From contig CASIAW010000005.1 in NCBI GenBank assembly GCA_949372875.1, forward strand, positions 98,586 through 162,585: DNA of 64,000 bases. The letters run 5' to 3'. Below are positions 1 to 64,000 of this stretch, in pieces. Positions within the stretch are counted from its first letter, which is position 1, and the number at the start of each line of letters is the position of its first letter. Origin of the DNA: Candidatus Poseidoniaceae archaeon (GTDB taxonomy: Archaea > Thermoplasmatota > Poseidoniia > Poseidoniales > Poseidoniaceae). The position numbers were made by a program, and so were the translations under genes. The notes below the pieces were generated by a model, which searched no databases, was not told where the DNA came from, and saw only the letters and a program-made list of their open reading frames with translations.

Positions 1-213
1 CCGCTGGTTGTGCTATCGAAACCCAAGGGGTCTGATTCCATATTCCAGTTATATCCTCACTTGTAAAACCAATAAAAACGTCATCAAGAGCCGTTTTTTC
101 AACAGAATCACTGCGCTTGCCATGAGAGGTATATCCTTCAAGAAGCGGAGAAGTAAGGCTACTCAGAACGAACATCAGGGCCAAAAGAAGACCTGACCTC
201 CTCGAGTCCATGT
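1..213 (-). CDS. Partial CDS (N-terminal part, runs off the window start). Predicted secreted or membrane protein with an N-terminal hydrophobic signal (MDSRRSGLLLALMFVLSSL...)
   Basis: Manual reverse-strand translation from the ATG at 213..211 gives an open frame to the window edge with signal-peptide-like hydrophobic N-terminus. Not in the ORF track because it is truncated. Confidence 0.3.
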
Positions 214-366
214 TTCCGGCTAACATCAATAGGGTTTAGCAGTGCCGGATGAGAAACGGTCTATCAGGTTCGGCTTTCAAAAAAGCGTGGCGAAAATCTC
301 TTTTGGAGAGTTTTTCATGGAGAAACTGCGAACTTGATAAGTAAGGTGGCCTCACATGGTTGACTG

Positions 367-990
367 ATGGCAGAACTCTACATGGCACGAACATGCAAAT
401 GGGGCATTCTACGCGTTGTCGGTGGTGACGTATGGAATCACTCCGGTGATGTGCTCATCACGCCTGCCAATAACCGACTTTCTGGTCGTGAAGGATTGGA
501 TGCTCTTATCCATGCAAAAGCGGGCCCAGAATTGACACAAGTCACTCGTAATATTTGTCTAGAAATGCGGAAAATTAACGCCCCGCCATGCGCAGTTACT
601 CAGAATGTCGTCACTGAGCCATATGACTTGGCTGAGAATTATAAACACATTATTCACGTTGTTGGACCAGATTGCCGACGGCCGAATCAAGACGAAGCAC
701 GGCGTGAACTGCTTCCAGAAACATACGTCAATCTGTTCGAGACTTTGTCAGAAATGAAAGATGTAAAATCGATCATATCGCCTCCTCTTTCAATGGGCAT
801 TTTTGCTTACCCACACCGTGAAGGTGCTCGATTAACACTCGAAATCATCCTTGGAAAACTTAACGGAGAAGAAGACCCTGGGTTTTCCGAATATACAATT
901 GTTGTAAAGGAGAAGAACTTTATTTCAAACATGAGAACTGTTTACAGAGAAACTGAAGACCAGTTACCTGGTTTTGATTCAACCTCATGA
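367..990 (+). CDS. Macro-domain protein (ADP-ribose binding / O-acetyl-ADP-ribose deacetylase-like)
   Basis: N-terminal motif VLITPANNRLSGREGLDALIHAKAGPEL resembles the macro-domain consensus (VNAANxxLxGGGGVxxAIHxAAG). Length 207 aa. Confidence 0.65.
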   Translation: MAELYMARTCKWGILRVVGGDVWNHSGDVLITPANNRLSGREGLDALIHAKAGPELTQVTRNICLEMRKINAPPCAVTQNVVTEPYDLAENYKHIIHVVGPDCRRPNQDEARRELLPETYVNLFETLSEMKDVKSIISPPLSMGIFAYPHREGARLTLEIILGKLNGEEDPGFSEYTIVVKEKNFISNMRTVYRETEDQLPGFDSTS

Positions 991-996
991 GGCTTT

Positions 997-1848
997 TTGA
1001 TGGTTGACCTCGCTGCGATGGTCTCGAGTACTCTCTCCTCGGAGAGACGTTCTTTTCAATCGGCATTGATGCTTGCAAACAGTGTTCGAAAAGTAAAATT
1101 AGTAGCCGAAGTTCTTCCCCCTGAACTTTCTCTTACCGTTCTTTCAAGCCAAAATAGAGTCGTTGAATCCCTCAATGAAAGTGGAATTGTAAGTTCTTTG
1201 CTTGAAGAGAACCTCACATCGCAAGGTTTGAGCGTCCTCAATCACATGCACGATTTGGTACTACAAGCAATAGGTGAAGGGAACCTTACCAGTGGAGAGC
1301 GAATGTTGGTTATACTTGCTGAACCAATAGATGGTGTTTTTGTAATCGATACTTCAACCTTAAATTCCAACAGATTTGCTACTTTAGCACAGGAGTTTCA
1401 TATTGATCTCGAAGTGCTAACCAAAATGATGCAACTTGCTCGCCACATCGGTTCACGAGGAAGAGAGGGGCATGCTATTGGAGCATTATTTGCAATCGGC
1501 CCACTGCCAGGGTTAAGAAAGCATACAACTGCACTTGTCCTTAACCCATTCAAAGGACACAGTGCAGAGAAACGAAGTGTCTTGCATGACGGAAATCATG
1601 AAACTCTCGCCGAATTTGCTTGGCTCGATGGTGCTATTTTGTTTAATCGTGACGGAGTCGCAAGTGACGCTGGTAGGTATATCCAAGTCCCAGCAGGCAT
1701 CGTCCCAAAGGCCGGAGAAGGGGGGCGGCATCTGGCAGCACGAGCTATTTCTCAATTGGTCGAAGGTATCGCAGTCTGCGTCTCCTCAACTGGAACAATT
1801 ACGGTGTATGCCAACGGAAGAGATCGTTACAAGGTCAAATTGAACTGA
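997..1848 (+). CDS. dacZ: Diadenylate cyclase (DAC / DisA_N domain; archaeal DacZ-like c-di-AMP synthase)
   Basis: C-terminal half carries DAC-domain signatures (HAIGALFAIGP..., DGAILFNRDG, GGRHLAARAIS..., TGTITVYANG). Sits 6 nt after the macro-domain gene. Confidence 0.65.
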   Translation: MMVDLAAMVSSTLSSERRSFQSALMLANSVRKVKLVAEVLPPELSLTVLSSQNRVVESLNESGIVSSLLEENLTSQGLSVLNHMHDLVLQAIGEGNLTSGERMLVILAEPIDGVFVIDTSTLNSNRFATLAQEFHIDLEVLTKMMQLARHIGSRGREGHAIGALFAIGPLPGLRKHTTALVLNPFKGHSAEKRSVLHDGNHETLAEFAWLDGAILFNRDGVASDAGRYIQVPAGIVPKAGEGGRHLAARAISQLVEGIAVCVSSTGTITVYANGRDRYKVKLN

Positions 1849-1849
1849 G

Positions 1850-2455
1850 TCACTCCGATTCATCAGAGACGAGACGAGAGTCTAACTTTGATTCCACAGA
1901 TTTTAGAGATGCCGTGGTTGAGATGAAGTCCATACGAACAGCATCCAGATTTGAATGATTCAAATTTCGTTCAATGCTCATTTTCGTTCGATTCATTGAC
2001 GCTACTCGTTGCGTTCTGTCCTTTGGGCGGAGAACGTCTCCTCGTTGACTCATCAGCCATTCCTCAAGCAATGCTTGACCCCACTCTGGCGCTCGGAGTC
2101 GGGCAGCGAGATGAATTTCTAGATTACGATGTCGAAAACGAACCCGGCCATCAGCAGTTCGAATGGCTTGTATAGACCCTGGATTCCATCGATCCAAAGG
2201 TATCTGAAGATGTTCTTGGCAGATGGCCAAACCTTCTTGCGTTATCGTAAAATCAGCGATAAGCACACTTCGATGTAGGCGCATAAAGACTTGAGCTACA
2301 TCCTCATCAACGAACCATTCTGAAATGCCAAGGGGGGATTGACCCCATTCTTCTTCGCACCAATTCGCAAGAGCGCGTTCCAGAGATGTGTCCATGGACA
2401 AGGGTTTGGTCGAACCATCATCAACTTTGTTGAGAAAAAGTCTGTCAAGTTTCAA
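1850..2455 (-). CDS. Hypothetical protein
   Basis: 201-aa ORF filling the gap between neighbouring genes. No recognisable motif. Confidence 0.4.
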   Translation of the reverse strand: MKLDRLFLNKVDDGSTKPLSMDTSLERALANWCEEEWGQSPLGISEWFVDEDVAQVFMRLHRSVLIADFTITQEGLAICQEHLQIPLDRWNPGSIQAIRTADGRVRFRHRNLEIHLAARLRAPEWGQALLEEWLMSQRGDVLRPKDRTQRVASMNRTKMSIERNLNHSNLDAVRMDFISTTASLKSVESKLDSRLVSDESE

Positions 2456-2479
2456 GGAGAAGGAGTGTTTGCATCAACC

Positions 2480-3937
2480 ATGGATGGGGCATGGGGGTCG
2501 GTGCAAGCCGATTGGAGATTCGTGGTTTTACTCATCTTTGCATGGTACATCATGCTTCGCTTATGGGAAAAAGATGGTACTCTTGACCGATGGAACGCTT
2601 CACGTGTGTTCGGCGTAATTTTGATGGTTCGAAGTAATCGAGGTTTGAAAACTCTGGAACGTGTTGCGCGTCCGCGACGATTTTGGCGAATCTATGGAGA
2701 AGTGTCGCTTTGGCTCTGTTTATTGTGCATGTTCGTTGTTGCGCTCATGATGATTCTCGCATTTGTAACTTCAGTATTGTCACCACCTTCAGCAAGTCCA
2801 CCAACGGCGAGTGAACTCGTTGCGATTCCCGGAATAAATCCAATGATTCCTTTGGGATGGGGTACAATGGCGTTTGTCATTGCACTGGTCATTCATGAAT
2901 TCGGACATGGGCTACTTGCCAGAGCGCACGGTATGCGCATACGTGCATTTGGCCTTCTCCAATTAGGACCACTACCGCTTGGTGCTTTTGCCGAGCCCCA
3001 ATACCAAGAATTACACAAAGCCCCTAGGAAAGAGAGAATGAGAATGTTTGCGGCTGGACCTGCAACGAATTTATTTGCGGCATTCATCTGTTTGTTACTG
3101 CTCGGTGGACTGGCTGGTAGCTTTACATCTACTTCCGATAACCCTCATGTTCGTGGCATCATCAAGGACGCAGGTGCGGATAATGCAGGTATGCAGCCAT
3201 GGGACACGATATTGAGGATTGATGATGTTGAAATTCATGGTCAAGAAGGGTTTCAAACTGTAATTCAAGGATATCAGGCTAACGATACCATCGTTGTTGA
3301 TGTCCGTCATGAAAATGGATCGTTGGAGAGTGTAGATCTGTTACTTTCCGACAAATACGATTACTATATCGAACTGGGTTGGAGTGAATCGAACCTTGAA
3401 GCACTTGGAATTCAACAAGGTGATGCATTTGTTGGTGTCGAGGGAATCAGCCCGAGTACTGCCGGAATTGATCGGCTCGCCGGTCCCTTTTCTCCGAGAT
3501 TTGAAGGAGGTGTTGCAAGTCAAGTCATCTATACACCGATTCACATACTCAACATGATGATTCTTCCCTTTGAATTGCAAGGTGTTTCAATGCATCCTGT
3601 CGAAGAGGCTATGCTCATACCTGCTGATGGATTCATTGGCGAGAGCCTTGGGATGACTGGGCTGTTATTCATTGTCAATTTCTTCTTTTGGCTGATGTGG
3701 GTAAATATTCTTCTCGGATTCACCAACCTCCTCCCAATGGTGCCTTTTGATGGAGGGCATTTGTTCAAAGATTGGTTGAATGGTAACCTGAATCGGTTGA
3801 AGAAAATTGGCAAAAAAACAAGACTATGGAACATTCATCCGATGTGGGTTGCACATATCTCAAACAAGGCCTCAAGCCTTTCATCGATTGCATTACTGGT
3901 AATGTTGCTGTTTGTACTCTTCATCCCATACATCTAA
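2480..3937 (+). CDS. Site-2 protease (M50 family intramembrane zinc metalloprotease, RseP-like, with a PDZ-like central region)
   Basis: HEFGHGLLARAHG (HExxH) in a TM segment and a second motif LLPMVPFDGGH. Multi-pass membrane profile. The start was moved to the internal ATG at 2480 to avoid overlap with the upstream minus-strand gene; the ORF itself opens at 2339. Confidence 0.75.
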   Translation: MDGAWGSVQADWRFVVLLIFAWYIMLRLWEKDGTLDRWNASRVFGVILMVRSNRGLKTLERVARPRRFWRIYGEVSLWLCLLCMFVVALMMILAFVTSVLSPPSASPPTASELVAIPGINPMIPLGWGTMAFVIALVIHEFGHGLLARAHGMRIRAFGLLQLGPLPLGAFAEPQYQELHKAPRKERMRMFAAGPATNLFAAFICLLLLGGLAGSFTSTSDNPHVRGIIKDAGADNAGMQPWDTILRIDDVEIHGQEGFQTVIQGYQANDTIVVDVRHENGSLESVDLLLSDKYDYYIELGWSESNLEALGIQQGDAFVGVEGISPSTAGIDRLAGPFSPRFEGGVASQVIYTPIHILNMMILPFELQGVSMHPVEEAMLIPADGFIGESLGMTGLLFIVNFFFWLMWVNILLGFTNLLPMVPFDGGHLFKDWLNGNLNRLKKIGKKTRLWNIHPMWVAHISNKASSLSSIALLVMLLFVLFIPYI

Positions 3938-4615
3938 TCAAGAACGGCGTCGGGCGAGCTCAGCAAGCACATCCAATGGTTTGTTGGTAATCGTTTGAGC
4001 AGGAAGGATTTCTTCGAGTTCAGTTGAGGGTAACGTGGGTGAAAAAAGATTGTTCCTTAACGTTCGAACTTCTAAATTATGTAAAGCATGATTTTCTGAG
4101 CCAGCAGAAGAGCAGACAAGAGCGATGAAGGCGTGCAGTGGCATTCCATCTTCCCAATTGAGATATACCGAGCCATTACGGGTTGTTGGGAAAGCAGGTA
4201 TAGACTTTTCAAGTTGGCGAAGACGTCCAGAAAGATTTTGTGTTTCTACCCGAAAGATCCTCCATGAATCCCCTCGAATACCTTTCTGTCGATGGGCATA
4301 CAGCGGCATAAGGTTACATCTTTCGCCCTCATAGACCATTGCTTCATACTGAAGTTTCGTTCGGCCAGAAAGATAGAGTTTCGTTGCGCGAGTAGATTTC
4401 ACTTCAATTGGGAAACATAAATCTCCTCGTAGAGCCAATAAATCACCTGTACCTTCCATGCCGGAACCTGCTGCTCGAACAACCAAAAAAGGACGTTCAA
4501 TCACTTGACGCATCTTTTGTTTTTCAAGCGGGTTGCACGATCGAATCACTGAATCAACACCCTTCGGAACTCCAGCAAGAACCTGCCGCAATTCCCGCTC
4601 ATATTGGCTCGACAC
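3938..4615 (-). CDS. hjc: Holliday-junction resolvase Hjc-like nuclease (restriction-endonuclease fold) with a C-terminal extension of about 80 aa
   Basis: YERELRQVL..., FLVVRAAGSG..., GDLLALRGDLCFPIEVKS match the Hjc catalytic core (ERELV / RAxGSG / DIIA...IEVK). 225 aa is longer than canonical Hjc (about 140 aa). Confidence 0.55.
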   Translation of the reverse strand: MSSQYERELRQVLAGVPKGVDSVIRSCNPLEKQKMRQVIERPFLVVRAAGSGMEGTGDLLALRGDLCFPIEVKSTRATKLYLSGRTKLQYEAMVYEGERCNLMPLYAHRQKGIRGDSWRIFRVETQNLSGRLRQLEKSIPAFPTTRNGSVYLNWEDGMPLHAFIALVCSSAGSENHALHNLEVRTLRNNLFSPTLPSTELEEILPAQTITNKPLDVLAELARRRS

Positions 4616-4652
4616 AGATATTCATCACTGTCAATCGTTCTTGATAACTTCG

Positions 4653-5483
4653 GTGAAAGTTCAACATTACTTGGTGGTTTTGAAGACCTATCGGAACGCC
4701 CGCAGAGGCGGAAGATTAGTTAATCTCGGAAAACAAGAATTGTATGTGCCTCGGTTAGCAATACGCACCATTGATTTCAAATTAGCATTTAGGTTAATGA
4801 ATGAACTCAAAAAGCGAGGGTTGAGGTTTATTCTACTCGAACACGATGCGGTTCTTCCTGAAGCGGACATGATTTGGTTTGGTAGTGAAATTGAAGTTGT
4901 AAAGTTCCGCGACGAAGGTCAACCGATTATGACTGCCCCCGATTCGGTCAAAGAGGCTGTTGACAATGCTGTTCGACAGATGAGAGGGATTAAACAAGTT
5001 CACCAATTGTGTTTTGGGATAGACCCTGGTCCACGACCTGGACTTGCTTGGCTTGCTGATGGTGTTGTCTTAGGCGTTGCTCAATTTGAACAAATTGAAA
5101 ACCTTGCAGCGCAAATTATCGGGATTTCATCCGCTCTGGAATACAAACAGAGAGTGGTCCGAATCGGAGATGGAGCGCCCTTGAATCGTGACCGAATCAT
5201 CAATGATTGCCTCACTCATCAACTGGATATCGAAGTGGTCAATGAAGCGAAAACATCGCGTGGTCTACTACGTCACAATCACGTCATCTCTGCGATTCGT
5301 ATTGCTTTGATTTCCGGTGAACGTGCCTGGGACTTCCGAGAGGTTCACCCAACTGAAGGCGAAATAAGGGAAATTCAACGACAAAGTCGTAAAAAAAGCA
5401 ATGGCCGGAAAACCATTTCATCAGCCATAGCACATGCAGTGGCTTGTGGCGATTTGTCCTTGGAAGAGGCACTGCAAGAGTAA
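4653..5483 (+). CDS. RNase H-fold (RuvC/YqgF-like, DUF460-like) protein. Start codon uncertain.
   Basis: GIDPGPRPGLAWLADGVVLGV resembles the N-terminal strand/Asp motif of RuvC/YqgF-type nucleases. The listed ORF start (4533) would overlap hjc by 83 nt. In-frame GTG 4653, GTG 4674 or ATG 4797 are alternatives. Confidence 0.4.
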   Translation: MKVQHYLVVLKTYRNARRGGRLVNLGKQELYVPRLAIRTIDFKLAFRLMNELKKRGLRFILLEHDAVLPEADMIWFGSEIEVVKFRDEGQPIMTAPDSVKEAVDNAVRQMRGIKQVHQLCFGIDPGPRPGLAWLADGVVLGVAQFEQIENLAAQIIGISSALEYKQRVVRIGDGAPLNRDRIINDCLTHQLDIEVVNEAKTSRGLLRHNHVISAIRIALISGERAWDFREVHPTEGEIREIQRQSRKKSNGRKTISSAIAHAVACGDLSLEEALQE

Positions 5484-6506
5484 TTATTCTTCTTCATAGT
5501 ACTGCTTCAACTGCTCAGATGCCGCTTGTTCAAATTCGGGAGCACCCGTCATCAATCGCCGGATGAGTGGTTCAAAGAGCATTGGTAATACCAAGACACC
5601 ACCTATGATGAGAAACAGTATGAAAAATGATGAACTAGGAACATAACTCGTTCCTGGAGTTCCTTCACCACTGACCATCAGTTTAACAGTACCCAACCAT
5701 GGAATTTCCCCCCCACCGACTCCAATGAGCCATGAAGAGCGAATTGGCCCAACTGTTCCAGATGCGCTGTGAACACCCGATGAACCGTTCACTGCTTGAG
5801 AGCCTTGGTCGACTGAACAGTTGTTATTATCGCCAAGAGTTAGAATCCCCGCATGCCGTGGCTCCCATTGCCAAACCACCAAATATGGTTCCACATTTGC
5901 ATGAGCCATTCGTTTGCAATCGTAATATCCAGCCTTGACTCCATCAAAATGAACCGTGACTTTTTCGACATCGATGACTTCAGTTCCAGGAACATCCCAT
6001 GTAAGGACACAAACACCCATTAAGCCATTTTCATCCAACGATTCAGAATCATAGGTACCTCCTTCAGGGCAATGTTCAGAATTGGAAGAATCTGTGGTTG
6101 CATCTCGATCTGGAGTCAATATTTGGTTCGGCACTACTTCCATTATTGCTCGGTGAATGATTGGCGTACCTGCTTCACCGTTCTTCTTGTAGATGATGAC
6201 ATCACCACCGAGACCATGTTGAGAATATCCAAATTTGGAATTACCTACCTCTGTTGCTTCTGCAAAGGTAACGATGGTGTCAAAATCGTGATTGTGAACG
6301 AGAACTAAATCTCCCGCATCAATACTACCTACTTCGCCGTCTATATCATGAATCATTGAAGAAGATTCAACCACAACCAGTGGCGGCATTGAGCCTGTGT
6401 GTGCGTAGAGTGCCAAAATGAGTAAGCCAATCATGCCAGCTGCAAGAAGAAGTTCTCGAACAAGTGTCTTTAGCGGGTCACTGTCACTCACGCATTGCCC
6501 CCTCAA
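5484..6506 (-). CDS. Signal peptidase I (S26 / Sec11-type) with a C-terminal extension and TM anchor
   Basis: N-terminal TM, then the catalytic Ser motif VVVESSSMIHDI and GDLVLV box typical of archaeal/eukaryotic-type signal peptidases. C-terminal hydrophobic segment. Confidence 0.65.
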   Translation of the reverse strand: MRGQCVSDSDPLKTLVRELLLAAGMIGLLILALYAHTGSMPPLVVVESSSMIHDIDGEVGSIDAGDLVLVHNHDFDTIVTFAEATEVGNSKFGYSQHGLGGDVIIYKKNGEAGTPIIHRAIMEVVPNQILTPDRDATTDSSNSEHCPEGGTYDSESLDENGLMGVCVLTWDVPGTEVIDVEKVTVHFDGVKAGYYDCKRMAHANVEPYLVVWQWEPRHAGILTLGDNNNCSVDQGSQAVNGSSGVHSASGTVGPIRSSWLIGVGGGEIPWLGTVKLMVSGEGTPGTSYVPSSSFFILFLIIGGVLVLPMLFEPLIRRLMTGAPEFEQAASEQLKQYYEEE

Positions 6507-6508
6507 GT

Positions 6509-6952
6509 TTACCGTCGAAGTCCTTTGCTTTCAAGGAATGCTGTCCATGAAGCATCGTGGCCTGCACCCAGTGCGTCAGCGGCTTCGTTCCCTTCTTCTC
6601 TACGTCGACGTAATTCTGAGGTTGAGTCAATGGCCTTTAGGTCCTCGAGCGTGCCAACATGGCTTCGCAAAGAAAGGAATTCTGGTAGAACAACAAGAAG
6701 CGCTGCTGCGGAGAAGACGCCTAAGGCAATAGCGTGACCAGTGAAATCACCCCAAGTAGTGTGATTTTGGAGAAATAAGAGTTGGTAGGCAGAAGTCAAA
6801 AAGAGTATACCAAACGAACCACAGAGTGTAGCTGTGATGCCTAATTGACGCCCGTGTTGTTGTTGCCACCAATTTGAAATGAGTCCCATCTTCTGTCCGC
6901 CTCTGATGGACGATAGGTGCTCGCCTTCTTTTTTGTATCGCTTCAAAGTCAA
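6509..6952 (-). CDS. Hypothetical small membrane protein
   Basis: 147-aa ORF with 2-3 hydrophobic helices. Immediately downstream of the signal peptidase on the same strand. Confidence 0.4.
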   Translation of the reverse strand: MTLKRYKKEGEHLSSIRGGQKMGLISNWWQQQHGRQLGITATLCGSFGILFLTSAYQLLFLQNHTTWGDFTGHAIALGVFSAAALLVVLPEFLSLRSHVGTLEDLKAIDSTSELRRRREEGNEAADALGAGHDASWTAFLESKGLRR

Positions 6953-7090
6953 TATTTGAAATTCGTTCGTAAAATCACTTTACCAGTTTCTTGAAAAGCC
7001 TCACCTCAAGAATAGATTCACAATTGACCTGACGGGGCGAAGTTCAAATGCTTTGTAGAGCGTGGGCCAAAGGCCCACTGAGGGAAAACG

Positions 7091-10000
7091 GTGTTTACCA
7101 TGCAAAAAGCTCTTTTTTTAACTCTCCTTTTCTTGATGTCGTTAGTTGCTCCAATGGCATCCAGTGCAACCGTTGAAACGCAATTCACCGATGGAACGTC
7201 TTCGTACAGGCACACCTTTTCCGGCACAGGAAGTGGAACGGCGGGGGAACTTACGATTCCTTGGGGAGCGGAAGTGACTGCTGCACAGTTTAATTTGAGA
7301 GGAGAAGCGAGTTCAACCTCCTATTCCAACTTCACAACCGATGCTCACTTCGGAGGTACTGGAGATAACACTTGGTCGGGAAGCCCCCCTTCCCCATTCA
7401 CTTCAGGAAGCCGTTCAAACATGGATGTTGCCTCTCAGTCAATGTCCTTGAAAGGAAACCCTTCGGTTCAATCCATTGACTTCGCGCGTTCTTCAAGCAT
7501 ACAATCAAAAGTCAATGTACATCAAAATACAACAGGACAATTTGCCTCCCTCTCCGACCAAGGTTACACCGGGTTGACAAAGAAATCTCCTCAATTTAGT
7601 GTCAGCACAAGTGCTTCCTGGGGCTATATTGGCGTTGTTGTATTGGTCGACCATGAATATCACATCATGAAATATTCGTCTTCAAGCCTCTACAACACAC
7701 CTACAATTCTTCGCATTAACTCCACAACAGGCGCCTATATTGGAACTGCATCGTTGAATACCAACGGCTGCAGTTCATCTTCATACTACAATATGGTTGA
7801 TGCAACGGTTGATGGAACCACAGTTTACACTGCCCATTACACGAGTTACTATCTGACAAAATGGTCTGTCGTCACCACTGGTACGGCAAAATCATGGCGT
7901 TGTGATGGTTCATGGAATGCATTCAGTAACACTTACGTCACCGGAGTTGACATTGATGATGCAACTGGCAAACTCTATGTTGCTACATATTCTTATTCAG
8001 CCAATACCCACTACCTTAACGAAGTGAGTAAAACTTCTCCTTCTTCAATTCAGGGAACTTGGACTTTAGCGACCGGTTCGACAGTCTCTCGTTATGGGGC
8101 AGGAATGATCGTTAACATGCCGACCATCATCTACAACGAATACGACCAACAATACGTTAGCGGTGTGGGTTACAATTACGACTCATACCATCATTTCTTC
8201 ACTATGCGTGGAAATTTCATCGAACACATGGGTGAAGTTGCTGTTCCCGAAGGTGGACATTATGGCATGGTAGAATCGGAATTAGGGCAATTTAGTTTCT
8301 CATGCCACTATTACAGCACGACATACTGCAGCAGTTCAACCCGGCATAAAATCAACAATTTTGGAGATGGAGCTCTATTTGAACAACGCGCACACTCAAC
8401 AACGACCGGTTCCATTATAGGTACTGCATTTACGACCTCTAAAGCAATTGATACTTTGAAAATCAGTAGTATTCTGGGATATGTCCCCACCGGAACAAGT
8501 ATCAGCGTCGACATCTCAAACGATGGAGGAAGCACGTGGAGGCATGTAACCTCAGGTCAAACAATAACATTCCCGCAAAGTAGCACATCCTTTGTTTGGC
8601 GAGCGACGCTGAATGGGACCGCTTCAAAAGCACCGATTCTTGATGGTGTTGGAATTGAATACATCACCTCATACGTCACCTCATCGTACATGTATGCCTA
8701 CCAGTACGTTGGTTCCGGGACAAAAAGTGTCGTTGCAGCCACCATTACATGGGATGAAGTATTGCCTCCCAGCACCTCGCTGCGGGTTTATTTTGGTTTC
8801 ACCACTTCAAGTACCTGCACTTCGACGAGCGCTGGCGTTTTGACTTTCACTCAATCGAATCAAACCAAATCAGTAACGGGAACAGGATACTACATGTGTA
8901 TGCGAGTTCAATTATCCACTTCCAATTCAGGAGTAACTCCTTCGATATCGAATATCTCTATCGCTCAGCACTCAAACGCACCTTCGCAACCTGGAATAGA
9001 TATCAACGGAAACTCGAGCTGGGCACGAGCATCACAAGATGGTGCATTACTCGGACCATTAGCCGTGACGCATCAATCAGGTGGAATCAACAATATTCTC
9101 AAACACTTTAATGATGCCATTCCAGATACTGGTTCAGGATTCAGCAACATTTCAATTGAGTTGGTTGCTGCTTCATCGGGAATATTGATTCTCGAGTCGT
9201 TTGCAATCACCTACACAATGAACACTGTTAACCTGGATATCGACATTCCAGAAGGTGAAATCCTGCATGAACGTTTAGAGCCATATGAAGTCGTAACTCG
9301 TCACATTATCGGCGAAGATGCCTCCAGTATGTCAGAAGCAAGTCTTACTCTTATCACCAATTCAATTGCCAAAAATCCGACCCTCTATTGGACAAATGGC
9401 GATGTATTCCCGAGTCCAAATGACCCCGAAGATTACATTGAATTGGATGCGAGCTCTTGGTCCTCAACCAATAATGGAATCTTAGAAGTGCATTGGATAT
9501 TCCATGTGACTTCTGAATTCCCGGACCAGAGTAATGTTCGTTTTAGAACGGGATGCATGGATAACTCAGGTTCTGCTGGATATTCTCCTCTTGATTTGAC
9601 AAGTTCCACTGGGTTGGAAGTCAACAGAACTTTTGGCCTTGGATGGTTAAAGGTCCGTGACAATGATGGTGCCTTAGTGATGGACGATGTTCCTGACAAT
9701 TCATGGGTTGCTGCAGGTGAAACGCTTTACTTCCAAGGCGCAATGTGGTTCCAAAATACTGAAGATGCGCCAAAAGACAGTGCATTTGACGTGCGCGTTT
9801 CTCGCAATGGTTGGGTTGAAAGTACTGCACGTGATACGACCAATAACAACGGCAGTTTCTTCATCTCTGTTGATCTTCCAGACATTGATGTTGAGTCGGG
9901 CTTGACCTATGAAGTTCAGACCTATAACGAGAAGGAGCCAACGCATGTAATGCAACCGAATTCGGATTGGCAACGTACTTTCTTAGTCGATGCTACTGCA

Positions 10001-12163
10001 CCTCTACGAAAAGCAGTTCTTCCTATTGACGAAAGTTATGAAGCAGCAAGTACTGTTCAAGAAGTCAAGGTTCTTGTCAACGATGATGTTGGCCATCCAA
10101 TGGCTCTTGATTTGCTATATTGGGTTGAGTCTGATCATGACTTAAACCGTAACGGCGAGCCTGACCCTCAAGAATATGTAACCAAGAGTGTATACAATTC
10201 AACTGAGGCCAAGAACAAGTGGTTTATCACGACTATTGACCATTCGAGAAACCCGAACATGGGACGAGTTTCCTATTATTGGGCTGGAGGAGACCAAGCA
10301 GGTAATCCATTGCATTACACGCAAATGGACAGTGATGATGTCCTGCATGAATTCCAGTCAGGACCTGGCTTCCTTTACGATGATGCAACATTCCGTACTC
10401 GCAAAGATTCAACTGCGGTATTTACCGGATTGGATTGGGTCGGACACGTCGATAATGCTCCTGTATTCGCTGGAATGAAGCAGACCATTACACTCGGTTT
10501 CATCGATGCAAATACCGCTATTGACTTTGAACACATCTCCTTGGTCTTTGACTTTGAAGGCCCAAACCCATTGAGAGACGCACAGCGCATTTCATATTCA
10601 GGAATCAACAACACGTTCTGGTCTGAAAGTGATTTCATTTCTCTCATGACTAGCAGTTCAATGCATGAAACAACCAATGAGTCTGGACTTCCGTGGATTA
10701 TTGTAACCTTTGAATTTGTCATTGGATGGGATTGGCCTGATGAGGAGATGGGAGATGTAGCATTGGTCTACAAAGAAAGAGGCGCTGATGATGATGCACA
10801 AATCTTGTTACTCGAACATACCTTCAGAGTCGAAAACGACTTGATGCTCTCTCCAACAGAATATTTAGTTGAAGATATTTCAGAACCACGAACTGGAATT
10901 GTAGCTGATGGAAGCCGTGTTCGAAAAGATGACCGGTTAGCATTCACTGGCCGAGTTGTCTACGAAGGCAGTTCGGTTGCTGCACCTCGAGACGTAGGCA
11001 TACTCATCGAAGTGTTTGATGGAGAAAAAATGTGGAGCGATGGTTCAATAAGTTCACTTGGAGAATTTTCTGTCGAGGTACCGCTCTCGTCAGCATTAAC
11101 TCTACAATCTTCACCAACTCGTACCTGTCTCATCTCAATTACCAATATTCCTGGACGAGGAGAAGACATGACAGGAACACTGGTTTCAACAACATTGCAA
11201 GTCATTGTTGATGATGCAGCACCACGTGTAGTTCGTCGGATTTCTCCACTCAATGTTATTGATATTTCGTTGGATAACGATCTTGAAAATATTCAGGTCG
11301 AATTCCATGGAACTGAAGATGCAGATCTTACCGGTTCGAGCCAAATGGTTCATTGGGTTATGAGGGATGCTACACGAACGGTTACTATCGGTGCAGGGTC
11401 CTCACTCTTGGGAATGCAGCAAGAGGGACAGAACGTCATCTGGACCGGTGCAGTGGATTTGACTGACGGAGGAAGAATTGTCCTTCAAGAAGGTGACTTC
11501 GTAGGATTCTACGTCACAGGTTATGATGCTGCAGGAAATCAATTCCCAGTGGTTTCAAATTCTGAAGCGAGCCCTATTCCTGAACTCGCTGTTGACGACA
11601 CTGACTTTGAACGACAATGGATTCGATTAGGTGCTGTAGGGGCTGAATTACGAGTCAAGTCAATCACCCTCTCAGACGATCACATTGCGCCTGGTTCAGA
11701 AATTGAAATTCGTGCAGACATCATCAATATTGGAGGTCCGACTGAAAAGTTGTTCAAAGTAGCTTTCTATTCTGGTGATGATGAAGACCCATTCAAGACA
11801 GTCGGTGTCGCTGGAATTGATGGTGATGAAGTATTCAGCGTGAGTACAACATGGAGAGCAGAAGATGTTGACCGGATTCGTGTGGTTGTAGATTATGACA
11901 ACTCGATTGTCGAAGTAAACGATAATGACAACAGTGCAGAACATTCCATCGATATTGCATACGGGCAATACTTCGGCTGGTTCGACTCTCCACGTGAAAG
12001 TCCACTCGCTTGGATATTTATTGTCACATCAATATTGGTACTTCTTGGCGTTGCATCTATTGCATCCCGCACCACAATCGACCACGGCGACGGTGTATTC
12101 ACCGATGAAGAAGAAGATTGGGAAGACGATGAGGAAGAAGAAGACGAATACGATGATGACTGA
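7091..12163 (+). CDS. Giant (1690 aa) secreted surface protein. N-terminal signal peptide, Thr/Ser-rich beta-rich repeats, a CARDB-like domain near the C-terminus, one TM anchor and a poly-acidic cytoplasmic tail.
   Basis: Signal peptide MFTMQKALFLTLLFLMSLVAPMASSA. Long low-complexity S/T/Y/N-rich region. C-terminal TM LAWIFIVTSILVLLGVASIA followed by DEEEDWEDDEEEEDEYDDD. Confidence 0.8.
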   Translation: MFTMQKALFLTLLFLMSLVAPMASSATVETQFTDGTSSYRHTFSGTGSGTAGELTIPWGAEVTAAQFNLRGEASSTSYSNFTTDAHFGGTGDNTWSGSPPSPFTSGSRSNMDVASQSMSLKGNPSVQSIDFARSSSIQSKVNVHQNTTGQFASLSDQGYTGLTKKSPQFSVSTSASWGYIGVVVLVDHEYHIMKYSSSSLYNTPTILRINSTTGAYIGTASLNTNGCSSSSYYNMVDATVDGTTVYTAHYTSYYLTKWSVVTTGTAKSWRCDGSWNAFSNTYVTGVDIDDATGKLYVATYSYSANTHYLNEVSKTSPSSIQGTWTLATGSTVSRYGAGMIVNMPTIIYNEYDQQYVSGVGYNYDSYHHFFTMRGNFIEHMGEVAVPEGGHYGMVESELGQFSFSCHYYSTTYCSSSTRHKINNFGDGALFEQRAHSTTTGSIIGTAFTTSKAIDTLKISSILGYVPTGTSISVDISNDGGSTWRHVTSGQTITFPQSSTSFVWRATLNGTASKAPILDGVGIEYITSYVTSSYMYAYQYVGSGTKSVVAATITWDEVLPPSTSLRVYFGFTTSSTCTSTSAGVLTFTQSNQTKSVTGTGYYMCMRVQLSTSNSGVTPSISNISIAQHSNAPSQPGIDINGNSSWARASQDGALLGPLAVTHQSGGINNILKHFNDAIPDTGSGFSNISIELVAASSGILILESFAITYTMNTVNLDIDIPEGEILHERLEPYEVVTRHIIGEDASSMSEASLTLITNSIAKNPTLYWTNGDVFPSPNDPEDYIELDASSWSSTNNGILEVHWIFHVTSEFPDQSNVRFRTGCMDNSGSAGYSPLDLTSSTGLEVNRTFGLGWLKVRDNDGALVMDDVPDNSWVAAGETLYFQGAMWFQNTEDAPKDSAFDVRVSRNGWVESTARDTTNNNGSFFISVDLPDIDVESGLTYEVQTYNEKEPTHVMQPNSDWQRTFLVDATAPLRKAVLPIDESYEAASTVQEVKVLVNDDVGHPMALDLLYWVESDHDLNRNGEPDPQEYVTKSVYNSTEAKNKWFITTIDHSRNPNMGRVSYYWAGGDQAGNPLHYTQMDSDDVLHEFQSGPGFLYDDATFRTRKDSTAVFTGLDWVGHVDNAPVFAGMKQTITLGFIDANTAIDFEHISLVFDFEGPNPLRDAQRISYSGINNTFWSESDFISLMTSSSMHETTNESGLPWIIVTFEFVIGWDWPDEEMGDVALVYKERGADDDAQILLLEHTFRVENDLMLSPTEYLVEDISEPRTGIVADGSRVRKDDRLAFTGRVVYEGSSVAAPRDVGILIEVFDGEKMWSDGSISSLGEFSVEVPLSSALTLQSSPTRTCLISITNIPGRGEDMTGTLVSTTLQVIVDDAAPRVVRRISPLNVIDISLDNDLENIQVEFHGTEDADLTGSSQMVHWVMRDATRTVTIGAGSSLLGMQQEGQNVIWTGAVDLTDGGRIVLQEGDFVGFYVTGYDAAGNQFPVVSNSEASPIPELAVDDTDFERQWIRLGAVGAELRVKSITLSDDHIAPGSEIEIRADIINIGGPTEKLFKVAFYSGDDEDPFKTVGVAGIDGDEVFSVSTTWRAEDVDRIRVVVDYDNSIVEVNDNDNSAEHSIDIAYGQYFGWFDSPRESPLAWIFIVTSILVLLGVASIASRTTIDHGDGVFTDEEEDWEDDEEEEDEYDDD

Positions 12164-12223
12164 TTTCCCATCATTTGGCATCGATGCTTCACTGCAAATA
12201 CTCAAAAGAGGTCGACCGGACCA

Positions 12224-15200
12224 TTGCTCCATAGGGGTGGGGAGAGTATGTCGGATGTATTTTCCAACCTTGAGCCGAAACTGGCTGCAGCACTTCATTC
12301 AAAGGGTTGGGAGCCAACACCTGTTCAGATTGCTACACTACCCGAATTGTGCAATGGCGGGGACCGGATTATTGTCGCACCGACCGGTTCAGGAAAAACC
12401 CTCTCGGCAGTACTTCCAATGCTGCATCGATGTTTAACCGAGCAATGGGAGCCGCTTTCAATTCTCTACATTACCCCTCTAAGGGCATTGAACAGGGACG
12501 TAGACCGACGATTAACAGAAATTACGGAAGCTGTCGGTTTGAAAATCGGACTGCGTCACGGAGATACAAAACAAAGTGAAAGAACGCGCCAAGTCCGAAA
12601 CCCTCCCGATTTGCTTGTAACCACCCCTGAAACATTCCAACTCATGTTCACAGGAAAAAATCTGCGCGAACTCTTGAAACGAGTTCAGGCGGTAATCATC
12701 GACGAAGTGCACGATTTGGCTGCCAGTGAACGAGGATGGCAACTGTCTGTCGGATTAGAGCGACTTGAAGCCCTTTCAGGCCACCCCGTTCAACGAATCG
12801 GGCTCTCTGCGACCGTTGGGAATCCTGAAGAAGTTGCAAAGTGGCTTTCACCCAAAAGAGGACAAGCATTGCTCACAACAGGTGACCGAACAACTGATTT
12901 GACCGTCGAATGTGCTCAAAGTTTGCCTGAAGATGAAATTGGGGCGTTAGAAATGAGTATTCAACCTCGTGCCCATGCGAGTTTCCGAAGATTGATTGAA
13001 GTTTTAGAAACTGAACCTCCTTGTTTGGTGTTTGTAAACAGTCGTAGCGATGCTGAGACGATTGCCAATCGGTTGCAGAGCATGGCGCCTAATCTCAATG
13101 TTGGAGTTCATCATGGTTCACTTGCTGCTGAAACTCGCCAAGATATGGAGGATAAACTGCGTAGTGGCGAGTTGGCTGGACTGGTTTGCACTTCAAGTCT
13201 TGAACTTGGAATTGATGTCGGGAAAATCCGACGGATTATTCAGATTAAAAGCCCCCGCTCTGTTGATCGGATGCTCCAGCGTGTCGGACGCGCAGACCAT
13301 CGATTAGGTGGTGTAGGTAAAGGACATCTTTTGTCATGGGATACCGACGATATTGCGGAAAGTGCAGTTGTTGGAAGACGGGCGATGCTTGGCCAGATTG
13401 AATCAATTGAATGGCGTCAACGTCCTCTCTCAGTTGCTGCGAACCAGTTGGTTTTAATGGCGCACTCTTTCAACGCAGTTGCTATTGATGAAGCAACACT
13501 AATTCTCTCCAACGTAGCTCAATTCCAAGGTTGGAAGAGGCAAGATACCGAATCAATACTTCGGGTTTTAGCGGACAGTTGGATTCTTCGATTTACACCT
13601 GACCCTGACGAAGTACCGTGGTATAGATGGCCAAAGGCAGTCTACACTGTCGCTCAACAAGAGGCAGCAAAGAAAGGTGAACCTCTTCCTGACGAACGAC
13701 CATTGTTTTCACTCCCAGAAGAAGAAGTGCCTGAAGTATTCAAACAAAGGACTGTACCCGTGCCTCTTCCATTCAGATTCGGTTGGTTTTCGACTGCAGG
13801 AAGAACACGCCAATGGGTCACAAATCACCTCTCTATGATTCCTGACAAACAATCCTATCGAGTTCGAGACGCTGTTACACGACGCAGTTTAGGAAGTGTT
13901 GATGAGGCATTTGTATTGTCACTCAATGACAGTGGAGAGGATGATGATGGAAGCAGGCGCCAATTCGTAATGGCTGGAAGAACTTGGCTGATCATTGATG
14001 CAGACCCTGAGAAATCGGAATTGCTGGTCGCTCCGGTTTCTGATAAAGCACAAGCTCCACGATGGGTTGGAGAATTACCACCTGTACCAAAGGCCATTGG
14101 CAGAGACATTGGAAGATTACGTCAGTTGATTGCAGATGACTTAGATTTGTTCGAAAATGAGCCAAATACCATGCAAAATACTCTCATGATTGATGCGGAA
14201 GGGATTTTTGCAGACCGTCATTCAACGCTTTCTGAACACCCCTTTGATGATGAAGCATTGGGAGTCATGGCAGAATCCATTACAGCCCATATCGAAGCAA
14301 CCGGTCATGTTCCTACTGACCGATTGATGACCCTTGAGGCACGAGAGGATGCGATTGTCATCAATTCATGTCATGGTTCCCGAATCAATGAGGGATTAGG
14401 ACATTTCCTCATGGCGATGGCAACCACAAAGTCGGGTAAATGGGGTAGACTGGTCGTTGAACCGACTCGAATCGCTCTCCAAACAGGAGCAGTGAATCCA
14501 GAACAGCTCGTCGCTTGGATGATGGAGACGCCACCTGATGCCATTGAAGGACTACTCAGCGTAACGTTGCCGAATTCAAGACAAGTACGCTGGAGGTTTG
14601 CTCAAGTTGCCAAAACATTTGGAATCTTACGCCATGGTGTAGATCCACGCAAAATCAACCTTCAAGCCCTTTTACGTAAATATCGTGGAACCGTAGTGAT
14701 GGAGGAAGTCTTGTCAAAACTTTTCCATGAGCGTATGGATGTATTAGGGGTTCGGGACATTTTACGTTCCATTCAAAATGGAAATATTGAACTCAAAATC
14801 ACTGCATCCGGGCCGATTGGATTATCCAACCACTCGAGTCGAGATATGCTACTGCCAAATTGGGATAATGCGCAAGTTCGAAACCAGTTGAGAAGTCGAT
14901 TAACCAATGAAAGGGCGGTTTTATGTTGTTTAAAATGTAAAGCAACTCGCCGATTCCGCGTAGCGAGATATACTGAAATTAAGGATATTAAAAATTGTTT
15001 GAAATGCAAGGGTTCGATGCTGGCTTGCGCGCCAGAAAGGATGCAGTCTATGTTGGAAGATTGGGTAAAATCCGATGATGAAAAGGACCAAGGGCGAATG
15101 ATGAAAAACGCTTCAATTATTCAATCACGGGGATACGAAGCCGTTCTCTGCTTAATGGGTAGAGGAATCGGAGAAGCAACAGCCCAAAGAGTGCTAAGAA

Positions 15201-15289
15201 AAGTGCAGCGCAACAACCTCGAAGGATTACTTGAAGCGATTCATAATGCTGAGATTGAGTATGCCCGTACTCGCAGGTTTTGGAATTAG
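12224..15289 (+). CDS. lhr: Lhr-type large ATP-dependent DEAD/DEAH-box helicase with a C-terminal zinc-ribbon
   Basis: Walker A VAPTGSGKTLSAV, DEVH box (IIDEVHDL), helicase C motifs. Length 1021 aa. C-terminal CCLKCK...CLKCKGSMLAC four-Cys cluster. Confidence 0.8.
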   Translation: MLHRGGESMSDVFSNLEPKLAAALHSKGWEPTPVQIATLPELCNGGDRIIVAPTGSGKTLSAVLPMLHRCLTEQWEPLSILYITPLRALNRDVDRRLTEITEAVGLKIGLRHGDTKQSERTRQVRNPPDLLVTTPETFQLMFTGKNLRELLKRVQAVIIDEVHDLAASERGWQLSVGLERLEALSGHPVQRIGLSATVGNPEEVAKWLSPKRGQALLTTGDRTTDLTVECAQSLPEDEIGALEMSIQPRAHASFRRLIEVLETEPPCLVFVNSRSDAETIANRLQSMAPNLNVGVHHGSLAAETRQDMEDKLRSGELAGLVCTSSLELGIDVGKIRRIIQIKSPRSVDRMLQRVGRADHRLGGVGKGHLLSWDTDDIAESAVVGRRAMLGQIESIEWRQRPLSVAANQLVLMAHSFNAVAIDEATLILSNVAQFQGWKRQDTESILRVLADSWILRFTPDPDEVPWYRWPKAVYTVAQQEAAKKGEPLPDERPLFSLPEEEVPEVFKQRTVPVPLPFRFGWFSTAGRTRQWVTNHLSMIPDKQSYRVRDAVTRRSLGSVDEAFVLSLNDSGEDDDGSRRQFVMAGRTWLIIDADPEKSELLVAPVSDKAQAPRWVGELPPVPKAIGRDIGRLRQLIADDLDLFENEPNTMQNTLMIDAEGIFADRHSTLSEHPFDDEALGVMAESITAHIEATGHVPTDRLMTLEAREDAIVINSCHGSRINEGLGHFLMAMATTKSGKWGRLVVEPTRIALQTGAVNPEQLVAWMMETPPDAIEGLLSVTLPNSRQVRWRFAQVAKTFGILRHGVDPRKINLQALLRKYRGTVVMEEVLSKLFHERMDVLGVRDILRSIQNGNIELKITASGPIGLSNHSSRDMLLPNWDNAQVRNQLRSRLTNERAVLCCLKCKATRRFRVARYTEIKDIKNCLKCKGSMLACAPERMQSMLEDWVKSDDEKDQGRMMKNASIIQSRGYEAVLCLMGRGIGEATAQRVLRKVQRNNLEGLLEAIHNAEIEYARTRRFWN

Positions 15290-16294
15290 TTATTCCCAAC
15301 TATCTAATTCATTGATTGCTTTTGCAGCAGCGACAACGTCGCCGTCTTCCCACCAATCTACTGCGATGAACGTTGGCCGTTTTCCATGCTGCTGCCAACA
15401 CTCCTTGGAACGTTCGATAAGAAAATCAACATCGTTTGCTTCATCGCCTCGCGTTGGATCTGACAATCCAAGAGGACCTCTTAACCAGTTATTCATGTGA
15501 TAGACTTCTTGCTCAATATCTCCCCGCAAAAGGTTGCAATCCATATCCTCAGTGTTCTCTTCAGCGAAGTTGGTGGTCCAGCTATGGGTAAGGAAATCGT
15601 GAATCCATGGGTGCGACACATCTTCGCCTTGCTCCCAAAAGACCACCAGCGTTGTGTTTTGTTCGATCAACTCCTGTAAGGTTGGCCATGGAGTGTTCAA
15701 TTCATGATAGAACACTTTTTCATACAGACCTGACAATTCAAACGTGGCTTTGAGATGGTCTGGTTGAACATAATTTTCAACAAGCAGAGTCACGATATCA
15801 CGAGGGTTTTGTTCCATCTTACTGTTCAAATTGGATAACCATGCCACGGAATCTACATTTCCGTAAGTGCATGGGCTGAATCCTCTATCATCATCTCCAT
15901 GACATAAGCGAACTGTTTCTATTTGTTCATTTCCGAGTGTTTCGTAGTGCGTATCCACCATGAAAGCCCTCATCCCGGCATTCCATTGAGCATCCAGTCC
16001 AGTTTGATGGTTGCTGGCGGGATAGTAAATCCCGTCTTGATGTGTAGAAAAGGCATTATGAGTTTCAGGGAATGTAACTTCATCATATGCACGCAGACAC
16101 AGAATCAACAGACCATTACAGGCCTCAGTAGGCGTTTCAATCTCTTGTGATTCGCTAAGTGAAAGCGTATCCACAGTCGGTGCGACACACCCCGAACATA
16201 GCAGGAGGAAAGTCACTACAACCGCTGTCGGCCCGCCTCGCATGGATTTGCCAAGAAACAAGACAGCATGAAACCGTCGGTAGAGACAAATCAA
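15290..16294 (-). CDS. Secreted PLC-like phosphodiesterase (PI-PLC X-domain-like) lipoprotein
   Basis: Signal peptide with Cys (LLLCSGCVAP). ...FPETHNAFSTHQDG...NHQTGLDAQWNAGMRAFMVDTHY resembles the catalytic His region of PI-PLC X domains. Confidence 0.5.
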   Translation of the reverse strand: MICLYRRFHAVLFLGKSMRGGPTAVVVTFLLLCSGCVAPTVDTLSLSESQEIETPTEACNGLLILCLRAYDEVTFPETHNAFSTHQDGIYYPASNHQTGLDAQWNAGMRAFMVDTHYETLGNEQIETVRLCHGDDDRGFSPCTYGNVDSVAWLSNLNSKMEQNPRDIVTLLVENYVQPDHLKATFELSGLYEKVFYHELNTPWPTLQELIEQNTTLVVFWEQGEDVSHPWIHDFLTHSWTTNFAEENTEDMDCNLLRGDIEQEVYHMNNWLRGPLGLSDPTRGDEANDVDFLIERSKECWQQHGKRPTFIAVDWWEDGDVVAAAKAINELDSWE

Positions 16295-16749
16295 ACTGTT
16301 CGAACCAAAACGCCTGCTTCAACAAGCATTCCATTTGAGATAGTAAAATCTTCAAGCCATCGCTCAGGAATTCCATCGTTTTCAGGATAGACGATTTCTC
16401 GAATACCTGCTTGAATTAACGAACGAGCACAACGTGAGCATGGTGGCCATGTGACGAAGGCAGTTGCTCCTTTCAAGGAAATCCCGATACGAGCTGCGTG
16501 CATAATGGCATTCTCTTCAGCATGACAAATCAATGGATATTTCTTTGAACGGTCTGTAAGGCGTTCATTGTCGTCTTGGATACCTCGCGGAAACCCGTTG
16601 AATCCTGTTGAACGGATTTCTCTGTCTTCACCGACGACAACACAACCGACTTTGGTTGAAGGGTCTTTACTCCAGCCAGAAATATGTTTAGCAAGTTCCA
16701 AAAAACGTAGATCCCATTTATCGCTCATGGCCCTCAACAAGCCTCTCAA
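16291..16749 (-). CDS. dCMP / cytidine-deoxycytidylate deaminase
   Basis: Zinc-binding motifs HAEENAI and PCSRCA (H-A-E ... P-C-x-x-C). 152 aa. Confidence 0.8.
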   Translation of the reverse strand: MRGLLRAMSDKWDLRFLELAKHISGWSKDPSTKVGCVVVGEDREIRSTGFNGFPRGIQDDNERLTDRSKKYPLICHAEENAIMHAARIGISLKGATAFVTWPPCSRCARSLIQAGIREIVYPENDGIPERWLEDFTISNGMLVEAGVLVRTV

Positions 16750-16763
16750 ACACTAACTCTCTA

Positions 16764-18047
16764 TCAGTGCTTCGCAACTAATGAAAGGTTTTCATCACTG
16801 GCCCAATTAAAAAAGTTAAGAATGTTACCTTGCAAATACAAAGACCCTAAGCTGACCACGAGTCCAACACTATCTTCTGATTGAGTTGCTAAATATTCGA
16901 TGGCTTGATCTGCTGAAGCGAAGGTTAACGGATTCTTTATTGTCCATTTTTGTTCGAGTAAATCGTTCACATCCACACCAGGATAACGTCCTCCGTGGGG
17001 TTGAGTTAACAGAATCTGCTTTGGAGGCAATCGTTGACACAAGTCATGTAAAGGTGCCAGAAAATCAGCCAAGTCATGTTGAGGTGAAGTTCCAAAGATC
17101 AATGTCCAATTCGAATTGGGTGCATGTTGGGAAAGAAGTTCTTCCAGTTCAGGAAGTACGCGACGTATACCTGAAGGGTTGTGTGCTGCATCGAGCAAGT
17201 AAGGGTGTGTGGAGGTTTCTTTTTGATTCAAAAAATGAAGTCGTGCGGGCCATCGCAACACAGATTTTGCCTGCTCAATGGAAGCGGTTGAGAAACCAAG
17301 TGTCTCAAAGAGAGCAGACGCCATCACTGCAGCCTCTTCCCGAACACCGACACCGCTCGGAATCGGCACAAAAGTTGCTTGCGCAGGTGCTTGAATTTCG
17401 TCAAGCGATGTGTTCCCAGCATTCAATGTCTCCTCCTCCATGGCGTTACGAACTTCAATGTCTTCTGGGTCTCGGATGATAATCGGACAACTAGGACGAG
17501 CAATTGCCGCCTTTTCTCGAGCGATTTTTGGCAAGTTAGAACCTAAGATTTCCATGTGCTCTCGACTTACTGCTGTCACAAGAGAAGCGGTTGCTGGTCC
17601 ACTTCGAGTTGCATCAAGACGACCCCCTAAACCGGTTTCAAGAAGAAGAACTTCGCTGCCAGCTGAGGTAATCATGGCAATCAGATAGGTGATTTCAAAG
17701 AAAGTGAGTTCAATGGCTGAATTGTTTTCATCACCAATCGACGCCCTTTGAATTTGATTCAATGCTTCATCAAACTCATGAGAAGATATGGGGGTTCCAT
17801 TTCTTCGGATTCGTTCTTCAATCCGAGCTACGTGGGGTGAAGTGAACAGGACATTATCTATATTGTTGAGGGTGAAAGCCGTTGACATCAAGGCGCAAAC
17901 CGTTCCTTTTCCGTTACTTCCTGCCACGTGAATAATATGCGGTGGAAATTCAATTTGAAGACGATTGAGAACAGTTTTTGTTCCTTGAAGGCCGAGCGCC
18001 ATACCGCGCTTTTTTGACGATTCAAGCCAAGAGCGTGCTTCGACCAC
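16764..18047 (-). CDS. folC: Folylpolyglutamate synthase / dihydrofolate synthase (Mur-ligase family)
   Basis: P-loop HVAGSNGKGTV and overall Mur-ligase/FolC architecture. 427 aa. Confidence 0.8.
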   Translation of the reverse strand: MVEARSWLESSKKRGMALGLQGTKTVLNRLQIEFPPHIIHVAGSNGKGTVCALMSTAFTLNNIDNVLFTSPHVARIEERIRRNGTPISSHEFDEALNQIQRASIGDENNSAIELTFFEITYLIAMITSAGSEVLLLETGLGGRLDATRSGPATASLVTAVSREHMEILGSNLPKIAREKAAIARPSCPIIIRDPEDIEVRNAMEEETLNAGNTSLDEIQAPAQATFVPIPSGVGVREEAAVMASALFETLGFSTASIEQAKSVLRWPARLHFLNQKETSTHPYLLDAAHNPSGIRRVLPELEELLSQHAPNSNWTLIFGTSPQHDLADFLAPLHDLCQRLPPKQILLTQPHGGRYPGVDVNDLLEQKWTIKNPLTFASADQAIEYLATQSEDSVGLVVSLGSLYLQGNILNFFNWASDENLSLVAKH

Positions 18048-18149
18048 ATGTCGCCGAACAGTTGCTGGGATTTGGGCTTTTGTTCAAGAGATATTGACGC
18101 AGGTTGTATCGCCCCCGTAGGGGGCGTGGCAGGCGCGACGCTCATATGA

Positions 18150-20369
18150 GTGTCCGAACTCGCAATGGGTATGAGCGAACAATCGGAACCCTCGACGCCG
18201 GACAGAAAGGTTTCGAAGGAATTTTCCGCCGTTCAGGCAGAACTCGAGGCTGAAGACAACCTTTTCTCGATGATGAAGGAACAATTTACTTCGATGATGG
18301 GCATGATGTCCATGTTTGTAATAACCATTGCAATTGCTCTCTTCATTCGACCTTGGTATGACATTGCTAATTTGCAAGCCTTTGGAGAAGCAGGCGCTAC
18401 TCAAATTCGCTATATTGCACTCGAATTAGTAATGATCTTCATTTTCACTGCAGCAATCTTAATGCTAGCAAAATACAAGAAAGAATGGGTCATCAAGTAC
18501 GGTATTATGGGCGTTTTAGCAATTGCATTGATGTATACTACAGTCCCTCTTGCCCACATGCTGGTACTAGATTTCGAAGTTGAATCGTTCTCCTATGAAG
18601 ACGAAAGTGAATTTGATGTGTCCTATCTTGCTCATCACGGAATGGACACACATCTCACCAATTCATTGATTGGAGCCCCTGGGATGTGGAACGATTCAAT
18701 CAGCCTTTACCACGGAGAGGGGTTGACGAATGGCACTCCTGCTTGGACAATCACGCACGAACGGCTACCTTTCGCAGACACTGCAGAACTGAGAACGGTA
18801 GTTTCAGATCAATATTATTCGTTCACCAACCAAGGACACATTTGGTATGTTGATGCAGCAACAGGTGAAATTCAAGACTCTTATGATTGCCATCGTTATA
18901 TTGTAGACCCGGTTGATAACTCATCATACCTTGACTTCCTAGGTAACTTAGGAGGTGCATGTTCACTTGCATTTTATGCGGATGATGCAATGTATGTCAT
19001 CAATGAAGACAACCTCTTGGTTCGATACAACGTTTTTGAAGAAAGTCCAGGGTTGCTGGCCTATCAAGCCGGATGGGAATTACCAATGAACTTGGAAACA
19101 CATTTCGGAGTCGAATATGCGGAATTGATTGCGGAGGACATGGTACTTATTGTTACTTCCAACACAGCAGTAGTCATCGAATTGGAGAAGACCTCTCCTA
19201 GCTTGGACCCATTGGCGCCAAATATTGCTCGCTCAAACGCAAGTGTCCTGTTTCAAGTAAATTCCACCAGCAACTTCACGAGTGCCGACTACGGACATTC
19301 TCCTTGGTCGGACAATTTAATCAATGAATCTGAAGAGGGTGAAGGGTTTTTGATACTTGGTGAAGAGAACGGTGATGTTCTTAGTATCGAGAAAAGTGGA
19401 AGCGAATTCACCCCTCAAACAAAGATGAATTTGTTAGGATATGCAGACTCTATCCAATCTGTTCGGATTACTGACCTTGATGAAAGTGGTTATACTGACT
19501 TGCTTATAGCGACTGATACCAATGCAAATTGGCACCATTCCCAACTCTTGAAAAATAGAATTTCGTTCCCAGTTACAGATAATTTGGAAACAGTTTGGTT
19601 TGGGCAAATAAATGAATCTTCTCAATTCCATGCGGTCTATGATAACGGCTCTGTAATGATTGAGTCAGGCCTCGTAACTGGAGACATGATGGCATTAGAG
19701 GGCTTGCAACTGGAGAATGGACCGTTGTTTATCGGCCTCTTCGTCGCTGCTCTATTGATGGTTTTACTGTACGTCCACAGTGAATGGTATGTTGTCAACA
19801 CCGTTGGAGTCCTCGTTGGCTCTGGTGTGATTGTCATGCTTGGAGTAACCTTTGTTCCAACCCTCATCATTCTGTTTATGATCGCTGCTGCCGTGTATGA
19901 TGCATGGGCAGTTTATCGCTCTGAGCACATGCTTGATTTAGCCGATACAATGATTGGATTACGACTACCTATTCTCTTGGTTGCTCCACAAGAAAAGGGT
20001 TATTCGTTTATTGATGAAACAGTTTCCATGAAAGGAATGAATGCTGACGCACCTCCTCGCCCTCAACCAACATCGGCGCCCAAGAAGAAAAGTAAGGATG
20101 CAATGTTCATGGGCCTTGGAGACGTTATTTTCCCAGGTATGCTCGTTCTCTCAGCAGCCCAATACATCGATGGAAGCGATGGATTCTTGATTGCAATGAC
20201 AACTCTTCTTGGCGGATTAGTGGGTTATTTTGCATTGATGACATATGTGGCTCGTGGTCGCGCCCAAGCAGGATTACCGTTGCTGAATGGTGGCGCAATT
20301 CTAGGATATGTGATTGGTGGACTACTCTTCGTTGGTACTGCTATTTTTGACTTTGGAATAACATTGTGA
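18150..20369 (+). CDS. Presenilin / signal-peptide-peptidase-like (A22 family) intramembrane aspartyl protease homolog carrying a soluble insertion of about 370 aa
   Basis: C-terminal TM block contains AVYDAWAVY (YD motif), MGLGDVIFPGML (GxGD motif) and QAGLPLL (PAL-like). Three N-terminal TMs are separated from these by a large hydrophilic domain (about aa 160-530). Confidence 0.5.
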   Translation: MSELAMGMSEQSEPSTPDRKVSKEFSAVQAELEAEDNLFSMMKEQFTSMMGMMSMFVITIAIALFIRPWYDIANLQAFGEAGATQIRYIALELVMIFIFTAAILMLAKYKKEWVIKYGIMGVLAIALMYTTVPLAHMLVLDFEVESFSYEDESEFDVSYLAHHGMDTHLTNSLIGAPGMWNDSISLYHGEGLTNGTPAWTITHERLPFADTAELRTVVSDQYYSFTNQGHIWYVDAATGEIQDSYDCHRYIVDPVDNSSYLDFLGNLGGACSLAFYADDAMYVINEDNLLVRYNVFEESPGLLAYQAGWELPMNLETHFGVEYAELIAEDMVLIVTSNTAVVIELEKTSPSLDPLAPNIARSNASVLFQVNSTSNFTSADYGHSPWSDNLINESEEGEGFLILGEENGDVLSIEKSGSEFTPQTKMNLLGYADSIQSVRITDLDESGYTDLLIATDTNANWHHSQLLKNRISFPVTDNLETVWFGQINESSQFHAVYDNGSVMIESGLVTGDMMALEGLQLENGPLFIGLFVAALLMVLLYVHSEWYVVNTVGVLVGSGVIVMLGVTFVPTLIILFMIAAAVYDAWAVYRSEHMLDLADTMIGLRLPILLVAPQEKGYSFIDETVSMKGMNADAPPRPQPTSAPKKKSKDAMFMGLGDVIFPGMLVLSAAQYIDGSDGFLIAMTTLLGGLVGYFALMTYVARGRAQAGLPLLNGGAILGYVIGGLLFVGTAIFDFGITL

Positions 20370-20370
20370 G

Positions 20371-21672
20371 GTGAAAGGAATGCTCGATCTTGATTTATTT
20401 AGAAACGAACCTGATGTAATTCGTAAGGACCACGACAAACGCGGGATTCCTCATGATAACATTGAGCAGGTCATCGAATTGGACCAACAATGGCTCAATC
20501 TTCAGCATGATACAAACTTACTTCGAGCAAAGAAGAACACTGCTGCTCGGGGAATTGGTGCAGCGAAGAAATCTGGCGATGAACAAGCAGCTCAACAAAT
20601 CCTGGCCGAGGTTGCTAATTTAGGAACGCAAATTGCAGAAATGGAAGCAAAAACGGACTTAGCAATGGCAGAAAGAGATCGGTTGCGGATGAGTATTCCC
20701 AATATTCTTCACCCTGAGGTCCCAGTTGGAGCTGATGAGTCAGGTAACACTCTACACAGCGTTCATGGTGAAAAACCAGAATTTGGATTTGAACCTCGTA
20801 CCCATAATGAACTCATTGAAATGAATAAGTGGGTTGATTTGAAACGCGCTGCAAAAATCGTTGGTAGTCGATTCTTTTTCCTCAAAGGGGATTTGGCAAG
20901 GCTCGATTTTGCCTTACAACAGTATGCAGTTAATTTCATTCGAGAACGAGGGTATACGTTTGTTCAGCCACCGGTGATGATGAATCGTGAAGCATACGAA
21001 GGGGTAACTGACCTCTCGGACTTTGAAACCGTCATGTATGGCGTTGAACCAGACAAGTACTACATGATTGCCACATCTGAACACCCACTTACAGCGATGT
21101 TCATGGGAGAGACGATTCCAGAAAGCGACTTGCCTCTCCGCATAGTAGGTGTTTCACCTTGTTTCAGGAGAGAAGTTGGTTCGCATGGTCAATCCGATTT
21201 AGGAATATGGCGAGTGCATCAATTTACCAAGATTGAACAAATTATCATTGCAACTCCGGAACAATCATGGGAACTTCAAGAAGAACTCTTACAGAATTGC
21301 CTTGACTTATGGGACCAACTGGATATGCACTATGAAGTCGTCAATATTTGCACCGGGGACATGGGAACTGTTGCTGCTCGGAAATACGATCTTGAAGCTT
21401 GGATTCCTGGCGCTAAACAATACAAAGAAATTGTATCATGTTCCAACTGTACAGATTATCAGGCGAACCGATTGCAAATTCGCTATGGCCAACCAGGACA
21501 TTCTGGGCAGCCTATTGCTCACACCCTCAATTCGACTGCTGTAGCGACTTCCCGAGCTTTAGTGGCCATTATGGAACAGAACCAAATGGAAGATGGGCGG
21601 GTTAGAATTCCTCTTGTTCTCCAACCTTTAATGGGTGGGCAGGAAATCTTGGAACCGTGCTCTTGGGGTTGA
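20371..21672 (+). CDS. serS: Seryl-tRNA synthetase
   Basis: N-terminal MLDLDLFRNEPDVIRKDHDKRG coiled-coil arm and class-II aaRS core motifs (...FRREVGSHGQ...). 433 aa. Confidence 0.9.
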   Translation: MKGMLDLDLFRNEPDVIRKDHDKRGIPHDNIEQVIELDQQWLNLQHDTNLLRAKKNTAARGIGAAKKSGDEQAAQQILAEVANLGTQIAEMEAKTDLAMAERDRLRMSIPNILHPEVPVGADESGNTLHSVHGEKPEFGFEPRTHNELIEMNKWVDLKRAAKIVGSRFFFLKGDLARLDFALQQYAVNFIRERGYTFVQPPVMMNREAYEGVTDLSDFETVMYGVEPDKYYMIATSEHPLTAMFMGETIPESDLPLRIVGVSPCFRREVGSHGQSDLGIWRVHQFTKIEQIIIATPEQSWELQEELLQNCLDLWDQLDMHYEVVNICTGDMGTVAARKYDLEAWIPGAKQYKEIVSCSNCTDYQANRLQIRYGQPGHSGQPIAHTLNSTAVATSRALVAIMEQNQMEDGRVRIPLVLQPLMGGQEILEPCSWG

Positions 21673-21712
21673 TTTCGTAATGTTTGATATATCCTAACCT
21701 TCACTACAGTCC

Positions 21713-22594
21713 ATGGAAGACGATGGCATGCTGTATTTTGGATACGGCTCCAACCTTGACTGGGATGATTGGAAGTCGTGGTGTGAAAAGAAAAATCTCC
21801 GATTCGAAGGATTGGTTGAACTCAGCCCATGTTGGCTACCAAATTATTCAATGAAGTTTCACTACTTTTCCGATGGGCGAAAAGGAGGTGCTGCTGATGT
21901 TGTGGAGGCAGGCCGGGGTCATGCAGTTCCCGGAGTACTGTTCCGAATGGATGAGGTTGCACTCAAAGCGATGGACAGAAAAGAGGGCGTCAAGGTCGAA
22001 GCATACCTACGTCGAAAAGTAAAGGTGACCCTTCCAAATGGTACCTTTGTTGAGGCAATAACGTACTGCGTATCTGAAAAGAGGAGGGAAAACAGGTTTA
22101 TTCAACCTACAACAGCATACAGCAAACTCATCGAAAATGGTCTTTTGAAAAGAAATCTTCCAATTGGAGAATTGAAAAATGCTATTGAAGACTTCTCACC
22201 AAGTTATCCCCTTGAAAACCTATTTGTATATGGCACACTCATGGAAGGCGGACGATTTCATTCCACCATCTCCGAATTTAGTATTGGTGAGGGAAGGCGA
22301 GCCTCAGCCAACGGAAATCTTGTTGATTTAGGCGACTTTCCTGGAATGATTACGGGAGGAGAAGGTGAAGTCAAAGGCGAAGTGTATCAAATCGACCAGA
22401 TATTTCCTGCTTTACGAACCCTCGATACTATTGAGGGGTTTTATGGCTATGATTCTACACATTCTCTGTTCACCAGGACGATTGTTCAAATCAAGACTGA
22501 GCAAGGTACTGAATGGGCTTGGGCTTATTCATACAACCAACAAAAAGACGAAATGTTGAAAATCATAGATTCAGGTGATTGGCGAAATCGCTAG
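21713..22594 (+). CDS. Tandem gamma-glutamyl cyclotransferase (GGCT/AIG2-like) domain protein
   Basis: Two copies of the AIG2/GGCT signature: LYFGYGSNL...W (N-terminal) and LFVYGTLMEGG (C-terminal). Confidence 0.55.
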   Translation: MEDDGMLYFGYGSNLDWDDWKSWCEKKNLRFEGLVELSPCWLPNYSMKFHYFSDGRKGGAADVVEAGRGHAVPGVLFRMDEVALKAMDRKEGVKVEAYLRRKVKVTLPNGTFVEAITYCVSEKRRENRFIQPTTAYSKLIENGLLKRNLPIGELKNAIEDFSPSYPLENLFVYGTLMEGGRFHSTISEFSIGEGRRASANGNLVDLGDFPGMITGGEGEVKGEVYQIDQIFPALRTLDTIEGFYGYDSTHSLFTRTIVQIKTEQGTEWAWAYSYNQQKDEMLKIIDSGDWRNR

Positions 22595-23064
22595 TCTTCA
22601 TTTTCATCCATTTCCAAAAGGGTTGAACCTTGCTGGACTTGATCTCCTGATGCGAAATGGATTGCTGTGATGTGGCCGGATGATGATGCAAGAATTCTGT
22701 GCTCCATTTTCATCGCTTCAAGCACCATGAGTGTTTGACCTGCTTCGACCGGTTGATTCAGTTCAACCAAAACATCGAGTATTTTTCCTGGCATTGGAGC
22801 GATAAGGCCACCATTGTCTTCTGATTGAGATGCACCAGGTTCAATTCGCTCTAAGCAAAATGTATGTCCTTGGAAATGAACCCACCAAACATCTCCGACT
22901 TTGGCTGTTGTAGCATATCCAGTTAAGCCACTCGATAATTGGATTGAAAGCCTACCATCAGATTCAATTCGAGCTTGATGTTCACCCAAATGCCAAACTC
23001 CATCCTTTTTCGCAACCGTAACTTCAACAGGTCCTTCGGGAGTTTTGAATTGATGATGCATCAA
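22591..23064 (-). CDS. accB: Biotin carboxyl carrier protein (biotin/lipoyl attachment domain)
   Basis: Biotinylation motif EAMKMEH. 157 aa. 4-nt overlap with the upstream biotin carboxylase gene. Confidence 0.75.
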   Translation of the reverse strand: MMHHQFKTPEGPVEVTVAKKDGVWHLGEHQARIESDGRLSIQLSSGLTGYATTAKVGDVWWVHFQGHTFCLERIEPGASQSEDNGGLIAPMPGKILDVLVELNQPVEAGQTLMVLEAMKMEHRILASSSGHITAIHFASGDQVQQGSTLLEMDENED

Positions 23065-24572
23065 GGATACCTCCTGTTGAGGGTCAAAAATGGACTAATT
23101 GGGCCTGATTGCTCATCGGATTGAGCAGTTGTGACAGACGTTCTATGCAAACCAGCACTTTCTGAAACAGCGGCGGCCATGAGGGCTGCGTCTTCAAAGT
23201 CGGTGGGAAGGTTTGGCGACCACCCGTTGGGCCAAAGTCTGTCAATCATCGTCGTATCCGTAGTTCCTTCAATCACATCAGGAACATCACACAGTTCTCG
23301 TAAAAATCGAAGATTTGTGACGGTACCAAGAACAATGAATTCATCAAGAGCTCGGCGCATACGTTGCAGTGCCTCGACTCTTGAAGGAGCCCAAACAATC
23401 AGTTTAGCCAACATCGGGTCATAATTAGGCGTGACTTGATCCCCTTGACGTACGCCAGTATCGAGCCGAATACCGGGCCCTTCAGGAGGCTGAAATACAG
23501 CGAGTGGTCCAATTGCTGGAAGGAAATTATTTTCAGCATCTTCTGCATACAACCGCACCTCAATTGCATGACCTCGCAGATGCAATTCACCACAGGACAT
23601 CGGTTCACCAGCCGCTATACGCAACTGCTCTCGAACAATGTCCACACCAGTGACTAATTCAGTCACTGGATGTTCAACTTGAATCCGAGTATTCATTTCA
23701 AGGAAGAAAAACTCACCTGTAGGTGCGAGCAAAAACTCAACGGTTCCAGCTCCTTCGTAGTTTACAGCCATAGCGGCTGCAACTGCCGCTTTCCCCATTG
23801 CAGAACGTATGTCCTCACTCATGGTTGCACATGGCGCTTCTTCGAACACTTTCTGGTGACGACGTTGAACACTGCACTCGCGCTCTCCCAGATGAATTGT
23901 ACGGCCATGTCGGTCAGCGAGAATTTGAATCTCTACATGCTTCGAGCCTGTAAGCATCCGTTCAAGGTATACACGGCCGTCTCCGAACGCTGCTAATGCC
24001 TCACGGCGGGCGCTTTGAGCCGCTTCAAGAAGATCTTCGTGCCGTTCAACCGCACGCATTCCTTTACCACCGCCACCGGATGAGGCCTTGAGCAGTAAAG
24101 GATAGCCAACACGGACGCTCGCTTGTTGAATAGCGATAAGTGCTTCCTGTTCATCTTCTGTTTCAATCTCTTCACCAGGGATGACGGGGACACCGGCATC
24201 CCTCATGGTAATTCGGGCAGTCATTTTGTCGCCCATTCTCTCAATTGCAGAAGGGCTTGGCCCAATCCACTGAAGTCCTGCTTGAGATACTGCTCTGGCG
24301 AAGTCTGCACGCTCTGAGAGGAACCCAAACCCTGGATGAACTGCATCAGCACCAGTCGCTTGTGCAATAGCTAGAATTTGAGATTGATTGAGGTATGTTT
24401 CAGTAAGAGAATCACCCTCAAGAAGGACTGCTTGGTCTGCAAGTTCGACAAAGAGAGAAGATGCGTCGTTTTCAGCATAGATGGCAACGCTGCTCAAGCC
24501 AGCTTCATTGCAAGCACGTAATATTCGGCAAGCAATTTCACCTCGATTGGCAACCAAGACTTTGCTGACCAT
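23061..24572 (-). CDS. accC: Biotin carboxylase subunit (ATP-grasp)
   Basis: MVSKVLVANRGEIACRILRAC N-terminus and ATP-grasp and biotin-carboxylase C-terminal motifs. 503 aa. Confidence 0.9.
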   Translation of the reverse strand: MVSKVLVANRGEIACRILRACNEAGLSSVAIYAENDASSLFVELADQAVLLEGDSLTETYLNQSQILAIAQATGADAVHPGFGFLSERADFARAVSQAGLQWIGPSPSAIERMGDKMTARITMRDAGVPVIPGEEIETEDEQEALIAIQQASVRVGYPLLLKASSGGGGKGMRAVERHEDLLEAAQSARREALAAFGDGRVYLERMLTGSKHVEIQILADRHGRTIHLGERECSVQRRHQKVFEEAPCATMSEDIRSAMGKAAVAAAMAVNYEGAGTVEFLLAPTGEFFFLEMNTRIQVEHPVTELVTGVDIVREQLRIAAGEPMSCGELHLRGHAIEVRLYAEDAENNFLPAIGPLAVFQPPEGPGIRLDTGVRQGDQVTPNYDPMLAKLIVWAPSRVEALQRMRRALDEFIVLGTVTNLRFLRELCDVPDVIEGTTDTTMIDRLWPNGWSPNLPTDFEDAALMAAAVSESAGLHRTSVTTAQSDEQSGPISPFLTLNRRYP

Positions 24573-24581
24573 TGCGTCACC

Positions 24582-25439
24582 TCATTCGTTTTTCCAATTT
24601 GCAGGACGCTTGTCGAGAAAAGAAGACAGTCCTTCTTGTCCTTCTAGTGAGCCTCTCATGCGGCTGGTAAAATCAAGAGTAAACTCTCGTAACTCTGTAT
24701 CACTGCCAGTCCATCTGTCAAATTCAAGTGTCAATTCCTTCGCCAGTGTAATGGCTTGAGGACCGGTGCCAAGGATTTCTTCTACCAATTCATCGACCGC
24801 AGGTGATAGTTCATCGATTGAATCGACAACTGCTTCTATGAAGCCAATCCGAAGTGCTTCTTCTGACTCGATACGGCTGGCTTGCATGGCGAGTCGCCGG
24901 AAACAAGCGGAGCCGAGTCGCCGATACACATAGGGCCCGATTACAGCAGGAAGTATTCCGAGTTTGCCTTCCGACAACGCAATTTTGACATTCGATGTCG
25001 CAATGACATGATCAAGACAGGCGACAAGACCAGCACCGCCGCCAAGTGCAACACCTTGAACTGCTCCAATCGTGAAGCATGGGTGCGACCATAATCCGTT
25101 GAACAAACGGTCAAGGCGTTCTGAATCAATTCGGTTTTCTTCGGGAGTATTCGCTCCTGCATCACGCATCATGTTGATGTCAGCGCCTGCACAGAAATGC
25201 CGCCCTGCTCCGGAAAGCACGAGTGTTCGAAGATAAGAGGCACCGTGAGTATCAGTAAGTGTTCCTTGAACACCCACGCTTCGTTCAGCAGTCCAGTCAA
25301 AAAGCGTGCATAATTCAGTGATCATTTGAACATTGAGTGCATTGAACTTCTCTTCCCGGTCGAGTTTGATATGGCATCGTGAATCAGTAATCTCGACGGT
25401 CACCAATTCGGTTTGCGGTGGTTTATCCATTATTTTCAT
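24582..25439 (-). CDS. Enoyl-CoA hydratase/isomerase (crotonase) family protein, embedded in the carboxylase operon (possibly methylglutaconyl-CoA hydratase-like)
   Basis: Crotonase oxyanion-hole motif LSGAGRHFCAGADI. Start set at the internal ATG (MKIMDKPP) so that it does not overlap the upstream carboxyltransferase gene. Confidence 0.7.
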   Translation of the reverse strand: MKIMDKPPQTELVTVEITDSRCHIKLDREEKFNALNVQMITELCTLFDWTAERSVGVQGTLTDTHGASYLRTLVLSGAGRHFCAGADINMMRDAGANTPEENRIDSERLDRLFNGLWSHPCFTIGAVQGVALGGGAGLVACLDHVIATSNVKIALSEGKLGILPAVIGPYVYRRLGSACFRRLAMQASRIESEEALRIGFIEAVVDSIDELSPAVDELVEEILGTGPQAITLAKELTLEFDRWTGSDTELREFTLDFTSRMRGSLEGQEGLSSFLDKRPANWKNE

Positions 25440-25482
25440 GTTAAAAACTCCAATTGCATTTTTAATTTTTAAATTGAAATAT

Positions 25483-27099
25483 CTACATTCTAAATACGCC
25501 AAATCTATCGTTTGGCATTGGCGCATTACGGGCGGATGCTAAACACAAACCGAGAACATCCCGGGTATCTCTCGGGTCGATTATACCATCGTCCCAAAGA
25601 CGAGCGGTGGAATAATACGGGCTCCCTTCAGTTTCATACTTCTCAAGAATCGGGGCTCGGAACGTATCCAGTTCCTCTCCCGCCATTGCTGAAAGTCCTT
25701 CTCGAGCTCGTTGATCTTGTTTCACCGTTGTCAGAACATCCGCTGCTTGAGGCCCACCCATAACCGAGATTCGGCTATTCGGCCACATGAATAGGAAACG
25801 AGGATCGTAAGCTCTCCCGCACATTCCGTAATTCCCTGCGCCGTGAGAACCACCGATGATAACGGTAAATTTAGGAACATTGACGCAAGAAACTGCAGTG
25901 ACTAATTTGGCTCCATCTTTGGCAATGCCTCCAGCCTCATACGCTTTACCAACCATGAATCCTGTGATGTTCTGTAGGAAGACGAGCGGTATGCCTCGTT
26001 GACCACAAAGTTCAACGAAATGAGCACCCTTCAGAGAGGATTCAGAAAAGAGGATTCCATTATTGGCGACAATTCCGACCTTGTGCCCGTGGATGTGTGC
26101 GAAGCCGCAAATGAGAGTAGTGCCGTAGCGAGATTTAAATTCGTGGAAACGAGAACCGTCAACAATTCGAGCAATGATCTCTTTGATGTCAAACGGAGTT
26201 CGATTATCGCTTGGTATTAAGCCAAGTAAGTCATTCACATCATGCGAAGGAGGTTCAGGGGCTGCACTGGCAGACGGAGCGAGCGTACGAGGACCAAGGT
26301 TTTCTACGATGTTTCGAACCATTCGTAGTGCTTCATTTTCGTCTTCAGCAAAGTGGTCAGCTACGCCGGATTGCGAAGTGTGGACATCAGCGCCCCCCAA
26401 CTCCTCAGCTGTAACTTCTTCACCCGTTGCTGCCTTGACCAATGGAGGCCCTGCGAGGAAGATTGTGCCATTTCCTTTGACGATAATTGACTCGTCACTC
26501 ATCGCTGGAACATAAGCGCCTCCAGCGGTACAGGAACCGAGAACTGCAGCGATTTGAGGAATTTTATCACCTGACATACGTGCCTGGTTTCTGAAGATTC
26601 GTCCGAAGTGCCCAATGTCTGGAAACACTTCATCTTGCATTGGTAGGAAAGCCCCGCCGGAATCGACCAGATAGATGCAGGGGAGATGATTCTCATGTGC
26701 AACCGTTTGCGCCCGAATGTGCTTCTTAACCGTCATTGGGTAATAGGAGCCACCTTTCACTGTTGCATCATTCGCAACAAAAAGGCACTCACGTCCGTGG
26801 ACCAAACCAACGCCGGTCACAATTCCAGCAGAATGGGCACGACCGTCATACAAATCAAAAGCGGCGAGTGGAGAGAGTTCCAAAAACGCGGTCCCAGGGT
26901 CGATAATACGCTCAATTCGCTCGCGTGCAAGGAGTTTATTTCTACCTCGATGACGTTCAACATATTTGCTGCCCCCTCCATTCGAAGCGATTGCTAAGCG
27001 TTCTTGCAGAGTATCGAGGAGTGATTGATTGAACTGCTTGTGTTCTGCGAACTCTGGGTCGCTGCGATTCACACGGGTAGGTAATCGGTCCATATTCAC
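25483..27099 (-). CDS. Acyl-CoA carboxylase carboxyltransferase (beta) subunit, methylcrotonyl-/propionyl-CoA carboxylase beta-like
   Basis: N-terminal [22 protein letters not shown] and two carboxyltransferase half-domains. 538 aa. Confidence 0.85.
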
Positions 27100-27168
27100 C
27101 CCTCATACCGAGGCAGGTGGATGCCGTCTTTAACACTACTACAGTTCAGGTTATCCGGACTTTTATTC

Positions 27169-28557
27169 TCAAACGCCGAGCATGAGACGACCAATGTCCC
27201 TTAATCCAGGTGCTAATCCAACAATGAGAACAGCTAAAACAATCAAAATACGGATATGACGTTGTCTCTTTTCCACTTTCATCTCGATGAACATCCAAGT
27301 GATTGCTCCAACTAAAGCTGCTTTGAGCAGTACAAACAGCCATGCCCCTTCGCCAAACTCAATGCCGAGCATTGAATTTAATTCTCCACCGTAAAGAATA
27401 ACTTGGTTACTTACAACATGTTTCTCACTGTATCCAAAATAATCAATTCCAACCATGGTAGCAAATCCATCGCATAATTGGCCGAAAACCATGGCGAGGA
27501 CCATTGGACTAGCGAGCAGAGCATTTCTCGAAAGCATGGCGACGGGATGATGATCGACATGATCTCCAGCATCTTCCCATGCTTTGGTGCTGATGCCTTC
27601 TGGTAGAACCCCTGCCTCATAGCCGGTTAATTTCATTTGAAGTGCGTCCTCAGCACCGCGCCTATACATTGCAATACAAACCAGTCCCGGAATTCCGAAA
27701 ACAACGAGAACCGGCCACCATGCAATTGATTCTGAAACTCGAGAACTCTCTTGAGCCCACGGCGTAGCAAGGAATTGAACCCAATGAGCAAAACCAAGCA
27801 TACTTGCAGAGGCGCCAAATGCAAACATTCCTCTGGTGATTGCTGGCCACCCTCTGGTTCGGATGATGACGCCAGTTAAGACGATGAACGATAGAACCAA
27901 ACCGGCGTAGATCCAAAACATTCCGATGCCCTCGTGCGTGATGTATGCAGGTTGATACAAAAAAGCCCAATGGAAAAACAACATGAGAAATAAAATTGGA
28001 AGAAGCGCCTTACGAATCTTTACTTCGATTCTATCAGATGTCTCACCATCCCATTGTGATGCAAGGAATTGAGAGAGCCCTGCAACAACCACAAGCCAAA
28101 GTGCGAGGTGAAGATGGATTACCGGTGAGATGAACAACCAATCCATATCAGAACTAAAGAAATCCGCGTCTTCTAGAACTCGCAAGACTGGTGCAAGGCA
28201 CACCCAAGTTAGGAGCGCTAGAAGCATTCGATCGTCTGCTGGAAAATGAGCTCTACGAAACAAGGCTTGTAGAACCAGAACGCTTGCAAGCATACTGAAT
28301 GTGTAAAGCAAGGTATTCAACGGATTATAATCAGCATCTCCAGCAGAACCTGCATCTTCCATAATCGGGTCCCAAACTATTGGTTTAAGACCATCTGTCC
28401 AAACGAAATCGTTGGCAAAAACAAAACCAAGAATGAAGGCAATACTGCAGGCAAAGGCAACCCAAAGCGTACCTTTCTCTAATGGAGAATAAGTCTCTGA
28501 AGGCAAAGAAGGATGTTCTGATGCCAACTGTTGTTCAAGTTCTTTGAGACTCGTCAT
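27169..28557 (-). CDS. Polytopic integral membrane protein, function unknown
   Basis: 462 aa with at least 10 predicted hydrophobic helices. No catalytic motif recognised. Confidence 0.5.
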   Translation of the reverse strand: MTSLKELEQQLASEHPSLPSETYSPLEKGTLWVAFACSIAFILGFVFANDFVWTDGLKPIVWDPIMEDAGSAGDADYNPLNTLLYTFSMLASVLVLQALFRRAHFPADDRMLLALLTWVCLAPVLRVLEDADFFSSDMDWLFISPVIHLHLALWLVVVAGLSQFLASQWDGETSDRIEVKIRKALLPILFLMLFFHWAFLYQPAYITHEGIGMFWIYAGLVLSFIVLTGVIIRTRGWPAITRGMFAFGASASMLGFAHWVQFLATPWAQESSRVSESIAWWPVLVVFGIPGLVCIAMYRRGAEDALQMKLTGYEAGVLPEGISTKAWEDAGDHVDHHPVAMLSRNALLASPMVLAMVFGQLCDGFATMVGIDYFGYSEKHVVSNQVILYGGELNSMLGIEFGEGAWLFVLLKAALVGAITWMFIEMKVEKRQRHIRILIVLAVLIVGLAPGLRDIGRLMLGV

Positions 28558-28644
28558 AGTTATCCCTGTTGATGGGTTGGGTATCTTATCAATATCCTTT
28601 GGGGATGGATGCTTGCTGATTCAGTCATTCAAGCAAACATTGGT

Positions 28645-29475
28645 TCACTCTTCTTCTTGAGAAAGACGAGCAACGAGGTCTGCTTTCTTGCCGCCAACTG
28701 GTAAGCCCGCTGCCTTGCAGCGTTCCTTGAGTTCAGCAACTGAAAGAGAGGAGAGGTCTTCACCCTCGTCATCACTAGCATCTTCTTCAACACCGAAGCC
28801 ACGTGGTTCGTGAACTTCGATAAACGAAACTTTACCGCATTCAATAGCATCACGAATTGTGGTGACCAAGCGGAATTTGAGCATTGCAGCGTTGGTATCG
28901 AAAAGCATTGTTTGAGGCAATACGATTGAAAGGTCGTCTCCAGAGAAACTAACCTCAAAACCAGAATGCCCGGTGTTTGCTTGGAGAAGAGCAGTGACTT
29001 TGTCTTCTTTACCCTCGACAACATCAACGACATTGAAGGAGTATTTGAGGGATTTACCAGCCATAGGATGGTTATAATCGATTCGTGCACGACCTGCTGC
29101 AAGATAAGAAAGTTGACCTTGACGACCGTTAATGGTCACGGGTGCACCAATGTAGAGTGCGTTCGGGTCTTGGACTGCTCGAATGAGTTTGTCGATGCTG
29201 ATTGTTTCGACTTGTTCTGGGTCTTTTTCACCATAGGCGTCTTCTGGAGCGATGACGATCTCGGTTTCTTTGCCTTTCTTAGCTTCTCCGAGTGCTGCTT
29301 CAAAACCTGGAATAAGTTGGCCACCGCCGACAATACAAACCATTGGTTCGTAGTTACGACCCTCTTGGTGAGATTCATGTTCCTTGGCGACTGCTTCACG
29401 GGTTGTCTCGATGAGATCCCCTGTTTCATTGTTGTAAAGTTCATAATCAACGTGGACTATTGTTCCATCTTCCAT
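28645..29475 (-). CDS. Long-type archaeal FKBP peptidyl-prolyl cis-trans isomerase (SlyD/FKBP26-like)
   Basis: MEDGTIVHVDYELYNNETGDLIETT... FKBP fold with insert-in-flap region. 276 aa. Confidence 0.75.
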   Translation of the reverse strand: MEDGTIVHVDYELYNNETGDLIETTREAVAKEHESHQEGRNYEPMVCIVGGGQLIPGFEAALGEAKKGKETEIVIAPEDAYGEKDPEQVETISIDKLIRAVQDPNALYIGAPVTINGRQGQLSYLAAGRARIDYNHPMAGKSLKYSFNVVDVVEGKEDKVTALLQANTGHSGFEVSFSGDDLSIVLPQTMLFDTNAAMLKFRLVTTIRDAIECGKVSFIEVHEPRGFGVEEDASDDEGEDLSSLSVAELKERCKAAGLPVGGKKADLVARLSQEEE

Positions 29476-29545
29476 AGTATTACCTCCCTTTCGGGTAGTT
29501 CGGCGACCATCGCCCCCTTCATAATTGCATTGGCGAGGAAGTTGT

Positions 29546-32170
29546 TCACTCTTCCTCCATGGAAGTAGTGTTTATGGCTTTTCGTCGGTCGTTTTTGAAA
29601 ATGTCACCCAGAACGACCACACCCATTCCGATGAGCATTGTTGTCCAGCCGAGCCACACCAGATGGGAGGCTGGAAGGTCGTAAATGGTGACTCGGACGA
29701 TTTGAACAGACTCTGAACCATTCTGCACTGTTTGTTGCATCAAACCATTTGCTTGGCTACCGTCGAAAATGAAAACAATATCCCCACTCCACCGAGTGAG
29801 TGTATCGACTTCTGAACGGGACCTAGACTGCAACACAAATCCAGAATCTGTCGTTGTATCAAAACGTAACATGCCCGGTTCAACCGTTCCGATTTTCTCA
29901 CCAACAGCACCTTGTTCAAGTTCATATACGTTGATTTGGATACCAACATAGCCATCACCAACCTCTAGGTCCTCAGATGTTAAGCGTAAACCTGTAAATT
30001 CGTAGCCATAATTTCCGCTAAGGACAATTTCGTCTTTGACCATCGTTACTCGATGACTCGCATCACCTCTATCGACAAGTACTGTTGTGTATACATGGCC
30101 AATGAGCAGCAAGAGAAGACCGAGATGAACCAAGTGGGCTCCGAAAGGTATACGCTTCCATAGAGGGGTTTTCGGCCGCTCAATTCCTTGGGTAATTATT
30201 ACTTCTTTGATCATTGGAATCACTACCAAAATGAGGAGAGGGAGTGTGAGCCAAGCAAGAACACCACGAACAAGAAGCGTCGACATAGCAGTGCTAGAAT
30301 CCATTCCAAAAGCAGTGGGTTGCCAAATGGCTAACAGAACTGAAAGCAACAAAGTACCAAGCAGCAGGTTCGCATTCCTCTTCGCCTCATGCCGGCGGTT
30401 GGAATACAGGAAAAGAGCAGCGGTGAAAGCCATCACAAAGGGAGTACCATACAATTCGTGTCCCTCGAAATTAATTGCATCAATGCTTGAGAGAAGGAGA
30501 ACTAATGTCAAAATCAAATATGTTCCAACAACCAATACTGAGGCCCATAAAGCCATAACTTGTTGGGATTTTTTATCGAAGAAAGAAAAGGTAGACTCAT
30601 CTTCGGATTCTGGAGCAAGAAGCCATGGAAGAATGAATAACAGCATGATGACACCTGCTGAAACAAGTTCAATCATCCCAGACCATGCACCAGCCAATCC
30701 AAGCATGACTCCAGCTGCACCAAGTGCCCATTGTTTCGTGGCATCTTCCGCAAAAAACAATGGCGTGAAGAATACCAAAAAGAAGGCAGTATAAAGGAAA
30801 TTACCAGTCATTCCAAACATGAGAAGAGAGATGAAAATTAAGACGACAAGCGATAAGTATGCAGGTCTCTTCTCGTTCTTTTGAATCATACCTAAGAAAC
30901 TCCAACCGCCGTATTCCGGTTGATTTACACTCTTTCCGTAGCGAAATTCAAGACAGAGTGGTGCAAATAAAACCAACGAAAAGGCAAATGTTGGTACTGA
31001 AGCATAGACCGCAGGATCAAAGGAAACCGAGCAAGATTGGAGTGAGGAGCCGCAAGACTGGTTAAAGTAAGCATTCAGAATTAAAGCCAATACCACGCCA
31101 ATGACAGGTATACTGAAGAGGCGAAGAGAAGAAACGTGTGGCTTCCAATCCTTATTTGAACTACGCTGTAACTGAAGCCAAAAACCCATGAAGAGCAGGA
31201 GAAGGAGAAGATAAGACATAACTTCTACTCCAGCAGTAGCATCGGATTTGAGAACCATCATCCGAGAAAAAGCATCTGCAGGGGCAGTGCCTTCCGAATC
31301 AGTGACAAAGGTATGAACTGAAGAAGCCCAAACACCGCCGGCTCGAGTAACGAGCGTTGCAAAAAGAGCAAGGCCTCCTGCTGCTAAACCTGCCCCTATC
31401 CAAGTGTTTTCCGAGGTTTTGCCTGGACGAGTACGAAGATGGGACATGAAAACTAAAGCAAGCCAAGGCAACATAGAACCTGTTTCGACAGGATCCCAGG
31501 CCCAATAACCTCCCCAATCAAGAATCAGATAGGCCCATAACCCACCGAGCCCGATACCAAGAGTTGAGACAAACAGACCTGGCCGAACAATACTCAGCAT
31601 GCGATCTTTAATCCCACTTGCATCGGCAAACATCGAGGAAAGAGCGACACAACTGATGTGCAAGCAAAGGGAATATGCGAGAAAGATAAGAGGGGGATGG
31701 ATGACCATGAGGTCAGTTTGAAGTAATTCGTTCAAACCCTGTCCCATTCCAGTTCCAGTGCTTTGTTTGAATGGTTCGAGATTCAACGCAAGCAGCAGAA
31801 TGAGCAGATTGAAGCCATAGACTAATCGGAGTCGGAGAGGGTAGGTCGAAGTGATATTTTCTCCAGCCATAGGTTGTCTCCAGATATAGGCCAGTAATGT
31901 CATCCACATCACCCACAAGAGCAAGGGCCCTTCACGTGCAGCCCAAGTTGCCGCAAACCGATATCGGAGTGGAAGATCTTCGCCCCCATACGAGACTACG
32001 TGGGCAAATGAGGTGTCATTGACGAGAAAACGACTCGCAAGAGCAAAAAAAGGAACGGCCATGAGAACATGGCAAGTGATGAAACCAAGTTTCGATTGAC
32101 GCTGGAGTAATGGGCGAATCAACAATACTACTGCGGCGAGGATTGCAAGCCACATTGTAACCCCCCACAT
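29546..32170 (-). CDS. ccmF: Cytochrome c-type biogenesis protein CcmF-like (heme lyase, WWD family) with a C-terminal extension of about 200 aa
   Basis: Tryptophan-rich WWD motif WGGYWAWDPVETGSMLPWL. At least 14 TM helices. 874 aa, versus about 650 aa for typical CcmF. Confidence 0.65.
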   Translation of the reverse strand: MWGVTMWLAILAAVVLLIRPLLQRQSKLGFITCHVLMAVPFFALASRFLVNDTSFAHVVSYGGEDLPLRYRFAATWAAREGPLLLWVMWMTLLAYIWRQPMAGENITSTYPLRLRLVYGFNLLILLLALNLEPFKQSTGTGMGQGLNELLQTDLMVIHPPLIFLAYSLCLHISCVALSSMFADASGIKDRMLSIVRPGLFVSTLGIGLGGLWAYLILDWGGYWAWDPVETGSMLPWLALVFMSHLRTRPGKTSENTWIGAGLAAGGLALFATLVTRAGGVWASSVHTFVTDSEGTAPADAFSRMMVLKSDATAGVEVMSYLLLLLLFMGFWLQLQRSSNKDWKPHVSSLRLFSIPVIGVVLALILNAYFNQSCGSSLQSCSVSFDPAVYASVPTFAFSLVLFAPLCLEFRYGKSVNQPEYGGWSFLGMIQKNEKRPAYLSLVVLIFISLLMFGMTGNFLYTAFFLVFFTPLFFAEDATKQWALGAAGVMLGLAGAWSGMIELVSAGVIMLLFILPWLLAPESEDESTFSFFDKKSQQVMALWASVLVVGTYLILTLVLLLSSIDAINFEGHELYGTPFVMAFTAALFLYSNRRHEAKRNANLLLGTLLLSVLLAIWQPTAFGMDSSTAMSTLLVRGVLAWLTLPLLILVVIPMIKEVIITQGIERPKTPLWKRIPFGAHLVHLGLLLLLIGHVYTTVLVDRGDASHRVTMVKDEIVLSGNYGYEFTGLRLTSEDLEVGDGYVGIQINVYELEQGAVGEKIGTVEPGMLRFDTTTDSGFVLQSRSRSEVDTLTRWSGDIVFIFDGSQANGLMQQTVQNGSESVQIVRVTIYDLPASHLVWLGWTTMLIGMGVVVLGDIFKNDRRKAINTTSMEEE

Positions 32171-32233
32171 GGGTCTTGGTCGTGATGCTCCCTCAAGGAG
32201 GTTGCGCGTGTTCTAAGTTCAAACCACAGCGGA

Positions 32234-33481
32234 TTACCAACCGAAAAACTTCGCTCGAGAATAGCCGAAAGAGAGAAGCACATGAATGACGCTTTTCGTG
32301 AATAACATTGGCTTGCGGAAAAGTATTTTGAATCCAATTCCCACTTTTTGTAAAGGAGACATGTTTCCGAGTTCTTCAGGTAAACAATGCGCCATAACAG
32401 ACATTTCATCGTCCGTAAGTTCATACAGCGCAGTTTTTCCTTTCAAGATTTTAGAATAAGGAGGGAATGTTTTCTTCCATGCCTTTTCATAATCCATGAG
32501 CTTCTCTTTTGAGAGGTGAGAATCTGATGCCATCACAGACGCAATCGTTTGGGCTGCTTGTCGACCCGACCATAGAGCCAAGTGCGAACCACCTTCAAAC
32601 AGCGGAGAAGTGAAACCTGCAGCGTCGCCAACAAGAATCAAACCGTCACCTACGGTAACAGATCGCGGGCCTGAAATCGGAATCGTCCCGCCAAAGGGTC
32701 GAACTTTGATGCCATCCGCCCTCCATGGAGGGTTTACGGTTGGCTTGCCATCCAAATAGGTGTCTTCAATGAACGAATTAAGATACTTGATTGCTCCCTT
32801 TTTATCGGTTGTCACCAAGCCTACATTGGCCCGGCCTCCTTCTTTCGGAATCATCCAGACGTAGCCGTGCGGAGAATACTTTGGCCAGATGTAGAAATCT
32901 AAGTATCCATCGTTTTTGACATCCAGCATTTCATATTGGAACCCTGCAATGACTTCAACTTCAGTGCCCATGTCAAGGAGTTTTGAGGCAGCACCAGAGA
33001 CACCTGATGCATCAATCACTGATTTACATTCCAATGGAAATCCGTCCCCCTTGCCATTAATTTTCCAATAGGAAAATTGATTCTCGCTATTGAAAATTCG
33101 TTCCATAGAAGTCACGCGATGATGGAGTTTTAACTCTGCGCCTTCTTTGATGGCTTCCTCACATAGCCAGCGTTCAAAGAGATGTTTTTCAAGCACGTAT
33201 CCTTTCTCAGTGAGAAGCTTTTCAGTGCCATCAGGAAATATGACTCGAATGCCTTTCACATCGAGTGCTTTTACGTGGTCTGGTATCTTTAAATCGAGGT
33301 TTTCAACAGCCAATTCGCTCAAGCATTCACCGCAATGAACAGGAGTTCCAACTTCTGGATCTGCTTCAACAATGAGGGTGGATAAACCAGCTCTTGAGGC
33401 ATGAAGTGCAGCAGAGCCACCACCGGGCCCGGCTCCAATGACTAGGACATCATACATCTTCGGTCCCTCCGCCATGTGCAT
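32234..33481 (-). CDS. Geranylgeranyl reductase (FAD-dependent; digeranylgeranylglycerophospholipid reductase family)
   Basis: FAD-binding MYDVLVIGAGPGGGSAALHASRAG and the GGR-family Cys (PVHCGE). 415 aa. Confidence 0.8.
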   Translation of the reverse strand: MHMAEGPKMYDVLVIGAGPGGGSAALHASRAGLSTLIVEADPEVGTPVHCGECLSELAVENLDLKIPDHVKALDVKGIRVIFPDGTEKLLTEKGYVLEKHLFERWLCEEAIKEGAELKLHHRVTSMERIFNSENQFSYWKINGKGDGFPLECKSVIDASGVSGAASKLLDMGTEVEVIAGFQYEMLDVKNDGYLDFYIWPKYSPHGYVWMIPKEGGRANVGLVTTDKKGAIKYLNSFIEDTYLDGKPTVNPPWRADGIKVRPFGGTIPISGPRSVTVGDGLILVGDAAGFTSPLFEGGSHLALWSGRQAAQTIASVMASDSHLSKEKLMDYEKAWKKTFPPYSKILKGKTALYELTDDEMSVMAHCLPEELGNMSPLQKVGIGFKILFRKPMLFTKSVIHVLLSFGYSRAKFFGW

Positions 33482-33527
33482 CTACCGGAGAATCAAGTCC
33501 ATGAAAGAAACGGTCAAAACCACTGGT

Positions 33528-33998
33528 TCAATCCTCGTTAGGACGATGGAGAACTGCGACAAATGCCAGCAACGTGATCGAGGCTGCGAATGATACGGAG
33601 GGAGTTTTCTCCGGAATTTCCTCCTCCTCTTCAATTTCAGAGATGGGAGCCGGAGCTGGCTCAACGGTGATTAATCCGACCATTCCCACACTTTCATGCG
33701 GCTCGCAAACAAACTGATATGAACCGGCCATGCCGACTTCAAACTCAAACCGGTAATCAACATCTCGTGCAGGTTCTCCAGAGTCAAACAACCCACTGTC
33801 TTCGACAGCGTTGTGAGGTAGTGCTTGACCACCCCAAACAAATCGAACTGCTTGTCCCTCCTCGAGAGTGACTTCTGAGGGGTTAAACCGCAGATTTGTG
33901 CTGTCAACAGTGATGATGACATCGTTTGCGGACTCTTGAGCGGAAGCGAGTCCAGTGCTGCAGATGAGCAAGAACAGAGCGAAGAGTGTGCTTTTCAT
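33528..33998 (-). CDS. Halocyanin/plastocyanin-like blue-copper protein (cupredoxin), secreted
   Basis: Start set at the internal ATG giving signal peptide MKSTLFALFLLICSTGLASA. Type-1 copper ligand pattern ...PHNAV...CEPHESVGM (H, C, H, M). Confidence 0.65.
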   Translation of the reverse strand: MKSTLFALFLLICSTGLASAQESANDVIITVDSTNLRFNPSEVTLEEGQAVRFVWGGQALPHNAVEDSGLFDSGEPARDVDYRFEFEVGMAGSYQFVCEPHESVGMVGLITVEPAPAPISEIEEEEEIPEKTPSVSFAASITLLAFVAVLHRPNED

Positions 33999-34109
33999 GA
34001 GTTGCCACACTCGATGGAGGTTTTCAATGCATGTATTGCAAAGCAGTGCATTTTTGTCGCATGTGAGCGAATACGACGGTTCAAAGGTAGGTTCCGTAAC
34101 GGAAGGTCG

Positions 34110-36071
34110 ATGGCGTGGCGTACTTCCAAGCGATGGCTCAACCATCTTGAGCAGCGCGGTGAGTTGTTGAAAATCTCTCGACCGGTTGACGTCCAATTTG
34201 AAGCCGGTGCGATTGCAGACCTGTTAGTCAAGAATGACGGCCCTGCGGTTCTCTTTGAACAACCTCGACTGCCAGATGGTTCGATAAGCGAGATACCACT
34301 GGCCATGAATTTGTTTGGCGGCCAAGACAGGACCCTTCGTGCACTCGGTGCAAGCCATGAGACCGAAATCGGAGACCGAATGGTTGCGATGATGAAGCCT
34401 GACATTGGCCTCTACATGCGCAAACCGTGGAAAGGACTCCCTCTTGTACGAGATGCATTAGCAATGCCTCCAAAAAAGAAGCGAAAAGGGAACTGTCAAC
34501 GCGTGAAATTGCCTCTTGACTTAACGAAACTCCCAATCCCGACGACATGGCCAAAAGACGGTGGTCCGTTTGTTACTCTTCCATTGGTCGTCACAAAGAA
34601 TCCTAAGAATGGAGAGCACAACCTTGGCATGTATCGTGCTCAAGTCTTCGGTCCAAAACAGATCGGACTCCATTGGCAAATTCACAAACATGCTGCAGAC
34701 CATGCTGCAGCCATCAAAGATTCAGGTGGGGACGGACGTATGCCCGTAGCCATTTGCATGGGCGGACCTCCTGAACTTATTTTCTCAGCCATTTCTCCAC
34801 TACCAGACAACCTAAGCGAGTATCAATTTGCTGGAATCTTAGGTCGTAAGTCACTTCCTATTACCAAAGCACTCACCCAGGATTTGATGGTCCCTGCTGA
34901 AGCAGATATTGTGATTGAAGGCTACTGTATTCCAGGCGAGACTCGACTTGAGGGGCCCTTTGGCGACCACTTCGGATTTTATTCATTGACCGGTCAATAT
35001 CCTGTGATGCACGTGACAGCCATTACGTGTCGAAAGGATGCGGTCCTTGCAGCGACCATTGTTGGCCTGCCACCGATGGAAGATGGTCATCTGGGTGAAG
35101 CAATCGGGCGCCAATTTTCTCCAGTCCTCAATTTCCAACATCGAGATGTCAGTAGCGTTCACTTGCCAATGGAAACCGGTTTCCACAATCTTGCCATTGT
35201 ATCTTCAAAACAACGCTATCCACGACAAGGAAGAAAAACTGCCCTTGGATTGCTTGGTGCAGGACAAATGATGTTCTTGAAAACGATGATTGCGATTGAC
35301 GAGGGTCAAAATCCGAAAAACTTGGAAGCGCTGTTAGATGCACTTAACTCAAAAGTCGATATTTCGACTGACGTGCTTGTTCTTGATGGAATGGTTGCTG
35401 ATTCTTTGGAAGCAGCAAGCCCCTATGAAAACGTCCACAGTAAGTTACTGATTGATGCTACGACGCTTGCCCAACGAGATCCACGCTCCGCAAATGACCC
35501 GTTGGAAGGCTCATACAGTCAAGCAACACCTGAGTGGCGTCAAGGAATCGGCAAAGCACCTGGATTCTCTGGCATTGAAGAGGTTCTCAAACTCAAACAT
35601 GTCACTGAGGCGAGAATGCTACGAGACAGCATCATGGTCGTAACGACTCATATCGAAAACACACCAACCCCTCAAGACGGTCAAGATGAGTCAAATGATG
35701 AAGCTGAAGCGGCAAGAAGGGAGCGTATTTCTCAATTGCGAAAATCAATTTGGCAATTGGATAAATCATCCTCACTTCGCTGGCTCTTTATCACCAATGA
35801 TGACCTCGATTTACACTGTGATAAAGCTCGACGTCGCCTCTTGTGGCAACTCACCTCTCGATTTGATGTTGGCCGTGGACTCATGTTTGATGAAAAGAAA
35901 GAGAGACTCTGCTGGGATGCTACGACCCCAATCCCCTCCAAACAATACGGTGTACGCAGATGGCCATCGATTACTCTGCATTCTGCTGAAACATTGGAAA
36001 AGATAGCACAACATCCTGAATTAGAATCATATGAGTGGCCCCCCCACCTCTCTTTCGGGGGACCGAAGTGA
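34110..36071 (+). CDS. ubiD: UbiD-family (prenylated-FMN-dependent) decarboxylase with a C-terminal extension of about 160 aa
   Basis: UbiD-like N-terminus (MAWRTSKRWLNHLEQRGELLKISRPVDVQFEAGAI...) and core. Start moved to the ATG at 34110 (ORF opens at 33936). Confidence 0.75.
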   Translation: MAWRTSKRWLNHLEQRGELLKISRPVDVQFEAGAIADLLVKNDGPAVLFEQPRLPDGSISEIPLAMNLFGGQDRTLRALGASHETEIGDRMVAMMKPDIGLYMRKPWKGLPLVRDALAMPPKKKRKGNCQRVKLPLDLTKLPIPTTWPKDGGPFVTLPLVVTKNPKNGEHNLGMYRAQVFGPKQIGLHWQIHKHAADHAAAIKDSGGDGRMPVAICMGGPPELIFSAISPLPDNLSEYQFAGILGRKSLPITKALTQDLMVPAEADIVIEGYCIPGETRLEGPFGDHFGFYSLTGQYPVMHVTAITCRKDAVLAATIVGLPPMEDGHLGEAIGRQFSPVLNFQHRDVSSVHLPMETGFHNLAIVSSKQRYPRQGRKTALGLLGAGQMMFLKTMIAIDEGQNPKNLEALLDALNSKVDISTDVLVLDGMVADSLEAASPYENVHSKLLIDATTLAQRDPRSANDPLEGSYSQATPEWRQGIGKAPGFSGIEEVLKLKHVTEARMLRDSIMVVTTHIENTPTPQDGQDESNDEAEAARRERISQLRKSIWQLDKSSSLRWLFITNDDLDLHCDKARRRLLWQLTSRFDVGRGLMFDEKKERLCWDATTPIPSKQYGVRRWPSITLHSAETLEKIAQHPELESYEWPPHLSFGGPK

Positions 36072-36991
36072 TGGATGCGAAACAAATCCTGTCTTTCATT
36101 AAAATCGAACACACACTGTTCTCTCTACCATTCGTTCTCATTGGCTATATGATTGCCATAGAACAGTTCAACATCTCACCGGGTATTGACTTACTCTGGA
36201 TTCTTCTTGCTGCTGTGGGTGCACGAGGCCTAGCAATGGCTCTCAATCGAATCATTGACCGAGATATTGATGCTGCTAATCCTCGTACAAAAGACCGTCA
36301 TCTCGCTTCTGGAGCAATGAGTCTGCGTACTGCATGGACGCTTTCGGCTTTCTTCTTCTTTATGCTACTTGTGAGCGCTGGCATGCTCAATACCGTCGCA
36401 CTCATGATGTCGTGGCTACCTGTTCTTGTCTTCGTCATCTACCCCTACATGAAAAGATACACCTGGCTGTGCCATTTCTGGCTTGGTCTTTGCCTGGGTC
36501 TTGCCCCTGCAGGTGCTTGGGTGGCCATGGCTGCAGACGTGCATGGATGGGCAGCCATAACTGGAATGTTCGAAAATGAAACCGTATTTTTGTGGTCAGC
36601 AACAATACTACCTATTTCGTTGGGAGTTGCATTATGGATTGCCGCTTTTGACATCAATTATGCTCGCATGGATGTCGAGAATGACCGTAACAGCGGCATA
36701 CACTCATTCCCCTCCCGATTCGGCGAAGATCTGACAACCCGTGCTACGGTTCAATTGACGCTTGTATGGTTTGCATGTTTTGCCGTCTCCAACCCGATGG
36801 ACGGGGTTTGGTTTCTCGCTGCCGCTGGATTGATGGCAGGGTTGAACATTTGGGTTGTCTTAGCAAAAAACAAGTTTGAAGACTTTCAAACGGTTTTATT
36901 CCGAGCCTCAATGTTGACCGGATGGATGCTTCTGTTTGCACTCATCATCGGTTTCATGCTGGAGCCAAGCGCTGAAGGAATGTTGGACTGA
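36071..36991 (+). CDS. ubiA: UbiA-family aromatic prenyltransferase (4-hydroxybenzoate polyprenyltransferase-like)
   Basis: Asp-rich motif NRIIDRDIDAANPRTKDRHLASG, 8-9 TM helices. ATG overlaps the ubiD stop by 1 nt (TGATG). Confidence 0.8.
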   Translation: MDAKQILSFIKIEHTLFSLPFVLIGYMIAIEQFNISPGIDLLWILLAAVGARGLAMALNRIIDRDIDAANPRTKDRHLASGAMSLRTAWTLSAFFFFMLLVSAGMLNTVALMMSWLPVLVFVIYPYMKRYTWLCHFWLGLCLGLAPAGAWVAMAADVHGWAAITGMFENETVFLWSATILPISLGVALWIAAFDINYARMDVENDRNSGIHSFPSRFGEDLTTRATVQLTLVWFACFAVSNPMDGVWFLAAAGLMAGLNIWVVLAKNKFEDFQTVLFRASMLTGWMLLFALIIGFMLEPSAEGMLD

Positions 36992-37077
36992 AAGGCTCTC
37001 ATCCGAATGCTGGCCGGTTTTTTCGACCACACTTCACCTATGGAAGGTTGATGTGCTTCAAGCAATCACCGTATATC

Positions 37078-37455
37078 ATGAACCCTATTGTAAAATCACT
37101 GCTTGAGTTTAATGAAGCCTTTGAAATCCCAAAACTCGATTCTCCAGGACTCGGAACAGATGAAATGATTGAACTGCGAATCAAATTACTTCGCGAAGAA
37201 GTAGAAGAATACGCAGAGGCTGCTCGGGCGGGCGATATGGTTGAGGTTCTCGATGCGCTTGCAGACATTGGCTACATTCTCGGTGGAACCATCATCAACC
37301 ATGGTATGCAGAAGATTTACGATGATGCATTCAATGAAGTTCATCGCTCAAACATGGCGAAACTGGTTGATGGAAAGGTCATTCGACGTGAAGATGGAAA
37401 GGTGCTCAAACCAAAAGGTTGGCAACCACCGCAACTCGCTCAATTCCTCGAATAA
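37078..37455 (+). CDS. MazG-like nucleoside-triphosphate pyrophosphohydrolase (all-alpha NTP-PPase / HisE-like)
   Basis: EEVEEYAEAARAGDMVEVLDALADIGYIL matches the MazG/HisE EExxE...D metal-binding helix pair. About 125 aa. Confidence 0.55.
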   Translation: MNPIVKSLLEFNEAFEIPKLDSPGLGTDEMIELRIKLLREEVEEYAEAARAGDMVEVLDALADIGYILGGTIINHGMQKIYDDAFNEVHRSNMAKLVDGKVIRREDGKVLKPKGWQPPQLAQFLE

Positions 37456-37554
37456 GCCTCTATGAACTTTCGAGTGGAAAAAAACCACTAAGTCCCCCAA
37501 AGAGGCTTGTGAAAACGCGGCAATCTAGATATACCATGGCGTTAAGTTGAACAC

Positions 37555-40500
37555 ATGAAGATTCAAACGCTGTTAATCGTATTGATGCTAACACTTTCTG
37601 GTTGCCTTGGACTCAATGATGCTGGTGAGGAAATCGACCCTGATGATAAATTTCCGAATGATACTGCGGCTTTTTACGATACCGACAACGACGGGTTGCC
37701 TGACGAACTTGATGGCCCATCAACCTCCAACCCTCCATTGATTGCTGATAGTGACGATGATAACGATGGTTTCCCTGATTCAATGGAACTCTCATGTGGA
37801 ACGAATCCGCTATTGGATACATCTTTCCCTGACGACCTTGATGGAGACTTTGAATGCGATGACCAAGATTTCGATATCGATGGAGACGGTATTTTCAACT
37901 CAGCTGATGCCTTCCCCTTGGATGCGACCGCAACTACAGACACTGACGGCGATGGAATGCCTGATACGGTAACTGGTGAATCAACCCTCACAGAAGATAC
38001 CGATGATGACAATGACGGGTGGTCTGATGAAGTTGAAACTGAATGTGGCAGCAATTCCCTGGTTGCTTCACTCACCCCAATAGATGAAAACGGCGACGGT
38101 GTATGTGATTCTGTTTCAACCGATGACGATGGAGATACATATTCTGATGACGAAGAAACACTGTGTGGTTCTGACCCACTTGACGCTTTGAGCATTCCTT
38201 CTGACCTTGACGGCGACTCTATCTGCGATGCACTGGATGAGGACGTCGATGGCGATGGAGTCTCCAACGCACAAGACATGTATCCTAGCGACGCGAGTAA
38301 ACATGAAGATGTGCCCGGATGTATTGATGAAAATGCTTTCAACCACGACATTGGTTCAAACCTCGATGATGGTTCTTGCTTTGGCCCCGAAGAAGCACAT
38401 TCCATGATGTCCGAATTTATGGAAAGCGGTACATGGCACTTTACTACAGAGCAACAAGAAGAGATGGATGAAGGCGAGTTTTATCTGATTCAATCCCTCT
38501 TTGTCAATGATGCTGAGAATGATACAACACTGATTAGTCAAGTGGTCTTGGACGATTCCGGGGAAGAAATGTTCAGCATCAGCTTATTGGCTAAAGATGG
38601 CATCATTGAACTGCATCAATATGCTGATGTTTATTTGGAAGAAGAAGGCCAAACCATTACCATGGATGATGCAGTGCTCATTCACGACCAAATTATGACG
38701 AGTCCTTTCATGGAAGAGAGTGAAACGTGGTATCATTGTGAACAAGATGTGAGCAGTGTATGGTTCTGCTCGAGTTCCTATTTCTTTACCGTGGGTGAAG
38801 AAATTTCTCTCTTCGACTGCGATGATGGAAGTCAGATATATATCTCTCAAGTCAACGATGGCATGACTGACTGCGCAAATGATGAAGACGAACCGAAGTA
38901 TGATGAAACAGAATACAGCGAATTTGAGTGCGACACTGGCGAATATATCTACCTCTCTGAAGTCAATGATGGAAGTCCTGATTGTCCGGCAGGCGATGAT
39001 GAACCAACTTATGACCCAATTACACAGGAAGAAACCTCTAATTTCGAATGTTATGATGGCAGTACAATCCCCCTTTCTTGGGTGAATGATGGAACATATG
39101 ATTGTCCTTACCAGGCTGATGAACCATACTATGAATCTGAAGAAACTTCCGAATTTGATTGTAATGATGAAGTAGATACAATTGCACTTTCCTGGGTCAA
39201 CGATGGATACGAAGACTGCCAAGACGGTTCTGATGAATCAGAGTATAGCGATGCCACTGGCAATGCAGACAGTGCAACAGATACTCTTCACCTGTTTACA
39301 TGTGATGATGGAACTATGATTTTAGCAGAGTATGCTAACGATGACAACAACGATTGTTCTGACGGTTCTGACGAAGCACAAAGTACAGAAGCGACAACGT
39401 ATGAATGTAAGAATGGTGAAGTAATTGACTTTAGCCTTGTCAACGATCAATCAAAGGATTGTACTGATGGTTCTGATGAACAATATGACTTCCAATGCGA
39501 GAATGGAAATTCCATTCCGCTCTCATATGTGAACAATGGATACTCGTACTGTGAAGATGGTTCTGACGAACCTGAGTATGAGGAAGGTGAAGAACTTTCG
39601 ATGTATGATTGCGCTGATGGAAGTCAAGTTTTCCTTTCAACGGTGAACGATGGAAATGATGACTGTAGTGATGGAACTGACGAAAACCCTACGCATCTTG
39701 ATTATGTTGAACTGGTATACTTCTCATGTGAAGAAACTGATTCCGAAATTCCTCTCAGCCTCGTGAACAATGGGGAAGAAGATTGTCAAGATGGTTCCGA
39801 TGAAGCGGAATATGACAGTATGGGTAATGAAATCTCTGAGTATTACTGTGAAGATCCAACGACTTTCGACGAAGAAGATGAAACAGTAATCAACCTCAGT
39901 CAAGTGAATGATGGTACAGAGGACTGTGCTTTTAGCTGGGATGAATGGACATATGTGAGTGAAAACTGGTTCGGAATGGAACGTGATAATGAAGAAGAGT
40001 TGAACGGTGATTGCCAAATTGATGGCGAGGATTTCTTTGTCCCATGGGTCTTCGTGAACGATGGTGATGATGACTGTGATAACGGCGATGATGAACCATC
40101 TTACGACAGTTCTGGCATGGAGACTTCAACAATGACATGCTGGAGTGGCGATATTATTGCACTTTCTTTGGCCAACGATGGCAACAACGATTGTCCCGAC
40201 GGAGATGATGAAATACTCTACATGTATGTGGTTATACTTGAAGGACAAAGCAGTTCTGGAGAAAACTGGTCCTGCATCATACCCTTTGAATACCTCAATG
40301 ATGGAGATGGAGATTGTCAAGGGTACGCCGATGAACCTGAGTATGATAATGGAGAAGAACTTACTTTCTTCGAGTGTGATGATGGAACCCAAATATATCT
40401 CTCTCAAGCAAATGATGGCCTGGCTGACTGCGCAAATGGAGAAGATGAGCCTACGTGGGAAGAAGTAGAATACTCTGAATTTGAATGCAATACTGGCGAT

Positions 40501-42339
40501 TACATCTACCTCTCTAAAGTCAATGACGGAAGTCCAGATTGTCCGGCAGGCGATGACGAACCAACATATGACCCCATAACACAAGAAGAAACTTCAACTT
40601 ACGAATGCTCTTATGATGGCAGTACAATTCCTCTTTCTCAGGTGAGTGATGGAACCTATGATTGCCCTTATGGAGAAGATGAACCGTATACAGAGGAGGA
40701 GGATACTTCTGAATATGAGTGCGCTGATGGTGCGTATACAGTTCCGACCTCCTACATAAATGATCGATATGAAGACTGTGATGATGGTTCCGATGAACCC
40801 GAGTATGACCTCGAGGAAATCAGTGTATTCACATGCAATGATGGAATTGAAATCCCATTGTCTTCGGTAAACGATGATTTCAGTGATTGCTCTGATGGAA
40901 GTGATGAGCCAAATAATTTCGAATGTCTCGATGGTTCATCTCTCTCATGGTACTGGGTAAATGATGGATATGAAGACTGTCAAGATGGTTCTGATGAATC
41001 CGATATTGATTATGTAGGAAACTATGTTTGTCAAGATGGAAATGAAATTCCAATGCAGAATCTTAGAGATGAGTATGCGGATTGTAATGACGGGTCGGAT
41101 GAAATCTACTTCGATGATACTTTTGAAGAATGTGACTGGGATATCGACGATAATATGTGGGCATGCTCTGGAAGTCCAATGCCCGATGGTACATGGAGTT
41201 GGGTCATTGAGAGCGACGGTAGTTGGGCAATTACCTTAGAGCAATCTTACGATACATACTTGATCCTCATTACTCCGGAAATGACCATCAAATCGGTCAC
41301 CAATTACTTCGAAGATGACGACAACTCAGAGACGTATACTGCCGGTCTTGGTGGACATGTTATGTCCCTCAACATGGAACTTAGCGATGCTGCTCCTCCG
41401 TTTATGGTATATTTCGAAGGTATTCCAATTTCCTCAGGCGATGATACTTTCGAATGTGACGATGGGGCATTCATTGCCTTCTCATCCATTAACGACGGAA
41501 ATGAAGATTGCTCTGAAGGTGAAGATGAGCCTCAATACGAACAAAATGAAATTTCCGAGTGGAAATGCGTCACAGGTGAAGATGATGAATGGCTTTGGCT
41601 CTCTCAGGTATCTGATGGCACTCAGAATTGTCTCGATAATTCTGACGAGGACATAACGGCACTCTTTGAGTGTAATGACGGTTCAACAATTACCATCGAG
41701 ATGGTAAGCGATGGAACGAACGATTGTGCAAATGCGGAGGATGAGCCTACGTATGAACAAGGAGATCAAGAGGTTTCTGAGTTTGATTGTTATGATGGTG
41801 AAGAGATTATTCGACTTTCTTGGGTGAATGACGGATATGCTGATTGTGAAGACGGCTCAGATGAAAATCTTGGTGAAGGACATGGACATGGCATGTATGG
41901 AGTATCAACTCTCGGTTTTTCTTCAGAAATGGAAATCATTGAATGGAACGGTGGCTCTCTCACCGACTCAACGAGTGCTGACGGAATGGACCTCGTTCTT
42001 TCAATGTGTGATTCCTTTTCCCACCAGTTCACCGACGAATACATGCTTGTTTCCGAATGTGGTGCTGATGTTCAGCGATGGTCTCTTGCAGATATTTTTG
42101 CAGGGCAAGTTACTGGAATTGAATTTTATGATACTGATGAAAGTGGAACACTCACCGATGGTGACATGTTTGAAATTACTGAAGATCTTGACAATAACCT
42201 CGAATGGAATGCTGTTCGCCTAGCGAAAGGTTCTGCCTACGCAGATGAGAATCCTGAAGTTGTTCTTCCTGGTTTCACAGCTGCTCTTGGCATTATCTCA
42301 ATGCTTGGAGCTGCTCTTCTTGTCCGCAAGAACGAGTGA
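37555..42339 (+). CDS. Giant (1594 aa) acidic surface lipoprotein. Lipobox signal peptide, thrombospondin-type-3-like Asp repeats, about 24 tandem LDL-receptor-class-A-like calcium-cage modules, C-terminal PGF-CTERM archaeosortase sorting signal.
   Basis: MKIQTLLIVLMLTLSGC (lipobox). DTDNDGLPDELD, DSDDDNDGFPD, DTDGDGMPD (TSP3-like DxDxDG). Repeated modules of about 45 aa with consensus [FY]xCxDGSxIxLSxVNDGxxDCxDGSDEPxY. C-terminus LPGFTAALGIISMLGAALLVRKNE (PGF + TM + basic). Confidence 0.85.
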   Translation: MKIQTLLIVLMLTLSGCLGLNDAGEEIDPDDKFPNDTAAFYDTDNDGLPDELDGPSTSNPPLIADSDDDNDGFPDSMELSCGTNPLLDTSFPDDLDGDFECDDQDFDIDGDGIFNSADAFPLDATATTDTDGDGMPDTVTGESTLTEDTDDDNDGWSDEVETECGSNSLVASLTPIDENGDGVCDSVSTDDDGDTYSDDEETLCGSDPLDALSIPSDLDGDSICDALDEDVDGDGVSNAQDMYPSDASKHEDVPGCIDENAFNHDIGSNLDDGSCFGPEEAHSMMSEFMESGTWHFTTEQQEEMDEGEFYLIQSLFVNDAENDTTLISQVVLDDSGEEMFSISLLAKDGIIELHQYADVYLEEEGQTITMDDAVLIHDQIMTSPFMEESETWYHCEQDVSSVWFCSSSYFFTVGEEISLFDCDDGSQIYISQVNDGMTDCANDEDEPKYDETEYSEFECDTGEYIYLSEVNDGSPDCPAGDDEPTYDPITQEETSNFECYDGSTIPLSWVNDGTYDCPYQADEPYYESEETSEFDCNDEVDTIALSWVNDGYEDCQDGSDESEYSDATGNADSATDTLHLFTCDDGTMILAEYANDDNNDCSDGSDEAQSTEATTYECKNGEVIDFSLVNDQSKDCTDGSDEQYDFQCENGNSIPLSYVNNGYSYCEDGSDEPEYEEGEELSMYDCADGSQVFLSTVNDGNDDCSDGTDENPTHLDYVELVYFSCEETDSEIPLSLVNNGEEDCQDGSDEAEYDSMGNEISEYYCEDPTTFDEEDETVINLSQVNDGTEDCAFSWDEWTYVSENWFGMERDNEEELNGDCQIDGEDFFVPWVFVNDGDDDCDNGDDEPSYDSSGMETSTMTCWSGDIIALSLANDGNNDCPDGDDEILYMYVVILEGQSSSGENWSCIIPFEYLNDGDGDCQGYADEPEYDNGEELTFFECDDGTQIYLSQANDGLADCANGEDEPTWEEVEYSEFECNTGDYIYLSKVNDGSPDCPAGDDEPTYDPITQEETSTYECSYDGSTIPLSQVSDGTYDCPYGEDEPYTEEEDTSEYECADGAYTVPTSYINDRYEDCDDGSDEPEYDLEEISVFTCNDGIEIPLSSVNDDFSDCSDGSDEPNNFECLDGSSLSWYWVNDGYEDCQDGSDESDIDYVGNYVCQDGNEIPMQNLRDEYADCNDGSDEIYFDDTFEECDWDIDDNMWACSGSPMPDGTWSWVIESDGSWAITLEQSYDTYLILITPEMTIKSVTNYFEDDDNSETYTAGLGGHVMSLNMELSDAAPPFMVYFEGIPISSGDDTFECDDGAFIAFSSINDGNEDCSEGEDEPQYEQNEISEWKCVTGEDDEWLWLSQVSDGTQNCLDNSDEDITALFECNDGSTITIEMVSDGTNDCANAEDEPTYEQGDQEVSEFDCYDGEEIIRLSWVNDGYADCEDGSDENLGEGHGHGMYGVSTLGFSSEMEIIEWNGGSLTDSTSADGMDLVLSMCDSFSHQFTDEYMLVSECGADVQRWSLADIFAGQVTGIEFYDTDESGTLTDGDMFEITEDLDNNLEWNAVRLAKGSAYADENPEVVLPGFTAALGIISMLGAALLVRKNE

Positions 42340-42364
42340 TTTGAAACAAGCAGTCGTATCAACT

Positions 42365-45016
42365 TTAGGACACGAGAGGGTTGGAAACGTATGGCTTTGA
42401 GTCTGTACGTTGAGCCTTAAGGTTGTGAAGAAGAATCGCAGCGCTTGCAGAGAAGATTTGAACAAGAGCGAAAAACGCTTGCCAGGTTAACATGAAGATT
42501 AGTCTTGGATAAGTAGGAGAATATGCATAGAGGCAAAGACATCCCAAAACAAGGAGAGATTGTGCGAGAATAAATGGCATTAGCGGAATCTCTTGTTCTT
42601 GTATGAACATCATCATGACGCACGACGCAATCAAGAGAGGACTTGCAATCATCAAGATCATCCATCCGGTTGAAGGGCTGTTACCAGCTGCGAAATAGCC
42701 TCCTTGAACTGCTACTGCGCCCGGGTCTAATTCTCTTGGGTGTGGACAAATCCCTTCAAAACAGGTTTGAATTCCATTAACTTGACCATAAAGAGTCCAC
42801 CAGAGCAACCACATCAACCAAGGTAACATGGCATAGAACAACCAAAGCCACTGTTGCGATGATTGCCTTCGTTCAAGTCCAGTCCATTTTTTCAAGGCAG
42901 AAACAATTGTTGGGGTGGATGCTAACAAGACGGTAATACAACAAGCAGCCCATGGCCCCCATGAGACCAAAGTATGCAATGCAACTGCATGGATGGTGTG
43001 CATCTTCGAATATTCTCGATTCTCACCGAAAAATGAGTGATGTATAGCAAGCCCATACCCAGCGAGAACAAGGATGAGCATCAATCGCTCAAGAGGGTCA
43101 TAACCGATTTCACGAACGATTACGCCAAGTACGAGTGCTATCCCAAAAAATGTGGTCGCTCGATGCTCATCTTTGGGTAATACGGTGTTTTTCACTACGA
43201 GGAGCATCCAAATGATGAGAAGGCCCGTTAGCAAAAAACCACCTATGCTGACGGCACTCAAATTAATCAGATCTAACATGTAATGCCTTCCAAACAAACG
43301 ACGATGGACCAGAACGATAGCCGATAATGTCAGAGCAAACACTGACAGAAGAGGTATCATAGATTCCTTTGTGCGTTCTGTATCTTTCTCAAGAAGAATT
43401 CCTCCAAGGATGTAATACCAAGGTATGAGGAAAAACCAAAGACGCAGTCCTCCGATACTGATGAGGACAACTGCAAACAGAATGAAAAGGTAATTTCGCT
43501 CTTTCTCATCACTTCTCCAATGTCCCGAGAATGCAAGAACAGAGACGGCAAGCAAGGCGAACATAGCGCTTTGCACCATAGCTTGCGTGAGCGTTCCTTG
43601 GAATACTACTAACGCAAGGAGAGTCAAACCTACGAGGCTCCAAAAACTGGGTTCAAACTTTTTCCATTTAATCGACGTGTTTGGAGCACGACCAAGCGCT
43701 GAGCTTACCAACCAAACCGCACCAAGTGCGCCGAGTCCACGCGGAATCATAGCAGAATAAGCAAGGTTTGCTTGAAAATACATCAATACAAAGCCAAACA
43801 AACCAATACCGCCAAGCTTGATTAATTCGTCTCTTTGAGTCATTTTATTGGCTCCAAACGCATAAGCAACTCCGGCGAGGAGAATGAGTAAAGTGAGAAT
43901 GGATACAATCACATCCAATGTCCTCACTTGAATCGGTTCAGTTTCGATTGATTCCCAATCAACAACCGTTTCTGACAACATGTCTTTGTCTTGAGGATAA
44001 TAAAACACGTGTCTGTTATATCCAGCCTTCCAATTCCATTGCTCCAACGTTGAAATTTCAGAGGATGTGTGGTCCAACATCGCAAGAGGAATCCTTCCTT
44101 GCAGTTGGTTAGGGAAATCGAGAAGCAGTGTGGAGACCATGAATGCGGCGATATCTGGCTGTTTGATGTCAGACCATACTCCAGTATTCACATGCGGTCC
44201 AGAAATAATAGCAGCGACTTCTTGAGTGACTTTTTCAGCAGAACCGTGGGTTCCTGCATCGGTCATGCCGTGATCGGCAGTTATGACAACAGTCCAATCA
44301 GGCGGCACTGTTCGTAAGAGTCGGTCCACTGTCAGGTCAATGGAGAGGAGTTTCTGCCTGTATTCATCGGTTTGAATCCCCCAATGATGGCCGACTTTAT
44401 CCGGTCCAGAAAAGTGTGCAGCAATGACGTTATGTTCTCCGTTTTGAAGCCATTGTGCGGCTACAGTTTCTGTTTCTTCATCGCCTTGATAGTAGTCGCT
44501 ATGGCCTTTGAAAGTATCAACAAAACTGATATTTGGCATACCTTGGTAGATATTCCCCATCACATAGCTTCCAACCATGCCTACAGAATACCTCTCATCT
44601 TGGGATGCGAGAGTCCATGGATCATTGCCACCTGGGTGGCCAAGATTGAAGTTGTTTAATCCATCAATCGGCCTGTTTGGAACTCCAGTCATCAATTCAC
44701 TGATGCATGTCGCAGACAGCGTAAGTGGGCCTGTTTGGATGTTTAATACAGCAGCCGTTTGTTTGTGACTGTTCAGGTTCGGCATGGATTTTTCATCCAG
44801 CATCAATTCTCTTCCAACACCATCCAAAATGATGAGCAGAAATCCTTCGTTTTGACTGATTATGCTCACCGCATCGACTTCTCCAGGTGGAGTGTCTGTG
44901 TCCAGCAAGACATAAGGAGCGGTAATGAACGCTGGAATGAGCATTAAAGCGAGTAGAAAATACAACCACCGTGTTGGAGGTGAACTGTACAGTTCAGCGC
45001 TTTGCGTTGATTCCAT
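42365..45016 (-). CDS. Alkaline-phosphatase-superfamily (type I phosphodiesterase / phosphotransferase) domain fused to a C-terminal polytopic membrane domain. Architecture resembles eukaryotic GPI ethanolamine-phosphate transferases (PigN/PigO-like).
   Basis: N-terminal TM, then FLLIILDGVGRE (metal-binding Asp), GPDKVGHHWG, VVITADHGMTDAGTHGS (AlkP-core His/Asp). After about aa 380 there are at least 12 hydrophobic helices. 883 aa. Confidence 0.55.
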   Translation of the reverse strand: MESTQSAELYSSPPTRWLYFLLALMLIPAFITAPYVLLDTDTPPGEVDAVSIISQNEGFLLIILDGVGRELMLDEKSMPNLNSHKQTAAVLNIQTGPLTLSATCISELMTGVPNRPIDGLNNFNLGHPGGNDPWTLASQDERYSVGMVGSYVMGNIYQGMPNISFVDTFKGHSDYYQGDEETETVAAQWLQNGEHNVIAAHFSGPDKVGHHWGIQTDEYRQKLLSIDLTVDRLLRTVPPDWTVVITADHGMTDAGTHGSAEKVTQEVAAIISGPHVNTGVWSDIKQPDIAAFMVSTLLLDFPNQLQGRIPLAMLDHTSSEISTLEQWNWKAGYNRHVFYYPQDKDMLSETVVDWESIETEPIQVRTLDVIVSILTLLILLAGVAYAFGANKMTQRDELIKLGGIGLFGFVLMYFQANLAYSAMIPRGLGALGAVWLVSSALGRAPNTSIKWKKFEPSFWSLVGLTLLALVVFQGTLTQAMVQSAMFALLAVSVLAFSGHWRSDEKERNYLFILFAVVLISIGGLRLWFFLIPWYYILGGILLEKDTERTKESMIPLLSVFALTLSAIVLVHRRLFGRHYMLDLINLSAVSIGGFLLTGLLIIWMLLVVKNTVLPKDEHRATTFFGIALVLGVIVREIGYDPLERLMLILVLAGYGLAIHHSFFGENREYSKMHTIHAVALHTLVSWGPWAACCITVLLASTPTIVSALKKWTGLERRQSSQQWLWLFYAMLPWLMWLLWWTLYGQVNGIQTCFEGICPHPRELDPGAVAVQGGYFAAGNSPSTGWMILMIASPLLIASCVMMMFIQEQEIPLMPFILAQSLLVLGCLCLYAYSPTYPRLIFMLTWQAFFALVQIFSASAAILLHNLKAQRTDSKPYVSNPLVS

Positions 45017-45066
45017 GTAGGGTCCTCAAAGTGACTCTTCGGTTGCAGCAGGGACTTAGTCGTAAC

Positions 45067-45102
45067 CTGGACAGGTGCCCCCCCTAGCGGGGGGGCGTCC
45101 AG
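45067..45102. terminator. GC-rich interrupted hairpin (6-bp outer + 8-bp inner G/C stem) between two co-oriented minus-strand genes. Candidate terminator / RNA structural element.
   Basis: CTGGAC-aggt-GCCCCCCC-tagc-GGGGGGGC-GTCCAG read directly in the sequence. Lies 44 nt downstream of the lipoprotein stop and 50 nt upstream of the next gene start. Confidence 0.35.
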
Positions 45103-45145
45103 TATCAACAAAGCACAATGCTTCAATCGAGGTATATTATCGGTT

Positions 45146-46297
45146 TCAACTGTAGGTTCCAATGTCATCAGAGGTGATGCCATAGTGAGCCCAGACATGC
45201 TCGAGGTGAGCAGTAACGTCGTAGGAGGTTCCAAGTTGAGTAGCGTCTTGAAGGTTCAAGATCTCGTTGATTTTGTCTGCACCGTAGTGTCCATCAAAGG
45301 TTTCGTTTGCTGCGTCACAAGCGGATGCATCAGAGTTTCCGACATAAGTTACGTTTCCGTCAGTGTGGATACATGCATTGGTGTGAGCAGCCGAGTATGC
45401 TTCGATTGCCTTCCAGAATGCATATCCTTCAACTTGATACTTCTCGCCGGACTCGTTGCTGTCCATCTTCGAAGTGTACTTGAGAACTGCTTGGGAGTAT
45501 GTAATGACGAGGTTCTTGACAACGGTGTCTGCTGCTGCAGTGTATCCAGCAGAGTCTCCTGCTTGGAGTGCTGCAAGTCCGTCAACCATTGCGGTTTGAG
45601 AAGCAGTGAGAGCGTTTGAGACGCCATTGGTTTCTGTGCCAAAGTCAGCAGCGCGCTTTTCCATTACCTTAGCAGGAGAGCAGCCGTAGTCTTCATCAGG
45701 TCCGTGGAAGAATGCCCATCCTTCGTCCCAGTTGTGTGGAGCGCCGGAGTCGTTGTCGACGTTTCCAGCATCTGCCTTTGCAATTGCTGAGTTCAACTCG
45801 TGAATAGTGTAAGCAACCATTCCCATGTTAACGGTCAACTTTGCAATACCTTGGTATCGAACGGTGTCAGAAACACCAGCGAAGTCGCCTGTGCCGTCCA
45901 TTGCAGCCATGATGTGGTCATCGACTGAACCGGATGCGTCGTAGTATGCATCGTAGCCGTGGTTCTTACCATCAGCAGACGCAAAGCCAGCGAGTGTGCG
46001 GTAAGAGCCATCGCTTTTTTCTGCATTCTTGCCGTTCATGTAGATGTCCTTTGCAGTTGCGAAGTCGTAGCCGCCATCAGAGCTAGCTGCGGTCTTCATG
46101 TCGCAAAGGTCCTTCATGAGAGAGCGGTGGTTGTCAACATTTGATGCATAGGTGTAGCCACCATCTTCAGCATCCATTGCAACGACCGAATCTGCTGCGT
46201 CCGTCGTTTCGTCTTCTTCTGATGCCAAGCAGCCTGCTAATCCAGAAACTGCCATCAATGCAATCAATACTAATCCTTTCAATTTTGTGTGGTTCAT
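45146..46297 (-). CDS. Secreted lipoprotein of unknown function (DGGY/DGSY-repeat containing)
   Basis: Lipobox MNHTKLKGLVLIALMAVSGLAGC. Repeated ...DGGYTYA..., ...DGGYDFA..., ...DGSYRTLAGF... 383 aa. Confidence 0.6.
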   Translation of the reverse strand: MNHTKLKGLVLIALMAVSGLAGCLASEEDETTDAADSVVAMDAEDGGYTYASNVDNHRSLMKDLCDMKTAASSDGGYDFATAKDIYMNGKNAEKSDGSYRTLAGFASADGKNHGYDAYYDASGSVDDHIMAAMDGTGDFAGVSDTVRYQGIAKLTVNMGMVAYTIHELNSAIAKADAGNVDNDSGAPHNWDEGWAFFHGPDEDYGCSPAKVMEKRAADFGTETNGVSNALTASQTAMVDGLAALQAGDSAGYTAAADTVVKNLVITYSQAVLKYTSKMDSNESGEKYQVEGYAFWKAIEAYSAAHTNACIHTDGNVTYVGNSDASACDAANETFDGHYGADKINEILNLQDATQLGTSYDVTAHLEHVWAHYGITSDDIGTYS

Positions 46298-46311
46298 AAT
46301 AATGTCCTCGT

Positions 46312-46358
46312 TTAGGGGGCCCTAAAACCGCCTTATAAATGTTCTTAGGGCGCCCTAA
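46312..46358. promoter_or_regulatory. Two 14-bp palindromes (TTAGGGGGCCCTAA near-perfect; TTAGGGCGCCCTAA perfect), centres 33 bp apart, bracketing a TATA-like box (TTATAAA, 46333-46339) upstream of the lipoprotein gene. Candidate operator pair.
   Basis: Direct reading: 46312-46325 and 46345-46358. The lipoprotein start codon is at 46297. Confidence 0.4.
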
Positions 46359-46492
46359 AAATTAGAGCGTTATGTTATCGCCTTTGTACGGTCCAAACAG
46401 ATGAGAATGAATCGTAGTCGAACCAATAACCGGATAAGACCTTCACAGAAGCATTCTGACAGTCCGACCGAGGTGAAGCCGATGACTATGGC

Positions 46493-46918
46493 TCAGCAAC
46501 AGCCTTCATCACGCATGGGGGCGCTGATGAAAGTAACCTTATCGACATTGGCAGTATTCTGGAGTTGCTCAATAACCGAACGATAGTGAGATGCCTTTCC
46601 AATGCCTTGGATCACATCGACACACGAATGGCTATGTTTGAGACAGCTGTGGTTGTATGAAGTAATCTCAAGTTCACCGGAGTGACGTAAATCGATAAGT
46701 TTATGCTCATTTCCGTGTTGATAGTAGATGACTAAGTGACCTTCAACGACTGTATCATCATCCATATCTGCTAACTCTCCTCTCTGTTGTATTTCAGCAA
46801 AAAGTAAAGCAGCATCTCGAATGAAGCGACTTCGGTTTTGATATCCTGATTTTTTGATTAAGTCTTCAAAGTCCTCGGCAAATTTTTTATCAGCACTAAA
46901 CGAAATGATTTGGCTCAT
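46493..46918 (-). CDS. nikR: NikR-like metal-responsive transcriptional regulator (N-terminal ribbon-helix-helix + C-terminal ACT-like metal-binding domain)
   Basis: N-terminal DKKFAEDFEDLIKKSGYQNRSRFIRDAALLF resembles the NikR RHH region (...LDxLxxxRGYxNRSEAIRD...). C-terminal domain has HLVIYYQHGNEH and HSCLKHSHSCVDV, His/Cys clusters placed like the NikR high-affinity metal site. 141 aa. Confidence 0.6.
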   Translation of the reverse strand: MSQIISFSADKKFAEDFEDLIKKSGYQNRSRFIRDAALLFAEIQQRGELADMDDDTVVEGHLVIYYQHGNEHKLIDLRHSGELEITSYNHSCLKHSHSCVDVIQGIGKASHYRSVIEQLQNTANVDKVTFISAPMRDEGCC

Positions 46919-46938
46919 GTTGTAACGGAGGAGAGAGT

Positions 46939-46974
46939 CACTAATAATAACTGCCTAGGTGGTAATTATTAGTG
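46939..46974. promoter_or_regulatory. Perfect 10-N16-10 inverted repeat (CACTAATAAT-N16-ATTATTAGTG) in the divergent promoter between the nikR-like gene and the ZnuA-like gene. Candidate NikR-type operator.
   Basis: Read directly. The spacer centre contains CCTAGG. A TATA-like TTAAATA (46977-46983) sits about 27 nt upstream of the ATG at 47007. E. coli NikR is known to bind a GTATGA-N16-TCATAC dyad. Confidence 0.5.
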
Positions 46975-47006
46975 TTCATTAAATAGTTAATAGAAAACGG
47001 CACGAC

Positions 47007-50000
47007 ATGAACAACAACCGTATGAGAGTCGTTTTCGTAAGCCTGATTATGATTTTTTCAAGCCTTGCTGGATGTATTGGCGATGAAGAATTGGAAGCTA
47101 TTGAAGAGGCCACTGACCTCTTGAATGATGCAACAAACTCCACAATGGATGGCAACAATACCACAACCATTGGGATGTTGGGATCCGTAATGGTTTCAAC
47201 ATACCACGTCGGAGAACTCGTCAAAGCAATCGCTGGCGAACATGTCGACATGGAATACATGAGTCTTGACAACATCCCCGTCCACGATTACGAACCATCT
47301 GCATCGGATCTCATCCGACTTCAGAACTCTGACGTTTTCTTCTACCACGGACTAGGACTCGAACCCTGGGTCGATGCAACGCTTGACTCCTTGGGTAACG
47401 ATGCTCCAACAGCCGTTCAAGTTCACACCATGCCTAGTGGGGAAGAGACCCTCGATTATGAATCGTTACTCGTCTCTGATTTGTGCAAAACTCTCTTAGA
47501 AGGGCCATACGAAACCGTTGAACTTGTTGATGAAGAAGAGCACGCTGATGATGTTAAAATCCTAGCTGAATACATGGCGCATAACATCACATTCCCTCAC
47601 GAAGAGCATGACGACCATGCTGATGAAGAAGGTGACCATGATGACCACGCTGAGGAAGAAGACGGGCATGACGGCCATGCTGATGAAGAAGGCAACCATT
47701 CAGAAGAAGGTCACGAAGACCACGACGCTCATGATGATGGCCACGAAGGCCATGCCCACCTTGTTGCTGAACAAACTCTTTCCAACCCTGCAGGATGTCC
47801 TGCTGACACAATGATTTCCATATTCCACCTCGAAGAAGGGGAATACATCATTGAATTCGATGCAGAACATGCAGATGATTTCACAATGGCAGTTCTCAAG
47901 ATGCTTGGCGGTCACGCACACCACGACCATGGTGACCACGGTGACGAACACGGAGATGAACATGATGACCATGATGGTCATGGTGACGAACACTTCGTTT
48001 GCCACGATATGACAACTCACGAAAACACCAACCACACCACTGAGGAAGAATGTGTAGCCGCAGGCCACATGTGGATGAAAGAAGACGGTCACGACGACCA
48101 TGAAGGCGACTACTGCCACGATACAACAACTCACGAAAACACCAACCATACCACTGAGGAAGAATGTGTTGCCGCAGGCCACACGTGGATGGAAGAAGCC
48201 GATCACGATGACCATGATGGCCACGACGACCATGATGGCCACGACGACCATGACGACCACGATGGCCATGACGACCACGATGGCCATGACGACCCGTGCG
48301 CCGACCACTATGACCACGACGACCATGATGACCACGGAGATCACATGACTGCAGAAGAAGCGCTTGAAGAAGCCGATTCAAACAACGACAGTCTCCTTTC
48401 TTGGGATGAATTCTGGGATTCCTGGAACGACGATGGGCACGATGACCATGACGACCATGACGACCATGATGAAGAACATCACGGCGTCTTCGTATTATTC
48501 CCTGACAACTGCATGCTCATGTATGCTGCTGAAGACGATATGCTGCCTGAAAACGCAACTGGATGGAACCTCACAACATCTGCAATGATGGGAGATGACA
48601 CACTCGAGCTCAATTACTCCGTTCATGAAACATACGGCACTAGTGTCAGTGGAATCAACGGATTTATGGCTCCAGAAGATTATTCCTGGTATTGGCAACT
48701 TATGCTCTGGAACGGCACAGAAAACAACACTGGCTGGGAAGTCAGCAATGTTGGTATTGACTCTGTAATGATTCCTGAAATGACAGAACACGTCGCTTGG
48801 ATGCCAAATTCCTCGGACATGTCATATTTGCCAGACCTCAGTATGATGCATGATGACCATGATGACCATGATGACCATGATGGCCATGATGACTTCGAAA
48901 GAACATTCCACTGCAGTTCTACCGTTGGTGGCACTCCAGACACAGAAATTCCGTTCTCTCAAGTGAACGATGGCACTGAAGACTGTGGCGATGGTTCCGA
49001 TGAGCCTCAAGACTTTGACGGTGATGGTATTGTTGACAACTGGTTCGACTGCATGGATGGTTCAAATGTGTCCATGGAATTCGTTAACGACGGATATGAT
49101 GACTGCCCTGATGGTGATGATGAATCTCACGATGATGACCACAGTGACAATGAAGGAGCGCCAACGCCTCAAGAATTTATCAATATGACTGATACTGACG
49201 GAAATGGAACAATGAGCTTTGATGAATTCATTGCATTCATGAATTCACCTGATCCTGACGGTGAACATGAAGATGATGATGAGTCATTGCCACAATCTAT
49301 GGTTGACGAACTCAGAGTAATATTCGATAACAACGATGCAGATCAGTCCGGAGAGTTAGATCTCGATGAACTCGACCAATTTATCATTGACACGGATGAG
49401 TACTTTATGTCAATGGATGGCGGTGATGGCGAACCGACTCAAGAGGAACTCCAGTTCCTCTTCAACGCATCCGATGCAGACGGCGACCAATTGTTGAACG
49501 TTACCGAACTTGGTGCATTCATGGAAATGCTCGAAGACCTCATGGAAGATGACCACCATGATGATCACGACGACCATGACAATCACGACGACCATGACGA
49601 CCACGGCGACGATAACCACGCTGACGAAGAAGATCACCATCCTGTCGGCTATGTGACCCTTCACGTTAATGCTGAAGGCGACTATGGTTTCGCTCTACCT
49701 ATGGATGTTGAATTCCACATCATGATGGCCGAAGGCGGCCATGACGACCATGCTGGCCATGATGATCACGACGACCATGATGACCATGCTGGAGAAGAAG
49801 GCGACCATGCTGAAGAAGAAGGCGACCATGATGACCACGCTGATGAAGAAGGTAACCATACTGATGAAGAAGGTGACCATGATGACCACGCTGACGAAGA
49901 AGGAGCTCTCGATTATGACCCTCACAGCTGGCTTAGCCCACTTGCTTTCAAGGCACAAGTGAATGTTGTTCTCGACGGACTAACCACTGCTTTCCCTGCT

Positions 50001-50447
50001 GGAGAAGCAGTCTTCAAGGTAAACGCTGAGGCATATGCTGCTCAATTAACAGCTCTTGACGTTTCATTTGACGCTGCCTTCGGAGAAGGCGGCCAATGCA
50101 TGGCTGGAGGTCAACAAAAGACTGTGGCTTCAAACCACAACGCTTACTCCTACATCGCAGTTGAATACGGAATCCAATTCATGACCGTTCACGGACTTGA
50201 CCCAGAAGGAGAACCATCTCCTGAAGATGTCGCTAAGGTTGTTAACTTCATCAAGGAAGAAGGAATCACTGTTCTGTTTGTTGAAGAATACACCGACCAA
50301 TCTTCAGTGCAAAGCATTGTTGATGAAACAGGTGTGTCGATTCAAATCCTTTACACCATGGAAATGGCACCAAGCGATTCTGATGACAATTACATGACAA
50401 TGATGACCAAGAACCTTGCAAACCTCGTAGCCGGTATCGGATGCTGA
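47007..50447 (+). CDS. znuA: ZnuA/TroA-family (cluster-9) metal-binding lipoprotein with an interlobe His/Asp/Glu-rich loop hyper-expanded to about 800 aa, containing EF-hand-like and LDLa-like calcium-binding modules
   Basis: Lipobox MNNNRMRVVFVSLIMIFSSLAGC. N-lobe motif ...DNIPVHDYEPSASDLIRLQNSDVFFYHGLGLEPWV... C-lobe DPHSWLSPLAF...ASNHNAYSYIAVEYGIQ...EPSPEDVAKVVNFIKEEGITVLFVEE... (TroA-like). Between them are HDDHDGHDDHDDHDG-type runs, DTDGNGTMSFDEF / DNNDADQSGELDLDEL / DADGDQLLNVTEL (EF-hand DxDxDG...E loops) and two VNDGxxDCxDGSDE modules. Confidence 0.85.
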   Translation: MNNNRMRVVFVSLIMIFSSLAGCIGDEELEAIEEATDLLNDATNSTMDGNNTTTIGMLGSVMVSTYHVGELVKAIAGEHVDMEYMSLDNIPVHDYEPSASDLIRLQNSDVFFYHGLGLEPWVDATLDSLGNDAPTAVQVHTMPSGEETLDYESLLVSDLCKTLLEGPYETVELVDEEEHADDVKILAEYMAHNITFPHEEHDDHADEEGDHDDHAEEEDGHDGHADEEGNHSEEGHEDHDAHDDGHEGHAHLVAEQTLSNPAGCPADTMISIFHLEEGEYIIEFDAEHADDFTMAVLKMLGGHAHHDHGDHGDEHGDEHDDHDGHGDEHFVCHDMTTHENTNHTTEEECVAAGHMWMKEDGHDDHEGDYCHDTTTHENTNHTTEEECVAAGHTWMEEADHDDHDGHDDHDGHDDHDDHDGHDDHDGHDDPCADHYDHDDHDDHGDHMTAEEALEEADSNNDSLLSWDEFWDSWNDDGHDDHDDHDDHDEEHHGVFVLFPDNCMLMYAAEDDMLPENATGWNLTTSAMMGDDTLELNYSVHETYGTSVSGINGFMAPEDYSWYWQLMLWNGTENNTGWEVSNVGIDSVMIPEMTEHVAWMPNSSDMSYLPDLSMMHDDHDDHDDHDGHDDFERTFHCSSTVGGTPDTEIPFSQVNDGTEDCGDGSDEPQDFDGDGIVDNWFDCMDGSNVSMEFVNDGYDDCPDGDDESHDDDHSDNEGAPTPQEFINMTDTDGNGTMSFDEFIAFMNSPDPDGEHEDDDESLPQSMVDELRVIFDNNDADQSGELDLDELDQFIIDTDEYFMSMDGGDGEPTQEELQFLFNASDADGDQLLNVTELGAFMEMLEDLMEDDHHDDHDDHDNHDDHDDHGDDNHADEEDHHPVGYVTLHVNAEGDYGFALPMDVEFHIMMAEGGHDDHAGHDDHDDHDDHAGEEGDHAEEEGDHDDHADEEGNHTDEEGDHDDHADEEGALDYDPHSWLSPLAFKAQVNVVLDGLTTAFPAGEAVFKVNAEAYAAQLTALDVSFDAAFGEGGQCMAGGQQKTVASNHNAYSYIAVEYGIQFMTVHGLDPEGEPSPEDVAKVVNFIKEEGITVLFVEEYTDQSSVQSIVDETGVSIQILYTMEMAPSDSDDNYMTMMTKNLANLVAGIGC

Positions 50448-50502
50448 TTGTAAGAACTTGATTTCGCAAACATAACCATGAACTGAAGAGAAGGTGAAAG
50501 AC

Positions 50503-50622
50503 GTGCACCTTGTAGATACACTTCCAATCATCGTTGTTTCAACGGTGTTCGTTGCCTTTTTTGGCTACTTACTGGTTGAATCTTTCTGGGCTACATACTC
50601 CAGTCAAGACGATTTTTCGTGA
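50503..50622 (+). CDS. Possible small (39 aa) single-TM membrane protein between the ZnuA-like and ZnuC genes (GTG start). Speculative.
   Basis: Manual translation gives VHLVDTLPIIVVSTVFVAFFGYLLVESFWATYSSQDDFS*. Hydrophobic core of about 20 residues. Below the 60-aa ORF-track cutoff. Confidence 0.2.
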   Translation: MHLVDTLPIIVVSTVFVAFFGYLLVESFWATYSSQDDFS

Positions 50623-50671
50623 TATCAATCTCAGATTCACTTTTGCGAATTGACATCAATGACATATCAAC

Positions 50672-51535
50672 ATGGTAGTGCTTAATATGCAACCTCCAGC
50701 CGATAACAAAGTGATGGAAGAAGCGGCTGCAATCCTAAAAATAAAGGATTTGACCGTAAGCCGTTCCGGAAAAGTGGTTATCCACGACATCAATCTAAGC
50801 GTACGTAAAGGCGAATTTATCGGTTTAGTTGGACCCAATGGTAGCGGTAAGTCAACGCTTCTTCTGTCCATTCTTGGCGTTTTGAGAGCCCAGCAAGGCT
50901 CTATTCAGATATATGGTCAAAAACCAATGTCAAGAAGCATTCTGGGTAAAATTGGCTGGGTCTCTCAAGCTGCAGCGGTCATGCCGAAGAACGTGAGAAT
51001 TACAGTTCGAGAACTCGTCCAACTAGGTACCTTAAACTCGAGGAATATGTTTTGGCGAAGAAAGGGAATCCATCGTGAAAAAGTGGACCAGGCAATGAAA
51101 ATGGTTGGATTAGAAGGGGTTGCAGACAATGACATAGCGCGACTTTCAGGAGGGCAGCGTCAGCGTGCTGTTATTGGTCGTGCTCTTGCATCCGATGCAC
51201 AATTTATCTTGTTGGATGAACCTCTCGTGGGTATTGACCGAGAATCTCGAAACTCGTTACTCAAGTTATTAGACAAGCTCTGCCATGATGAAAATAAAAC
51301 TATCCTGATGGTCTCACACGATCTCGCTGCGATTCGTCAAACCGCTCACCGTATGATTTATCTTGAAGAATCTATACGATTTGACGGGCTAACTGAAGAC
51401 TTCCCTGACCTTACAACCCTTGCTGGATTACGCGGCATTGAACCAGTGCATGGTCATAGCCATGACAAAAATATTCCGAAATCAATTGTTCTTGGGACTG
51501 AGAAGAATGAACATTCCAATAAGGAGGAAGAATAA
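50672..51535 (+). CDS. znuC: ABC transporter ATP-binding protein (ZnuC/TroB-like, metal-type ABC)
   Basis: Walker A GPNGSGKSTLL, ABC signature LSGGQRQRAVIGRAL, Walker B FILLDEP, H-loop MVSHDL. Confidence 0.85.
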   Translation: MVVLNMQPPADNKVMEEAAAILKIKDLTVSRSGKVVIHDINLSVRKGEFIGLVGPNGSGKSTLLLSILGVLRAQQGSIQIYGQKPMSRSILGKIGWVSQAAAVMPKNVRITVRELVQLGTLNSRNMFWRRKGIHREKVDQAMKMVGLEGVADNDIARLSGGQRQRAVIGRALASDAQFILLDEPLVGIDRESRNSLLKLLDKLCHDENKTILMVSHDLAAIRQTAHRMIYLEESIRFDGLTEDFPDLTTLAGLRGIEPVHGHSHDKNIPKSIVLGTEKNEHSNKEEE

Positions 51536-52449
51536 TGGGAATAGGAATGACGATTTTAGAACTCGTTGCTCCAGTACTCGAGTTTATCGCACCAATGGTT
51601 CCTGGAGAGATTTTTCCATATTTCTTTACTATGGAAATGTTTCAACGTGCTCTTTTGGCAGCGATCATGGTCACGATGGTTGCTGGTGTACTTGGCTCCT
51701 TTTTGCTGATTCGAAACCTCGCCCTTATCGGGGACGGTTTGGCTCACGTATCCTTTGGTGGGGTAGCTGTTGGTGTGGTATTGGGGGCCACTTCCCCCCT
51801 CTGGTATGCACTGGTATTCAGCGTAATTTCTGCAGTTATTATTCACGAAATGCAAACCAGAGAATTGCTAACTGGTGATGCCTCAATCGCTATTTTCTTA
51901 ACTGGAATGCTCGCTTTAGGTCTCGTTGTTCTTCGAGTATTTGGTGGAGGAATAACGAGCGATATCGAGGGATATCTGTTCGGAAGTTTACTTCTCATTG
52001 ACGAGAAGAGTCTTGACATGATTGCTAGCATCAGTATATTCTCACTTCTTTCCCTCTTAATGCTCTATTCTGGATTACTTTCGACGACCATTGATCCACT
52101 TGCTGCTCGTGTTCAGGGACTTCCAGTTCGAGCAATTGGACTCGTGTTTAGCATCATCACTGCTGCTGTAGTTGTGAGTATGGTTCAAGTTATTGGGGCT
52201 TTACTCGTAACCGCGTTACTGGTCACTCCAGCTGCAACCGCCCAACTGGTAGGGCGTAGTTTCCGTTCCTGTTTAATTTGGACTCAAGTTTTTGGAATGT
52301 CTGCTATTTTCATTGGGCTGTATCTCTCAGCAGAGCACGACTCGGGTAGTGGAGCAATGATTGCTTTAGTTGCGGCTTCGATATTTGCAACAGTGGCAAT
52401 CTTAAAAACTGTAATTCTGGGTTTGATTAAGCCAAATCAAAACCTCTAA
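51535..52449 (+). CDS. znuB: ABC-3 family metal-transport permease (ZnuB/TroC-like)
   Basis: 304 aa, about 8-9 TM helices. Start codon overlaps the znuC stop (ATAATGGG). ABC-3-like hydrophobic profile. Confidence 0.85.
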   Translation: MGIGMTILELVAPVLEFIAPMVPGEIFPYFFTMEMFQRALLAAIMVTMVAGVLGSFLLIRNLALIGDGLAHVSFGGVAVGVVLGATSPLWYALVFSVISAVIIHEMQTRELLTGDASIAIFLTGMLALGLVVLRVFGGGITSDIEGYLFGSLLLIDEKSLDMIASISIFSLLSLLMLYSGLLSTTIDPLAARVQGLPVRAIGLVFSIITAAVVVSMVQVIGALLVTALLVTPAATAQLVGRSFRSCLIWTQVFGMSAIFIGLYLSAEHDSGSGAMIALVAASIFATVAILKTVILGLIKPNQNL

Positions 52450-52578
52450 CCCCTCTGTAAAGTATTCATTCCTTCTATCGTAAGGAGTAAGAGCAGTTAG
52501 ATTCAATGTAGAATTGAAGGGAAATCATATCCTATCGATGACTGGAGGGGTTATGATGGAGGGGCGCCACGGCGTTGT

Positions 52579-53310
52579 ATGTCCCGCCCTGTTGCACTGG
52601 TTACTGGAGGCGGCAGAGGTATCGGTGCAGCAGTATCGAAGCGTCTTGCCAAGGATGGCTATGATGTACTGTTAACCTACAATACCTCTTCCAAACCTGC
52701 AGAGATGGTCGTCGAAGAAATCCGTTCCTCTGGAGATGACGCACTTGCTGTCAAGGTCGATTGCTCAGATACGGGGGAAGTCGGCTTACTTGGAATTCAT
52801 CCATGGATGGCTCGAGGAATTGATGTATTGGTCCTTAACCACGGGTCTTATGAACGGATTTCGGCTGATGAGATGACAATAGAAACATTACGTAAAACAA
52901 TGCTAACAAATTTTGAAGGCGCTGTTTCAGTATGGAAAGCGGTTCAGCCTCACCTTACTGCTCATGCCAGAATGGTTGTCGTTGGCTCACAACTTGGCAC
53001 AAAAGGATCGCCACATGGCGCTGACTACTCAGCTTCCAAAGCAGCACTCTCAACCTGGGCTCGCTCACTGGCACAAGCAGTTGGACCGGAAGGAAAGCGA
53101 GTGAATGTGCTGGCTCCGGGATTTGTCGATACAGCTATCCTCGCAGGTGATTCAAAAGAGAAGCGAAGTCAACGTGAACAACAGGTTCCACTCAGGCGTG
53201 TCGGTACACCTGAAGATATGGCAGGAACAATCTCCTTTTTGGTCGGCCAAGATTCAAAATACATCACCGGTGCAATACTCCATGTCAACGGCGGACTCTA
53301 CCTGCCTTAA
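52579..53310 (+). CDS. Short-chain dehydrogenase/reductase (SDR; FabG-like)
   Basis: TGGGRGIGAAV (TGxxxGIG), catalytic YSASK, PG motif NVLAPGFVDT. 243 aa. Confidence 0.8.
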   Translation: MSRPVALVTGGGRGIGAAVSKRLAKDGYDVLLTYNTSSKPAEMVVEEIRSSGDDALAVKVDCSDTGEVGLLGIHPWMARGIDVLVLNHGSYERISADEMTIETLRKTMLTNFEGAVSVWKAVQPHLTAHARMVVVGSQLGTKGSPHGADYSASKAALSTWARSLAQAVGPEGKRVNVLAPGFVDTAILAGDSKEKRSQREQQVPLRRVGTPEDMAGTISFLVGQDSKYITGAILHVNGGLYLP

Positions 53311-53337
53311 GTGAAGAATTGAAAACCCGTCGACGTA

Positions 53338-55812
53338 ATGAGAAAAAACGACGGAGGTGAGAGTATGGTAAAACAATGGGACGATAATGGCGAATTTGAA
53401 CAGATGGCAGACCTCGATGTCGGTCAAGGAGATTTGACAGAAAGAGACCCCTTTGACCTCTCAAAAGCGCTCGGAGGTGCTGCACTAGAGCACTTACACC
53501 CTGATGTGAAACGCCTTCGGCTTCATTCAGATTTCGAACCTGCTGGAGACCAGCCTAAAGCAATTGAAAAATTGATTTCCCAATTGGAAAATGGGCAGGA
53601 GAGAGCAGTCCTCCTTGGTGTCACTGGAAGCGGAAAAACATATGCGATGGCGCAAGTCATTCAACACCTCAACATTCCCACTCTAATTATCAGCCATAAC
53701 AAAACGTTAGCGCGACAACTGCATCAAGAAATGTCTGGATATTTCCCCGAAAATGCTGTCGATTATTTCGTATCTCACTATGACTATTATCAACCTGAAG
53801 CGTATTTGGCAAAACGTGACCTTTACATCGATAAAGAATTGTCAATCAATGAACGGATTGAGCAAGAGCGGTTCGCTACAGTTGCCTCTTTAGTGACTCG
53901 TCCTGACTGTGTCATCGTTTCTTCTGTTTCGTGTATTTACGGATTGAACCCCCCTGAAACATTCCTTGAATACCACGTCCGTGTCCATGTTGGCCAAAAC
54001 ATCGAAACCAGTGATTTGCTGAAAGAACTCATTGTACTGCAGTATAAGCGTACAACAACGGATTTGTCCCGAGGTGAATGCCGATTGCGTGGCGAGGTTC
54101 TTGACGTATGGATGCCGAGTCGCGACGATCCCTTGCGCATCCAATTTGATTTCGATGGCGTCACGAAAGTGCAGGTTTGTGACCCAGTTACATGGGAAGT
54201 TCTCGATACATTGGATGAGGCTTGGATTCATCCGAAAGAATTCTTCATGACCAGTCCCGAGCGATATGAATCAGCTTTAGTTTCGATTGAAGATGAACTG
54301 GATGACCGTATTGCACACTATTCAAGCCTCGGCCATGAATTGGAACGCCATAGAATTGAACAAAGAACTCGTTATGATTTGGAGATGATTCGAGAGATTG
54401 GGCATTGCAGGTCTATGGAAAACTATTCACTTCACTTCGATGGACGTGAACGCGGAGAACGTCCGTATTGTCTACTCGATTTCTTTGCAGCATGCGCAAA
54501 ACAATTTCATGGAAGCCCAGACAAATTTCTTGTCATCATGGATGAATCGCACGTGACGCTCCCGCAAGTTGGTGGAATGTACTACGGTGACCGTTCGAGA
54601 AAGGAGAGTCTTGTTGAGCACGGCTTCAGACTTCCGACTGCTAAGGACAACCGTCCGCTGAAGATTCCAGAGTTTCAAAACCTCATACCGCAGATGGTCT
54701 ATGTTTCGGCAACCCCTGGTGAGCGTGAATTACGTCATCTGTGTGAAATTACTAATCAACCCCTTCCAAACGGCCTCCTGCATGCAAAATCCGAAGGTGG
54801 GGCTGGCCAAGCAGATATCGACAAGAAACATCCTGACAGTGAAAGTTTGTATCACATGGTTCAGGGAATTGAAGGCATTGCTAAAATGGAGATTCGTCCA
54901 ACTGGCTTATTGGACCCTGAAATAGAAGTTCGGCCCACAAGTGGTCAAATTGCAGATTTATTGTCAGAGATAAACGCTCGAATAAAAAATGGTGAACGGA
55001 CATTAGTCACTGTATTGACAATCAAATTCGCCGAAGAAGTCGCTGAATACCTCAATAAAATGGGTGTTAAAGCACACCACTTGCATTCCGAAATCGATAC
55101 GATCGAGCGAACCGAGATCATTAATGCGTTGCGCATAGGTCACATCGATGTCATTGTTGGAATTAATTTATTGCGAGAAGGTCTCGACTTACCAGAAGTA
55201 AGTTTAGTCGCTATTTTTGATGCAGACCGGCAAGGGTTCCTTCGTAATGAACGGAGTTTATTGCAGACGATAGGCCGAGCTGCTCGAAATATCAATGGCC
55301 ACGTGTTGCTGTATGGTGATAGCATTTCTCCAGCAATGCGTGCAGCAATTCAGCAAACGCTCGAACGGCGTGAACGGCAACAAGCTTACAATGATGCAAA
55401 TAATATCACTCCAAAGACCATCAAAAAGGCCTTGCCTAAGATGAATTCAGATATTGACGATCTCATTTCAGGAACCTCGACATCGAAGGATGGTACACGG
55501 CGTCTTGTCGCTAAGAAAGGTGGCCGAAAGGATGGAGATTGGGCCAAGAATTTGAATATTGGAGCAGGTTCATGGGCCGCAGGTGCAGGTCAAGATGGAA
55601 GTCGTGGCGAAGGTGATTCTTCAATTGGAAAATCAAATATTGAATTGAATTATGAGGGACCTGACGATGTTCTTTCGGGGCTCGAACCTTCTCAGATTCA
55701 AGACTTGCTTGTAGAATTGAAATCAGCAATGAAAGAGGCTGCTAAAAATCTCGACTTTGAAGAAGCTGCACGGCTTCGAGATCGAGTTTTTGAATTAGAA
55801 CAGCGACTGTAA
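53338..55812 (+). CDS. uvrB: Excinuclease ABC subunit B (UvrB) with an extra low-complexity segment before the C-terminal UVR domain
   Basis: PAGDQPKAIEKL, Walker A LLGVTGSGKTYAM, beta-hairpin region, helicase motifs, C-terminal UVR motif EEAARLRDRVFELE. The start could also be a downstream ATG (53365 or 53404). Confidence 0.9.
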   Translation: MRKNDGGESMVKQWDDNGEFEQMADLDVGQGDLTERDPFDLSKALGGAALEHLHPDVKRLRLHSDFEPAGDQPKAIEKLISQLENGQERAVLLGVTGSGKTYAMAQVIQHLNIPTLIISHNKTLARQLHQEMSGYFPENAVDYFVSHYDYYQPEAYLAKRDLYIDKELSINERIEQERFATVASLVTRPDCVIVSSVSCIYGLNPPETFLEYHVRVHVGQNIETSDLLKELIVLQYKRTTTDLSRGECRLRGEVLDVWMPSRDDPLRIQFDFDGVTKVQVCDPVTWEVLDTLDEAWIHPKEFFMTSPERYESALVSIEDELDDRIAHYSSLGHELERHRIEQRTRYDLEMIREIGHCRSMENYSLHFDGRERGERPYCLLDFFAACAKQFHGSPDKFLVIMDESHVTLPQVGGMYYGDRSRKESLVEHGFRLPTAKDNRPLKIPEFQNLIPQMVYVSATPGERELRHLCEITNQPLPNGLLHAKSEGGAGQADIDKKHPDSESLYHMVQGIEGIAKMEIRPTGLLDPEIEVRPTSGQIADLLSEINARIKNGERTLVTVLTIKFAEEVAEYLNKMGVKAHHLHSEIDTIERTEIINALRIGHIDVIVGINLLREGLDLPEVSLVAIFDADRQGFLRNERSLLQTIGRAARNINGHVLLYGDSISPAMRAAIQQTLERRERQQAYNDANNITPKTIKKALPKMNSDIDDLISGTSTSKDGTRRLVAKKGGRKDGDWAKNLNIGAGSWAAGAGQDGSRGEGDSSIGKSNIELNYEGPDDVLSGLEPSQIQDLLVELKSAMKEAAKNLDFEEAARLRDRVFELEQRL

Positions 55813-55881
55813 TCAAAACACACCCTACGGGTGTGGAAAATGTGTGGGCAGGTTCTTGAAGGAAGGACAGATGGATGAACC

Positions 55882-56898
55882 ATGGCGATTCACCCAGAAG
55901 ACTTCGATGTGCCAGTCGTCGACTATCGGTTTTCTGACATCTCCTCCCCACAGTCCTTGCTGGACCAAATGGCCAGTGCTGGAGGTTTTACTGCAACGAA
56001 ACTAGCAACTGCTCGAGATATCCTGCTCGATATGAAAAAGCAGTCTGACGCTTTAGGTGGTGACATTTCGAAAATTTGTAATTGGCTTTCATTCCCTGCT
56101 TGCCTGTGTGCAACTGGGACGCGAGGATTCTTTGTTGAAGCGCTCAGACAAAAGATGTTCAATGTTGTTTCGACAACCTGTGGAATGCTGGACCACGACA
56201 TTGCTCGTTCTCACAAACACTACTATCACGGGGCGTTTGAACTCGATGATATTGAACTGGGAGAGCATTCACTTATGCGTCTTGGAAACGTGATAGTTCC
56301 GAACTCGTCATACGGCGAAATCATCGAAGATGTGCTCACTCCAGTATTGGAAGAGATGTATCAAGACCGACTCAAAGAAACAGGTAAAACAGGAGCTGAT
56401 GCTTGGCTTGGCTTTGGTTCAATCCATCTCGTATGGGAACTTGGTAAGCGAATCGGAACGCCAGACTCCCTCATATATTGGGCATACAAGCATCAAATCC
56501 CAGTGGTGATCCCCGGAATCACCGATGGCTCGATAGGAGCGCAACTCTTCATGTTGAGACAAAAGCATCGTGACTTCCACATCGATACTCTTGCCGATGA
56601 GCAAGTGATGAGTGATTTGACATGGGATGTTGAAGTTTCAAACGCCTTGATGGTTGGTGGAGGAATTTCTAAACACCACGTCATTTGGTGGAACCAATAT
56701 CGAGGTGGTCTTGATGCTGCTGTGTATATCACAACTGCTCCTGAACATGATGGAAGCCTTTCTGGCGCAAGACTACGTGAAGCAATTTCATGGGGTAAAA
56801 TGCGACCCGAGGCTCCAAACATTTGCGTTGAAGGTGATGCGAGCGTTTTGCTCCCTCTACTCGGTGCAGATCTTTTTCAAAGAGGTGAACAAAAATGA
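55882..56898 (+). CDS. dys: Deoxyhypusine synthase-like protein
   Basis: ...SAGGFTATKLATARDILLDM... and VGGGISKHHVIWW resemble conserved DHS blocks (GGGvpKHhI). About 338 aa, typical of archaeal DHS. Confidence 0.65.
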   Translation: MAIHPEDFDVPVVDYRFSDISSPQSLLDQMASAGGFTATKLATARDILLDMKKQSDALGGDISKICNWLSFPACLCATGTRGFFVEALRQKMFNVVSTTCGMLDHDIARSHKHYYHGAFELDDIELGEHSLMRLGNVIVPNSSYGEIIEDVLTPVLEEMYQDRLKETGKTGADAWLGFGSIHLVWELGKRIGTPDSLIYWAYKHQIPVVIPGITDGSIGAQLFMLRQKHRDFHIDTLADEQVMSDLTWDVEVSNALMVGGGISKHHVIWWNQYRGGLDAAVYITTAPEHDGSLSGARLREAISWGKMRPEAPNICVEGDASVLLPLLGADLFQRGEQK

Positions 56899-58340
56899 AC
56901 AATAAAAAAATGGCCATGCTCATAACCCTGTTAATGACAATTATGCCCCTTGCTGGATGCTTTGGTAGCGATGAAGTAATGTCAAATGATGAAACGACTG
57001 GTGGTTTCTTTGATTTTGAACAAGGCTCAAACAGTGGCACATGGTATCATTACCCTGGTGGCGTCAATGCCATGAACAACACTTCAGCACTCGGAGGCGC
57101 AAACATTCCGTTTTACAGTCAAGGAACATACTATGCAACAGGATATTCTACCTTTGAACCAACAATGGGAATTACCTCAACCGATAACATTTACTTCACA
57201 AGTTATGGAAATGGAAATGGTGGCTCAACCGCAATTATTCAATGCACAAACATGATTGAAATGACAAGCTTGTCTGATTTCAGTTGTCAAGACATCTACG
57301 GTGCCTTCCCACCGGTCATCAATTCAAATGACCCATACGTCTACGTTGACCCATGGACTGACCGCATTATGAAGTTCGACATGCATGCTTTAGGCGGAAT
57401 GACAGTTGAATGGACCGACGATGAGGGAGCGTCTTGGGTCGGCCCTTCGGTTGCCACAGGATATTCTGTTCAAGATCACCAAACCATTGCGTCCTCGCCT
57501 TATGGAGGGATTCTTCATGAGACATTGTGGGTATTCTGTATTAACGGCAATTACCCATCGCCACTTTGCTCTGCAAGTCAAGATGGGGGTCTAACATGGG
57601 GGCCTGAACTTCCTGGCGCCCCAGTAGATTGCCAGAGTGGAGGGCTTTCAGCTCACCTTATCGGCGCTGACAATGGCAATTTCTACCGTGGCCAAATTGG
57701 CTGCGATGGAACTGGCTACTCGATGTATAAGACTGAAAATGGAGCACTAACGTGGACCGAGCATGTCTTGCCTACCGAAGAGTCTGGAACTGCAGATACG
57801 TGGAATGCCGAGGAAGCACAAGTCGATACGGATACGGAAAGCAACGTCTACGCAATGTGGATGGGTATCGATAACATGCCTTATTTCTCATACTCTGTCG
57901 ACGATGCAAATACCTGGTCTGATGCCATTATGGTTGGGCCAAGTCATTTGGAAGGAACAGGATTCCCCGTTGTAATAGCAGGCGATCCTGGGCGAGTTGC
58001 ATTTGGATACATCGGAACTGAGGGTGATGGAGTCTGGCATGGATACATCTCGGTTATCACGGATGCTTTCAACGAAACTCCCCTAATCACAACCGTCCAA
58101 GTCAATGCACCAGACGACCCTCTTGACAATGCTAGCCCTACCTGTGGATATGAGCGGTGTGGCGGCTTTGGTGATTTCATTGATATGCAAATCGATGCGT
58201 TTGGGCGACCATGGCTTTCGTTGTCTCATAATCCAAGTGGAGATACTGGCATAATGGGTACTTTCATCGAAGGCCCTACGCTTTTGGGTAATGTAACATC
58301 GTTGTCAGTCTTACCTGAAGGTGGGTCTCAAACTCTTTGA
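56895..58340 (+). CDS. Secreted BNR/Asp-box repeat lipoprotein (sialidase-like beta-propeller)
   Basis: Lipobox MNNKKMAMLITLLMTIMPLAGC. Asp-box repeats SQDGGLTWGP, TENGALTWTEH, DDEGASWVGP, VDDANTWSD (S/TxDxGxTW). Confidence 0.6.
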   Translation: MNNKKMAMLITLLMTIMPLAGCFGSDEVMSNDETTGGFFDFEQGSNSGTWYHYPGGVNAMNNTSALGGANIPFYSQGTYYATGYSTFEPTMGITSTDNIYFTSYGNGNGGSTAIIQCTNMIEMTSLSDFSCQDIYGAFPPVINSNDPYVYVDPWTDRIMKFDMHALGGMTVEWTDDEGASWVGPSVATGYSVQDHQTIASSPYGGILHETLWVFCINGNYPSPLCSASQDGGLTWGPELPGAPVDCQSGGLSAHLIGADNGNFYRGQIGCDGTGYSMYKTENGALTWTEHVLPTEESGTADTWNAEEAQVDTDTESNVYAMWMGIDNMPYFSYSVDDANTWSDAIMVGPSHLEGTGFPVVIAGDPGRVAFGYIGTEGDGVWHGYISVITDAFNETPLITTVQVNAPDDPLDNASPTCGYERCGGFGDFIDMQIDAFGRPWLSLSHNPSGDTGIMGTFIEGPTLLGNVTSLSVLPEGGSQTL

Positions 58341-58343
58341 GAC

Positions 58344-59204
58344 TCATTGAACATAGTCGACAAGCGCGTGCATTAGTGCAGTACGAATCGGAACCAGTGG
58401 ACGCCATCCATCACCATCAATTCGGTGTAAGACATCATGTAATGGAGAAAGCTCTGGCCTTTGCTGAGCATTTTCTTCAACACTCATCGGAGTTGATGGG
58501 CTCACCCGCAACGACTCAACTTCAATTGTTGGCGACGGGGCTGCAGTAAGGTGCTCGATACTAAATTCGCCAGTTTTACCAGCGAGAGTTCTATCGTAAA
58601 GCAAAGAGAGTTCTTCAATCGTTTGCGATTGGCTCCAAGCCCTTCTCCCCGATACTTTCAGTTCAACTGGGAAGGGTTCATCACTCATCAAAATGCGAAC
58701 AAAAGCGTCTGCGACATCAATATCACTCACCCACCACTGTTGTGATGCACCGGTTTCTACAGGTCGGCCACCTGCGTTGAGCTGCTTCATCCACTGTTCA
58801 AAGAGTGGTGAGCGCCAAGTCATATCAAGAATACGTGGTAGAACATCATGTATGACAATAAGACTGTCAAGCCATTCTGAATCAATCTCGAATTCGAAAT
58901 GTGCAGGAGTTACCAGGACTACTTCAAGACCATCGACATCAAAGCCATCACTGCCATCACTCGCCGTATCAAAAGGACCCAATCCAATGAGCATTAATCG
59001 ATGGCCTGCTGAAAAAGGAACAGCCGTAGAGGAATGAAGTTCACATTCTCCGAACTCAAGTTCTGTTGAATAGTGTTGTGAGACTTCTTGATAGTGTTCT
59101 GGAATGAGTACGAGATTGGCATTCGTGCGAAGAATTCGCTCGACTAAAGCGTGACCTATACTTGAATCAAAGCCCCGTATGTGAATCACGGGTGCCTGAC
59201 GCAT
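58344..59204 (-). CDS. Hypothetical protein (possible degenerate Rossmann-like N-terminus)
   Basis: 286-aa ORF. VIHIRGFDSSIGHALVERI weakly recalls an NAD(P)-binding beta-alpha-beta start but lacks the Gly-rich loop. Confidence 0.4.
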   Translation of the reverse strand: MRQAPVIHIRGFDSSIGHALVERILRTNANLVLIPEHYQEVSQHYSTELEFGECELHSSTAVPFSAGHRLMLIGLGPFDTASDGSDGFDVDGLEVVLVTPAHFEFEIDSEWLDSLIVIHDVLPRILDMTWRSPLFEQWMKQLNAGGRPVETGASQQWWVSDIDVADAFVRILMSDEPFPVELKVSGRRAWSQSQTIEELSLLYDRTLAGKTGEFSIEHLTAAPSPTIEVESLRVSPSTPMSVEENAQQRPELSPLHDVLHRIDGDGWRPLVPIRTALMHALVDYVQ

Positions 59205-59707
59205 ATTTCATCCAACAGTCAAGCATACATCAATATGTCCATACAGTGAATTATACGACCTTTGAATTGTAAATAAATCAATTGAAAAATCAAAAATCTA
59301 ATTGGAAAAATGAATAATGGTGGGTGTCAGCGAATGAATGAATTACAGCTCTTCGCAACTTCAGAAGAAATCTCAAAGGAGACAATATGGATCCTTTAAT
59401 CGCACACAGAAATCTCAAAAAAAGAACATTTTATATTGAAAAGAATGCCAAAAAGGAGATTCCGTCTGTAATAAGTCTCGCTCTATAGAATCGAGTGAAA
59501 AAACTCTTCGGCGTTCTTGAACTCCTATTGTAGGAATAAATTATACGACATACCCTAAAATTGAAAAAAAAACGCTTTTCTAATTGAAATGGCAATAAAT
59601 TATACGACAAATGCAATTGGAATTCAGATTTAAACCGCCAAAGAGTATAAGACCTTTCAAGTGAAGCATGGGGTAAGCCGGATTGAACTGGCAAAGGAGA
59701 TGGGAAA
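59205..59707. repeat. Unusually long (503 bp) AT-rich divergent intergenic region carrying three same-orientation copies of AAATTATACGAC followed 6-9 nt later by AATTG
   Basis: Copies at 59248-59259, 59538-59549 and 59598-59609. The region has no ORF longer than about 30 codons. The flanking genes diverge from it. Confidence 0.4.
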
Positions 59708-60298
59708 ATGACGAACGACAAATATGACATCCAAGAATTACTCGGAAGAGATGTTTACGTAAATGATAAGAAAGTAGGAAATATAGTTGGTGAGCGCCAC
59801 CATCCGAATGAAGCACGCGTGCGATCAATGCGATTGCAAGTAGAATCGGATGTAGCAGATGAATTCATGCGGAAGCCCGCTGAACTCGTACCTCTACCAA
59901 AAGAATTAGTCCACAGTATCCGGAATGACGGTACTGTCAAACTTTCAAAATCGATGAGAGAATTACAACGCAGATGGCGCAACACCGTCCGCATTGATGA
60001 AAAGCTGTATGCGCCTGATGAGATGCTTGACAGAGCAGTCCTTGATAACCAGGGAGATGAAATCGGTGTCATTACTGATTTGTTCAAAGTTAAGCGCACC
60101 TACAAAGGTGTTATCGTACAAGTACGAATTGGCATTCAGAAGCAGTATGGTGTTGAAGCAGAATTGCGTATACCAATCAATGCTTTTTCCAGAACTCGTG
60201 AACGCCTTGATGAGGTCGTACTTTCTCGAACATTCGACAAAGTTCTCTCACTACCATCGTATATCTCAATCAATGAGATGAGTGGCGAAGAAGAATGA
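59708..60298 (+). CDS. Tandem PRC-barrel-like domain protein
   Basis: Two PRC-barrel-like segments (ELLGRDVYVNDKKVGNIVG... and LDRAVLDNQGDEIGVITDL...). 196 aa. Confidence 0.5.
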   Translation: MTNDKYDIQELLGRDVYVNDKKVGNIVGERHHPNEARVRSMRLQVESDVADEFMRKPAELVPLPKELVHSIRNDGTVKLSKSMRELQRRWRNTVRIDEKLYAPDEMLDRAVLDNQGDEIGVITDLFKVKRTYKGVIVQVRIGIQKQYGVEAELRIPINAFSRTRERLDEVVLSRTFDKVLSLPSYISINEMSGEEE

Positions 60299-60375
60299 GC
60301 GCATACCAGGGTCCTTTGTGACCTTGCTTACTCCGTCACTCTTATGACGGGGAGGTCAGTCGCCGAACTACAGTT

Positions 60376-60449
60376 GCGCGGGTAGCTTAGTCGGTTAGAG
60401 CACCCGGCTGATAACCGGGAGGTCGCAGGTTCAAGTCCTGCCTCGCGCA
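60376..60449 (+). tRNA. tRNA-Ile (anticodon GAU). CCA not encoded.
   Basis: Manual cloverleaf: acceptor GCGCGGG/CTCGCGC (one G-U), D-arm GCTT...AGAGC, anticodon stem CCCGG/CCGGG with loop CTGATAA (anticodon GAT), T-arm GCAGG-TTCAAGT-CCTGC, discriminator A. Confidence 0.85.
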
Positions 60450-60552
60450 CTCTTTTCCTTCATTGGTACGTTGTTTCGACGATTGAATTCAAGACCACCT
60501 CACTCGCAAAGAACATGAAGGGGCAGTGCTTCGCTCATCACAAGGGAATAAC

Positions 60553-61500
60553 ATGGTCGTTCTATCTGGGAGTAATTCTCGCTTGTTGGCAGAACAACTT
60601 GCCGACTCACTCGGTTGGGATCACCATCAGCTAGAAACTCGAAGATTCCCTGATTCAGAAGGTTACATCCGAATACCTTCAGAAACCATAGAAGCTGTGC
60701 GAAACGAACCTGTCGTATTGGTGTCCAACACGTTCCCTGATTCAGGAATTGTCGAAACATTGCTCATGCTTGAAGCATTAAATGATGTTCGAAAAGGAAA
60801 TATGGAGAACTTACGTGAAATTGGACCTCAATCCATGGCGGATGTTGGCCCGGGAATTTTACTGGCGGTGCCCTACTTTGGTTACTCTCGACAAGATAAG
60901 CGCTTCAAGCCAGGTGAAGCAATTTCAGCCCGAGCGATTGGACATCTACTGGCGTCTCGATGCGACGGCATCATCCTCTTTGACTTACATGCACCTTCCG
61001 TTCTTCAAGATTTACCGGTCCCAGTATCGTTTACTTCTGCAATGCCTGAACTCGCACTCCACCTTCAAGAGACGGTCAAGCCTGACTTCATACTCTCCCC
61101 TGATAAAGGGGCGATTGAAAGAGCGTCGATGGTGGCTAAAGAAATAAATTGTGAATTCTCTTACTTGGAAAAAACCAGAATAGATGCCCATACAATTGTT
61201 CACAAAGCCAAAGACCTCAATGTCGATGGCAAAATTGTCGCCATTGTCGATGACATGATCGCAACCGGAGGGACAATCTGTCGTGCTGCTGAAGCCCTAC
61301 GAAATCAGGGGGCAGTCGCTGTTCACGCTGCTTGCTCACACGGATTGTTTACCGGTGGAGCAATTGCCAGACTGATTCGATATGTCGATGGCGTGCATGC
61401 TACCGGCTCGTTGTCAAACCCCCGAGATGTGATATCCGGCGGCCCTGCGCTTGCTCGTGGAGTAAATGAGCTGTTTGAACGCCTTGGCTGGGAAAGATAG
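60553..61500 (+). CDS. prs: Ribose-phosphate pyrophosphokinase (PRPP synthetase)
   Basis: MVVLSGSNSRLLAEQLADSLG N-terminus, PRPP-binding loop IVDDMIATGGT. Start set at the internal ATG (ORF opens at 60526). Confidence 0.85.
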   Translation: MVVLSGSNSRLLAEQLADSLGWDHHQLETRRFPDSEGYIRIPSETIEAVRNEPVVLVSNTFPDSGIVETLLMLEALNDVRKGNMENLREIGPQSMADVGPGILLAVPYFGYSRQDKRFKPGEAISARAIGHLLASRCDGIILFDLHAPSVLQDLPVPVSFTSAMPELALHLQETVKPDFILSPDKGAIERASMVAKEINCEFSYLEKTRIDAHTIVHKAKDLNVDGKIVAIVDDMIATGGTICRAAEALRNQGAVAVHAACSHGLFTGGAIARLIRYVDGVHATGSLSNPRDVISGGPALARGVNELFERLGWER

Positions 61501-61635
61501 CCTTTCAGTGAGTCTTTTAACGAGTAATACGAACCACGAATCACTAGAAAATATCCAATCCCAAGCAGGTATTTCTTTCCGTCGTGTTTATATCCGCGAG
61601 GTTGTGCGGAGGAACGCCCTTAACATGAGGACAGA

Positions 61636-62016
61636 GTGATTCCAGTGACTGTACACGTGCAATTTGAAACCCCTGAAGAAGTATCGAACCAAATCTACGA
61701 CATGCTACAAGCCAATTCTAATGGCCGCATTAAGAAAGGTAGCAATGAAGTGACAAAGACCGCAGAGCGCGGAACTGCACAATTCATTATCCTTGCAGAA
61801 GATGTCAACCCTCCAGAACTTCTGGCTCACGTTCCTCTTATCTGTGCTGAAAAAGGCATTCCATTCGGATACGTGCCTTCTCAAGAACACCTTGCACAAG
61901 CCGCTGGACTCCCAGCAGGTGTCAAAGCAGCGTCTATTGCTGTGATGGAAATCACCAAAGGCGCTCAAGAAACATTTACACAAGTTGTTGAAGCCATCAA
62001 TGGCCTCAAAGCTTGA
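61636..62016 (+). CDS. rpl7ae: Ribosomal protein L7Ae (also a C/D and H/ACA snoRNP / K-turn-binding protein)
   Basis: ...NGRIKKGSNEVTKTAERGTAQFIILAEDVNPPELLAHVPLICAEKGIPFGYVPSQEHLAQAAG... is a canonical L7Ae/L30e fold sequence. Confidence 0.9.
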   Translation: MIPVTVHVQFETPEEVSNQIYDMLQANSNGRIKKGSNEVTKTAERGTAQFIILAEDVNPPELLAHVPLICAEKGIPFGYVPSQEHLAQAAGLPAGVKAASIAVMEITKGAQETFTQVVEAINGLKA

Positions 62017-62031
62017 AATTGATACGAGGAG

Positions 62032-62265
62032 ATGACAAAGATGAGCGAAGAACTTGGTGGATGGCCTGCTGAAGTCGTTGAAATTGTCGGAAGAACCGGT
62101 ATGACCGGGGAAGCGACTCAAGTCAAAGTCCGTGTTAACGATGCTCCAAACCCACGTGACGTTGGTAGAATCATTTCTCGAAACGTCTTGGGACCTATTC
62201 GAGTGGGCGATATTTTGATGCTCAAGGACACTGGCCGAGAAGCCCGTAAGTTGAATGCACGGTGA
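62032..62265 (+). CDS. rps28e: Ribosomal protein S28e
   Basis: [23 protein letters not shown]...[30 protein letters not shown] matches S28e. Confidence 0.9.
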
Positions 62266-62271
62266 TGAAGA

Positions 62272-62460
62272 ATGCCTGAACGTAGAATCTGTAATTTCTC
62301 TGGTGAAGAGATCGAACCTGGAACCGGAATGATGTTCGTCCGCCGAGATGGAAGCGTTTTGTGGTTCAAGAATTCCAAGGCCCGTAAGAACATGGTCAAA
62401 CTTAAGCGAAATGCTCGTCGAGTCAAGTGGACCCGTCATTTCGTTAAGGGCGGCATTTGA
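62272..62460 (+). CDS. rpl24e: Ribosomal protein L24e
   Basis: MPERRICNFSGEEIEPGTGMMFVRRDGSVLWFKNSKARKN is an L24e zinc-ribbon (TRASH-like) domain. Confidence 0.9.
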   Translation: MPERRICNFSGEEIEPGTGMMFVRRDGSVLWFKNSKARKNMVKLKRNARRVKWTRHFVKGGI

Positions 62461-62576
62461 GCCTTCATTCAACCCAAGTTTTCCCTTGGAATTTTAAAGT
62501 TCAGAGTGCAACCGCTGTTGAGATTATTCCGTATGGCTCATAAAGGGGAGTCAGTTGGACTGAATCGGTGAACAAC

Positions 62577-63023
62577 ATGGAAACAACCTATGTAATGGTC
62601 AAGCCTGATGGCGTGCAACGTGGATTAATTGGAGAAATTATTGGAAGATTTGAGCGCAAAGGTCTCAAATTAGTCGGACTCAAGTCCGTCGTTCCAAGCA
62701 GAGAAACTGCTGAAACGCATTACGCAGTTCATGCTGAACGCCCGTTTTACCCAGGACTCATTAATTTCGTAACATCTGGGCCGGTTGTCTGTATGGCATG
62801 GTCCGGAAAGGACGCTATCAGCGTGGCTCGCACGCTCATTGGTGCTACAAATGGTCGCGAAGCAGCGCCTGGAACAATCCGTGGCGACTTTGGAATGGAC
62901 ATGGGTTACAACATGATTCATGGTTCAGATGCTACAGATACTGCTGAATTTGAACTCGGACTTTGGTTCCCTGATGGATTAATGGATTGGGAACAAACCA
63001 TCACGTCCTGGGTTTATGAATAA
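62577..63023 (+). CDS. ndk: Nucleoside diphosphate kinase
   Basis: [36 protein letters not shown] and catalytic NMIHGSD (His). Start at the internal ATG. Confidence 0.9.
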
Positions 63024-63043
63024 TTGAACTGCAGTTGATTTAC

Positions 63044-64000
63044 ATGACCGATGAAGCCAGCGATGAAGTGGTGGATGTCGAAGAAACGCTTCGCCAACCA
63101 ATCGTTGCTGTAACTGGCCACGTCGATCACGGTAAAACCAGTCTACTCGACCTTCTCCGCTCAATTGGAGGAAATAAAACAAACGTCATGAACCGAGAAG
63201 CTGGCGGAATTACCCAAGAACTTGGCGTGACCAATGTACCTTCCGAACTGCTGGTAAAAGCAATTCAAACAATGCCGTTTAAAGAAAAACCGAAATTTGA
63301 AAGCCCTGGAATCATATTTTTGGATACTCCAGGGCACGAATCGTTTGGCTCTATTCGAAACCGGAGCGGCAGTGTAGCAGATATCGCTATTCTCATCGTG
63401 GACATCGTTGAAGGTTTCAAGCCCCAAACGATTCAAAGCATCCAAATCTTGGAGCAAAACAATATCCCGTTCATCATTGTGGGCAATAAAATAGACAGGA
63501 TTCACCGATGGGAGTCAAAGCGAGGGCGTTCTTCATGGCAATCGTGGAATGAGCAATCAAAAGATGCCCAAAAAATGGCTGATGACTTTTATTACAAACT
63601 TCTTGGGGAAGTCGCTTCGCATTCGAAATTTAATCTAGCGAAATACTGGGATGGAATCAAAACTTTTGACATCAAAAACGACCGGTTATTTGTTCCAATG
63701 AGTGCAAAAGAAGGAGAAGGATTGCAAGATCTACTTTTCGTTATTCTTGCAATGGCTGAAAAGTTTGCTCGAGAAGACCTCATTATTCACTCTGAAGACA
63801 TGGCTGAAGGCTATGTATTGGAGTCACGTGAGGAAATTGGGGTTGGAAAAACCATCGATATCATCCTCACAAAAGGTTCTATTCAAGTTGGAGATAGCGT
63901 AGCATACAACACAAATGAAGGCCCAATTGCTGATTCGTTCCATGACGATGATTCCTCAAGTGTTCGTATTCGCTCAATTCGCAAACCCATGGGTATGGCT
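63044..64000 (+). CDS. infB: Translation initiation factor aIF5B / IF2 (N-terminal part; continues beyond the window end)
   Basis: ATG at 63044. G-domain motifs VAVTGHVDHGKTSLLD (G1), DTPGHESF (G3), VGNKIDR (G4). Open frame to the window edge. Confidence 0.85.
   Translation, partial: MTDEASDEVVDVEETLRQPIVAVTGHVDHGKTSLLDLLRSIGGNKTNVMNREAGGITQELGVTNVPSELLVKAIQTMPFKEKPKFESPGIIFLDTPGHESFGSIRNRSGSVADIAILIVDIVEGFKPQTIQSIQILEQNNIPFIIVGNKIDRIHRWESKRGRSSWQSWNEQSKDAQKMADDFYYKLLGEVASHSKFNLAKYWDGIKTFDIKNDRLFVPMSAKEGEGLQDLLFVILAMAEKFAREDLIIHSEDMAEGYVLESREEIGVGKTIDIILTKGSIQVGDSVAYNTNEGPIADSFHDDDSSSVRIRSIRKPMGMA

Follow-up and report, generated by a model that had tools for sequence, protein, structure and literature searches.

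The window, a 64,000-nucleotide stretch of archaeal DNA, carries a gene whose product is the Poseidoniales (marine Group II archaeal) ortholog of PSH (presenilin/SPP homolog). In this protein, the short extracellular TM3–TM4 loop is replaced by a predicted β-propeller of ~380 residues, linked to TM3 and TM4 at their outer ends. The explanation that we favor for the evidence as a whole, and to which we give about an even chance, is that the protein would be a PSH protease whose extracellular propeller selects its substrates.

The gene is found in the six-frame ORF list as an unbroken reading frame of 739 codons at 18150..20369(+), where the initial annotation had placed it. However, GTG 18150, which that annotation had taken as the first codon, is probably not the true start. 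Homologs begin at the equivalent of Met8, and identical database proteins have 732–734 aa, which favors ATG 18171 (M8, 'MSEQ...') or ATG 18165 (M6). The features are collected in Table 1.

Table 1. Features of the propeller-bearing PSH gene and its downstream neighbor, with residues numbered from GTG 18150.
Feature	Residues	Nucleotides	Strand	Basis or remark
Propeller-bearing PSH, whole ORF		18150..20369	+	739 aa if counted from GTG 18150
N-terminal cytoplasmic segment	1–48	18150..18293	+	homolog alignment, model helices, K+R count
TM1–TM3	49–141	18294..18572	+	hydropathy; weak, non-significant alignment to PSH 5–88
Inserted extracellular domain, predicted seven-bladed β-propeller	142–523	18573..19718	+	
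FG-GAP-like blades	398–455	19341..19514	+	profile matches to FG-GAP proteins, motif search
TM4–TM6	524–589	19719..19916	+	YD (Y583 D584) at nt 19896–19901
Cytoplasmic TM6–TM7 loop	590–650	19917..20099	+	basic ('APKKKSKD'), 9 K+R
TM7–TM9	651–739	20100..20366	+	GLGD 655–658 at nt 20112–20123
PAL-equivalent 'QAGLPLLNGG' (PLL)	710–712	20277–20285	+	at TM9; alignment to PSH
Seryl-tRNA synthetase gene (serS)		20371..21672	+	Pfam; begins 2 nt past PSH stop codon

Assignment to the presenilin/SPP-like A22 proteases, as proposed in the initial annotation, is borne out by three comparisons. The protein scores 218.3 bits against NCBIfam NF041679 (equivalog 'presenilin family intramembrane aspartyl protease PSH'; cut-off, 125) and 174.3 bits against Pfam PF06550 (SPP, presenilin aspartyl protease; E 5e-51; cut-off, 23.9), and it matches PDB 4hyc_A with an E-value of 5e-29. 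Together, these values exclude a chance family match. PepSY (22 residues, E 0.03–0.09), DUF3046, DUF6768 and NCBIfam KaiC gave weak matches and were treated as chance. The two curated models are 281–283 positions long and the query matches each in two stretches, indicating that compact proteins are the norm of the PSH family, in line with what had been supposed of archaeal homologs. At 739 aa, with its matches split by residues 142–523, the window protein falls outside the compact single-domain form (~280–300 residues) of A22/PSH. The departure is one of architecture and not of homology; every sequence feature that we tested for membership is that of the family.

The only relative with a solved structure is PSH of Methanoculleus (4hyc and related entries). 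In the direct comparison, residues 531–726 of the query align with PSH 108–292. A profile built from 25 family members matches 4hyc with an E-value of 5e-44, aligning PSH 103–292 with the C-terminal six helices. The same profile aligns PSH 5–88 with the N-terminal three helices weakly, below significance alone, with the loop-1 'A.L.AF' motif included. This split of the alignment into three N-terminal and six C-terminal helices locates the insert in the TM3–TM4 loop, so that the domain of about 370 aa originally noticed between these helices corresponds to residues 142–523. The core is homologous to the nine-TM core of PSH/MCMJR1 of Methanoculleus marisnigri (4HYC/4HYG; A22), which has YD in TM6, GxGD in TM7 and QAGLP(P/L)LNGG in TM9. 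MCMJR1 PSH has 301 aa and a short TM3–TM4 loop, whereas the window protein has the ~380-aa propeller in that position. It also has an extra N-terminal cytoplasmic segment of ~48 aa, with a conserved helix, 'VSKEFAAVQAEL..ED.L..MMKEQ', seen in the alignment and among the helices of the structure model. The three hydrophobic helices that follow (49–66, 87–107 and 117–141 in a Kyte–Doolittle scan) are joined by a conserved extracellular loop 1, 'RPWYD.A.LQAFGEAG', and a cytoplasmic loop, 'KYKKEWVIK'.

The catalytic pair lies in the order and membrane context first described for it. Neither finding that would have spoken against the initial annotation, lack of an A22 match or catalytic motifs outside the predicted TM helices, was obtained. 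The YD motif (583–584) is part of AAVYDAWAVY in TM6, inside hydrophobic segment 546–590 (also delimited as 571–589), and the region aligns with the PSH motif 'AVYDAISVY'. The second motif, GLGD (655–658), is part of MGLGDVIFPGML in TM7, inside hydrophobic segment 651–670, and aligns with 'GMGD' of PSH. The PAL-like QAGLPLL is likewise present. Pro710, Leu711 and Leu712 of QAGLPLLNGG fall in hydrophobic segment 708–730 (TM9), and the motif aligns with 'QAGLPPLNGG' of PSH. The PAL-type motif here is PxL and not a literal PAL, as is also the case in MCMJR1. All three motifs (YD, GLGD and QAGLPLLNGG) are invariant in alignments of 34 close and 25 diverse homologs, which argues for a working active site. 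The TM core is also the most conserved part of the protein, with a mean pairwise identity of 60–68% (TM1–TM3, 60%) compared to 26% for the insert. Given the invariant motifs and the conservation of the core, it is very improbable that the protease is dead or dispensable and that the protein is a membrane-anchored propeller, a pseudoprotease, for which nothing specific speaks.

Nine hydrophobic segments were found by the Kyte–Doolittle scan and as helices in the structure model, three N-terminal to the insert (142–523) and six C-terminal to it. Loops on the side of the N-terminus contain 19 Lys and Arg in 130 residues (14.6%), while the opposite side, including the insert, contains 12 in 421 (2.9%). 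The basic loops are the N-terminus, 'KYKKEWVIK', the TM6–TM7 loop with 'APKKKSKD', and 'ARGRAQAG'. By the positive-inside rule, this distribution places the N-terminus and the TM6–TM7 loop in the cytoplasm and the insert outside the cell. The charge distribution therefore predicts presenilin orientation with an extracytoplasmic insert, the location that the initial annotation had suggested. The insert has nine N-x-S/T sequons compared to 3.8 expected from shuffles, and most relatives are likewise above expectation. Nearly all relatives also have two cysteines in the insert. In the window protein this conserved pair is Cys247 and Cys271. Every one of the 25 diverse sequences has Cys271, and every one of the 34 closer ones has Cys247. 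The sequon excess and the cysteine pair are supporting evidence for an extracellular location. Taken together, the motifs, helices and charges describe a protein predicted to be a nine-helix GxGD intramembrane aspartyl protease of the PSH type in a presenilin-like orientation.

The insert itself (142–523) is hydrophilic and acidic, with ~16% Asp and Glu, ~3% Lys and Arg, and 9.4% Ser; its Asp/Glu/Ser-rich character had been recognized from the start. In a full-length AlphaFold2 model based on a 34-sequence alignment, the calculation that the initial annotation had called for, residues 150–510 form a folded all-β domain. Its pLDDT per 10-residue block is mostly 80–95, with two blocks at 73 and 53. 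In the same model the TM core has a pLDDT of 25–60, and the orientation of the propeller relative to the core is not readable from it. A domain-only model from 11 sequences reached a pLDDT of 83.6 and a pTM of 0.85, with ~30 strands, and across models the pLDDT of the β-propeller is about 84–90. These confident all-β models rule out a disordered acidic linker as the identity of the insert. Foldseek comparison of the insert to the PDB returned only β-propellers (BBS7, BamB, DDB1-BPB and WD40 proteins; E ~1e-8). TM-scores normalized to the target were ~0.2–0.57, with single-domain propeller chains at 0.4–0.57, and no close specific structural relative emerged among the PDB entries. No homology to nicastrin was seen in the insert-profile search or by Foldseek against the PDB. 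Overall, the models indicate that the insert is a folded seven-bladed β-propeller. Such a fold suits insertion into a loop, as its two ends lie close together.

The ancestry of the propeller was approached through profile searches. The insert profile, searched against 1.84 billion representative proteins, retrieved 69 proteins, which comprise full-length proteins of 688–770 aa, fragments, and large multi-repeat proteins. The multi-repeat proteins matched at profile positions ~253–340, in 3–14 stretches each, with E-values from 2e-12 to 1e-3. Those sampled are FG-GAP/FG-GAP_3 proteins, and such repeat proteins are the sole insert-profile matches outside the PSH family. The corresponding segment of the window protein, residues 398–455, reads 'FLILGEENGDV ... 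IQSVRITDLDESGYTDLLI', and IQSVRITDLDESGYTDLLI holds an integrin-type putative Ca2+ loop, DLDESGYTD (442–450), of the form DxDxSGxxD, in which Ser stands in place of the fifth residue of DxDxDGxxD. In divergent relatives the corresponding stretch reads D.(N/D)DGG..(D/E). The insert receives no Pfam domain call. FG-GAP_3 scores 14.7 bits (E 0.048) against a gathering threshold of 26.9, and Beta-prop_BBS7 reaches an E-value of 0.001 in two of 11 relatives. The initial statement that the domain has no recognizable motif needs a small correction for residues ~398–455, which are FG-GAP-like by profile. When the insert profile was aligned to itself with hhalign, no significant internal repeats were found, indicating that the blades are too diverged. 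The predicted seven blades and the profile matches of 398–455 link the insert with FG-GAP (integrin α/VCBS-type) propellers, and the single DxDxSGxxD loop is reminiscent of the Ca2+ sites of integrins. These likenesses point to a highly diverged seven-bladed propeller of the FG-GAP type and of FG-GAP ancestry.

The putative Ca2+ loop bears on what the propeller may do. In the alignment of 34 closer homologs, Asp442 never varies and Asp444 and Gly447 show conservation of 90% or more, a level that Asp442 alone keeps among the 25 diverse sequences. One could imagine the propeller as a sensor, in which binding of Ca2+, of a glycan or peptide, or of a signal of envelope stress would turn the protease on or off allosterically through TM3 and TM4. 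This would amount to regulated intramembrane proteolysis with no separate site-1 protease. The integrin-type loop with its invariant Asp442 and the direct continuity of the insertion with two core helices are consistent with such a switch. However, a motif search found a single partial Ca2+ motif in the insert, no ligand site is definable, and the conserved neighborhood of the gene links it to neither a transcription factor nor an anti-sigma-like substrate. We consider a sensor unlikely. Only Cys271, Gly404 and Gly408 are invariant among insert residues across the 25 diverse sequences. The fast divergence of the insert fits a surface domain and gives no conserved binding site.

The propeller-bearing architecture is widespread. 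A word-indexed search found 612 relatives. Among the best 120 of these (54–100% identity), almost all have 690–775 aa and 94–99% query coverage, and the few that are shorter are either fragments or proteins of 624 aa with 64–84% coverage. A genome scan over a collection with one genome per species yielded 563 stretches encoding a relative. The best 80 of the 563 (43–81% identity) all span the insert and come from Poseidoniales-type MAGs or single-cell genomes. Where source names are given, they are Candidatus Poseidoniales or Poseidoniaceae. Representatives of the insert-profile clusters, with insert E-values down to ~1e-4, were also checked, through Pfam for ten, including a partial protein of 556 aa, and through alignment for five more. 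All 14 full-length representatives are PSH proteins with the insert at the identical place. The insert-profile search of 1.84 billion representative proteins did not find the domain attached to a protein terminus or encoded on its own.

The genomic surroundings are equally conserved. Among the best 80 of the 563 loci, serS lies downstream on the same strand in 79, at a gap of 3–17 nt in 76. Upstream of PSH, 76 of the 80 have a folylpolyglutamate synthase (FPGS)-like gene, which in 73 loci lies on the opposite strand. Even around relatives that are only 34–40% identical, the block dCMP deaminase–FPGS, PSH–serS is retained. The conserved adjacency suggests that PSH and serS are probably co-transcribed; serS is context and not part of the protease. 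In one locus (L083), an M50 gene with a PDZ domain lies near the PSH gene. The most divergent insert clusters are P0140, P0150, P0173, P0178 and P0185, of which P0140, P0150 and P0185 are tied to the Poseidoniales lineage by synteny only. Conservation of architecture and locus across the lineage indicates a vertically inherited PSH ortholog and not an accident of one genome. It also bears on whether the long ORF could be an artefact of assembly or gene calling, such as a fusion of two genes. Nothing favors an artefact, whose probability is practically negligible. The frame is continuous, the same architecture recurs in hundreds of independent assemblies, MAGs and single-cell genomes within a conserved locus, which rules out a fusion artefact, and the N-terminal three helices are meaningful only together with the C-terminal six.

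How the propeller may serve the protease is suggested by γ-secretase. There, nicastrin contributes a large glycosylated ectodomain that covers presenilin, and substrates need short ectodomains (PMC13507816, citing Bolduc et al. 2016). Candidate routes of substrate entry are TMD2/3 and TMD2/6, and presenilin loop 1 and nicastrin form an extracellular site (PMC13507816). The window protein would have a comparable layout. Its PSH core is expected to be an active protease that cuts the transmembrane helices of single-pass membrane proteins, and the propeller would be anchored where TM3 and TM4 end on the outer side, next to the conserved loop 1. As this is the region that holds the substrate helix and ectodomain stub in γ-secretase, we infer that the propeller may decide which substrates reach the active site. 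The location of the domain at one fixed point of the fold in every member found, and never elsewhere, argues for the same role. Control could be exerted by docking of ectodomain stubs (an exosite), by steric exclusion of long ectodomains (a gate), or by both. In the presenilin orientation, type I substrates would offer their ectodomain stubs directly to the propeller.

The resemblance to γ-secretase would thus consist of a GxGD protease in the same orientation with a large extracellular domain, probably glycosylated, over the protease. The two differ in that nicastrin is a separate single-pass subunit of another fold and the γ-secretase complex also needs APH-1 and PEN-2, whereas here the propeller is part of one polypeptide. 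Soluble modules are found on other intramembrane proteases as well. RseP-type site-2 proteases have PDZ domains inserted between TM helices, and these are thought to filter substrates by size. The likeness lies in an extracytoplasmic soluble module spliced between the helices of an intramembrane protease, although RseP is an M50 metalloprotease, its module has the PDZ fold, and it has no homology to the window protein. The eukaryotic SPPL2a/b/c proteins are A22 GxGD proteases with a glycosylated luminal or extracellular PA domain at the N-terminus, and the membrane orientation of SPP/SPPL is opposite to that of presenilin. They share with the window protein an A22 GxGD protease that bears a soluble non-cytoplasmic domain, but the PA domain is N-terminal and not inserted, has another fold, and sits on a protease of opposite orientation. 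By analogy, we infer that the window protein may work like these three arrangements (presenilin–nicastrin, RseP–PDZ and SPPL2–PA), without being homologous to them in its arrangement. The result would be a single-chain counterpart of presenilin plus nicastrin, and a parallel to the PDZ filter of RseP.

Some considerations count against substrate selection by the propeller. The low confidence of the modeled TM core makes the placement of the propeller beside the substrate path provisional, and the fast-diverging insert offers no conserved binding site. In addition, MCMJR1 PSH is functional although it has no ectodomain, which shows that the fold does not inherently require gating. The propeller could instead be a module that anchors the protein or binds a partner (S-layer or envelope, a membrane protein, particles, glycans) and takes no part in substrate selection, leaving the protease to the housekeeping task of clearing membrane stubs or signal peptides. 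FG-GAP propellers are typical adhesion and interaction modules, the non-family matches to the insert are giant FG-GAP/TIG surface proteins, the insert diverges fast like exposed surface domains, and the PSH gene lies in a housekeeping locus beside serS; all are consistent with such a module. However, in every member found the domain occupies one fixed loop near the region that handles substrates in presenilin, a position that a pure anchor would not need, and among the insert-profile matches it never occurs as a terminal tag or separate protein. A pure anchor therefore appears rather unlikely. Returning to the propeller as selector of substrates, a more specific proposal is that Poseidoniales evolved a single-chain equivalent of presenilin plus nicastrin independently of eukaryotes, with the propeller gating or docking substrates by their ectodomains. 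This proposal, which draws on the analogy with γ-secretase, is tentative, and we place it well short of an even chance.

The family assignment is not new, as these proteins already carry the names PSH or A22 protease at NCBI and JGI. The expectation that the insertion would be new thus holds for the description of the insert and not for the family. No paper was found that connects presenilin or PSH with marine Group II, Poseidoniales, FG-GAP or a propeller insertion, in a search whose scope did not take in the survey by Raut, Glass and Lieberman (Proteins 2021, 89:232). The novel part is the inserted propeller, which has no Pfam annotation and for which no describing paper was found.

Archaeal presenilin homologs serve as minimal models for γ-secretase, and those studied so far are bare nine-helix proteins. 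The physiological substrates of archaeal PSH are unknown (PMC2947513). The present architecture suggests that in marine Group II cells the choice of substrates may be under control from the extracellular side, and it may offer a natural system in which ectodomain gating could be tested in a single chain. It also reveals an unannotated, fast-evolving surface domain, predicted from sequence, on a core gene of the marine Group II archaea, which are still uncultured. If the single-chain equivalent of presenilin plus nicastrin were true, ectodomain control of GxGD proteolysis would be a recurrent solution and not a eukaryotic invention, and the protein would provide a one-polypeptide gating model. 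It would also help in approaching the physiological substrates of archaeal PSH in one of the most abundant archaeal groups of the ocean.

The gene for the propeller-PSH, a presenilin-type A22 intramembrane protease with a predicted extracellular β-propeller between TM3 and TM4, lies directly next to serS, the seryl-tRNA synthetase gene. Only 2 nt separate the PSH stop codon from the serS start in the window, and in 79 of the 80 Poseidoniales loci from the set of PSH-bearing loci L001–L084 the two genes are same-strand neighbors. The adjacency was also found in all three divergent loci examined. Together, this spacing and the recurrent same-strand arrangement suggest that a membrane protease and a tRNA synthetase are co-transcribed.

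Genes noted, in window coordinates unless a locus is named
Feature	Length (aa)	Position	Strand
CARDB domain at C-terminus	1690	7091..12163	+
Lipobox-like LLLCSGC near N-terminus	334	15290..16294	-
serS		20371..21672	+
Cytochrome c assembly domain	874	29546..32170	-
LDL-receptor class A and bacterial TSP3 repeats	1594	37555..42339	+
ZnuA-type metal-binding protein	1146	47007..50447	+
M50 site-2 protease with PDZ domain		L083, 529..2088	-

In L081, a divergent locus, the Lhr-type helicase is preceded by a gene of the same kind as the CARDB gene, and the CARDB gene therefore belongs to the conserved block. The lipobox-like ORF gave no Pfam match at an E-value of 1e-3, and recorded matches for its positional homolog in L081 are PI-PLC_X and Rv2075c_cat.

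LDL-receptor class A repeats are of an unusual type for an archaeon. They are numerous in the 1594-aa ORF (PF00057, 230 bits), which is presumably a giant surface protein. The stretch that holds this ORF is lower in GC (0.43), and its GC skew is strong (+0.15). The cytochrome c assembly gene falls in a 2-kb stretch of unusually high AT skew (0.24). The ZnuA-type protein carries EF-hand pairs at residues ~720–840, an odd pairing within one protein.

In L083, the most divergent locus, the M50 gene is located upstream of the propeller-PSH gene at a distance of ~4 kb, thus placing two intramembrane proteases with extracytoplasmic modules in one neighborhood.

Follow-up and report, generated by a model that had tools for sequence, protein, structure and literature searches.

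Organization of the Locus

The window analysed here is a 64-kb stretch of DNA from a Poseidoniaceae (Marine Group IIa) archaeon. It carries the following genes and features:

28645..29475, minus strand: long-type FKBP peptidyl-prolyl isomerase with a C-terminal SAP domain (Pfam FKBP_C, FKBP26_IF, FKBP26_C and SAP)
29546..32170, minus strand: CcmF-like heme-handling membrane protein, 874 aa, ∼21 predicted helices (Pfam Cytochrom_C_asm/WWD)
29585..30382, minus strand: C-terminal CcmF-homologous part, with the TM-His2 helix, outer beta domain and last helix
30581..31264, minus strand: internal insertion (residues ∼303–530) that canonical CcmF lacks, with six predicted transmembrane helices
31484..31516, minus strand: WWD motif W219–E229 (WGGYWAWDPVE), with flanking heme-ligand histidines H158, H244, H286 and H682
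32234..33481, minus strand: FAD-dependent geranylgeranyl (prenyl) reductase (GGR), 413–415 aa (Pfam and NCBIfam)
33528..34001, minus strand: type-1 cupredoxin, 157 aa (PF00127); a lineage-specific addition lying between the divergent GGR and ubiD genes
34110..36071, plus strand: UbiD-family prFMN-dependent decarboxylase, 653 aa (Pfam, NCBIfam, PDB 2IDB)
35466..36068, plus strand: UbiD C-terminal extension (residues 453–653), a degenerate second UbiD C-terminal domain
36071..36991, plus strand: UbiA-family aromatic polyprenyltransferase, 306 aa, MqnP-like (TIGR01475, PDB 4OD4)

The five open reading frames that an earlier note on this DNA had named, from the CcmF-like gene to ubiA, are all present where it placed them, with identities assigned by Pfam and NCBIfam. 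A mechanical ORF list gave 222 aa for the cupredoxin and 711 aa for UbiD, with the two frames overlapping one another. The probable starts, at which orthologue alignments begin, are MKSTLF in the cupredoxin and MAWRTSK in UbiD, giving proteins of 157 and 653 aa. Rfam and tRNA scans detected a tRNA-Ile alone. Scanning for sigma-70 promoters and terminators has no meaning in an archaeon. The ubiD/ubiA, GGR and cupredoxin genes encode ordinary, recognisable members of known families; the new element of the cluster, which we consider modestly novel, is an orphan, remodelled CcmF family.

Conservation of Gene Order in Poseidoniales

The order ubiA, ubiD, divergent GGR, CcmF-like gene and FKBP gene is kept in all the Poseidoniales species loci examined that are long enough, in both families, and the CcmF-like protein is 31–51% identical between the loci that keep this block. 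The FKBP gene lies directly downstream of the CcmF-like gene in every Poseidoniales locus with sequence there, and the gaps between GGR and CcmF-like genes are short, mostly <70 nt. In most Poseidoniaceae loci, DUF63 and acyl-CoA carboxylase subunit genes come next; the five-gene core persists in the more distantly related Thalassarchaeaceae, where these downstream genes are mostly not in place. Because gene order in this region is generally stable within Poseidoniaceae, synteny alone is weak evidence of shared function.

The cupredoxin gene is missing at the window position in loci L007–L026, and it occurs after the FKBP gene in L018 and L023. The earlier note had described a clustered respiratory module with the copper protein as one of its members. 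The neighbourhood is indeed conserved, but the copper protein, being confined at this position to the window's own lineage, does not belong to the conserved block, and the reductase need not be respiratory (see below).

The ubiD/ubiA Pair

Pfam detected the UbiD_N, UbiD and UbiD_C domains in the decarboxylase, which passed TIGR00148 (361 bits against a cut-off of 245) and was matched by E. coli UbiD (PDB 2IDB; E 7e-83) with the EGPFGDH motif aligned. Its top family was TIGR03701 (menaquinone biosynthesis decarboxylase, MqnL) at 459 bits, under the cut-off of 495.9; on orthologues from four other lineages the same model scored 464–489 bits, always top and always just below cut-off. By comparison, the E. 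coli-type UbiD model gave 289 bits against a cut-off of 788 for the window copy and ∼285–290 bits across lineages.

UbiA passed TIGR01475 (225 bits against 181). MqnP models were among its best hits at 156–187 bits, far below their cut-offs, and two models annotated as 4-hydroxybenzoate prenyltransferases, PRK12888 and PRK12886, scored level with them. Scores were low on heme O synthase (56 bits) and on two GGGP geranylgeranyltransferase (DGGGP synthase) models (40 and 22 bits), and the ApUbiA structure 4OD4 matched at E 1e-32 compared with 3e-6 for DGGGP synthase in the PDB; on these model and PDB scores we rejected identification as either of those two synthases. The reported one-nucleotide overlap with ubiD was recovered as a TGATG stop/start at 36069–36073, and in six of ten other Poseidoniales loci ubiD and ubiA likewise share a single base (TGATG or TAATG).

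Family scores agree with the proposal that the pair comprises a quinone head-group decarboxylase and a prenyltransferase, and place it nearest to the futalosine/menaquinone clade. The best-scoring families are those of MqnL and MqnP, the SCO4490/SCO4491-type late futalosine-pathway enzymes (PMC4746308), for which an MqnPL clade is described in archaea (PMC11874023). Like MqnL and MqnP, the window pair contains the UbiD catalytic motif and the UbiA Asp-rich motifs and is encoded by adjacent, translationally coupled genes; unlike them, its UbiD falls just below and its UbiA well below the trusted cut-offs, and the UbiD bears an additional degenerate C-terminal domain. Because the best-matching families are these late futalosine enzymes, the product is likely (demethyl)menaquinone for an aerobic respiratory chain. 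A Pfam scan of window ORFs, which took up the earlier note's suggestion to look for ubiX nearby, showed no ubiX/mqnM or early mqn gene in the 64-kb window; such genes could be encoded elsewhere in the genome.

The UbiD extension, put at ∼160 aa in the earlier note, was confirmed: the match to E. coli UbiD stops at residue 452 of 653 and ∼40 residues short of the E. coli chain end, such that the ∼200 residues past the match amount to roughly 160 beyond the E. coli length. Pfam UbiD_C scored E 0.01–0.018 on the extension of the window copy; on P0183, a homologue of 184 aa whose match is confined to the extension, it reached 29 bits (E 1.1e-6), clearing the cut-off of 24.2. In a Foldseek search with an AF2 model of the extension (pLDDT 72.5), the first 49 hits were all UbiD-family structures; comparing profiles of the extension and of the true UbiD_C segment, both taken from the same alignment, gave no significant match. 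Pfam and the fold search together indicate that the extension is a degenerate duplicate of the UbiD C-terminal domain, which may modify the oligomer or make it more stable. A naturally split ubiD was suggested by numerous short matches to the extension and by a gene call of 444 + 249 aa in L001, but we rejected it: in L001 the frame is broken by one extra base in a homopolymer (five A to six A, window position 35315) in a single assembly.

The Prenyl Reductase and the Cupredoxin

Identification of the second minus-strand gene as an FAD geranylgeranyl reductase was upheld by TIGR02032 (166 bits against a cut-off of 158.8) and by the presence of PF22578 (GGR_cat). The best PDB match was 3OZ2, the Thermoplasma acidophilum digeranylgeranylglycerophospholipid reductase (E 8e-43), which aligns over the full length with its FAD and catalytic motifs, including C-G-E and Y-x-W-x-x-P-K; the window GGR differs in falling far under the cut-off of the Thermoplasmatales lipid-reductase equivalog (158 against 780 bits). 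Since its closest solved relative is a membrane-lipid reductase, the GGR need not be respiratory, and its presence may be unrelated to quinones.

The translated cupredoxin (PF00127, E 3e-14) shows the copper ligand pattern H...C-x2-H-x4-M, begins with a signal-like segment and ends in a hydrophobic anchor. It shares with halocyanin and plastocyanin the cupredoxin fold, the H, C, H, M ligand set and a predicted extracytoplasmic, membrane-tethered location, but differs in having no canonical lipobox, in its C-terminal hydrophobic anchor and in being lineage-specific at this position. The description as a type-1 copper protein stands, whereas the name halocyanin does not, as the protein falls below both the halocyanin model TIGR03102 (50.1 against 93.8 bits) and the plastocyanin model TIGR02656 (50.7 against 87.85 bits); type-1 cupredoxin is the safe name.

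A Remodelled CcmF-Like Protein with the Complete CcmF Fold

The features that define CcmF are the WWD motif and the P-His and TM-His ligands (PMC10663686). WGGYWAWDPVE is unvarying in 25 homologues and in the MGIIa and MGIIb orthologues that we aligned with canonical CcmF, and the invariant residues H158 and H286 occupy the outer P-His1 and P-His2 positions while H244 and H682 occupy those of TM-His1 and TM-His2. In hhalign profile-profile comparisons, residues 1–302 and ∼597–862 both match canonical CcmF, the latter to positions 395–663 with a local Prob of 96.6 (E 5e-10), and the structure model contains beta strands at residues 707–833. The whole CcmF fold is thus present, down to the outer beta domain and the last helix of the C-terminal part.

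The earlier note was right about the motif and the length of 874 aa, but not in placing ∼200 extra residues at the C-terminus. Because both flanking parts match CcmF and residues ∼303–530 are without counterpart (hhalign Prob 0.1), the extra length is an internal insertion. Its helices are taken from the structure model, and its topology from a positive-inside count. The insertion is the least conserved part of the protein and, judging from shorter ORFs and unaligned query residues, appears to be shorter in the MGIIb family. Relative to CcmF of Thermus thermophilus (6ZMQ), the protein thus has ∼220 extra residues and six predicted helices after the P-His2 loop, and four additional invariant outer-face histidines beyond the canonical heme-ligand set; family-specific histidines in the C-terminal part are H692, H706 and H836.

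The protein fails TIGR00353 (119.6 against 569 bits) and TIGR03145 (122 against 927 bits), reaching 13–21% of these two CcmF/NrfE cut-offs through residues 21–297 only, and Pfam CcmF_C was undetected. It belongs to a discrete family of ∼19 full-length clusters at 50% identity, with lengths of 750–923 residues and scores >300 bits, beyond which scores fall to canonical CcmF proteins that match the N-terminal 300 residues only. As to the grouping with NrfE/CcsA-type proteins that the earlier note raised, it is clearly CcmF-type rather than CcsA or CcsBA, and it is not specifically NrfE. CcsBA, the fused heme exporter and synthase of System II, is similar in length (∼900 aa) and has the WWD/P-His core in common, yet the CcmF-like protein does not have its layout, in which a CcsB/ResB part at the N-terminus precedes a CcsA WWD part at the C-terminus.

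Absence of Ccm Partners and c-Type Cytochromes near the CcmF-Like Gene

As the earlier note reported, no other ccm gene occurs in the window (Pfam, NCBIfam and ORF scan of 64 kb). Nor does the window contain any CxxCH ORF. In the loci of 20 species, neither a ccm partner nor a credible CxxCH ORF was found within 10 kb of the CcmF-like gene, and the other loci showed just the conserved neighbours already described. Poseidoniales flanks totalling ∼370 kb yielded a single short, probably spurious CxxCH ORF. Canonical CcmF genes of other taxa often adjoin multi-heme genes or a cbb3 oxidase. An ORF upstream of a canonical CcmF gene in L027, considered as an archaeal CcmE, was unsupported by sequence or Pfam. 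Our literature search found no account of heme auxotrophy, of futalosine genes or of ccm genes for Poseidoniales. We know of no CcmF that works without heme delivery by CcmE, and a stand-alone role is, to our knowledge, without precedent.

In published surveys, cytochrome c families were reported in none of the Thermoplasmatota genomes, an absence based on two Pfam families only (PMC9287336), and Marine Group II was found to be without cytochrome c1 (PMC6336850), with copper proteins thought to serve as carriers (PMC6336850, PMC9723583). With no partner near the gene in 20 loci and a lineage reported to lack cytochromes c (PMC9287336, PMC6336850), a further point of difference from 6ZMQ, the reading of the protein as a conventional heme lyase is not supported and runs into the refuting condition that the earlier note had set; ccmABCE or an unusual cytochrome c could still be encoded elsewhere in the genome.

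A Proposed Two-Unit Model of the Cluster

On balance, we lean towards a model in which the cluster comprises two divergently transcribed units. In the first, ubiD followed by ubiA, translationally coupled via the one-base stop/start overlap, the membrane polyprenyltransferase and the prFMN-dependent decarboxylase would together furnish an aromatic carboxylate with its isoprenoid tail and take off the carboxyl group of this head group. The second would consist of the GGR, CcmF-like and FKBP genes, with the cupredoxin gene in front in the window's lineage. The GGR, a Thermoplasma-type FAD prenyl reductase, would saturate geranylgeranyl-derived membrane-lipid chains and possibly the quinone tail too. 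The CcmF-like protein is, in structure, a genuine homologue of CcmF, the heme lyase of System I; it would bind one heme b between the transmembrane histidines H244 and H682 and hold a second heme on the WWD motif at the outer face, between H158 and H286. Because Ccm partners and c-type cytochromes are not evident, we infer that it acts alone in heme handling or attachment on the outside of the membrane, on an unrecognised substrate. The transmembrane heme would be the reductant, with quinol as a possible electron donor, as has been proposed for canonical CcmF. Of all this, the gene identities, the fold, the conserved ligands, the insertion and the gene order are direct results, whereas the kind of quinone, the substrate of the reductase and the actual role of the CcmF-like protein are inferences.

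In the surface ocean, Marine Group II archaea rank with the most abundant archaea, and we know of no cultured member. The conserved cluster supplies genes to test for their respiratory quinone, and it points to a remodelled CcmF family that strong selection has retained in a lineage for which the only known substrates of CcmF are reported absent. A CcmF-like protein that works alone would widen the role of WWD-type heme-handling proteins and could explain cofactor delivery to the outer face in archaea without System I. The stronger proposal, that Poseidoniales CcmF-like proteins constitute a stand-alone heme machine in archaea without a Ccm system or classical c-type cytochromes, is speculative and, in our estimate, rather unlikely. 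Such a machine might by itself carry heme outward or attach it there to an unrecognised substrate that may be without CxxCH, a parallel to the covalent heme, itself unexplained, of SdhD in haloarchaea (PMC8305020). Alternatively, it might conduct electrons across the membrane, possibly from quinol, to an acceptor on the outer face, for which the cupredoxin, a repeated arrival in the cluster, would be one candidate. On both views, the extra set of four invariant outer-face histidines would form a further heme or metal site.

Three alternatives bear on parts of this model. The CcmF-like protein could be a normal holocytochrome c synthase of an ordinary System I, with CcmABCE and c-type cytochromes encoded elsewhere in the genome and missed by surveys. 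The full fold and all four conserved heme ligands fit this view, as do the narrow two-family basis of the published absence (PMC9287336) and the precedent of archaeal System I, which functions with CcmABCEF only, spread over several loci (PMC9084895). We nevertheless consider it improbable, given that neither the 10-kb flanks in 20 species loci nor the 64-kb window has another ccm gene or a credible CxxCH ORF, the lack of cytochrome c1 and the presumed copper carriers of Marine Group II (PMC6336850, PMC9723583), and a protein far under the CcmF/NrfE cut-offs that has been remodelled by an insertion and four extra invariant histidines. It could also be that the cluster is no functional module but inherited gene order, in which the GGR serves lipids, ubiA/ubiD serve a quinone and the CcmF-like gene is unrelated. 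This view draws on the similarity of the GGR to the Thermoplasma lipid reductase, a name that public sources also give it, on the equally syntenic but unrelated FKBP, DUF63 and carboxyltransferase genes of Poseidoniaceae, and on the divergent units, which do not form one operon. It has a serious claim but is still not what we expect: the five-gene core outlasts its DUF63/carboxylase neighbours in Thalassarchaeaceae, GGR and CcmF-like genes are closely spaced, and lineages differ in which of two positions within the cluster a cupredoxin gene has come to occupy.

The type of quinone must be weighed separately. Because UbiD misses TIGR03701 and UbiA is far below the MqnP cut-offs, we leave a small place for synthesis of a ubiquinone- or plastoquinone-like benzoquinone from 4-hydroxybenzoate rather than menaquinone by the futalosine route. 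The level scores of PRK12888 and PRK12886, the public-record name of the UbiA protein (4-hydroxybenzoate octaprenyltransferase) and the acquisition of the Poseidoniales oxidase from bacteria (PMC9287336) would suit a benzoquinone. We doubt this outcome, as Pfam revealed no ring hydroxylase or methyltransferase gene near ubiD/ubiA among the window ORFs, and TIGR03701 outscored the E. coli-type UbiD model by ∼170–200 bits in all five lineages tested.

Gene content of the block

The five open reading frames lie where the earlier note had placed them, as our ORF listing confirmed:

29546-32170, minus strand: CcmF-like protein of 874 aa with the tryptophan-rich heme-handling (WWD) motif; Pfam Cytochrom_C_asm domain at residues 76-261
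32234-33481, minus strand: geranylgeranyl reductase (GGR) family protein; TIGR02032, over cut-off
33528-34001, minus strand: cupredoxin of the plastocyanin/azurin type, by Pfam/NCBIfam
34110-36071, plus strand: UbiD, with all three UbiD domains present
36071-36991, plus strand: UbiA family protein, by Pfam/NCBIfam

The cupredoxin and UbiD frames overlap in a mechanical ORF list, and starts at MKSTLF and MAWRTSK, respectively, where the orthologue alignments begin, abolish this overlap. G+C content is even throughout the window (43-49%), so there is no sign of a foreign island. Homologues of the WWD protein recovered by database search bear the names Candidatus Poseidoniaceae or Poseidonia, and an identical protein sequence is encoded on marine metagenome contigs in ENA, the longest reaching 340 kb; the window thus derives from an archaeon of Marine Group IIa.

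The CcmF-like protein carries an internal insertion

In sequence searches, only the first 300 residues of the CcmF-like protein match CcmF/NrfE models and the Thermus CcmF structure. When 25 homologues were combined into a profile and compared with one of 15 canonical CcmF proteins (650-690 aa), both ends proved homologous to canonical CcmF, at residues 1-302 and about 597-862 (Prob 96.6, E 5e-10), while residues about 303-530 have no counterpart. Hence the extra length, previously read as a C-terminal extension, is instead an internal insertion. The insertion contains six predicted helices, shows the lowest conservation in the protein and lacks invariant His, Cys and Met. It appears to be shorter in Thalassarchaeaceae (MGIIb), as judged from reading frames of about 740-860 aa and from the query residues left unaligned.

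The WWD motif, P-His1 (H158), TM-His1 (H244), P-His2 (H286) and TM-His2 (H682), which together define CcmF (PMC10663686), are invariant in both Poseidoniales families. Four further histidines, H571, H692, H706 and H836, are invariant in the Poseidoniales proteins but absent from canonical CcmF. From helix positions and the positive-inside rule, all four are predicted to lie at the outer membrane face, with H692 in the same helix as TM-His2, ten residues outward; these residues could make up an additional heme or metal site. Among 1.8 billion cluster representatives searched, about 19 full-length clusters (750-923 aa, >300 bits) were recovered, below which scores drop steeply to canonical CcmF proteins with matches in the N-terminal part only, indicating that the Poseidoniales proteins are a discrete family. 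Our literature search found no paper on this family or on the gene cluster.

Gene order is conserved across Poseidoniales

We collected Poseidoniales loci from a species-representative genome collection by tblastn with the window proteins. Every locus long enough has the order ubiA, ubiD (core plus extension), then divergent GGR, CcmF-like gene and FKBP (peptidyl-prolyl isomerase), an arrangement that spans Poseidoniaceae and Thalassarchaeaceae, even though identity of the CcmF-like protein across these loci is just 31-51%. Gaps between the GGR and CcmF-like genes are mostly <70 nt, and wherever a Poseidoniales locus extends far enough, FKBP is the next gene downstream of the CcmF-like one. 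The genes that follow, DUF63 and carboxyltransferase, hold this position in the majority of Poseidoniaceae loci but in just two from Thalassarchaeaceae.

In the window, the FKBP (28645-29475, minus strand) is of the long type, with FKBP26-like IF and C domains and a C-terminal SAP fusion. Two genes downstream of the CcmF-like gene is a 462-aa PF01889 membrane protein (27169-28557, minus strand), syntenic in most Poseidoniaceae loci; PF01889, formerly DUF63, is now named AliA_AliB after archaeal lipoprotein lipidation enzymes (PMC12462473). An acyl-CoA carboxylase set (22591-27099, minus strand) comprises biotin carboxyl carrier, biotin carboxylase, enoyl-CoA hydratase and a carboxyltransferase whose identity is 76-89% in the loci in which it was detected.

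UbiD and UbiA form a coupled pair

The reported TGATG is present at 36069-36073, one base being common to the ubiD stop and the ubiA start. The same one-base overlap occurs in six of ten other lineages and a gap or overlap of at most 17 nt in the remaining four, and this retention of overlap or near-contact marks translational coupling as a conserved trait. Residues 7-452 of UbiD align to E. coli UbiD (E 7e-83), including the EGP(F/Y)GDH motif. The top NCBIfam family for UbiD is TIGR03701, the futalosine-route menaquinone decarboxylase (459 bits, cut-off 495.9), with the same pattern in four orthologues from both Poseidoniales families (464-489 bits); the E. coli-type UbiD equivalog gives 289 bits against a cut-off of 788. 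UbiA exceeds the cut-off for TIGR01475 ('UbiA-like, other'), followed by MqnP and two 4-hydroxybenzoate prenyltransferase models at 182-206 bits, each under its own cut-off. Models for heme O synthase and DGGGP synthase give much lower scores, and among solved structures the nearest is that of Aeropyrum UbiA rather than that of DGGGP synthase.

MqnP, MqnL and MqnM were predicted by Ravcheev and Thiele (PMC4746308) as the last futalosine steps, and Elling et al. (PMC11874023) regard archaeal MqnPL as the sister group of the ubiquinone and plastoquinone clades. By sequence, the pair is MqnL/MqnP-like (late futalosine-route decarboxylase and prenyltransferase), with putative membership of these families. 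Pfam scans of ORFs found no ubiX or early mqn genes within the 64-kb window. Ordinary as a coupled decarboxylase and prenyltransferase, the pair probably serves menaquinone synthesis, a benzoquinone product being the less likely alternative. Directly 3' of ubiA is a small MazG/PRA-PH-like pyrophosphohydrolase (37078-37455, plus strand), with 86-89% identity in the five Poseidoniaceae-group loci in which it was detected, far above its neighbors.

The UbiD extension is a degenerate domain duplicate

Window UbiD continues for ~200 residues beyond its UbiD_C domain. Used as a database query, this segment returned only 69 relatives, each at least 43% identical, among which Thermoplasmatota is the sole taxon name. 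Stop-to-stop ubiD frames of 628-744 codons in ten other loci indicate that the extension is general in the order Poseidoniales. Its conserved core resembles the UbiD_C motif (LRWLFITNDDLDLH...LLWQLTSRFDV...WDATTPIP); Pfam UbiD_C matches the window extension weakly (E 0.01) and scores above gathering (E 1.1e-6) on P0183, a 184-aa homologue that matches the extension alone. For an AlphaFold model of the isolated extension (pLDDT 72.5), the best 49 Foldseek matches are UbiD-family structures only. Taken together, motif, Pfam and fold matches identify the extension as a degenerate duplicate of the UbiD C-terminal domain.

We considered and rejected a naturally split ubiD, as the short 'split' gene calls arise from fragmentary contigs. 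At one locus (L001, ENA ERZ16273744 contig_10101), a one-base insertion equivalent to window 35315 turns a run of five A into six and yields calls of 444 and 249 aa in that assembly only. The insertion is likely a homopolymer sequencing error, and, from this one locus checked, such errors may lie behind some short 'UbiD_C' proteins on long public contigs.

Reductase and cupredoxin

Among solved structures, the reductase is closest to that of Thermoplasma acidophilum digeranylgeranylglycerophospholipid reductase (E 8e-43, catalytic motifs aligned), and the protein is a normal family member. Because it scores far under the Thermoplasmatales equivalog cut-off, its substrate could be a membrane lipid, a quinone tail, or both. 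The cupredoxin translation reads a ligand set of H, C-x2-H-x4-M, a signal-like N-terminus and a hydrophobic C-terminal anchor, with scores under the halocyanin and plastocyanin cut-offs. Its placement between ubiD and GGR is confined to the window's own lineage; in two other lineages, a related gene (53-58% identical) follows FKBP. High transcription of halocyanin has been reported in MGIIb (PMC9723583).

A conserved CcmF-like protein without evident partners

What surprises at this locus is the strong conservation of a remodelled CcmF in a lineage where neither Ccm partners nor substrates are evident. The window holds no CxxCH ORF except one antiparallel to, and overlapping, the L7Ae gene, and ~370 kb of Poseidoniales flanks hold a single one (115 aa, probably spurious). 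Canonical CcmF genes of other taxa often adjoin multi-heme ORFs, and at a Bathyarchaeia locus canonical CcmF adjoins a cbb3 oxidase with cytochrome c subunits. Archaeal System I requires CcmABCEF (PMC9084895). Tully (PMC6336850) reports cytochrome b and Rieske genes in Marine Group II, with no canonical bc1 complex found. According to Sheridan et al. (PMC9287336), no Thermoplasmatota genome, those of Poseidoniales among them, has the cytochrome c families PF00034 or PF01322. An ordinary explanation, with the partners and cytochromes encoded at other sites in the genome, is in our view the less likely one. We favor instead a role in which the CcmF-like protein would handle heme at the outer face, independently of the classical pathway.

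One MAG labelled Candidatus Poseidoniales archaeon (SZUA-1158; L027, 2672-4615) encodes a CcmF of canonical length (647 aa, with a Pfam CcmF_C hit) in a gene context that differs from the Poseidoniales cluster. This leaves two possibilities: an ordinary CcmF has been retained in some relatives, or the MAG has been misclassified.

Other features of the window

Two giant acidic surface proteins are encoded on the plus strand: one of 1594 aa (37555-42339) with numerous Cys/Asp-rich repeats (LDL-receptor-A/TSP3 type) and a PGF-CTERM-like tail (VVLPGFTAALG...), and one of 1690 aa (7091-12163) with a CARDB domain. A metal-uptake cluster (45146-52449) encodes a Fea1-like low-iron-inducible protein, a NikR-like ribbon-helix-helix regulator, an ABC ATPase, an ABC-3 permease and a 1146-aa ZnuA-type binding protein fused to EF-hand calcium-binding domains.

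Follow-up and report, generated by a model that had tools for sequence, protein, structure and literature searches.

An uncharacterised 883-residue membrane enzyme of the alkaline-phosphatase superfamily, almost confined to Marine Group II archaea

What would a marine archaeon do with a protein whose layout resembles that of the eukaryotic GPI ethanolamine-phosphate transferases (GPI-ETs), which put ethanolamine phosphate on GPI anchors? The question is raised by a gene in a 64,000-nucleotide stretch of a Candidatus Poseidoniaceae genome (the window). A first-pass annotation had recognised in its product an N-terminal alkaline-phosphatase (AlkP) domain, a very long membrane domain, and a resemblance of the whole to PigN and PigO.

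Gene, family and layout

The gene is complete and spans 42365..45016 on the minus strand, where all the features given below also lie. It has an ATG start and comprises 883 codons plus a stop. One homologue, also of 883 aa, is 97% identical; a further 178 clusters bring the family to no fewer than 179 at the 90% identity level, every one of them named "hypothetical". Given that these homologues are alike in length, and that certain residues are invariant down to 22% identity, the ORF is not a chance one. The family is essentially restricted to Poseidoniales (Marine Group II, MGII, archaea), with 291 stretches confirmed by tblastn in species-representative genomes. Of the 80 best loci, 76 belong to MAGs of Poseidoniales or related archaea; the four at the bottom of the ranking are soluble Streptomyces proteins. 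It is near-universal in the order, which we count in favour of a transferase (see below), and it splits into three paralogous clades. The gene studied here belongs to clade A, and clades A and B occur together in at least two MAGs. Our literature searches found the family described nowhere; one paper on a GlcNAc-phosphodiesterase concerns the EEP fold and is unrelated to this protein. The 883-residue membrane enzyme is uncharacterised, and it is found almost only in MGII archaea.

Hydropathy and an AlphaFold model (pLDDT 84.9, pTM 0.86) concur on three parts: an N-terminal signal-anchor helix (aa 14-37, 44906..44977, hydropathy 2.3), an alpha/beta catalytic domain of the AlkP superfamily (aa 58-346, 43979..44845), and a family-specific polytopic membrane domain of about 17 helices (aa 366-871, 42404..43921). 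Lysine and arginine number 14 per 85 residues in the cytoplasmic loops versus 5 per 81 outside, and in this topology model the N-in signal anchor puts the catalytic domain outside the cell. The two-part layout proposed at first reading is therefore real, and the earlier count of 12 or more transmembrane (TM) helices was right, if conservative. The model and the topology count also settle the order of the domains: the AlkP domain comes first, as in GPI-ETs and not as in EptA or LtaS.

The catalytic domain and its relatives

The N-terminal domain had been likened to type-I phosphodiesterases, and the profile searches bear this out. Pfam family PF01663 (Phosphodiest) matches it with E = 6e-13 and 49.5 bits, against a cut-off of 23, and also matches above the gathering threshold in 10 of the 10 distant family members tested; PF01676 (Metalloenzyme) matches at 1.2e-7. 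Foldseek relates the domain with probability 1.0 to YejM, Xac NPP, ENPP1 and sulfatases (target-normalised TM-scores of 0.5-0.6), and its top matches in the PDB are the periplasmic domains of YejM/PbgA (E = 3e-6). Residues D65, T99, H201, D206, H210, D248, H249 and H257 are invariant in 22 sequences with identities down to 22%. Judging from the alignments with NPP and PIGO motifs, D65, D206, H210, D248, H249 and H257 are the metal ligands, a complete bimetal set of the NPP/GPI-ET type, and T99 is the putative nucleophile.

The first ligand, D65, sits in the motif ILDGVG (aa 63-68, 44813..44830), which aligns with ...SIDGLR of Xac NPP. T99, invariant in the three clades, lies in TGPLTLSATC (44705..44734) and aligns with PPTTT of PIGO. 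The metal site with H201, D206 and H210 is the motif HFSGPDKVGH (44387..44416), aligned with HFLGVDHCGH of PIGO, HLLGCDTAGH of Mcd4 and the D..GH motif of NPPs. The site with D248, H249 and H257 is DHGMTDAGTHGS (44240..44275), which aligns with GDHGMTMNGDHGG of PIGO and TADHGMSAFGSHGDG of Mcd4. Here the last His ligand comes 8 residues after DHG, whereas in NPPs it lies around 100 residues downstream. Together with ILDGVG, the other two strings singled out in the first-pass annotation are found in the protein: GPDKVGHHWG within aa 204-213 and ITADHGMTDAGTHGS at aa 245-259.

How close is this domain to that of GPI-ETs? The comparators were database proteins retrieved with PIGN, Mcd4, PIGO and Gpi7 baits, and only retrieved real proteins were used; one of them, P0169, matches the Mcd4 bait at 100% identity, and the unconfirmed Gpi7 bait was left out. 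With PIGO/Gpi13, PIGG/Gpi7 and PIGN/Mcd4 our protein has in common the N-terminal TM helix, the exoplasmic or luminal AlkP-type domain and the long polytopic C-terminal domain, as well as the motifs HxxGxDxxGH and DHGMxxxGxHG and a post-catalytic stretch, KQxDI...P....G..P, which in the hhalign comparison with PIGO and Mcd4 reads KQxDIAxxM...FPxxxxGxIP. The catalytic domain is aligned by hhalign at 99% (E = 4e-18), over aa 94-321 with PIGO and aa 192-323 with Mcd4/PIGN. No more than 23-29% of the catalytic-domain residues are identical.

The family HMM gives PIGO 60-68 bits, more than any solved hydrolase and well above the 38 bits of the best solved NPP, ENPP7. This speaks for a transferase. 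The same HMM scores a soluble Streptomyces PF01663 protein that lacks TM helices at 59.8 bits, versus medians of 59.5 for PIGO and 41 for PIGN, and with an HMM of the wider family the values are 79.3, 81 and 49. Since this soluble protein scores the same as PIGO, the catalytic core is not specifically of the GPI-ET type. Hence, of the proposed PigN/PIGO-like enzyme, the domain order and the catalytic motifs stand, and the specific kinship of the catalytic core does not.

Several other members of the superfamily come near in part. The soluble PF01663 enzymes (the Streptomyces protein, L081; ENPP7, ENPP4 and Xac NPP) are alike in catalytic fold and ligand set, and the Streptomyces protein even has DHGxxxxGGHGG, but they lack a membrane domain and are hydrolases or of unassigned function. 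In EptA/MCR-1, EptB/C, LtaS, OpgB and BcsG, bacterial lipid head-group transferases, a polytopic membrane domain is fused to an exoplasmic AlkP-superfamily domain whose nucleophile is Thr or Ser, and the predicted chemistry is alike. Yet the 883-residue protein is not of their type, for their order is reversed, with about five TM helices at the N-terminus, and their catalytic domain is PF00884 (Sulfatase), which Pfam does not match in our protein and matches in three distant members below threshold only. YejM/PbgA, whose domain gives the best structural matches, is non-catalytic and has its TM helices at the N-terminus, whereas our protein keeps every catalytic residue.

The membrane domain

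Conservation is as strong in the membrane domain as in the catalytic one, and the invariant residues of the membrane domain are all extracytoplasmic, beside the catalytic domain: SAMIPR, R525, VHRRxxGxH, TWGxW and a hairpin loop with GGY. The VHRRxxGxH motif (43283..43309), with R573 and G576 conserved, follows the eighth helix of the domain and faces outwards. The most conserved element is a loop, WWTLxGQVNGxQxCxEGxCPHPRELDxG....GGYxG..xxPxxxW (42662..42802), which the topology count puts on the extracytoplasmic side. It contains a modelled beta-hairpin (strands aa 749-752 and 755-758) and the cysteine pair C752/C757, and every clade keeps GG772-773, P781 and W785 unchanged. Such conservation, with invariant residues on the outer face, suggests that the domain handles substrate and does more than anchor the protein.

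The domain, around 500 residues long, is an unclassified fold. It matches no Pfam family, PF04987 and PF19316 being absent at E <= 1. An exhaustive HMMER search of 1.84 billion representatives gave no match to it outside its own family. When the full model was compared with the PDB, which is devoid of any GPI-ET, Foldseek returned matches to the AlkP domain only. With hhalign, the membrane domain scored at most 0.5% against the C-terminal domains of PIGN and PIGO, like reversed controls, but the true paralogs PIGN-C and PIGO-C also reached only 0.4% against each other. The test, based on shallow and mammal-dominated profiles, is thus without power, and we dropped it as a negative result. The missing C-terminal Pfam match is not decisive either, since real PIGO proteins, which carry the precomputed pair PF01676 + PF01663, often lack PF19316. 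Pfam and HMMER detect no sequence relation between the membrane domains of our protein and of GPI-ETs, and hhalign placed the extracytoplasmic Cys-containing hairpin loop of clade A against no part of PIGN or PIGO.

Genomic neighbourhood and candidate function

The first-pass annotation had linked the gene to an adjacent PGF-CTERM protein. A homologue of this neighbour stands beside the gene in 0 of the 76 other loci, and for clade A we rejected such a partnership. Across the 77 loci we found no universally conserved partner, and no conserved glycan or lipid biosynthesis operon around the gene, the latter counting against a transferase. The distant members P0132 and P0137, which lie on longer contigs, have no consistent partner (the contigs of P0130 and P0154 are too short to inform). 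GSDH, transferrin-like and GpsA genes do recur nearby, but this resembles synteny kept within lineages more than an operon. In clade B, the gene is arranged tail-to-tail with one for a PssA-like CDP-alcohol phosphatidyltransferase, an enzyme type that starts the route to an ethanolamine lipid. The arrangement is convergent, not operonic, and specific to clade B, where a small PGF-CTERM protein also adjoins the gene. These two neighbours are a weak hint in favour of the lipid or glycan modification proposed earlier.

The reading we prefer, and to which we give about an even chance, is that of an integral-membrane, metal-dependent phospho-alcohol transferase of the AlkP superfamily that modifies the cell envelope of the MGII archaeon. 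We infer a Zn-dependent enzyme with a Thr nucleophile that would move a head group from a membrane lipid to a cell-surface acceptor; transferase is here the probable class, one that sequence alone does not separate from hydrolase. T99 would attack the phosphodiester of a membrane phospholipid brought by the membrane domain, as in EptA/MCR-1, LtaS, BcsG and PIGN/PIGO/PIGG, giving a covalent phospho-alcohol-enzyme intermediate. The head group, most likely phosphoethanolamine or alternatively glycerol phosphate, would then pass to a hydroxyl of a surface acceptor, which may be a glycolipid, a lipid-linked or protein-linked glycan, or a protein, and the three paralogous clades would differ by acceptor or donor. 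As far as we know, wherever a catalytic domain of the AlkP superfamily is joined to a polytopic membrane domain and has been characterised, it transfers lipid head groups. The homology of the catalytic domain to PIGO and Mcd4/PIGN, experimentally assigned phosphoethanolamine transferases, argues for this class, as do the predicted GPI-ET-like topology with the AlkP domain outside and the PssA-like neighbour of the clade-B copies. Against it count the soluble Streptomyces protein, as close as PIGO, and the fact that the solved proteins nearest in sequence are hydrolases: ENPP7 (5e-9, the best PDB match), ENPP4, PhoK and Xac NPP.

The same two observations favour a membrane-tethered ecto-phosphodiesterase or a phospholipase C/D-type hydrolase, the more so as ENPP7, an alkaline sphingomyelinase, cleaves lipids, and the Streptomyces protein is secreted. 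Such an enzyme would scavenge phosphorus or remodel lipids by splitting phosphodiesters, either those in dissolved organic matter or those in lipids of the cell's own outer leaflet, while the membrane domain would hold it in place or let the product through. Genes for a transferrin/PhnD-like substrate-binding protein and an ABC transporter near the gene in about 30 of the 77 loci would fit this, but the binding proteins look iron-related (Fea1 or transferrin-like), are divergently transcribed and occur in less than half of the loci. Moreover, a 17-helix domain of 500 residues with invariant outer-face residues far exceeds an anchor, and we know of no NPP-type hydrolase with a comparable one. 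We regard a hydrolase as possible, though on the unlikely side. A non-catalytic sensor or scaffold, whose AlkP-like domain would bind a lipid or glycan without turnover as in YejM/PbgA, accounts for the top Foldseek matches, but it is hard to reconcile with metal ligands and a putative nucleophile that are all invariant down to 22% identity, which implies selection for catalysis, or with the five TM helices of YejM being N-terminal to its domain. We consider it very improbable.

A true homologue of GPI-ETs, membrane domain included, would place phosphoethanolamine on a glycolipid and so create the amine to which archaeosortase joins PGF-CTERM proteins, in what would be a GPI-like anchor pathway of archaea. 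The domain order and catalytic motifs of PIGO and PIGN, the PF01676 + PF01663 pair of real PIGO proteins, the number of paralogues (three, as in eukaryotes) and the PssA-like and PGF-CTERM neighbours of clade B all agree with it. It also speaks for this reading that ArtA-dependent anchoring in Haloferax requires both PssA and PssD, with an ethanolamine lipid as the proposed nucleophile (PMC7157517); yet in the proposed model archaetidylethanolamine is used directly, and no such transferase is needed (PMC7157517). Against this reading also stand the lack of sequence signal between the membrane domains, a catalytic core no nearer to GPI-ETs than to a soluble bacterial enzyme, and a PGF-CTERM neighbour in the window that is not kept at other loci. 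Furthermore, the host is a prokaryote without a demonstrated GPI pathway. A Pfam scan of the window's ORFs of at least 150 aa, between 7 and 62 kb, revealed no GPI-pathway gene, and a PIGF/Gpi11-like partner was not seen. A GPI-ET homologue in this full sense is improbable. Its extension to the order, in which Poseidoniales have a three-paralogue prokaryotic counterpart of GPI-ETs that puts phosphoethanolamine on a membrane glycolipid or glycan, as the amine to which archaeosortase A ligates PGF-CTERM surface proteins, and has a diverged PigN/PIGO membrane domain, is more doubtful still.

MGII archaea are the most abundant planktonic archaea of surface oceans and are uncultured; to our knowledge, the chemistry of their envelope is essentially uncharacterised. 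A large, strongly conserved, near-universal enzyme with three clades points to an unrecognised envelope modification in the order Poseidoniales, in which lipids, glycans or proteins would carry phospho-alcohol groups that mass spectrometry could seek directly. It also provides a second, prokaryotic case of an AlkP domain followed by a polytopic domain, an order hitherto known from eukaryotic GPI biosynthesis, and structural comparison could show whether this design arose once or twice.

Architecture of the AlkP protein

The gene at 42365..45016 (minus strand; hereafter the AlkP gene) starts with ATG and encodes 883 aa in the ORF listing. Its product matches PF01663 (type I phosphodiesterase/NPP) in Pfam with E = 6e-13 and 49.5 bits, for a cut-off of 23, and also PF01676 (Metalloenzyme) at 1.2e-7; NCBIfam gave only AlkP-superfamily members below threshold. 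The ORF position and the motifs quoted in the first-pass annotation were all found exactly: ILDGVG at aa 63-68, GPDKVGHHWG at aa 204-213, and ITADHGMTDAGTHGS at aa 245-259. A 19-residue hydropathy scan revealed a single N-terminal hydrophobic segment and a dense run at aa 369-863. The AlphaFold2 model, built with 38 homologues as input, is confident (pLDDT 84.9, pTM 0.86) and shows a helix at 14-37, followed by an alpha/beta domain (aa 58-346) and then by about 17 helices in aa 366-871, in agreement with the earlier proposal of at least 12 transmembrane helices behind the AlkP domain. The predicted cytoplasmic loops hold 14 K/R per 85 residues vs 5 per 81 outside, which fits a predicted topology with the N-terminus inside and the AlkP domain outside.

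Sequence searches of the PDB (phmmer and family profile) matched AlkP-superfamily enzymes only, led by ENPP7 (5e-9, 38 bits with the family HMM) and including ENPP4, PhoK, Xac NPP, and iPGM. The alignments take in the metal motifs D206..H210 and D248-H249, with D65 covered more weakly. Foldseek against the PDB retrieved YejM/PbgA, Xac NPP, ENPP1, and sulfatases at probability 1.0, for the N-terminal domain only. Hence, the protein belongs to the AlkP superfamily and to PF01663, as every feature tested was present. Since both its domain order and its Pfam family differ from those of EptA and LtaS, an enzyme of that type is ruled out.

Comparison with eukaryotic GPI ethanolamine-phosphate transferases

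Because neither the sequence nor the Foldseek search of the PDB gave any GPI ethanolamine-phosphate transferase (GPI-ET: PIGN/Mcd4, PIGO/Gpi13, PIGG/Gpi7), PIGN/Mcd4 and PIGO comparators were drawn from the sequence database. These are real database proteins, retrieved with bait sequences, and their annotation reads "GPI ethanolamine phosphate transferase 1" or "3"; one of them (P0169) is yeast Mcd4. With the family HMM, PIGO scored 60-68 bits and PIGN/Mcd4 40-54 bits. In hhalign, PIGO aligned over aa 94-321 of the AlkP protein and Mcd4 over aa 192-323, both at 99% probability. T99 lies opposite the PPTTT motif of PIGO, HFSGPDKVGH opposite HFLGVDHCGH (PIGO) and HLLGCDTAGH (Mcd4), DHGMTDAGTHG opposite DHGMTMNGDHG (PIGO) and DHGMSAFGSHG (Mcd4), and KQPDIAAFM...FPNQLQGRIPL opposite KQADIASLM...YPKNSVGELPI (Mcd4). 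Therefore, the GPI-ET resemblance put forward in the first-pass annotation is real for the catalytic half. However, it is not specific. Outside the family, the top match among prokaryotic genomes is a secreted Streptomyces PF01663 protein of 497 aa that has no TM helices and carries LDNIDHAGH and TADHGHTDAGGHGG. It scored 59.8 bits with the family HMM and 79.3 with a wider family HMM, indistinguishable from the PIGO medians (59.5 and 81), and the comparison with this soluble protein thus revealed no specific affinity of the catalytic domain for GPI-ETs. The catalytic core thus falls within a PF01663 subgroup that holds GPI-ETs and soluble bacterial enzymes alike.

The membrane domain had no Pfam match at E <= 1, including PF04987 (PigN) and PF19316 (PIGO_PIGG); the precomputed PF19316 match is also missing from many real PIGO proteins. 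An exhaustive HMMER search of 1.84 billion representatives, using a profile of aa 355-883 built from 16 sequences, returned only 53 proteins at E <= 1e-3, and PF01663 was N-terminal in all 10 full-length matches checked (651-878 aa). By HMMER standards, the domain is an orphan that always occurs in fusion with AlkP. In hhalign it reached 0.5% against the PIGN/Mcd4 C-terminal half and 0.2% against that of PIGO, with reversed controls at 0.1%, while the accepted paralogues PIGN-C and PIGO-C gave only 0.4% against each other, so the low values do not speak against homology. As the catalytic domain lacks specific affinity and the membrane-domain comparison is not decisive either way, membership among the GPI-ETs is not established, although the protein is laid out like a GPI-ET and predicted to work like one. 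The strongly conserved elements of the membrane domain all lie in predicted outward-facing loops or helix ends, toward the catalytic domain: SAMIPR (aa 421-426), R525, VHRRxxGxH (aa 570-578), TWGxW (aa 685-689), and a hairpin loop of 40 residues that holds C752/C757 and GGY (aa 743-782).

Distribution and genomic context of the family

The protein search gave 179 homologue clusters at E <= 0.001. Lengths among the 120 listed are 850-942 aa; these entries are unnamed or called "hypothetical protein", some being tagged Euryarchaeota archaeon. With each GTDB species represented by one genome, a scan yielded 291 tblastn-confirmed stretches. Among the 80 best loci, 76 are archaeal and the four lowest-ranked are soluble Streptomyces proteins. 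The labels of nearly all archaeal loci are Poseidoniales, Poseidoniaceae, Thalassarchaeaceae, Marine Group II (MGII), or older generic names; one locus is called "Thermoplasmatota archaeon", and one mislabelled MAG is also among them. The family comprises three clades with a mutual identity of only 23-26%: clade A, which includes the AlkP gene of the window, has HFSGPDKVGH and the Cys-containing hairpin loop, clade B has HLSGLDSVGH, and clade C HLGGTDHAGH. Copies of clades A and B occur together in at least two MAGs. Invariant in all clades are D65, T99, E107, G111, N122, H201, G204, D206, H210, D248, H249, G250, G255, H257, and Q286 in the catalytic half, and R525, G687, G772, G773, P781, W785, and P793 in the membrane half. 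Our literature searches found no publication describing this family.

The window is an MGII chromosome segment whose closest relatives are MGII MAGs (77-82% identical), and the genes around the AlkP gene encode ordinary housekeeping and acidic secreted proteins of lipobox or PGF-CTERM type. Convergent with it, 37555-42339 (+) encodes an extremely acidic surface protein of 1594 aa. Its LDL-receptor class A repeats number in the dozens (Pfam 2.4e-69), and it also has bacterial TSP3 repeats, a lipobox-like N-terminus, and a PGF-CTERM anchor. On the other side, 45146-46297 (-) encodes a lipobox-type secreted protein matching Fea1 (Pfam, E = 1e-30), the low-iron-inducible periplasmic protein known as algal phytotransferrin. 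Next along come a NikR-like regulator (46493-46918) and a ZnuABC-type transporter, with ABC transporter genes at 50672-52449 and a ZnuA-type metal-binding protein (47007-50447, +) enlarged to 1146 aa by an insertion of about 800 residues with His/Asp-rich repeats, EF-hands, and LDL-receptor-A-like Cys motifs. A cluster at 32234-36991 (geranylgeranyl-reductase-like flavoprotein, long 711-aa UbiD-family decarboxylase, UbiA prenyltransferase), some 5 kb away from the AlkP gene, could serve lipid or quinone prenylation chemistry. The window also encodes a presenilin-type signal-peptide peptidase (PF06550; 18150-20369, +) whose N-terminal extension, about 500 residues long, is unannotated, and an 874-aa protein (29546-32170, -) whose sole match is Cytochrom_C_asm across its first 260 residues; AT skew is unusually high (0.24) at 30-32 kb.

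Clustering of ORFs from 77 loci revealed no universal neighbour. In about 30 loci, divergently transcribed upstream genes encode a GSDH-like dehydrogenase and a transferrin/PhnD-like binding protein, at the position equivalent to that of the Fea1-like gene. A bacterial-type, NAD-dependent glycerol-3-phosphate dehydrogenase (GpsA-like) is nearby in 19 of the 77, as at L001 and L003, about 1-6 kb upstream. The PGF-CTERM protein of the window has no homologue beside the AlkP gene in any of the 76 other loci, and only 7 of them have PGF-CTERM-like ORFs in their flanks. The functional tie between these neighbours suggested earlier is therefore unsupported for clade A.

The surroundings of clade B, and of clade B alone, point toward such a link. 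In four MGIIa species (region L063:7926-12086, likewise L059, L061, and L065), the clade-B gene and a CDP-alcohol phosphatidyltransferase gene meet tail-to-tail and share 17 nt. Archaetidylserine synthase/PssA gives the top NCBIfam matches of the transferase, at 4e-19 but below the cut-off. Beyond it lies a protein of 190 aa that ends in a PGF-CTERM-type C-terminus; a GH1 glycosidase also follows. In Haloferax, ArtA-dependent anchoring needs PssA and PssD, and an ethanolamine lipid was proposed as the attacking amine (PMC7157517).

Candidate activity

The active site of the AlkP protein, extracytoplasmic and of the bimetal/Thr NPP/GPI-ET type, is intact and covalently tethered to a large membrane module conserved on its outer face. 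By analogy with what is generally known of EptA/MCR-1, LtaS, BcsG, and PIGN/O/G, T99 would attack the phosphodiester of a phospholipid head group, and the phospho-alcohol would ride on the enzyme as a covalent intermediate before passing to a hydroxyl of a surface acceptor. We regard the chances that the protein is such a transferase as evenly balanced. Two points favour phosphoethanolamine as the group: it is what the closest characterised relatives transfer, and clade B has the PssA-like neighbour.

A hydrolase tethered to the membrane seems unlikely, and a true GPI-ET homologue supplying an ArtA-type anchor improbable. A non-catalytic sensor resembling PbgA, one of the Foldseek matches, is scarcely credible, as the catalytic residues are invariant. 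The family is a lineage-specific set of membrane AlkP enzymes in three clades, present in nearly all MGII archaea, with an unclassified membrane domain of about 500 residues. The GpsA-like neighbour may be relevant to the debate on bacterial-type lipid synthesis in MGII, and the finding would be far more interesting if the membrane domain were homologous to that of GPI-ETs or if the link to PGF-CTERM anchoring held.

Follow-up and report, generated by a model that had tools for sequence, protein, structure and literature searches.

Twin palindromes bracketing the TATA box of a FEA1-related lipoprotein gene in Marine Group II archaea, probable operators of a DtxR/TroR-type iron-dependent repressor

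The closest described system is that of TroR, a DtxR-family regulator of Haloferax volcanii, for which the motif TTTAGGC-NNN-CCTAAA was determined by ChIP-seq (bioRxiv 10.1101/2023.08.16.553580). TroR represses the iron-uptake genes in iron-replete cells; the siderophore promoter carries two TroR motifs by its TATA box, either of which suffices on its own for iron repression, and some genes such as dpsA are activated by TroR (bioRxiv 10.1101/2023.08.16.553580). In the crystal structures of IdeR-DNA complexes, every monomer contacts a single CCTAA repeat, with one dimer taking repeats 1 and 3 of TTAGGTTAGSCTAACCTAA, giving TTAGG-N4-(S)CTAA, while 14-bp 'half sites' are bound by a single IdeR dimer with an affinity of about 80-100 nM (PMC8464063). 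The kind of element described below is already known, its motif having been characterised experimentally with TroR in another archaeal order. No account of iron regulation, of DtxR or of FEA1 in Marine Group II was found in the literature searched, and within these limits a DtxR/TroR-type iron switch would be new for this group. From the work of Bell et al. in 1999, MDR1 of Archaeoglobus fulgidus is said to be a metal-dependent archaeal repressor of the DtxR family with multiple operators overlapping its promoter, and reportedly blocks the recruitment of RNA polymerase, not the binding of TBP and TFB.

The window, that is, the whole stretch of 64,000 nucleotides analysed here, belongs to a Marine Group II archaeon (Poseidoniales), in line with the archaeal host assumed by the original prediction, and archaeal promoter logic therefore applies. 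The promoter under study directs transcription of the lipoprotein gene 45146-46297 on the minus strand, and its elements are as follows, from the upstream side to the gene.

46345..46358, palindromic and without strand assignment: putative distal operator (iron box 1), TTAGGGCGCCCTAA, a perfect palindrome at -61..-48 from the ATG
46333..46339, minus strand: predicted TATA box TTTATAA (TTATAAA on the plus strand), at -42..-36 from the ATG, between both operators
46312..46325, without strand assignment: putative proximal operator (iron box 2), TTAGGGGGCCCTAA, at -28..-15 from the ATG; TTAGGGCCCCCTAA on the coding strand
46305..46309, minus strand: Shine-Dalgarno-like GAGGA, at -12..-8 from the ATG
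45146..46297, minus strand: predicted regulated gene, coding for a FEA1-related lipoprotein of 383 aa (Pfam and NCBIfam profiles; lipobox LAGC)

The coding (minus) strand of the promoter region reads aatttTTAGGGCGCCCTAAgaacaTTTATAAggcggttTTAGGGCCCCCTAAacGAGGAcattattATG. Both palindromes, for which the original prediction had given 46312-46325 and 46345-46358, were found exactly as described in coordinates and letters, and the TTATAAA that they flank lies at the proper distance from the lipoprotein start, 36-42 nt before the ATG at 46297. They share the core TTAGG-N4-CCTAA, and their start-to-start distance is 33 bp. The proximal box, TTAGGGGGCCCTAA, has perfect 6-bp arms, TTAGGG and CCCTAA, around a non-palindromic GG centre. 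In the distal box, the coding-strand 3' half CCTAAg stops 5 nt short of the TATA box, at the BRE position, and this CCTAA(a/g) half possibly forms part of the BRE itself. The geometry of archaeal promoters suggests that TTTATAA at 46333-46339 acts as the TATA box. The transcription start site (TSS) of archaeal genes is usually found about 24-27 nt 3' of the TATA-box centre, and the start is therefore placed about 12-15 nt before the ATG, which would be the 3' edge of the proximal box.

The gene had been described in the original prediction as a lipoprotein gene, neither its family nor the DtxR-type nature of the motif being recognised. Its product matched the Pfam family PF07692 Fea1 ('low iron-inducible periplasmic protein') with E 1e-30 and 107.5 bits against a cutoff of 25, and passed the NCBIfam equivalog NF038033 FEA1_rel_lipo (321.5 bits, cutoff 250). 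The N-terminus, MNHTKLKGLVLIALMAVSGLAGC, includes a signal peptide with ...SGLAGC. With a profile score above the curated cutoff and a lipoprotein signal peptide, the product is a member of the FEA1 family. Identical and near-identical copies of the lipoprotein are present on marine metagenome contigs, and the homologues carry labels such as 'FEA1-related lipoprotein [Candidatus Thalassarchaeum sp.]', Poseidoniales or Poseidoniaceae. Downstream of this gene, hereafter fea1, a short inverted repeat, GCCCCCCC-TAGC-GGGGGGGC (45077-45096), could pair into a G/C stem of 8 bp closed by a loop of 4 nt; it falls within the 129 nt that separate the stop of fea1 (45146) from the following gene of that strand (42365-45016), and may mark the 3' end of a transcript or serve as a processing hairpin. 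The only Rfam match in the window was a tRNA.

When the whole 64-kb window was scanned for TTAGG-N4-CCTAA with up to 1 mismatch, only the two sites described above were detected, both being exact. Allowing 1 or 2 mismatches brought up no further copy in the window, leaving no second local target, the znuA promoter included. By simple arithmetic, exact matches are expected by chance at about 64000 x 4^-10 = 0.06 per window, and shuffled sequences, with up to 1 mismatch allowed, gave 0.77 matches per window. This last figure could be taken to mean that the palindromes arose by chance, or that they represent a generic promoter element of the lineage with no specific regulator, the more so as the 3' half CCTAAA looks like an A-rich BRE. 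The motif is, however, missing from every other promoter in the window. Furthermore, when exact sites were located in 516 kb of related archaeal loci, nearly all fell into fea1 promoters, dtxR intergenic regions and one further twin-site promoter, so that the random occurrence within coding regions that the original prediction had named as its own refutation was not observed.

For comparison of orthologous promoters, a scan with one genome per species yielded 80 loci with fea1 relatives; the true start codons were re-derived from the lipoprotein signal, and the upstream regions were aligned at the ATG. Of the 55 promoters from Poseidoniales and Marine Group III, 52 carried two or more sites in the 140 nt before the start when up to 2 mismatches were allowed, against a background of 2.9e-4 sites per position over 461 kb from these loci. 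The spacing was 33-34 bp in 31 of 57 successive site pairs. The recurrent architecture in Poseidoniales, ttTAGG-N4-CCTAa / ~7 nt / TTATATA / ~8 nt / ttTAGG-N4-CCTAaa / GAGG / ATG, is kept in genomes whose FEA1 shares only 57-96% identity with that of the window, and the fea1 promoters of Marine Group III show the same layout with a third box. Equivalents of the distal site are located at about -61 to -64 in most orthologous promoters and those of the proximal site at about -27 to -30, the latter being at times degenerate (TTCGG); a TTATATA-like element at the TATA position and GAGG at the Shine-Dalgarno position are conserved in the alignment. Among 70 sites, the window excluded, the bases flanking the core (T before, A after), on which the sites had not been selected, were 99% conserved, and the central four bases were nearly free. 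Sequences farther upstream are unconserved and the upstream neighbor varies, being a divergent dtxR in Marine Group III and tRNA-Gln or other genes elsewhere. Since the layout is kept while the farther upstream sequence and the neighbor change, the element is taken, from this alignment, to belong to the fea1 promoter and to be under selection as a palindromic site for protein binding. The layout that the original prediction likened to that of archaeal repressors or activators is conserved in about 50 species, with one site abutting the BRE and TATA box and the other lying between the TATA box and the expected TSS, and it matches that of the experimentally characterised repressor system of TroR in H. 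volcanii.

The comparison across orthologous promoters excludes a chance origin of the palindromes. The sites are conserved at these promoters, and elsewhere the motif is confined to iron-related genes. The chance or generic-element reading is extremely improbable and was effectively refuted by the window scan, the count of 52/55 promoters and the confinement to iron genes.

In one Poseidoniales clade, tRNA-Gln(CTG) lies directly before the fea1 promoter (L015, L020, L023, L024, L027, L028, L029 and L056). In these eight loci the tRNA gene is located about 110 nt upstream of fea1. The neighborhood of fea1 is thus not conserved, in contrast to the twin boxes.

The same alignment bears on the reading that the two palindromes pair as a 15-bp RNA hairpin, which would terminate or attenuate read-through from the upstream gene. 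The arms 46311-46325 and 46345-46359 are 93% complementary, and the minus-strand RNA is predicted to fold with -24.2 kcal/mol (z = -2.45). Two copies of any palindromic consensus are, however, complementary by construction, and the four central positions of one site change independently of those of the other. A hairpin of this kind has no equivalent in the layouts with three sites, in those with spacings of 15-21 bp or in promoters with one detectable site. Whereas the upstream gene varies among genomes, the distance of the sites to the TATA box and the ATG is fixed, and at least the distal site is located upstream of the fea1 TSS and hence would not be transcribed from the fea1 promoter. A hairpin or terminator function is highly improbable; it was rejected as a trivial product of two like palindromes that does not fit the three-site and variable-spacing layouts.

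The regulator gene nearest to fea1 codes for a weak NikR-like protein (RHH plus NikR_C; 46493-46918, minus strand), located 195 nt upstream on the same strand, and the genes for a ZnuA/ZnuC/ZnuB transporter are divergent from it. Given this position, and the binding of RHH proteins to short repeats as dimers or tetramers, the NikR-like protein could be the factor that binds the palindromes and couples the lipoprotein to the metal locus. Against this stands its distribution: the gene accompanies fea1 only in the window and in L001-L006, all from the same species, and was not found in the other Poseidoniales and Marine Group III loci, which keep the palindromes. Moreover, its own divergent promoter carries a repeat of NikR geometry. 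Operators of NikR have the order half-site / N16 / half-site, as in E. coli GTATGA-N16-TCATAC. This reading is very unlikely, and the neighbor was rejected as the conserved binding factor, there being no co-occurrence with the palindromes outside this species. Co-regulation of the lipoprotein with the ZnuABC/NikR-like surface or metal module, as originally proposed, was likewise not upheld, the neighborhood being restricted to this species; the other targets of the motif are FTR1, a transferrin-like binding protein, FeoB and dtxR, not the zinc locus. The suggestion of 'a different dimeric factor' fared better: the NikR-like protein is not the conserved partner, and a DtxR-family dimer is the best candidate.

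Two further features of this neighborhood were noted. The perfect 10-bp inverted repeat CACTAATAAT-N16-ATTATTAGTG (46939-46974) separates the NikR-like gene (46493-46918, minus strand) from the divergent znuA (47007-50447, plus strand), in the promoter region of both, and is probably, by analogy, the real site of the NikR-like protein. The product of 47007-50447 is a ZnuA-family binding lipoprotein of 1146 aa, with residues 934-1142 as the best ZnuA-domain stretch; the domain is broken by a very long His/Asp/Glu-rich insert that includes EF-hand pairs and a Cys-rich module like that of the glucosidase II beta subunit (PRKCSH-like). The length of the insert differs among otherwise identical contigs, with products of 1146-1166 aa.

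Candidates for the conserved regulator came from the related loci. These loci were searched with a DtxR sequence, and the matches were confirmed by their Pfam domains. In this search no DtxR-family gene was detected in the window or in the Group II fea1 loci. In two Marine Group III loci (L061 and L062), a DtxR-family gene is directly divergent from fea1, with three boxes in the common intergenic region, and its product consists of PF01325, PF02742 and FeoA domains. Many homologues of this Group III regulator are named 'metal-dependent transcriptional regulator [Candidatus Poseidoniales archaeon]' or assigned to Poseidoniia, and P0223 is a 68%-identical homologue on Poseidoniales contigs; the presence of the regulator is established at the level of the order Poseidoniales rather than of the genome of this species. 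In L087, dtxR is divergent from the gene for the iron permease FTR1, and in a variant of this arrangement, L089, from that for a transferrin-like ABC binding protein. Each of these two intergenic regions contains three TTAGG-N4-CCTAA boxes around two TATA-like elements, the pattern that would be expected for autoregulation together with control of an iron transporter.

In several of these loci, a DsrE-family gene overlaps the downstream end of dtxR of Poseidoniales or Group III by 4 nt and is itself followed by a thioredoxin gene (L087:10660-11415, L089:9481-10236, L126, L135, L159). A twin-box match in L152 lies directly upstream of a thioredoxin gene. The iron regulon may thus be linked to thiol or sulfur-transfer proteins.

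P0223 aligned without gaps to DtxR (1fwz) over residues 4-120. The primary-site ligands of DtxR, Met10, Cys102, Glu105 and His106, correspond to M13, C105, E108 and H109 of P0223 and are all conserved, as they are in the ten Marine Group II/III homologues aligned, while H79 and H98, the ligands of the ancillary site, have been lost. In its recognition helix, KPASVTEM, P0223 departs from DtxR/IdeR at base-contacting positions (S37K, P39A, Q43E), and the structural analogy to DtxR/IdeR is therefore indirect. Against the NCBIfam model NF053665, P0223 scored 46.5 bits with a cutoff of 290, and it stayed below every NCBIfam equivalog cutoff, including all those for MntR. By these profiles P0223 is classed as a member of the DtxR family (PF01325 plus PF02742) outside any NCBIfam equivalog subfamily.

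The same operator and the same regulator family could serve a different signal, Mn or Zn, or the sites could mediate activation. The best partial NCBIfam matches of P0223 are indeed MntR models, the JGI label is 'Mn-dependent', and the recognition helix is MntR-like; TroR activates dpsA, and the fea1 gene of the window lies beside a ZnuABC transporter of the zinc/manganese type. The targets of the motif are, however, iron genes, namely FTR1, the transferrin-like binding protein, FeoB and the FEA1 family, and the Znu neighborhood is species-specific. The Met/Cys/Glu/His set is of the Fe type; in the Mn-type relative 8pvt, by contrast, Met and Cys are replaced by Asp and Glu, and in the NRAMP-linked homologue of L094 Glu stands in place of Met. 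As to activation, sites on both sides of the TATA box of an archaeal promoter that also occupy the stretch directly before the TSS hold the position of a repressor, as is well established. The Mn, Zn or activation reading is unlikely. The Met/Cys/Glu/His ligands together with the iron-gene regulon favor Fe(II) as the probable signal, and the sign of regulation is deduced from the position of the sites, TroR being a regulator that activates some genes too.

The best explanation of these results is that the twin palindromes are probably operators of a metal-dependent repressor of the DtxR family, similar to TroR and IdeR, which would switch fea1 off under iron-replete conditions. Each TTAGG-N4-CCTAA would accept one dimer of a DtxR-type regulator, with one winged-helix monomer per CCTAA pentamer. 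When loaded with Fe(II), a first dimer would bind the distal box, abutting or overlapping the BRE just upstream of the TATA box, and a second the proximal box, which lies past the TATA box and before the transcription start. With about three helical turns between them, the two dimers would sit roughly on one face of the DNA, on either side of the TATA box, and hinder both the binding of TFB/TBP and the recruitment of RNA polymerase. The fea1 gene would be transcribed when iron is scarce and shut off when the cell is iron-replete.

The content of the regulon beyond fea1 was estimated by an unbiased scan of metagenomes for two boxes 15-24 bp apart, in which the flanking genes were classed by similarity to reference proteins. 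In at least 12 marine low-GC contigs the adjacent gene, read away from the boxes, coded for a transferrin-like binding protein; 9 matches adjoined a dtxR homologue, 5 the gene for FTR1 and 1 fea1, and in L125 the neighbor was FeoB. In other taxa the adjacent genes were NRAMP and dtxR (L094) and those for haloarchaeal ABC binding proteins (L097, L100, L109), and a few matches were simple repeats. Together with L087, L089 and the Group III loci, the scan shows the motif at other iron-homeostasis genes and at dtxR itself within the lineage.

FEA1-related genes are common to marine archaea and to bacteria of the Acidimicrobiales type, with 40-50% identity (L064-L086: marine Actinomycetota and other bacteria). 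In marine Actinomycetota, the core TAGG-N4-CCTA was detected upstream of fea1 in 8/20 loci; a perfect 19-bp IdeR box precedes the bacterial fea1 of L083, and an IdeR gene adjoins it in L078 and L079. The comparison hints at a spread of an iron-regulated gene across domains.

A second promoter with twin TTAGG-N4-CCTAA boxes was noted in nine related loci. The boxes are spaced by 32 bp with a TATA element between them, and are followed by about 210 nt that are conserved without a conserved ORF. The loci of this candidate noncoding RNA (ncRNA) are as follows.

L038:1632-1900, L040:1648-1912, L041:1625-1890, L055:1070-1335, L057:756-1022: candidate ncRNA
L059:1322-1587, L036:1649-1900: candidate ncRNA
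L124:609-875, L155:198-465, both in reverse orientation: candidate ncRNA

The predicted consensus structure has 46 pairs with 93% of cells paired. Compensatory changes were found in 17 pairs, as compared with 8.9 +/- 1.6 in shuffles (0/500 reach 17) and 0-7 in slid controls, and the GGAAGG and CCUUCC blocks are invariant. No Rfam match was found for this element, and it is absent from the 64-kb window. The element is a candidate for a structured ncRNA of Poseidoniales under the control of iron boxes and, if this is true, the RNA of about 210 nt is possibly an archaeal counterpart of the iron-sparing small RNAs.

Tentatively, and with somewhat less than even confidence, we propose a hitherto undescribed DtxR/TroR-type regulon of the uncultured Marine Groups II and III, of which the twin boxes would be one part and in which an algal-type FEA1 surface protein (phytotransferrin-related), the permease FTR1 and a transferrin-like ABC system stand under one iron sensor, joined in some Poseidoniales by the ncRNA of about 210 nt. 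Marine Group II is among the most abundant microbes of the surface ocean and has no cultured member, so that its regulation is readable from sequence only. A conserved iron box would provide a sequence marker for listing the iron-responsive genes of this group in metagenomes, and leads to a testable prediction for metatranscriptomes of iron-limited versus iron-amended waters. It also gives indirect support for a role of the archaeal FEA1-related lipoprotein in iron acquisition, like that of its algal relatives.

Compared with known systems, the cis-element is ordinary for the DtxR family, and it extends the TroR system of H. volcanii to another order. The metal regulator sites of NikR resemble the present ones in being palindromic and beside a NikR-like gene, but the half-sites of one NikR operator are about 16 bp apart, which fits 46939-46974 and not the twin 14-bp palindromes. 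The operators of MDR1 differ in being reportedly located 3' of the TATA box and at the operon of MDR1 itself. The 19-bp iron box of IdeR/DtxR in Actinobacteria (TTAGGTTAGSCTAACCTAA) shares with the window the CCTAA pentamer and the 4-bp gap per dimer, and the Met/Cys/Glu/His primary site of its regulator is conserved in P0223. In Actinobacteria, however, two dimers overlap on one 19-bp box, whereas the window has two separate one-dimer boxes 33 bp apart that bracket an archaeal TATA box, and P0223 differs from IdeR/DtxR in the base-contacting residues S37K, P39A and Q43E and in its unconserved ancillary site. Both sites of the window have the geometry of a one-dimer operator, with inverted CCTAA-type pentamers 4 bp apart. 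The agreement is closest with TroR: TTTAGGC-NNN-CCTAAA equals tTTAGG-N4-CCTAAa, the motif of the window being the same, and several copies per promoter are usual in H. volcanii. In haloarchaea-like metagenome contigs (GC 0.65-0.70), the same sandwich of site, TATA-like element and site is located before the genes for ABC binding proteins. The H. volcanii motif lies about 100 nt before the start codons, unlike the sites at -61 and -28 of the window, and its target is siderophore biosynthesis, while that of the window is a FEA1-family lipoprotein in another archaeal order with no cultured representative. The likeness to TroR rests on the motif, with binding, iron response and regulator known in H. 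volcanii and predicted here, and on this basis the boxes of the window are best filed as putative one-dimer operators of the DtxR/TroR type.
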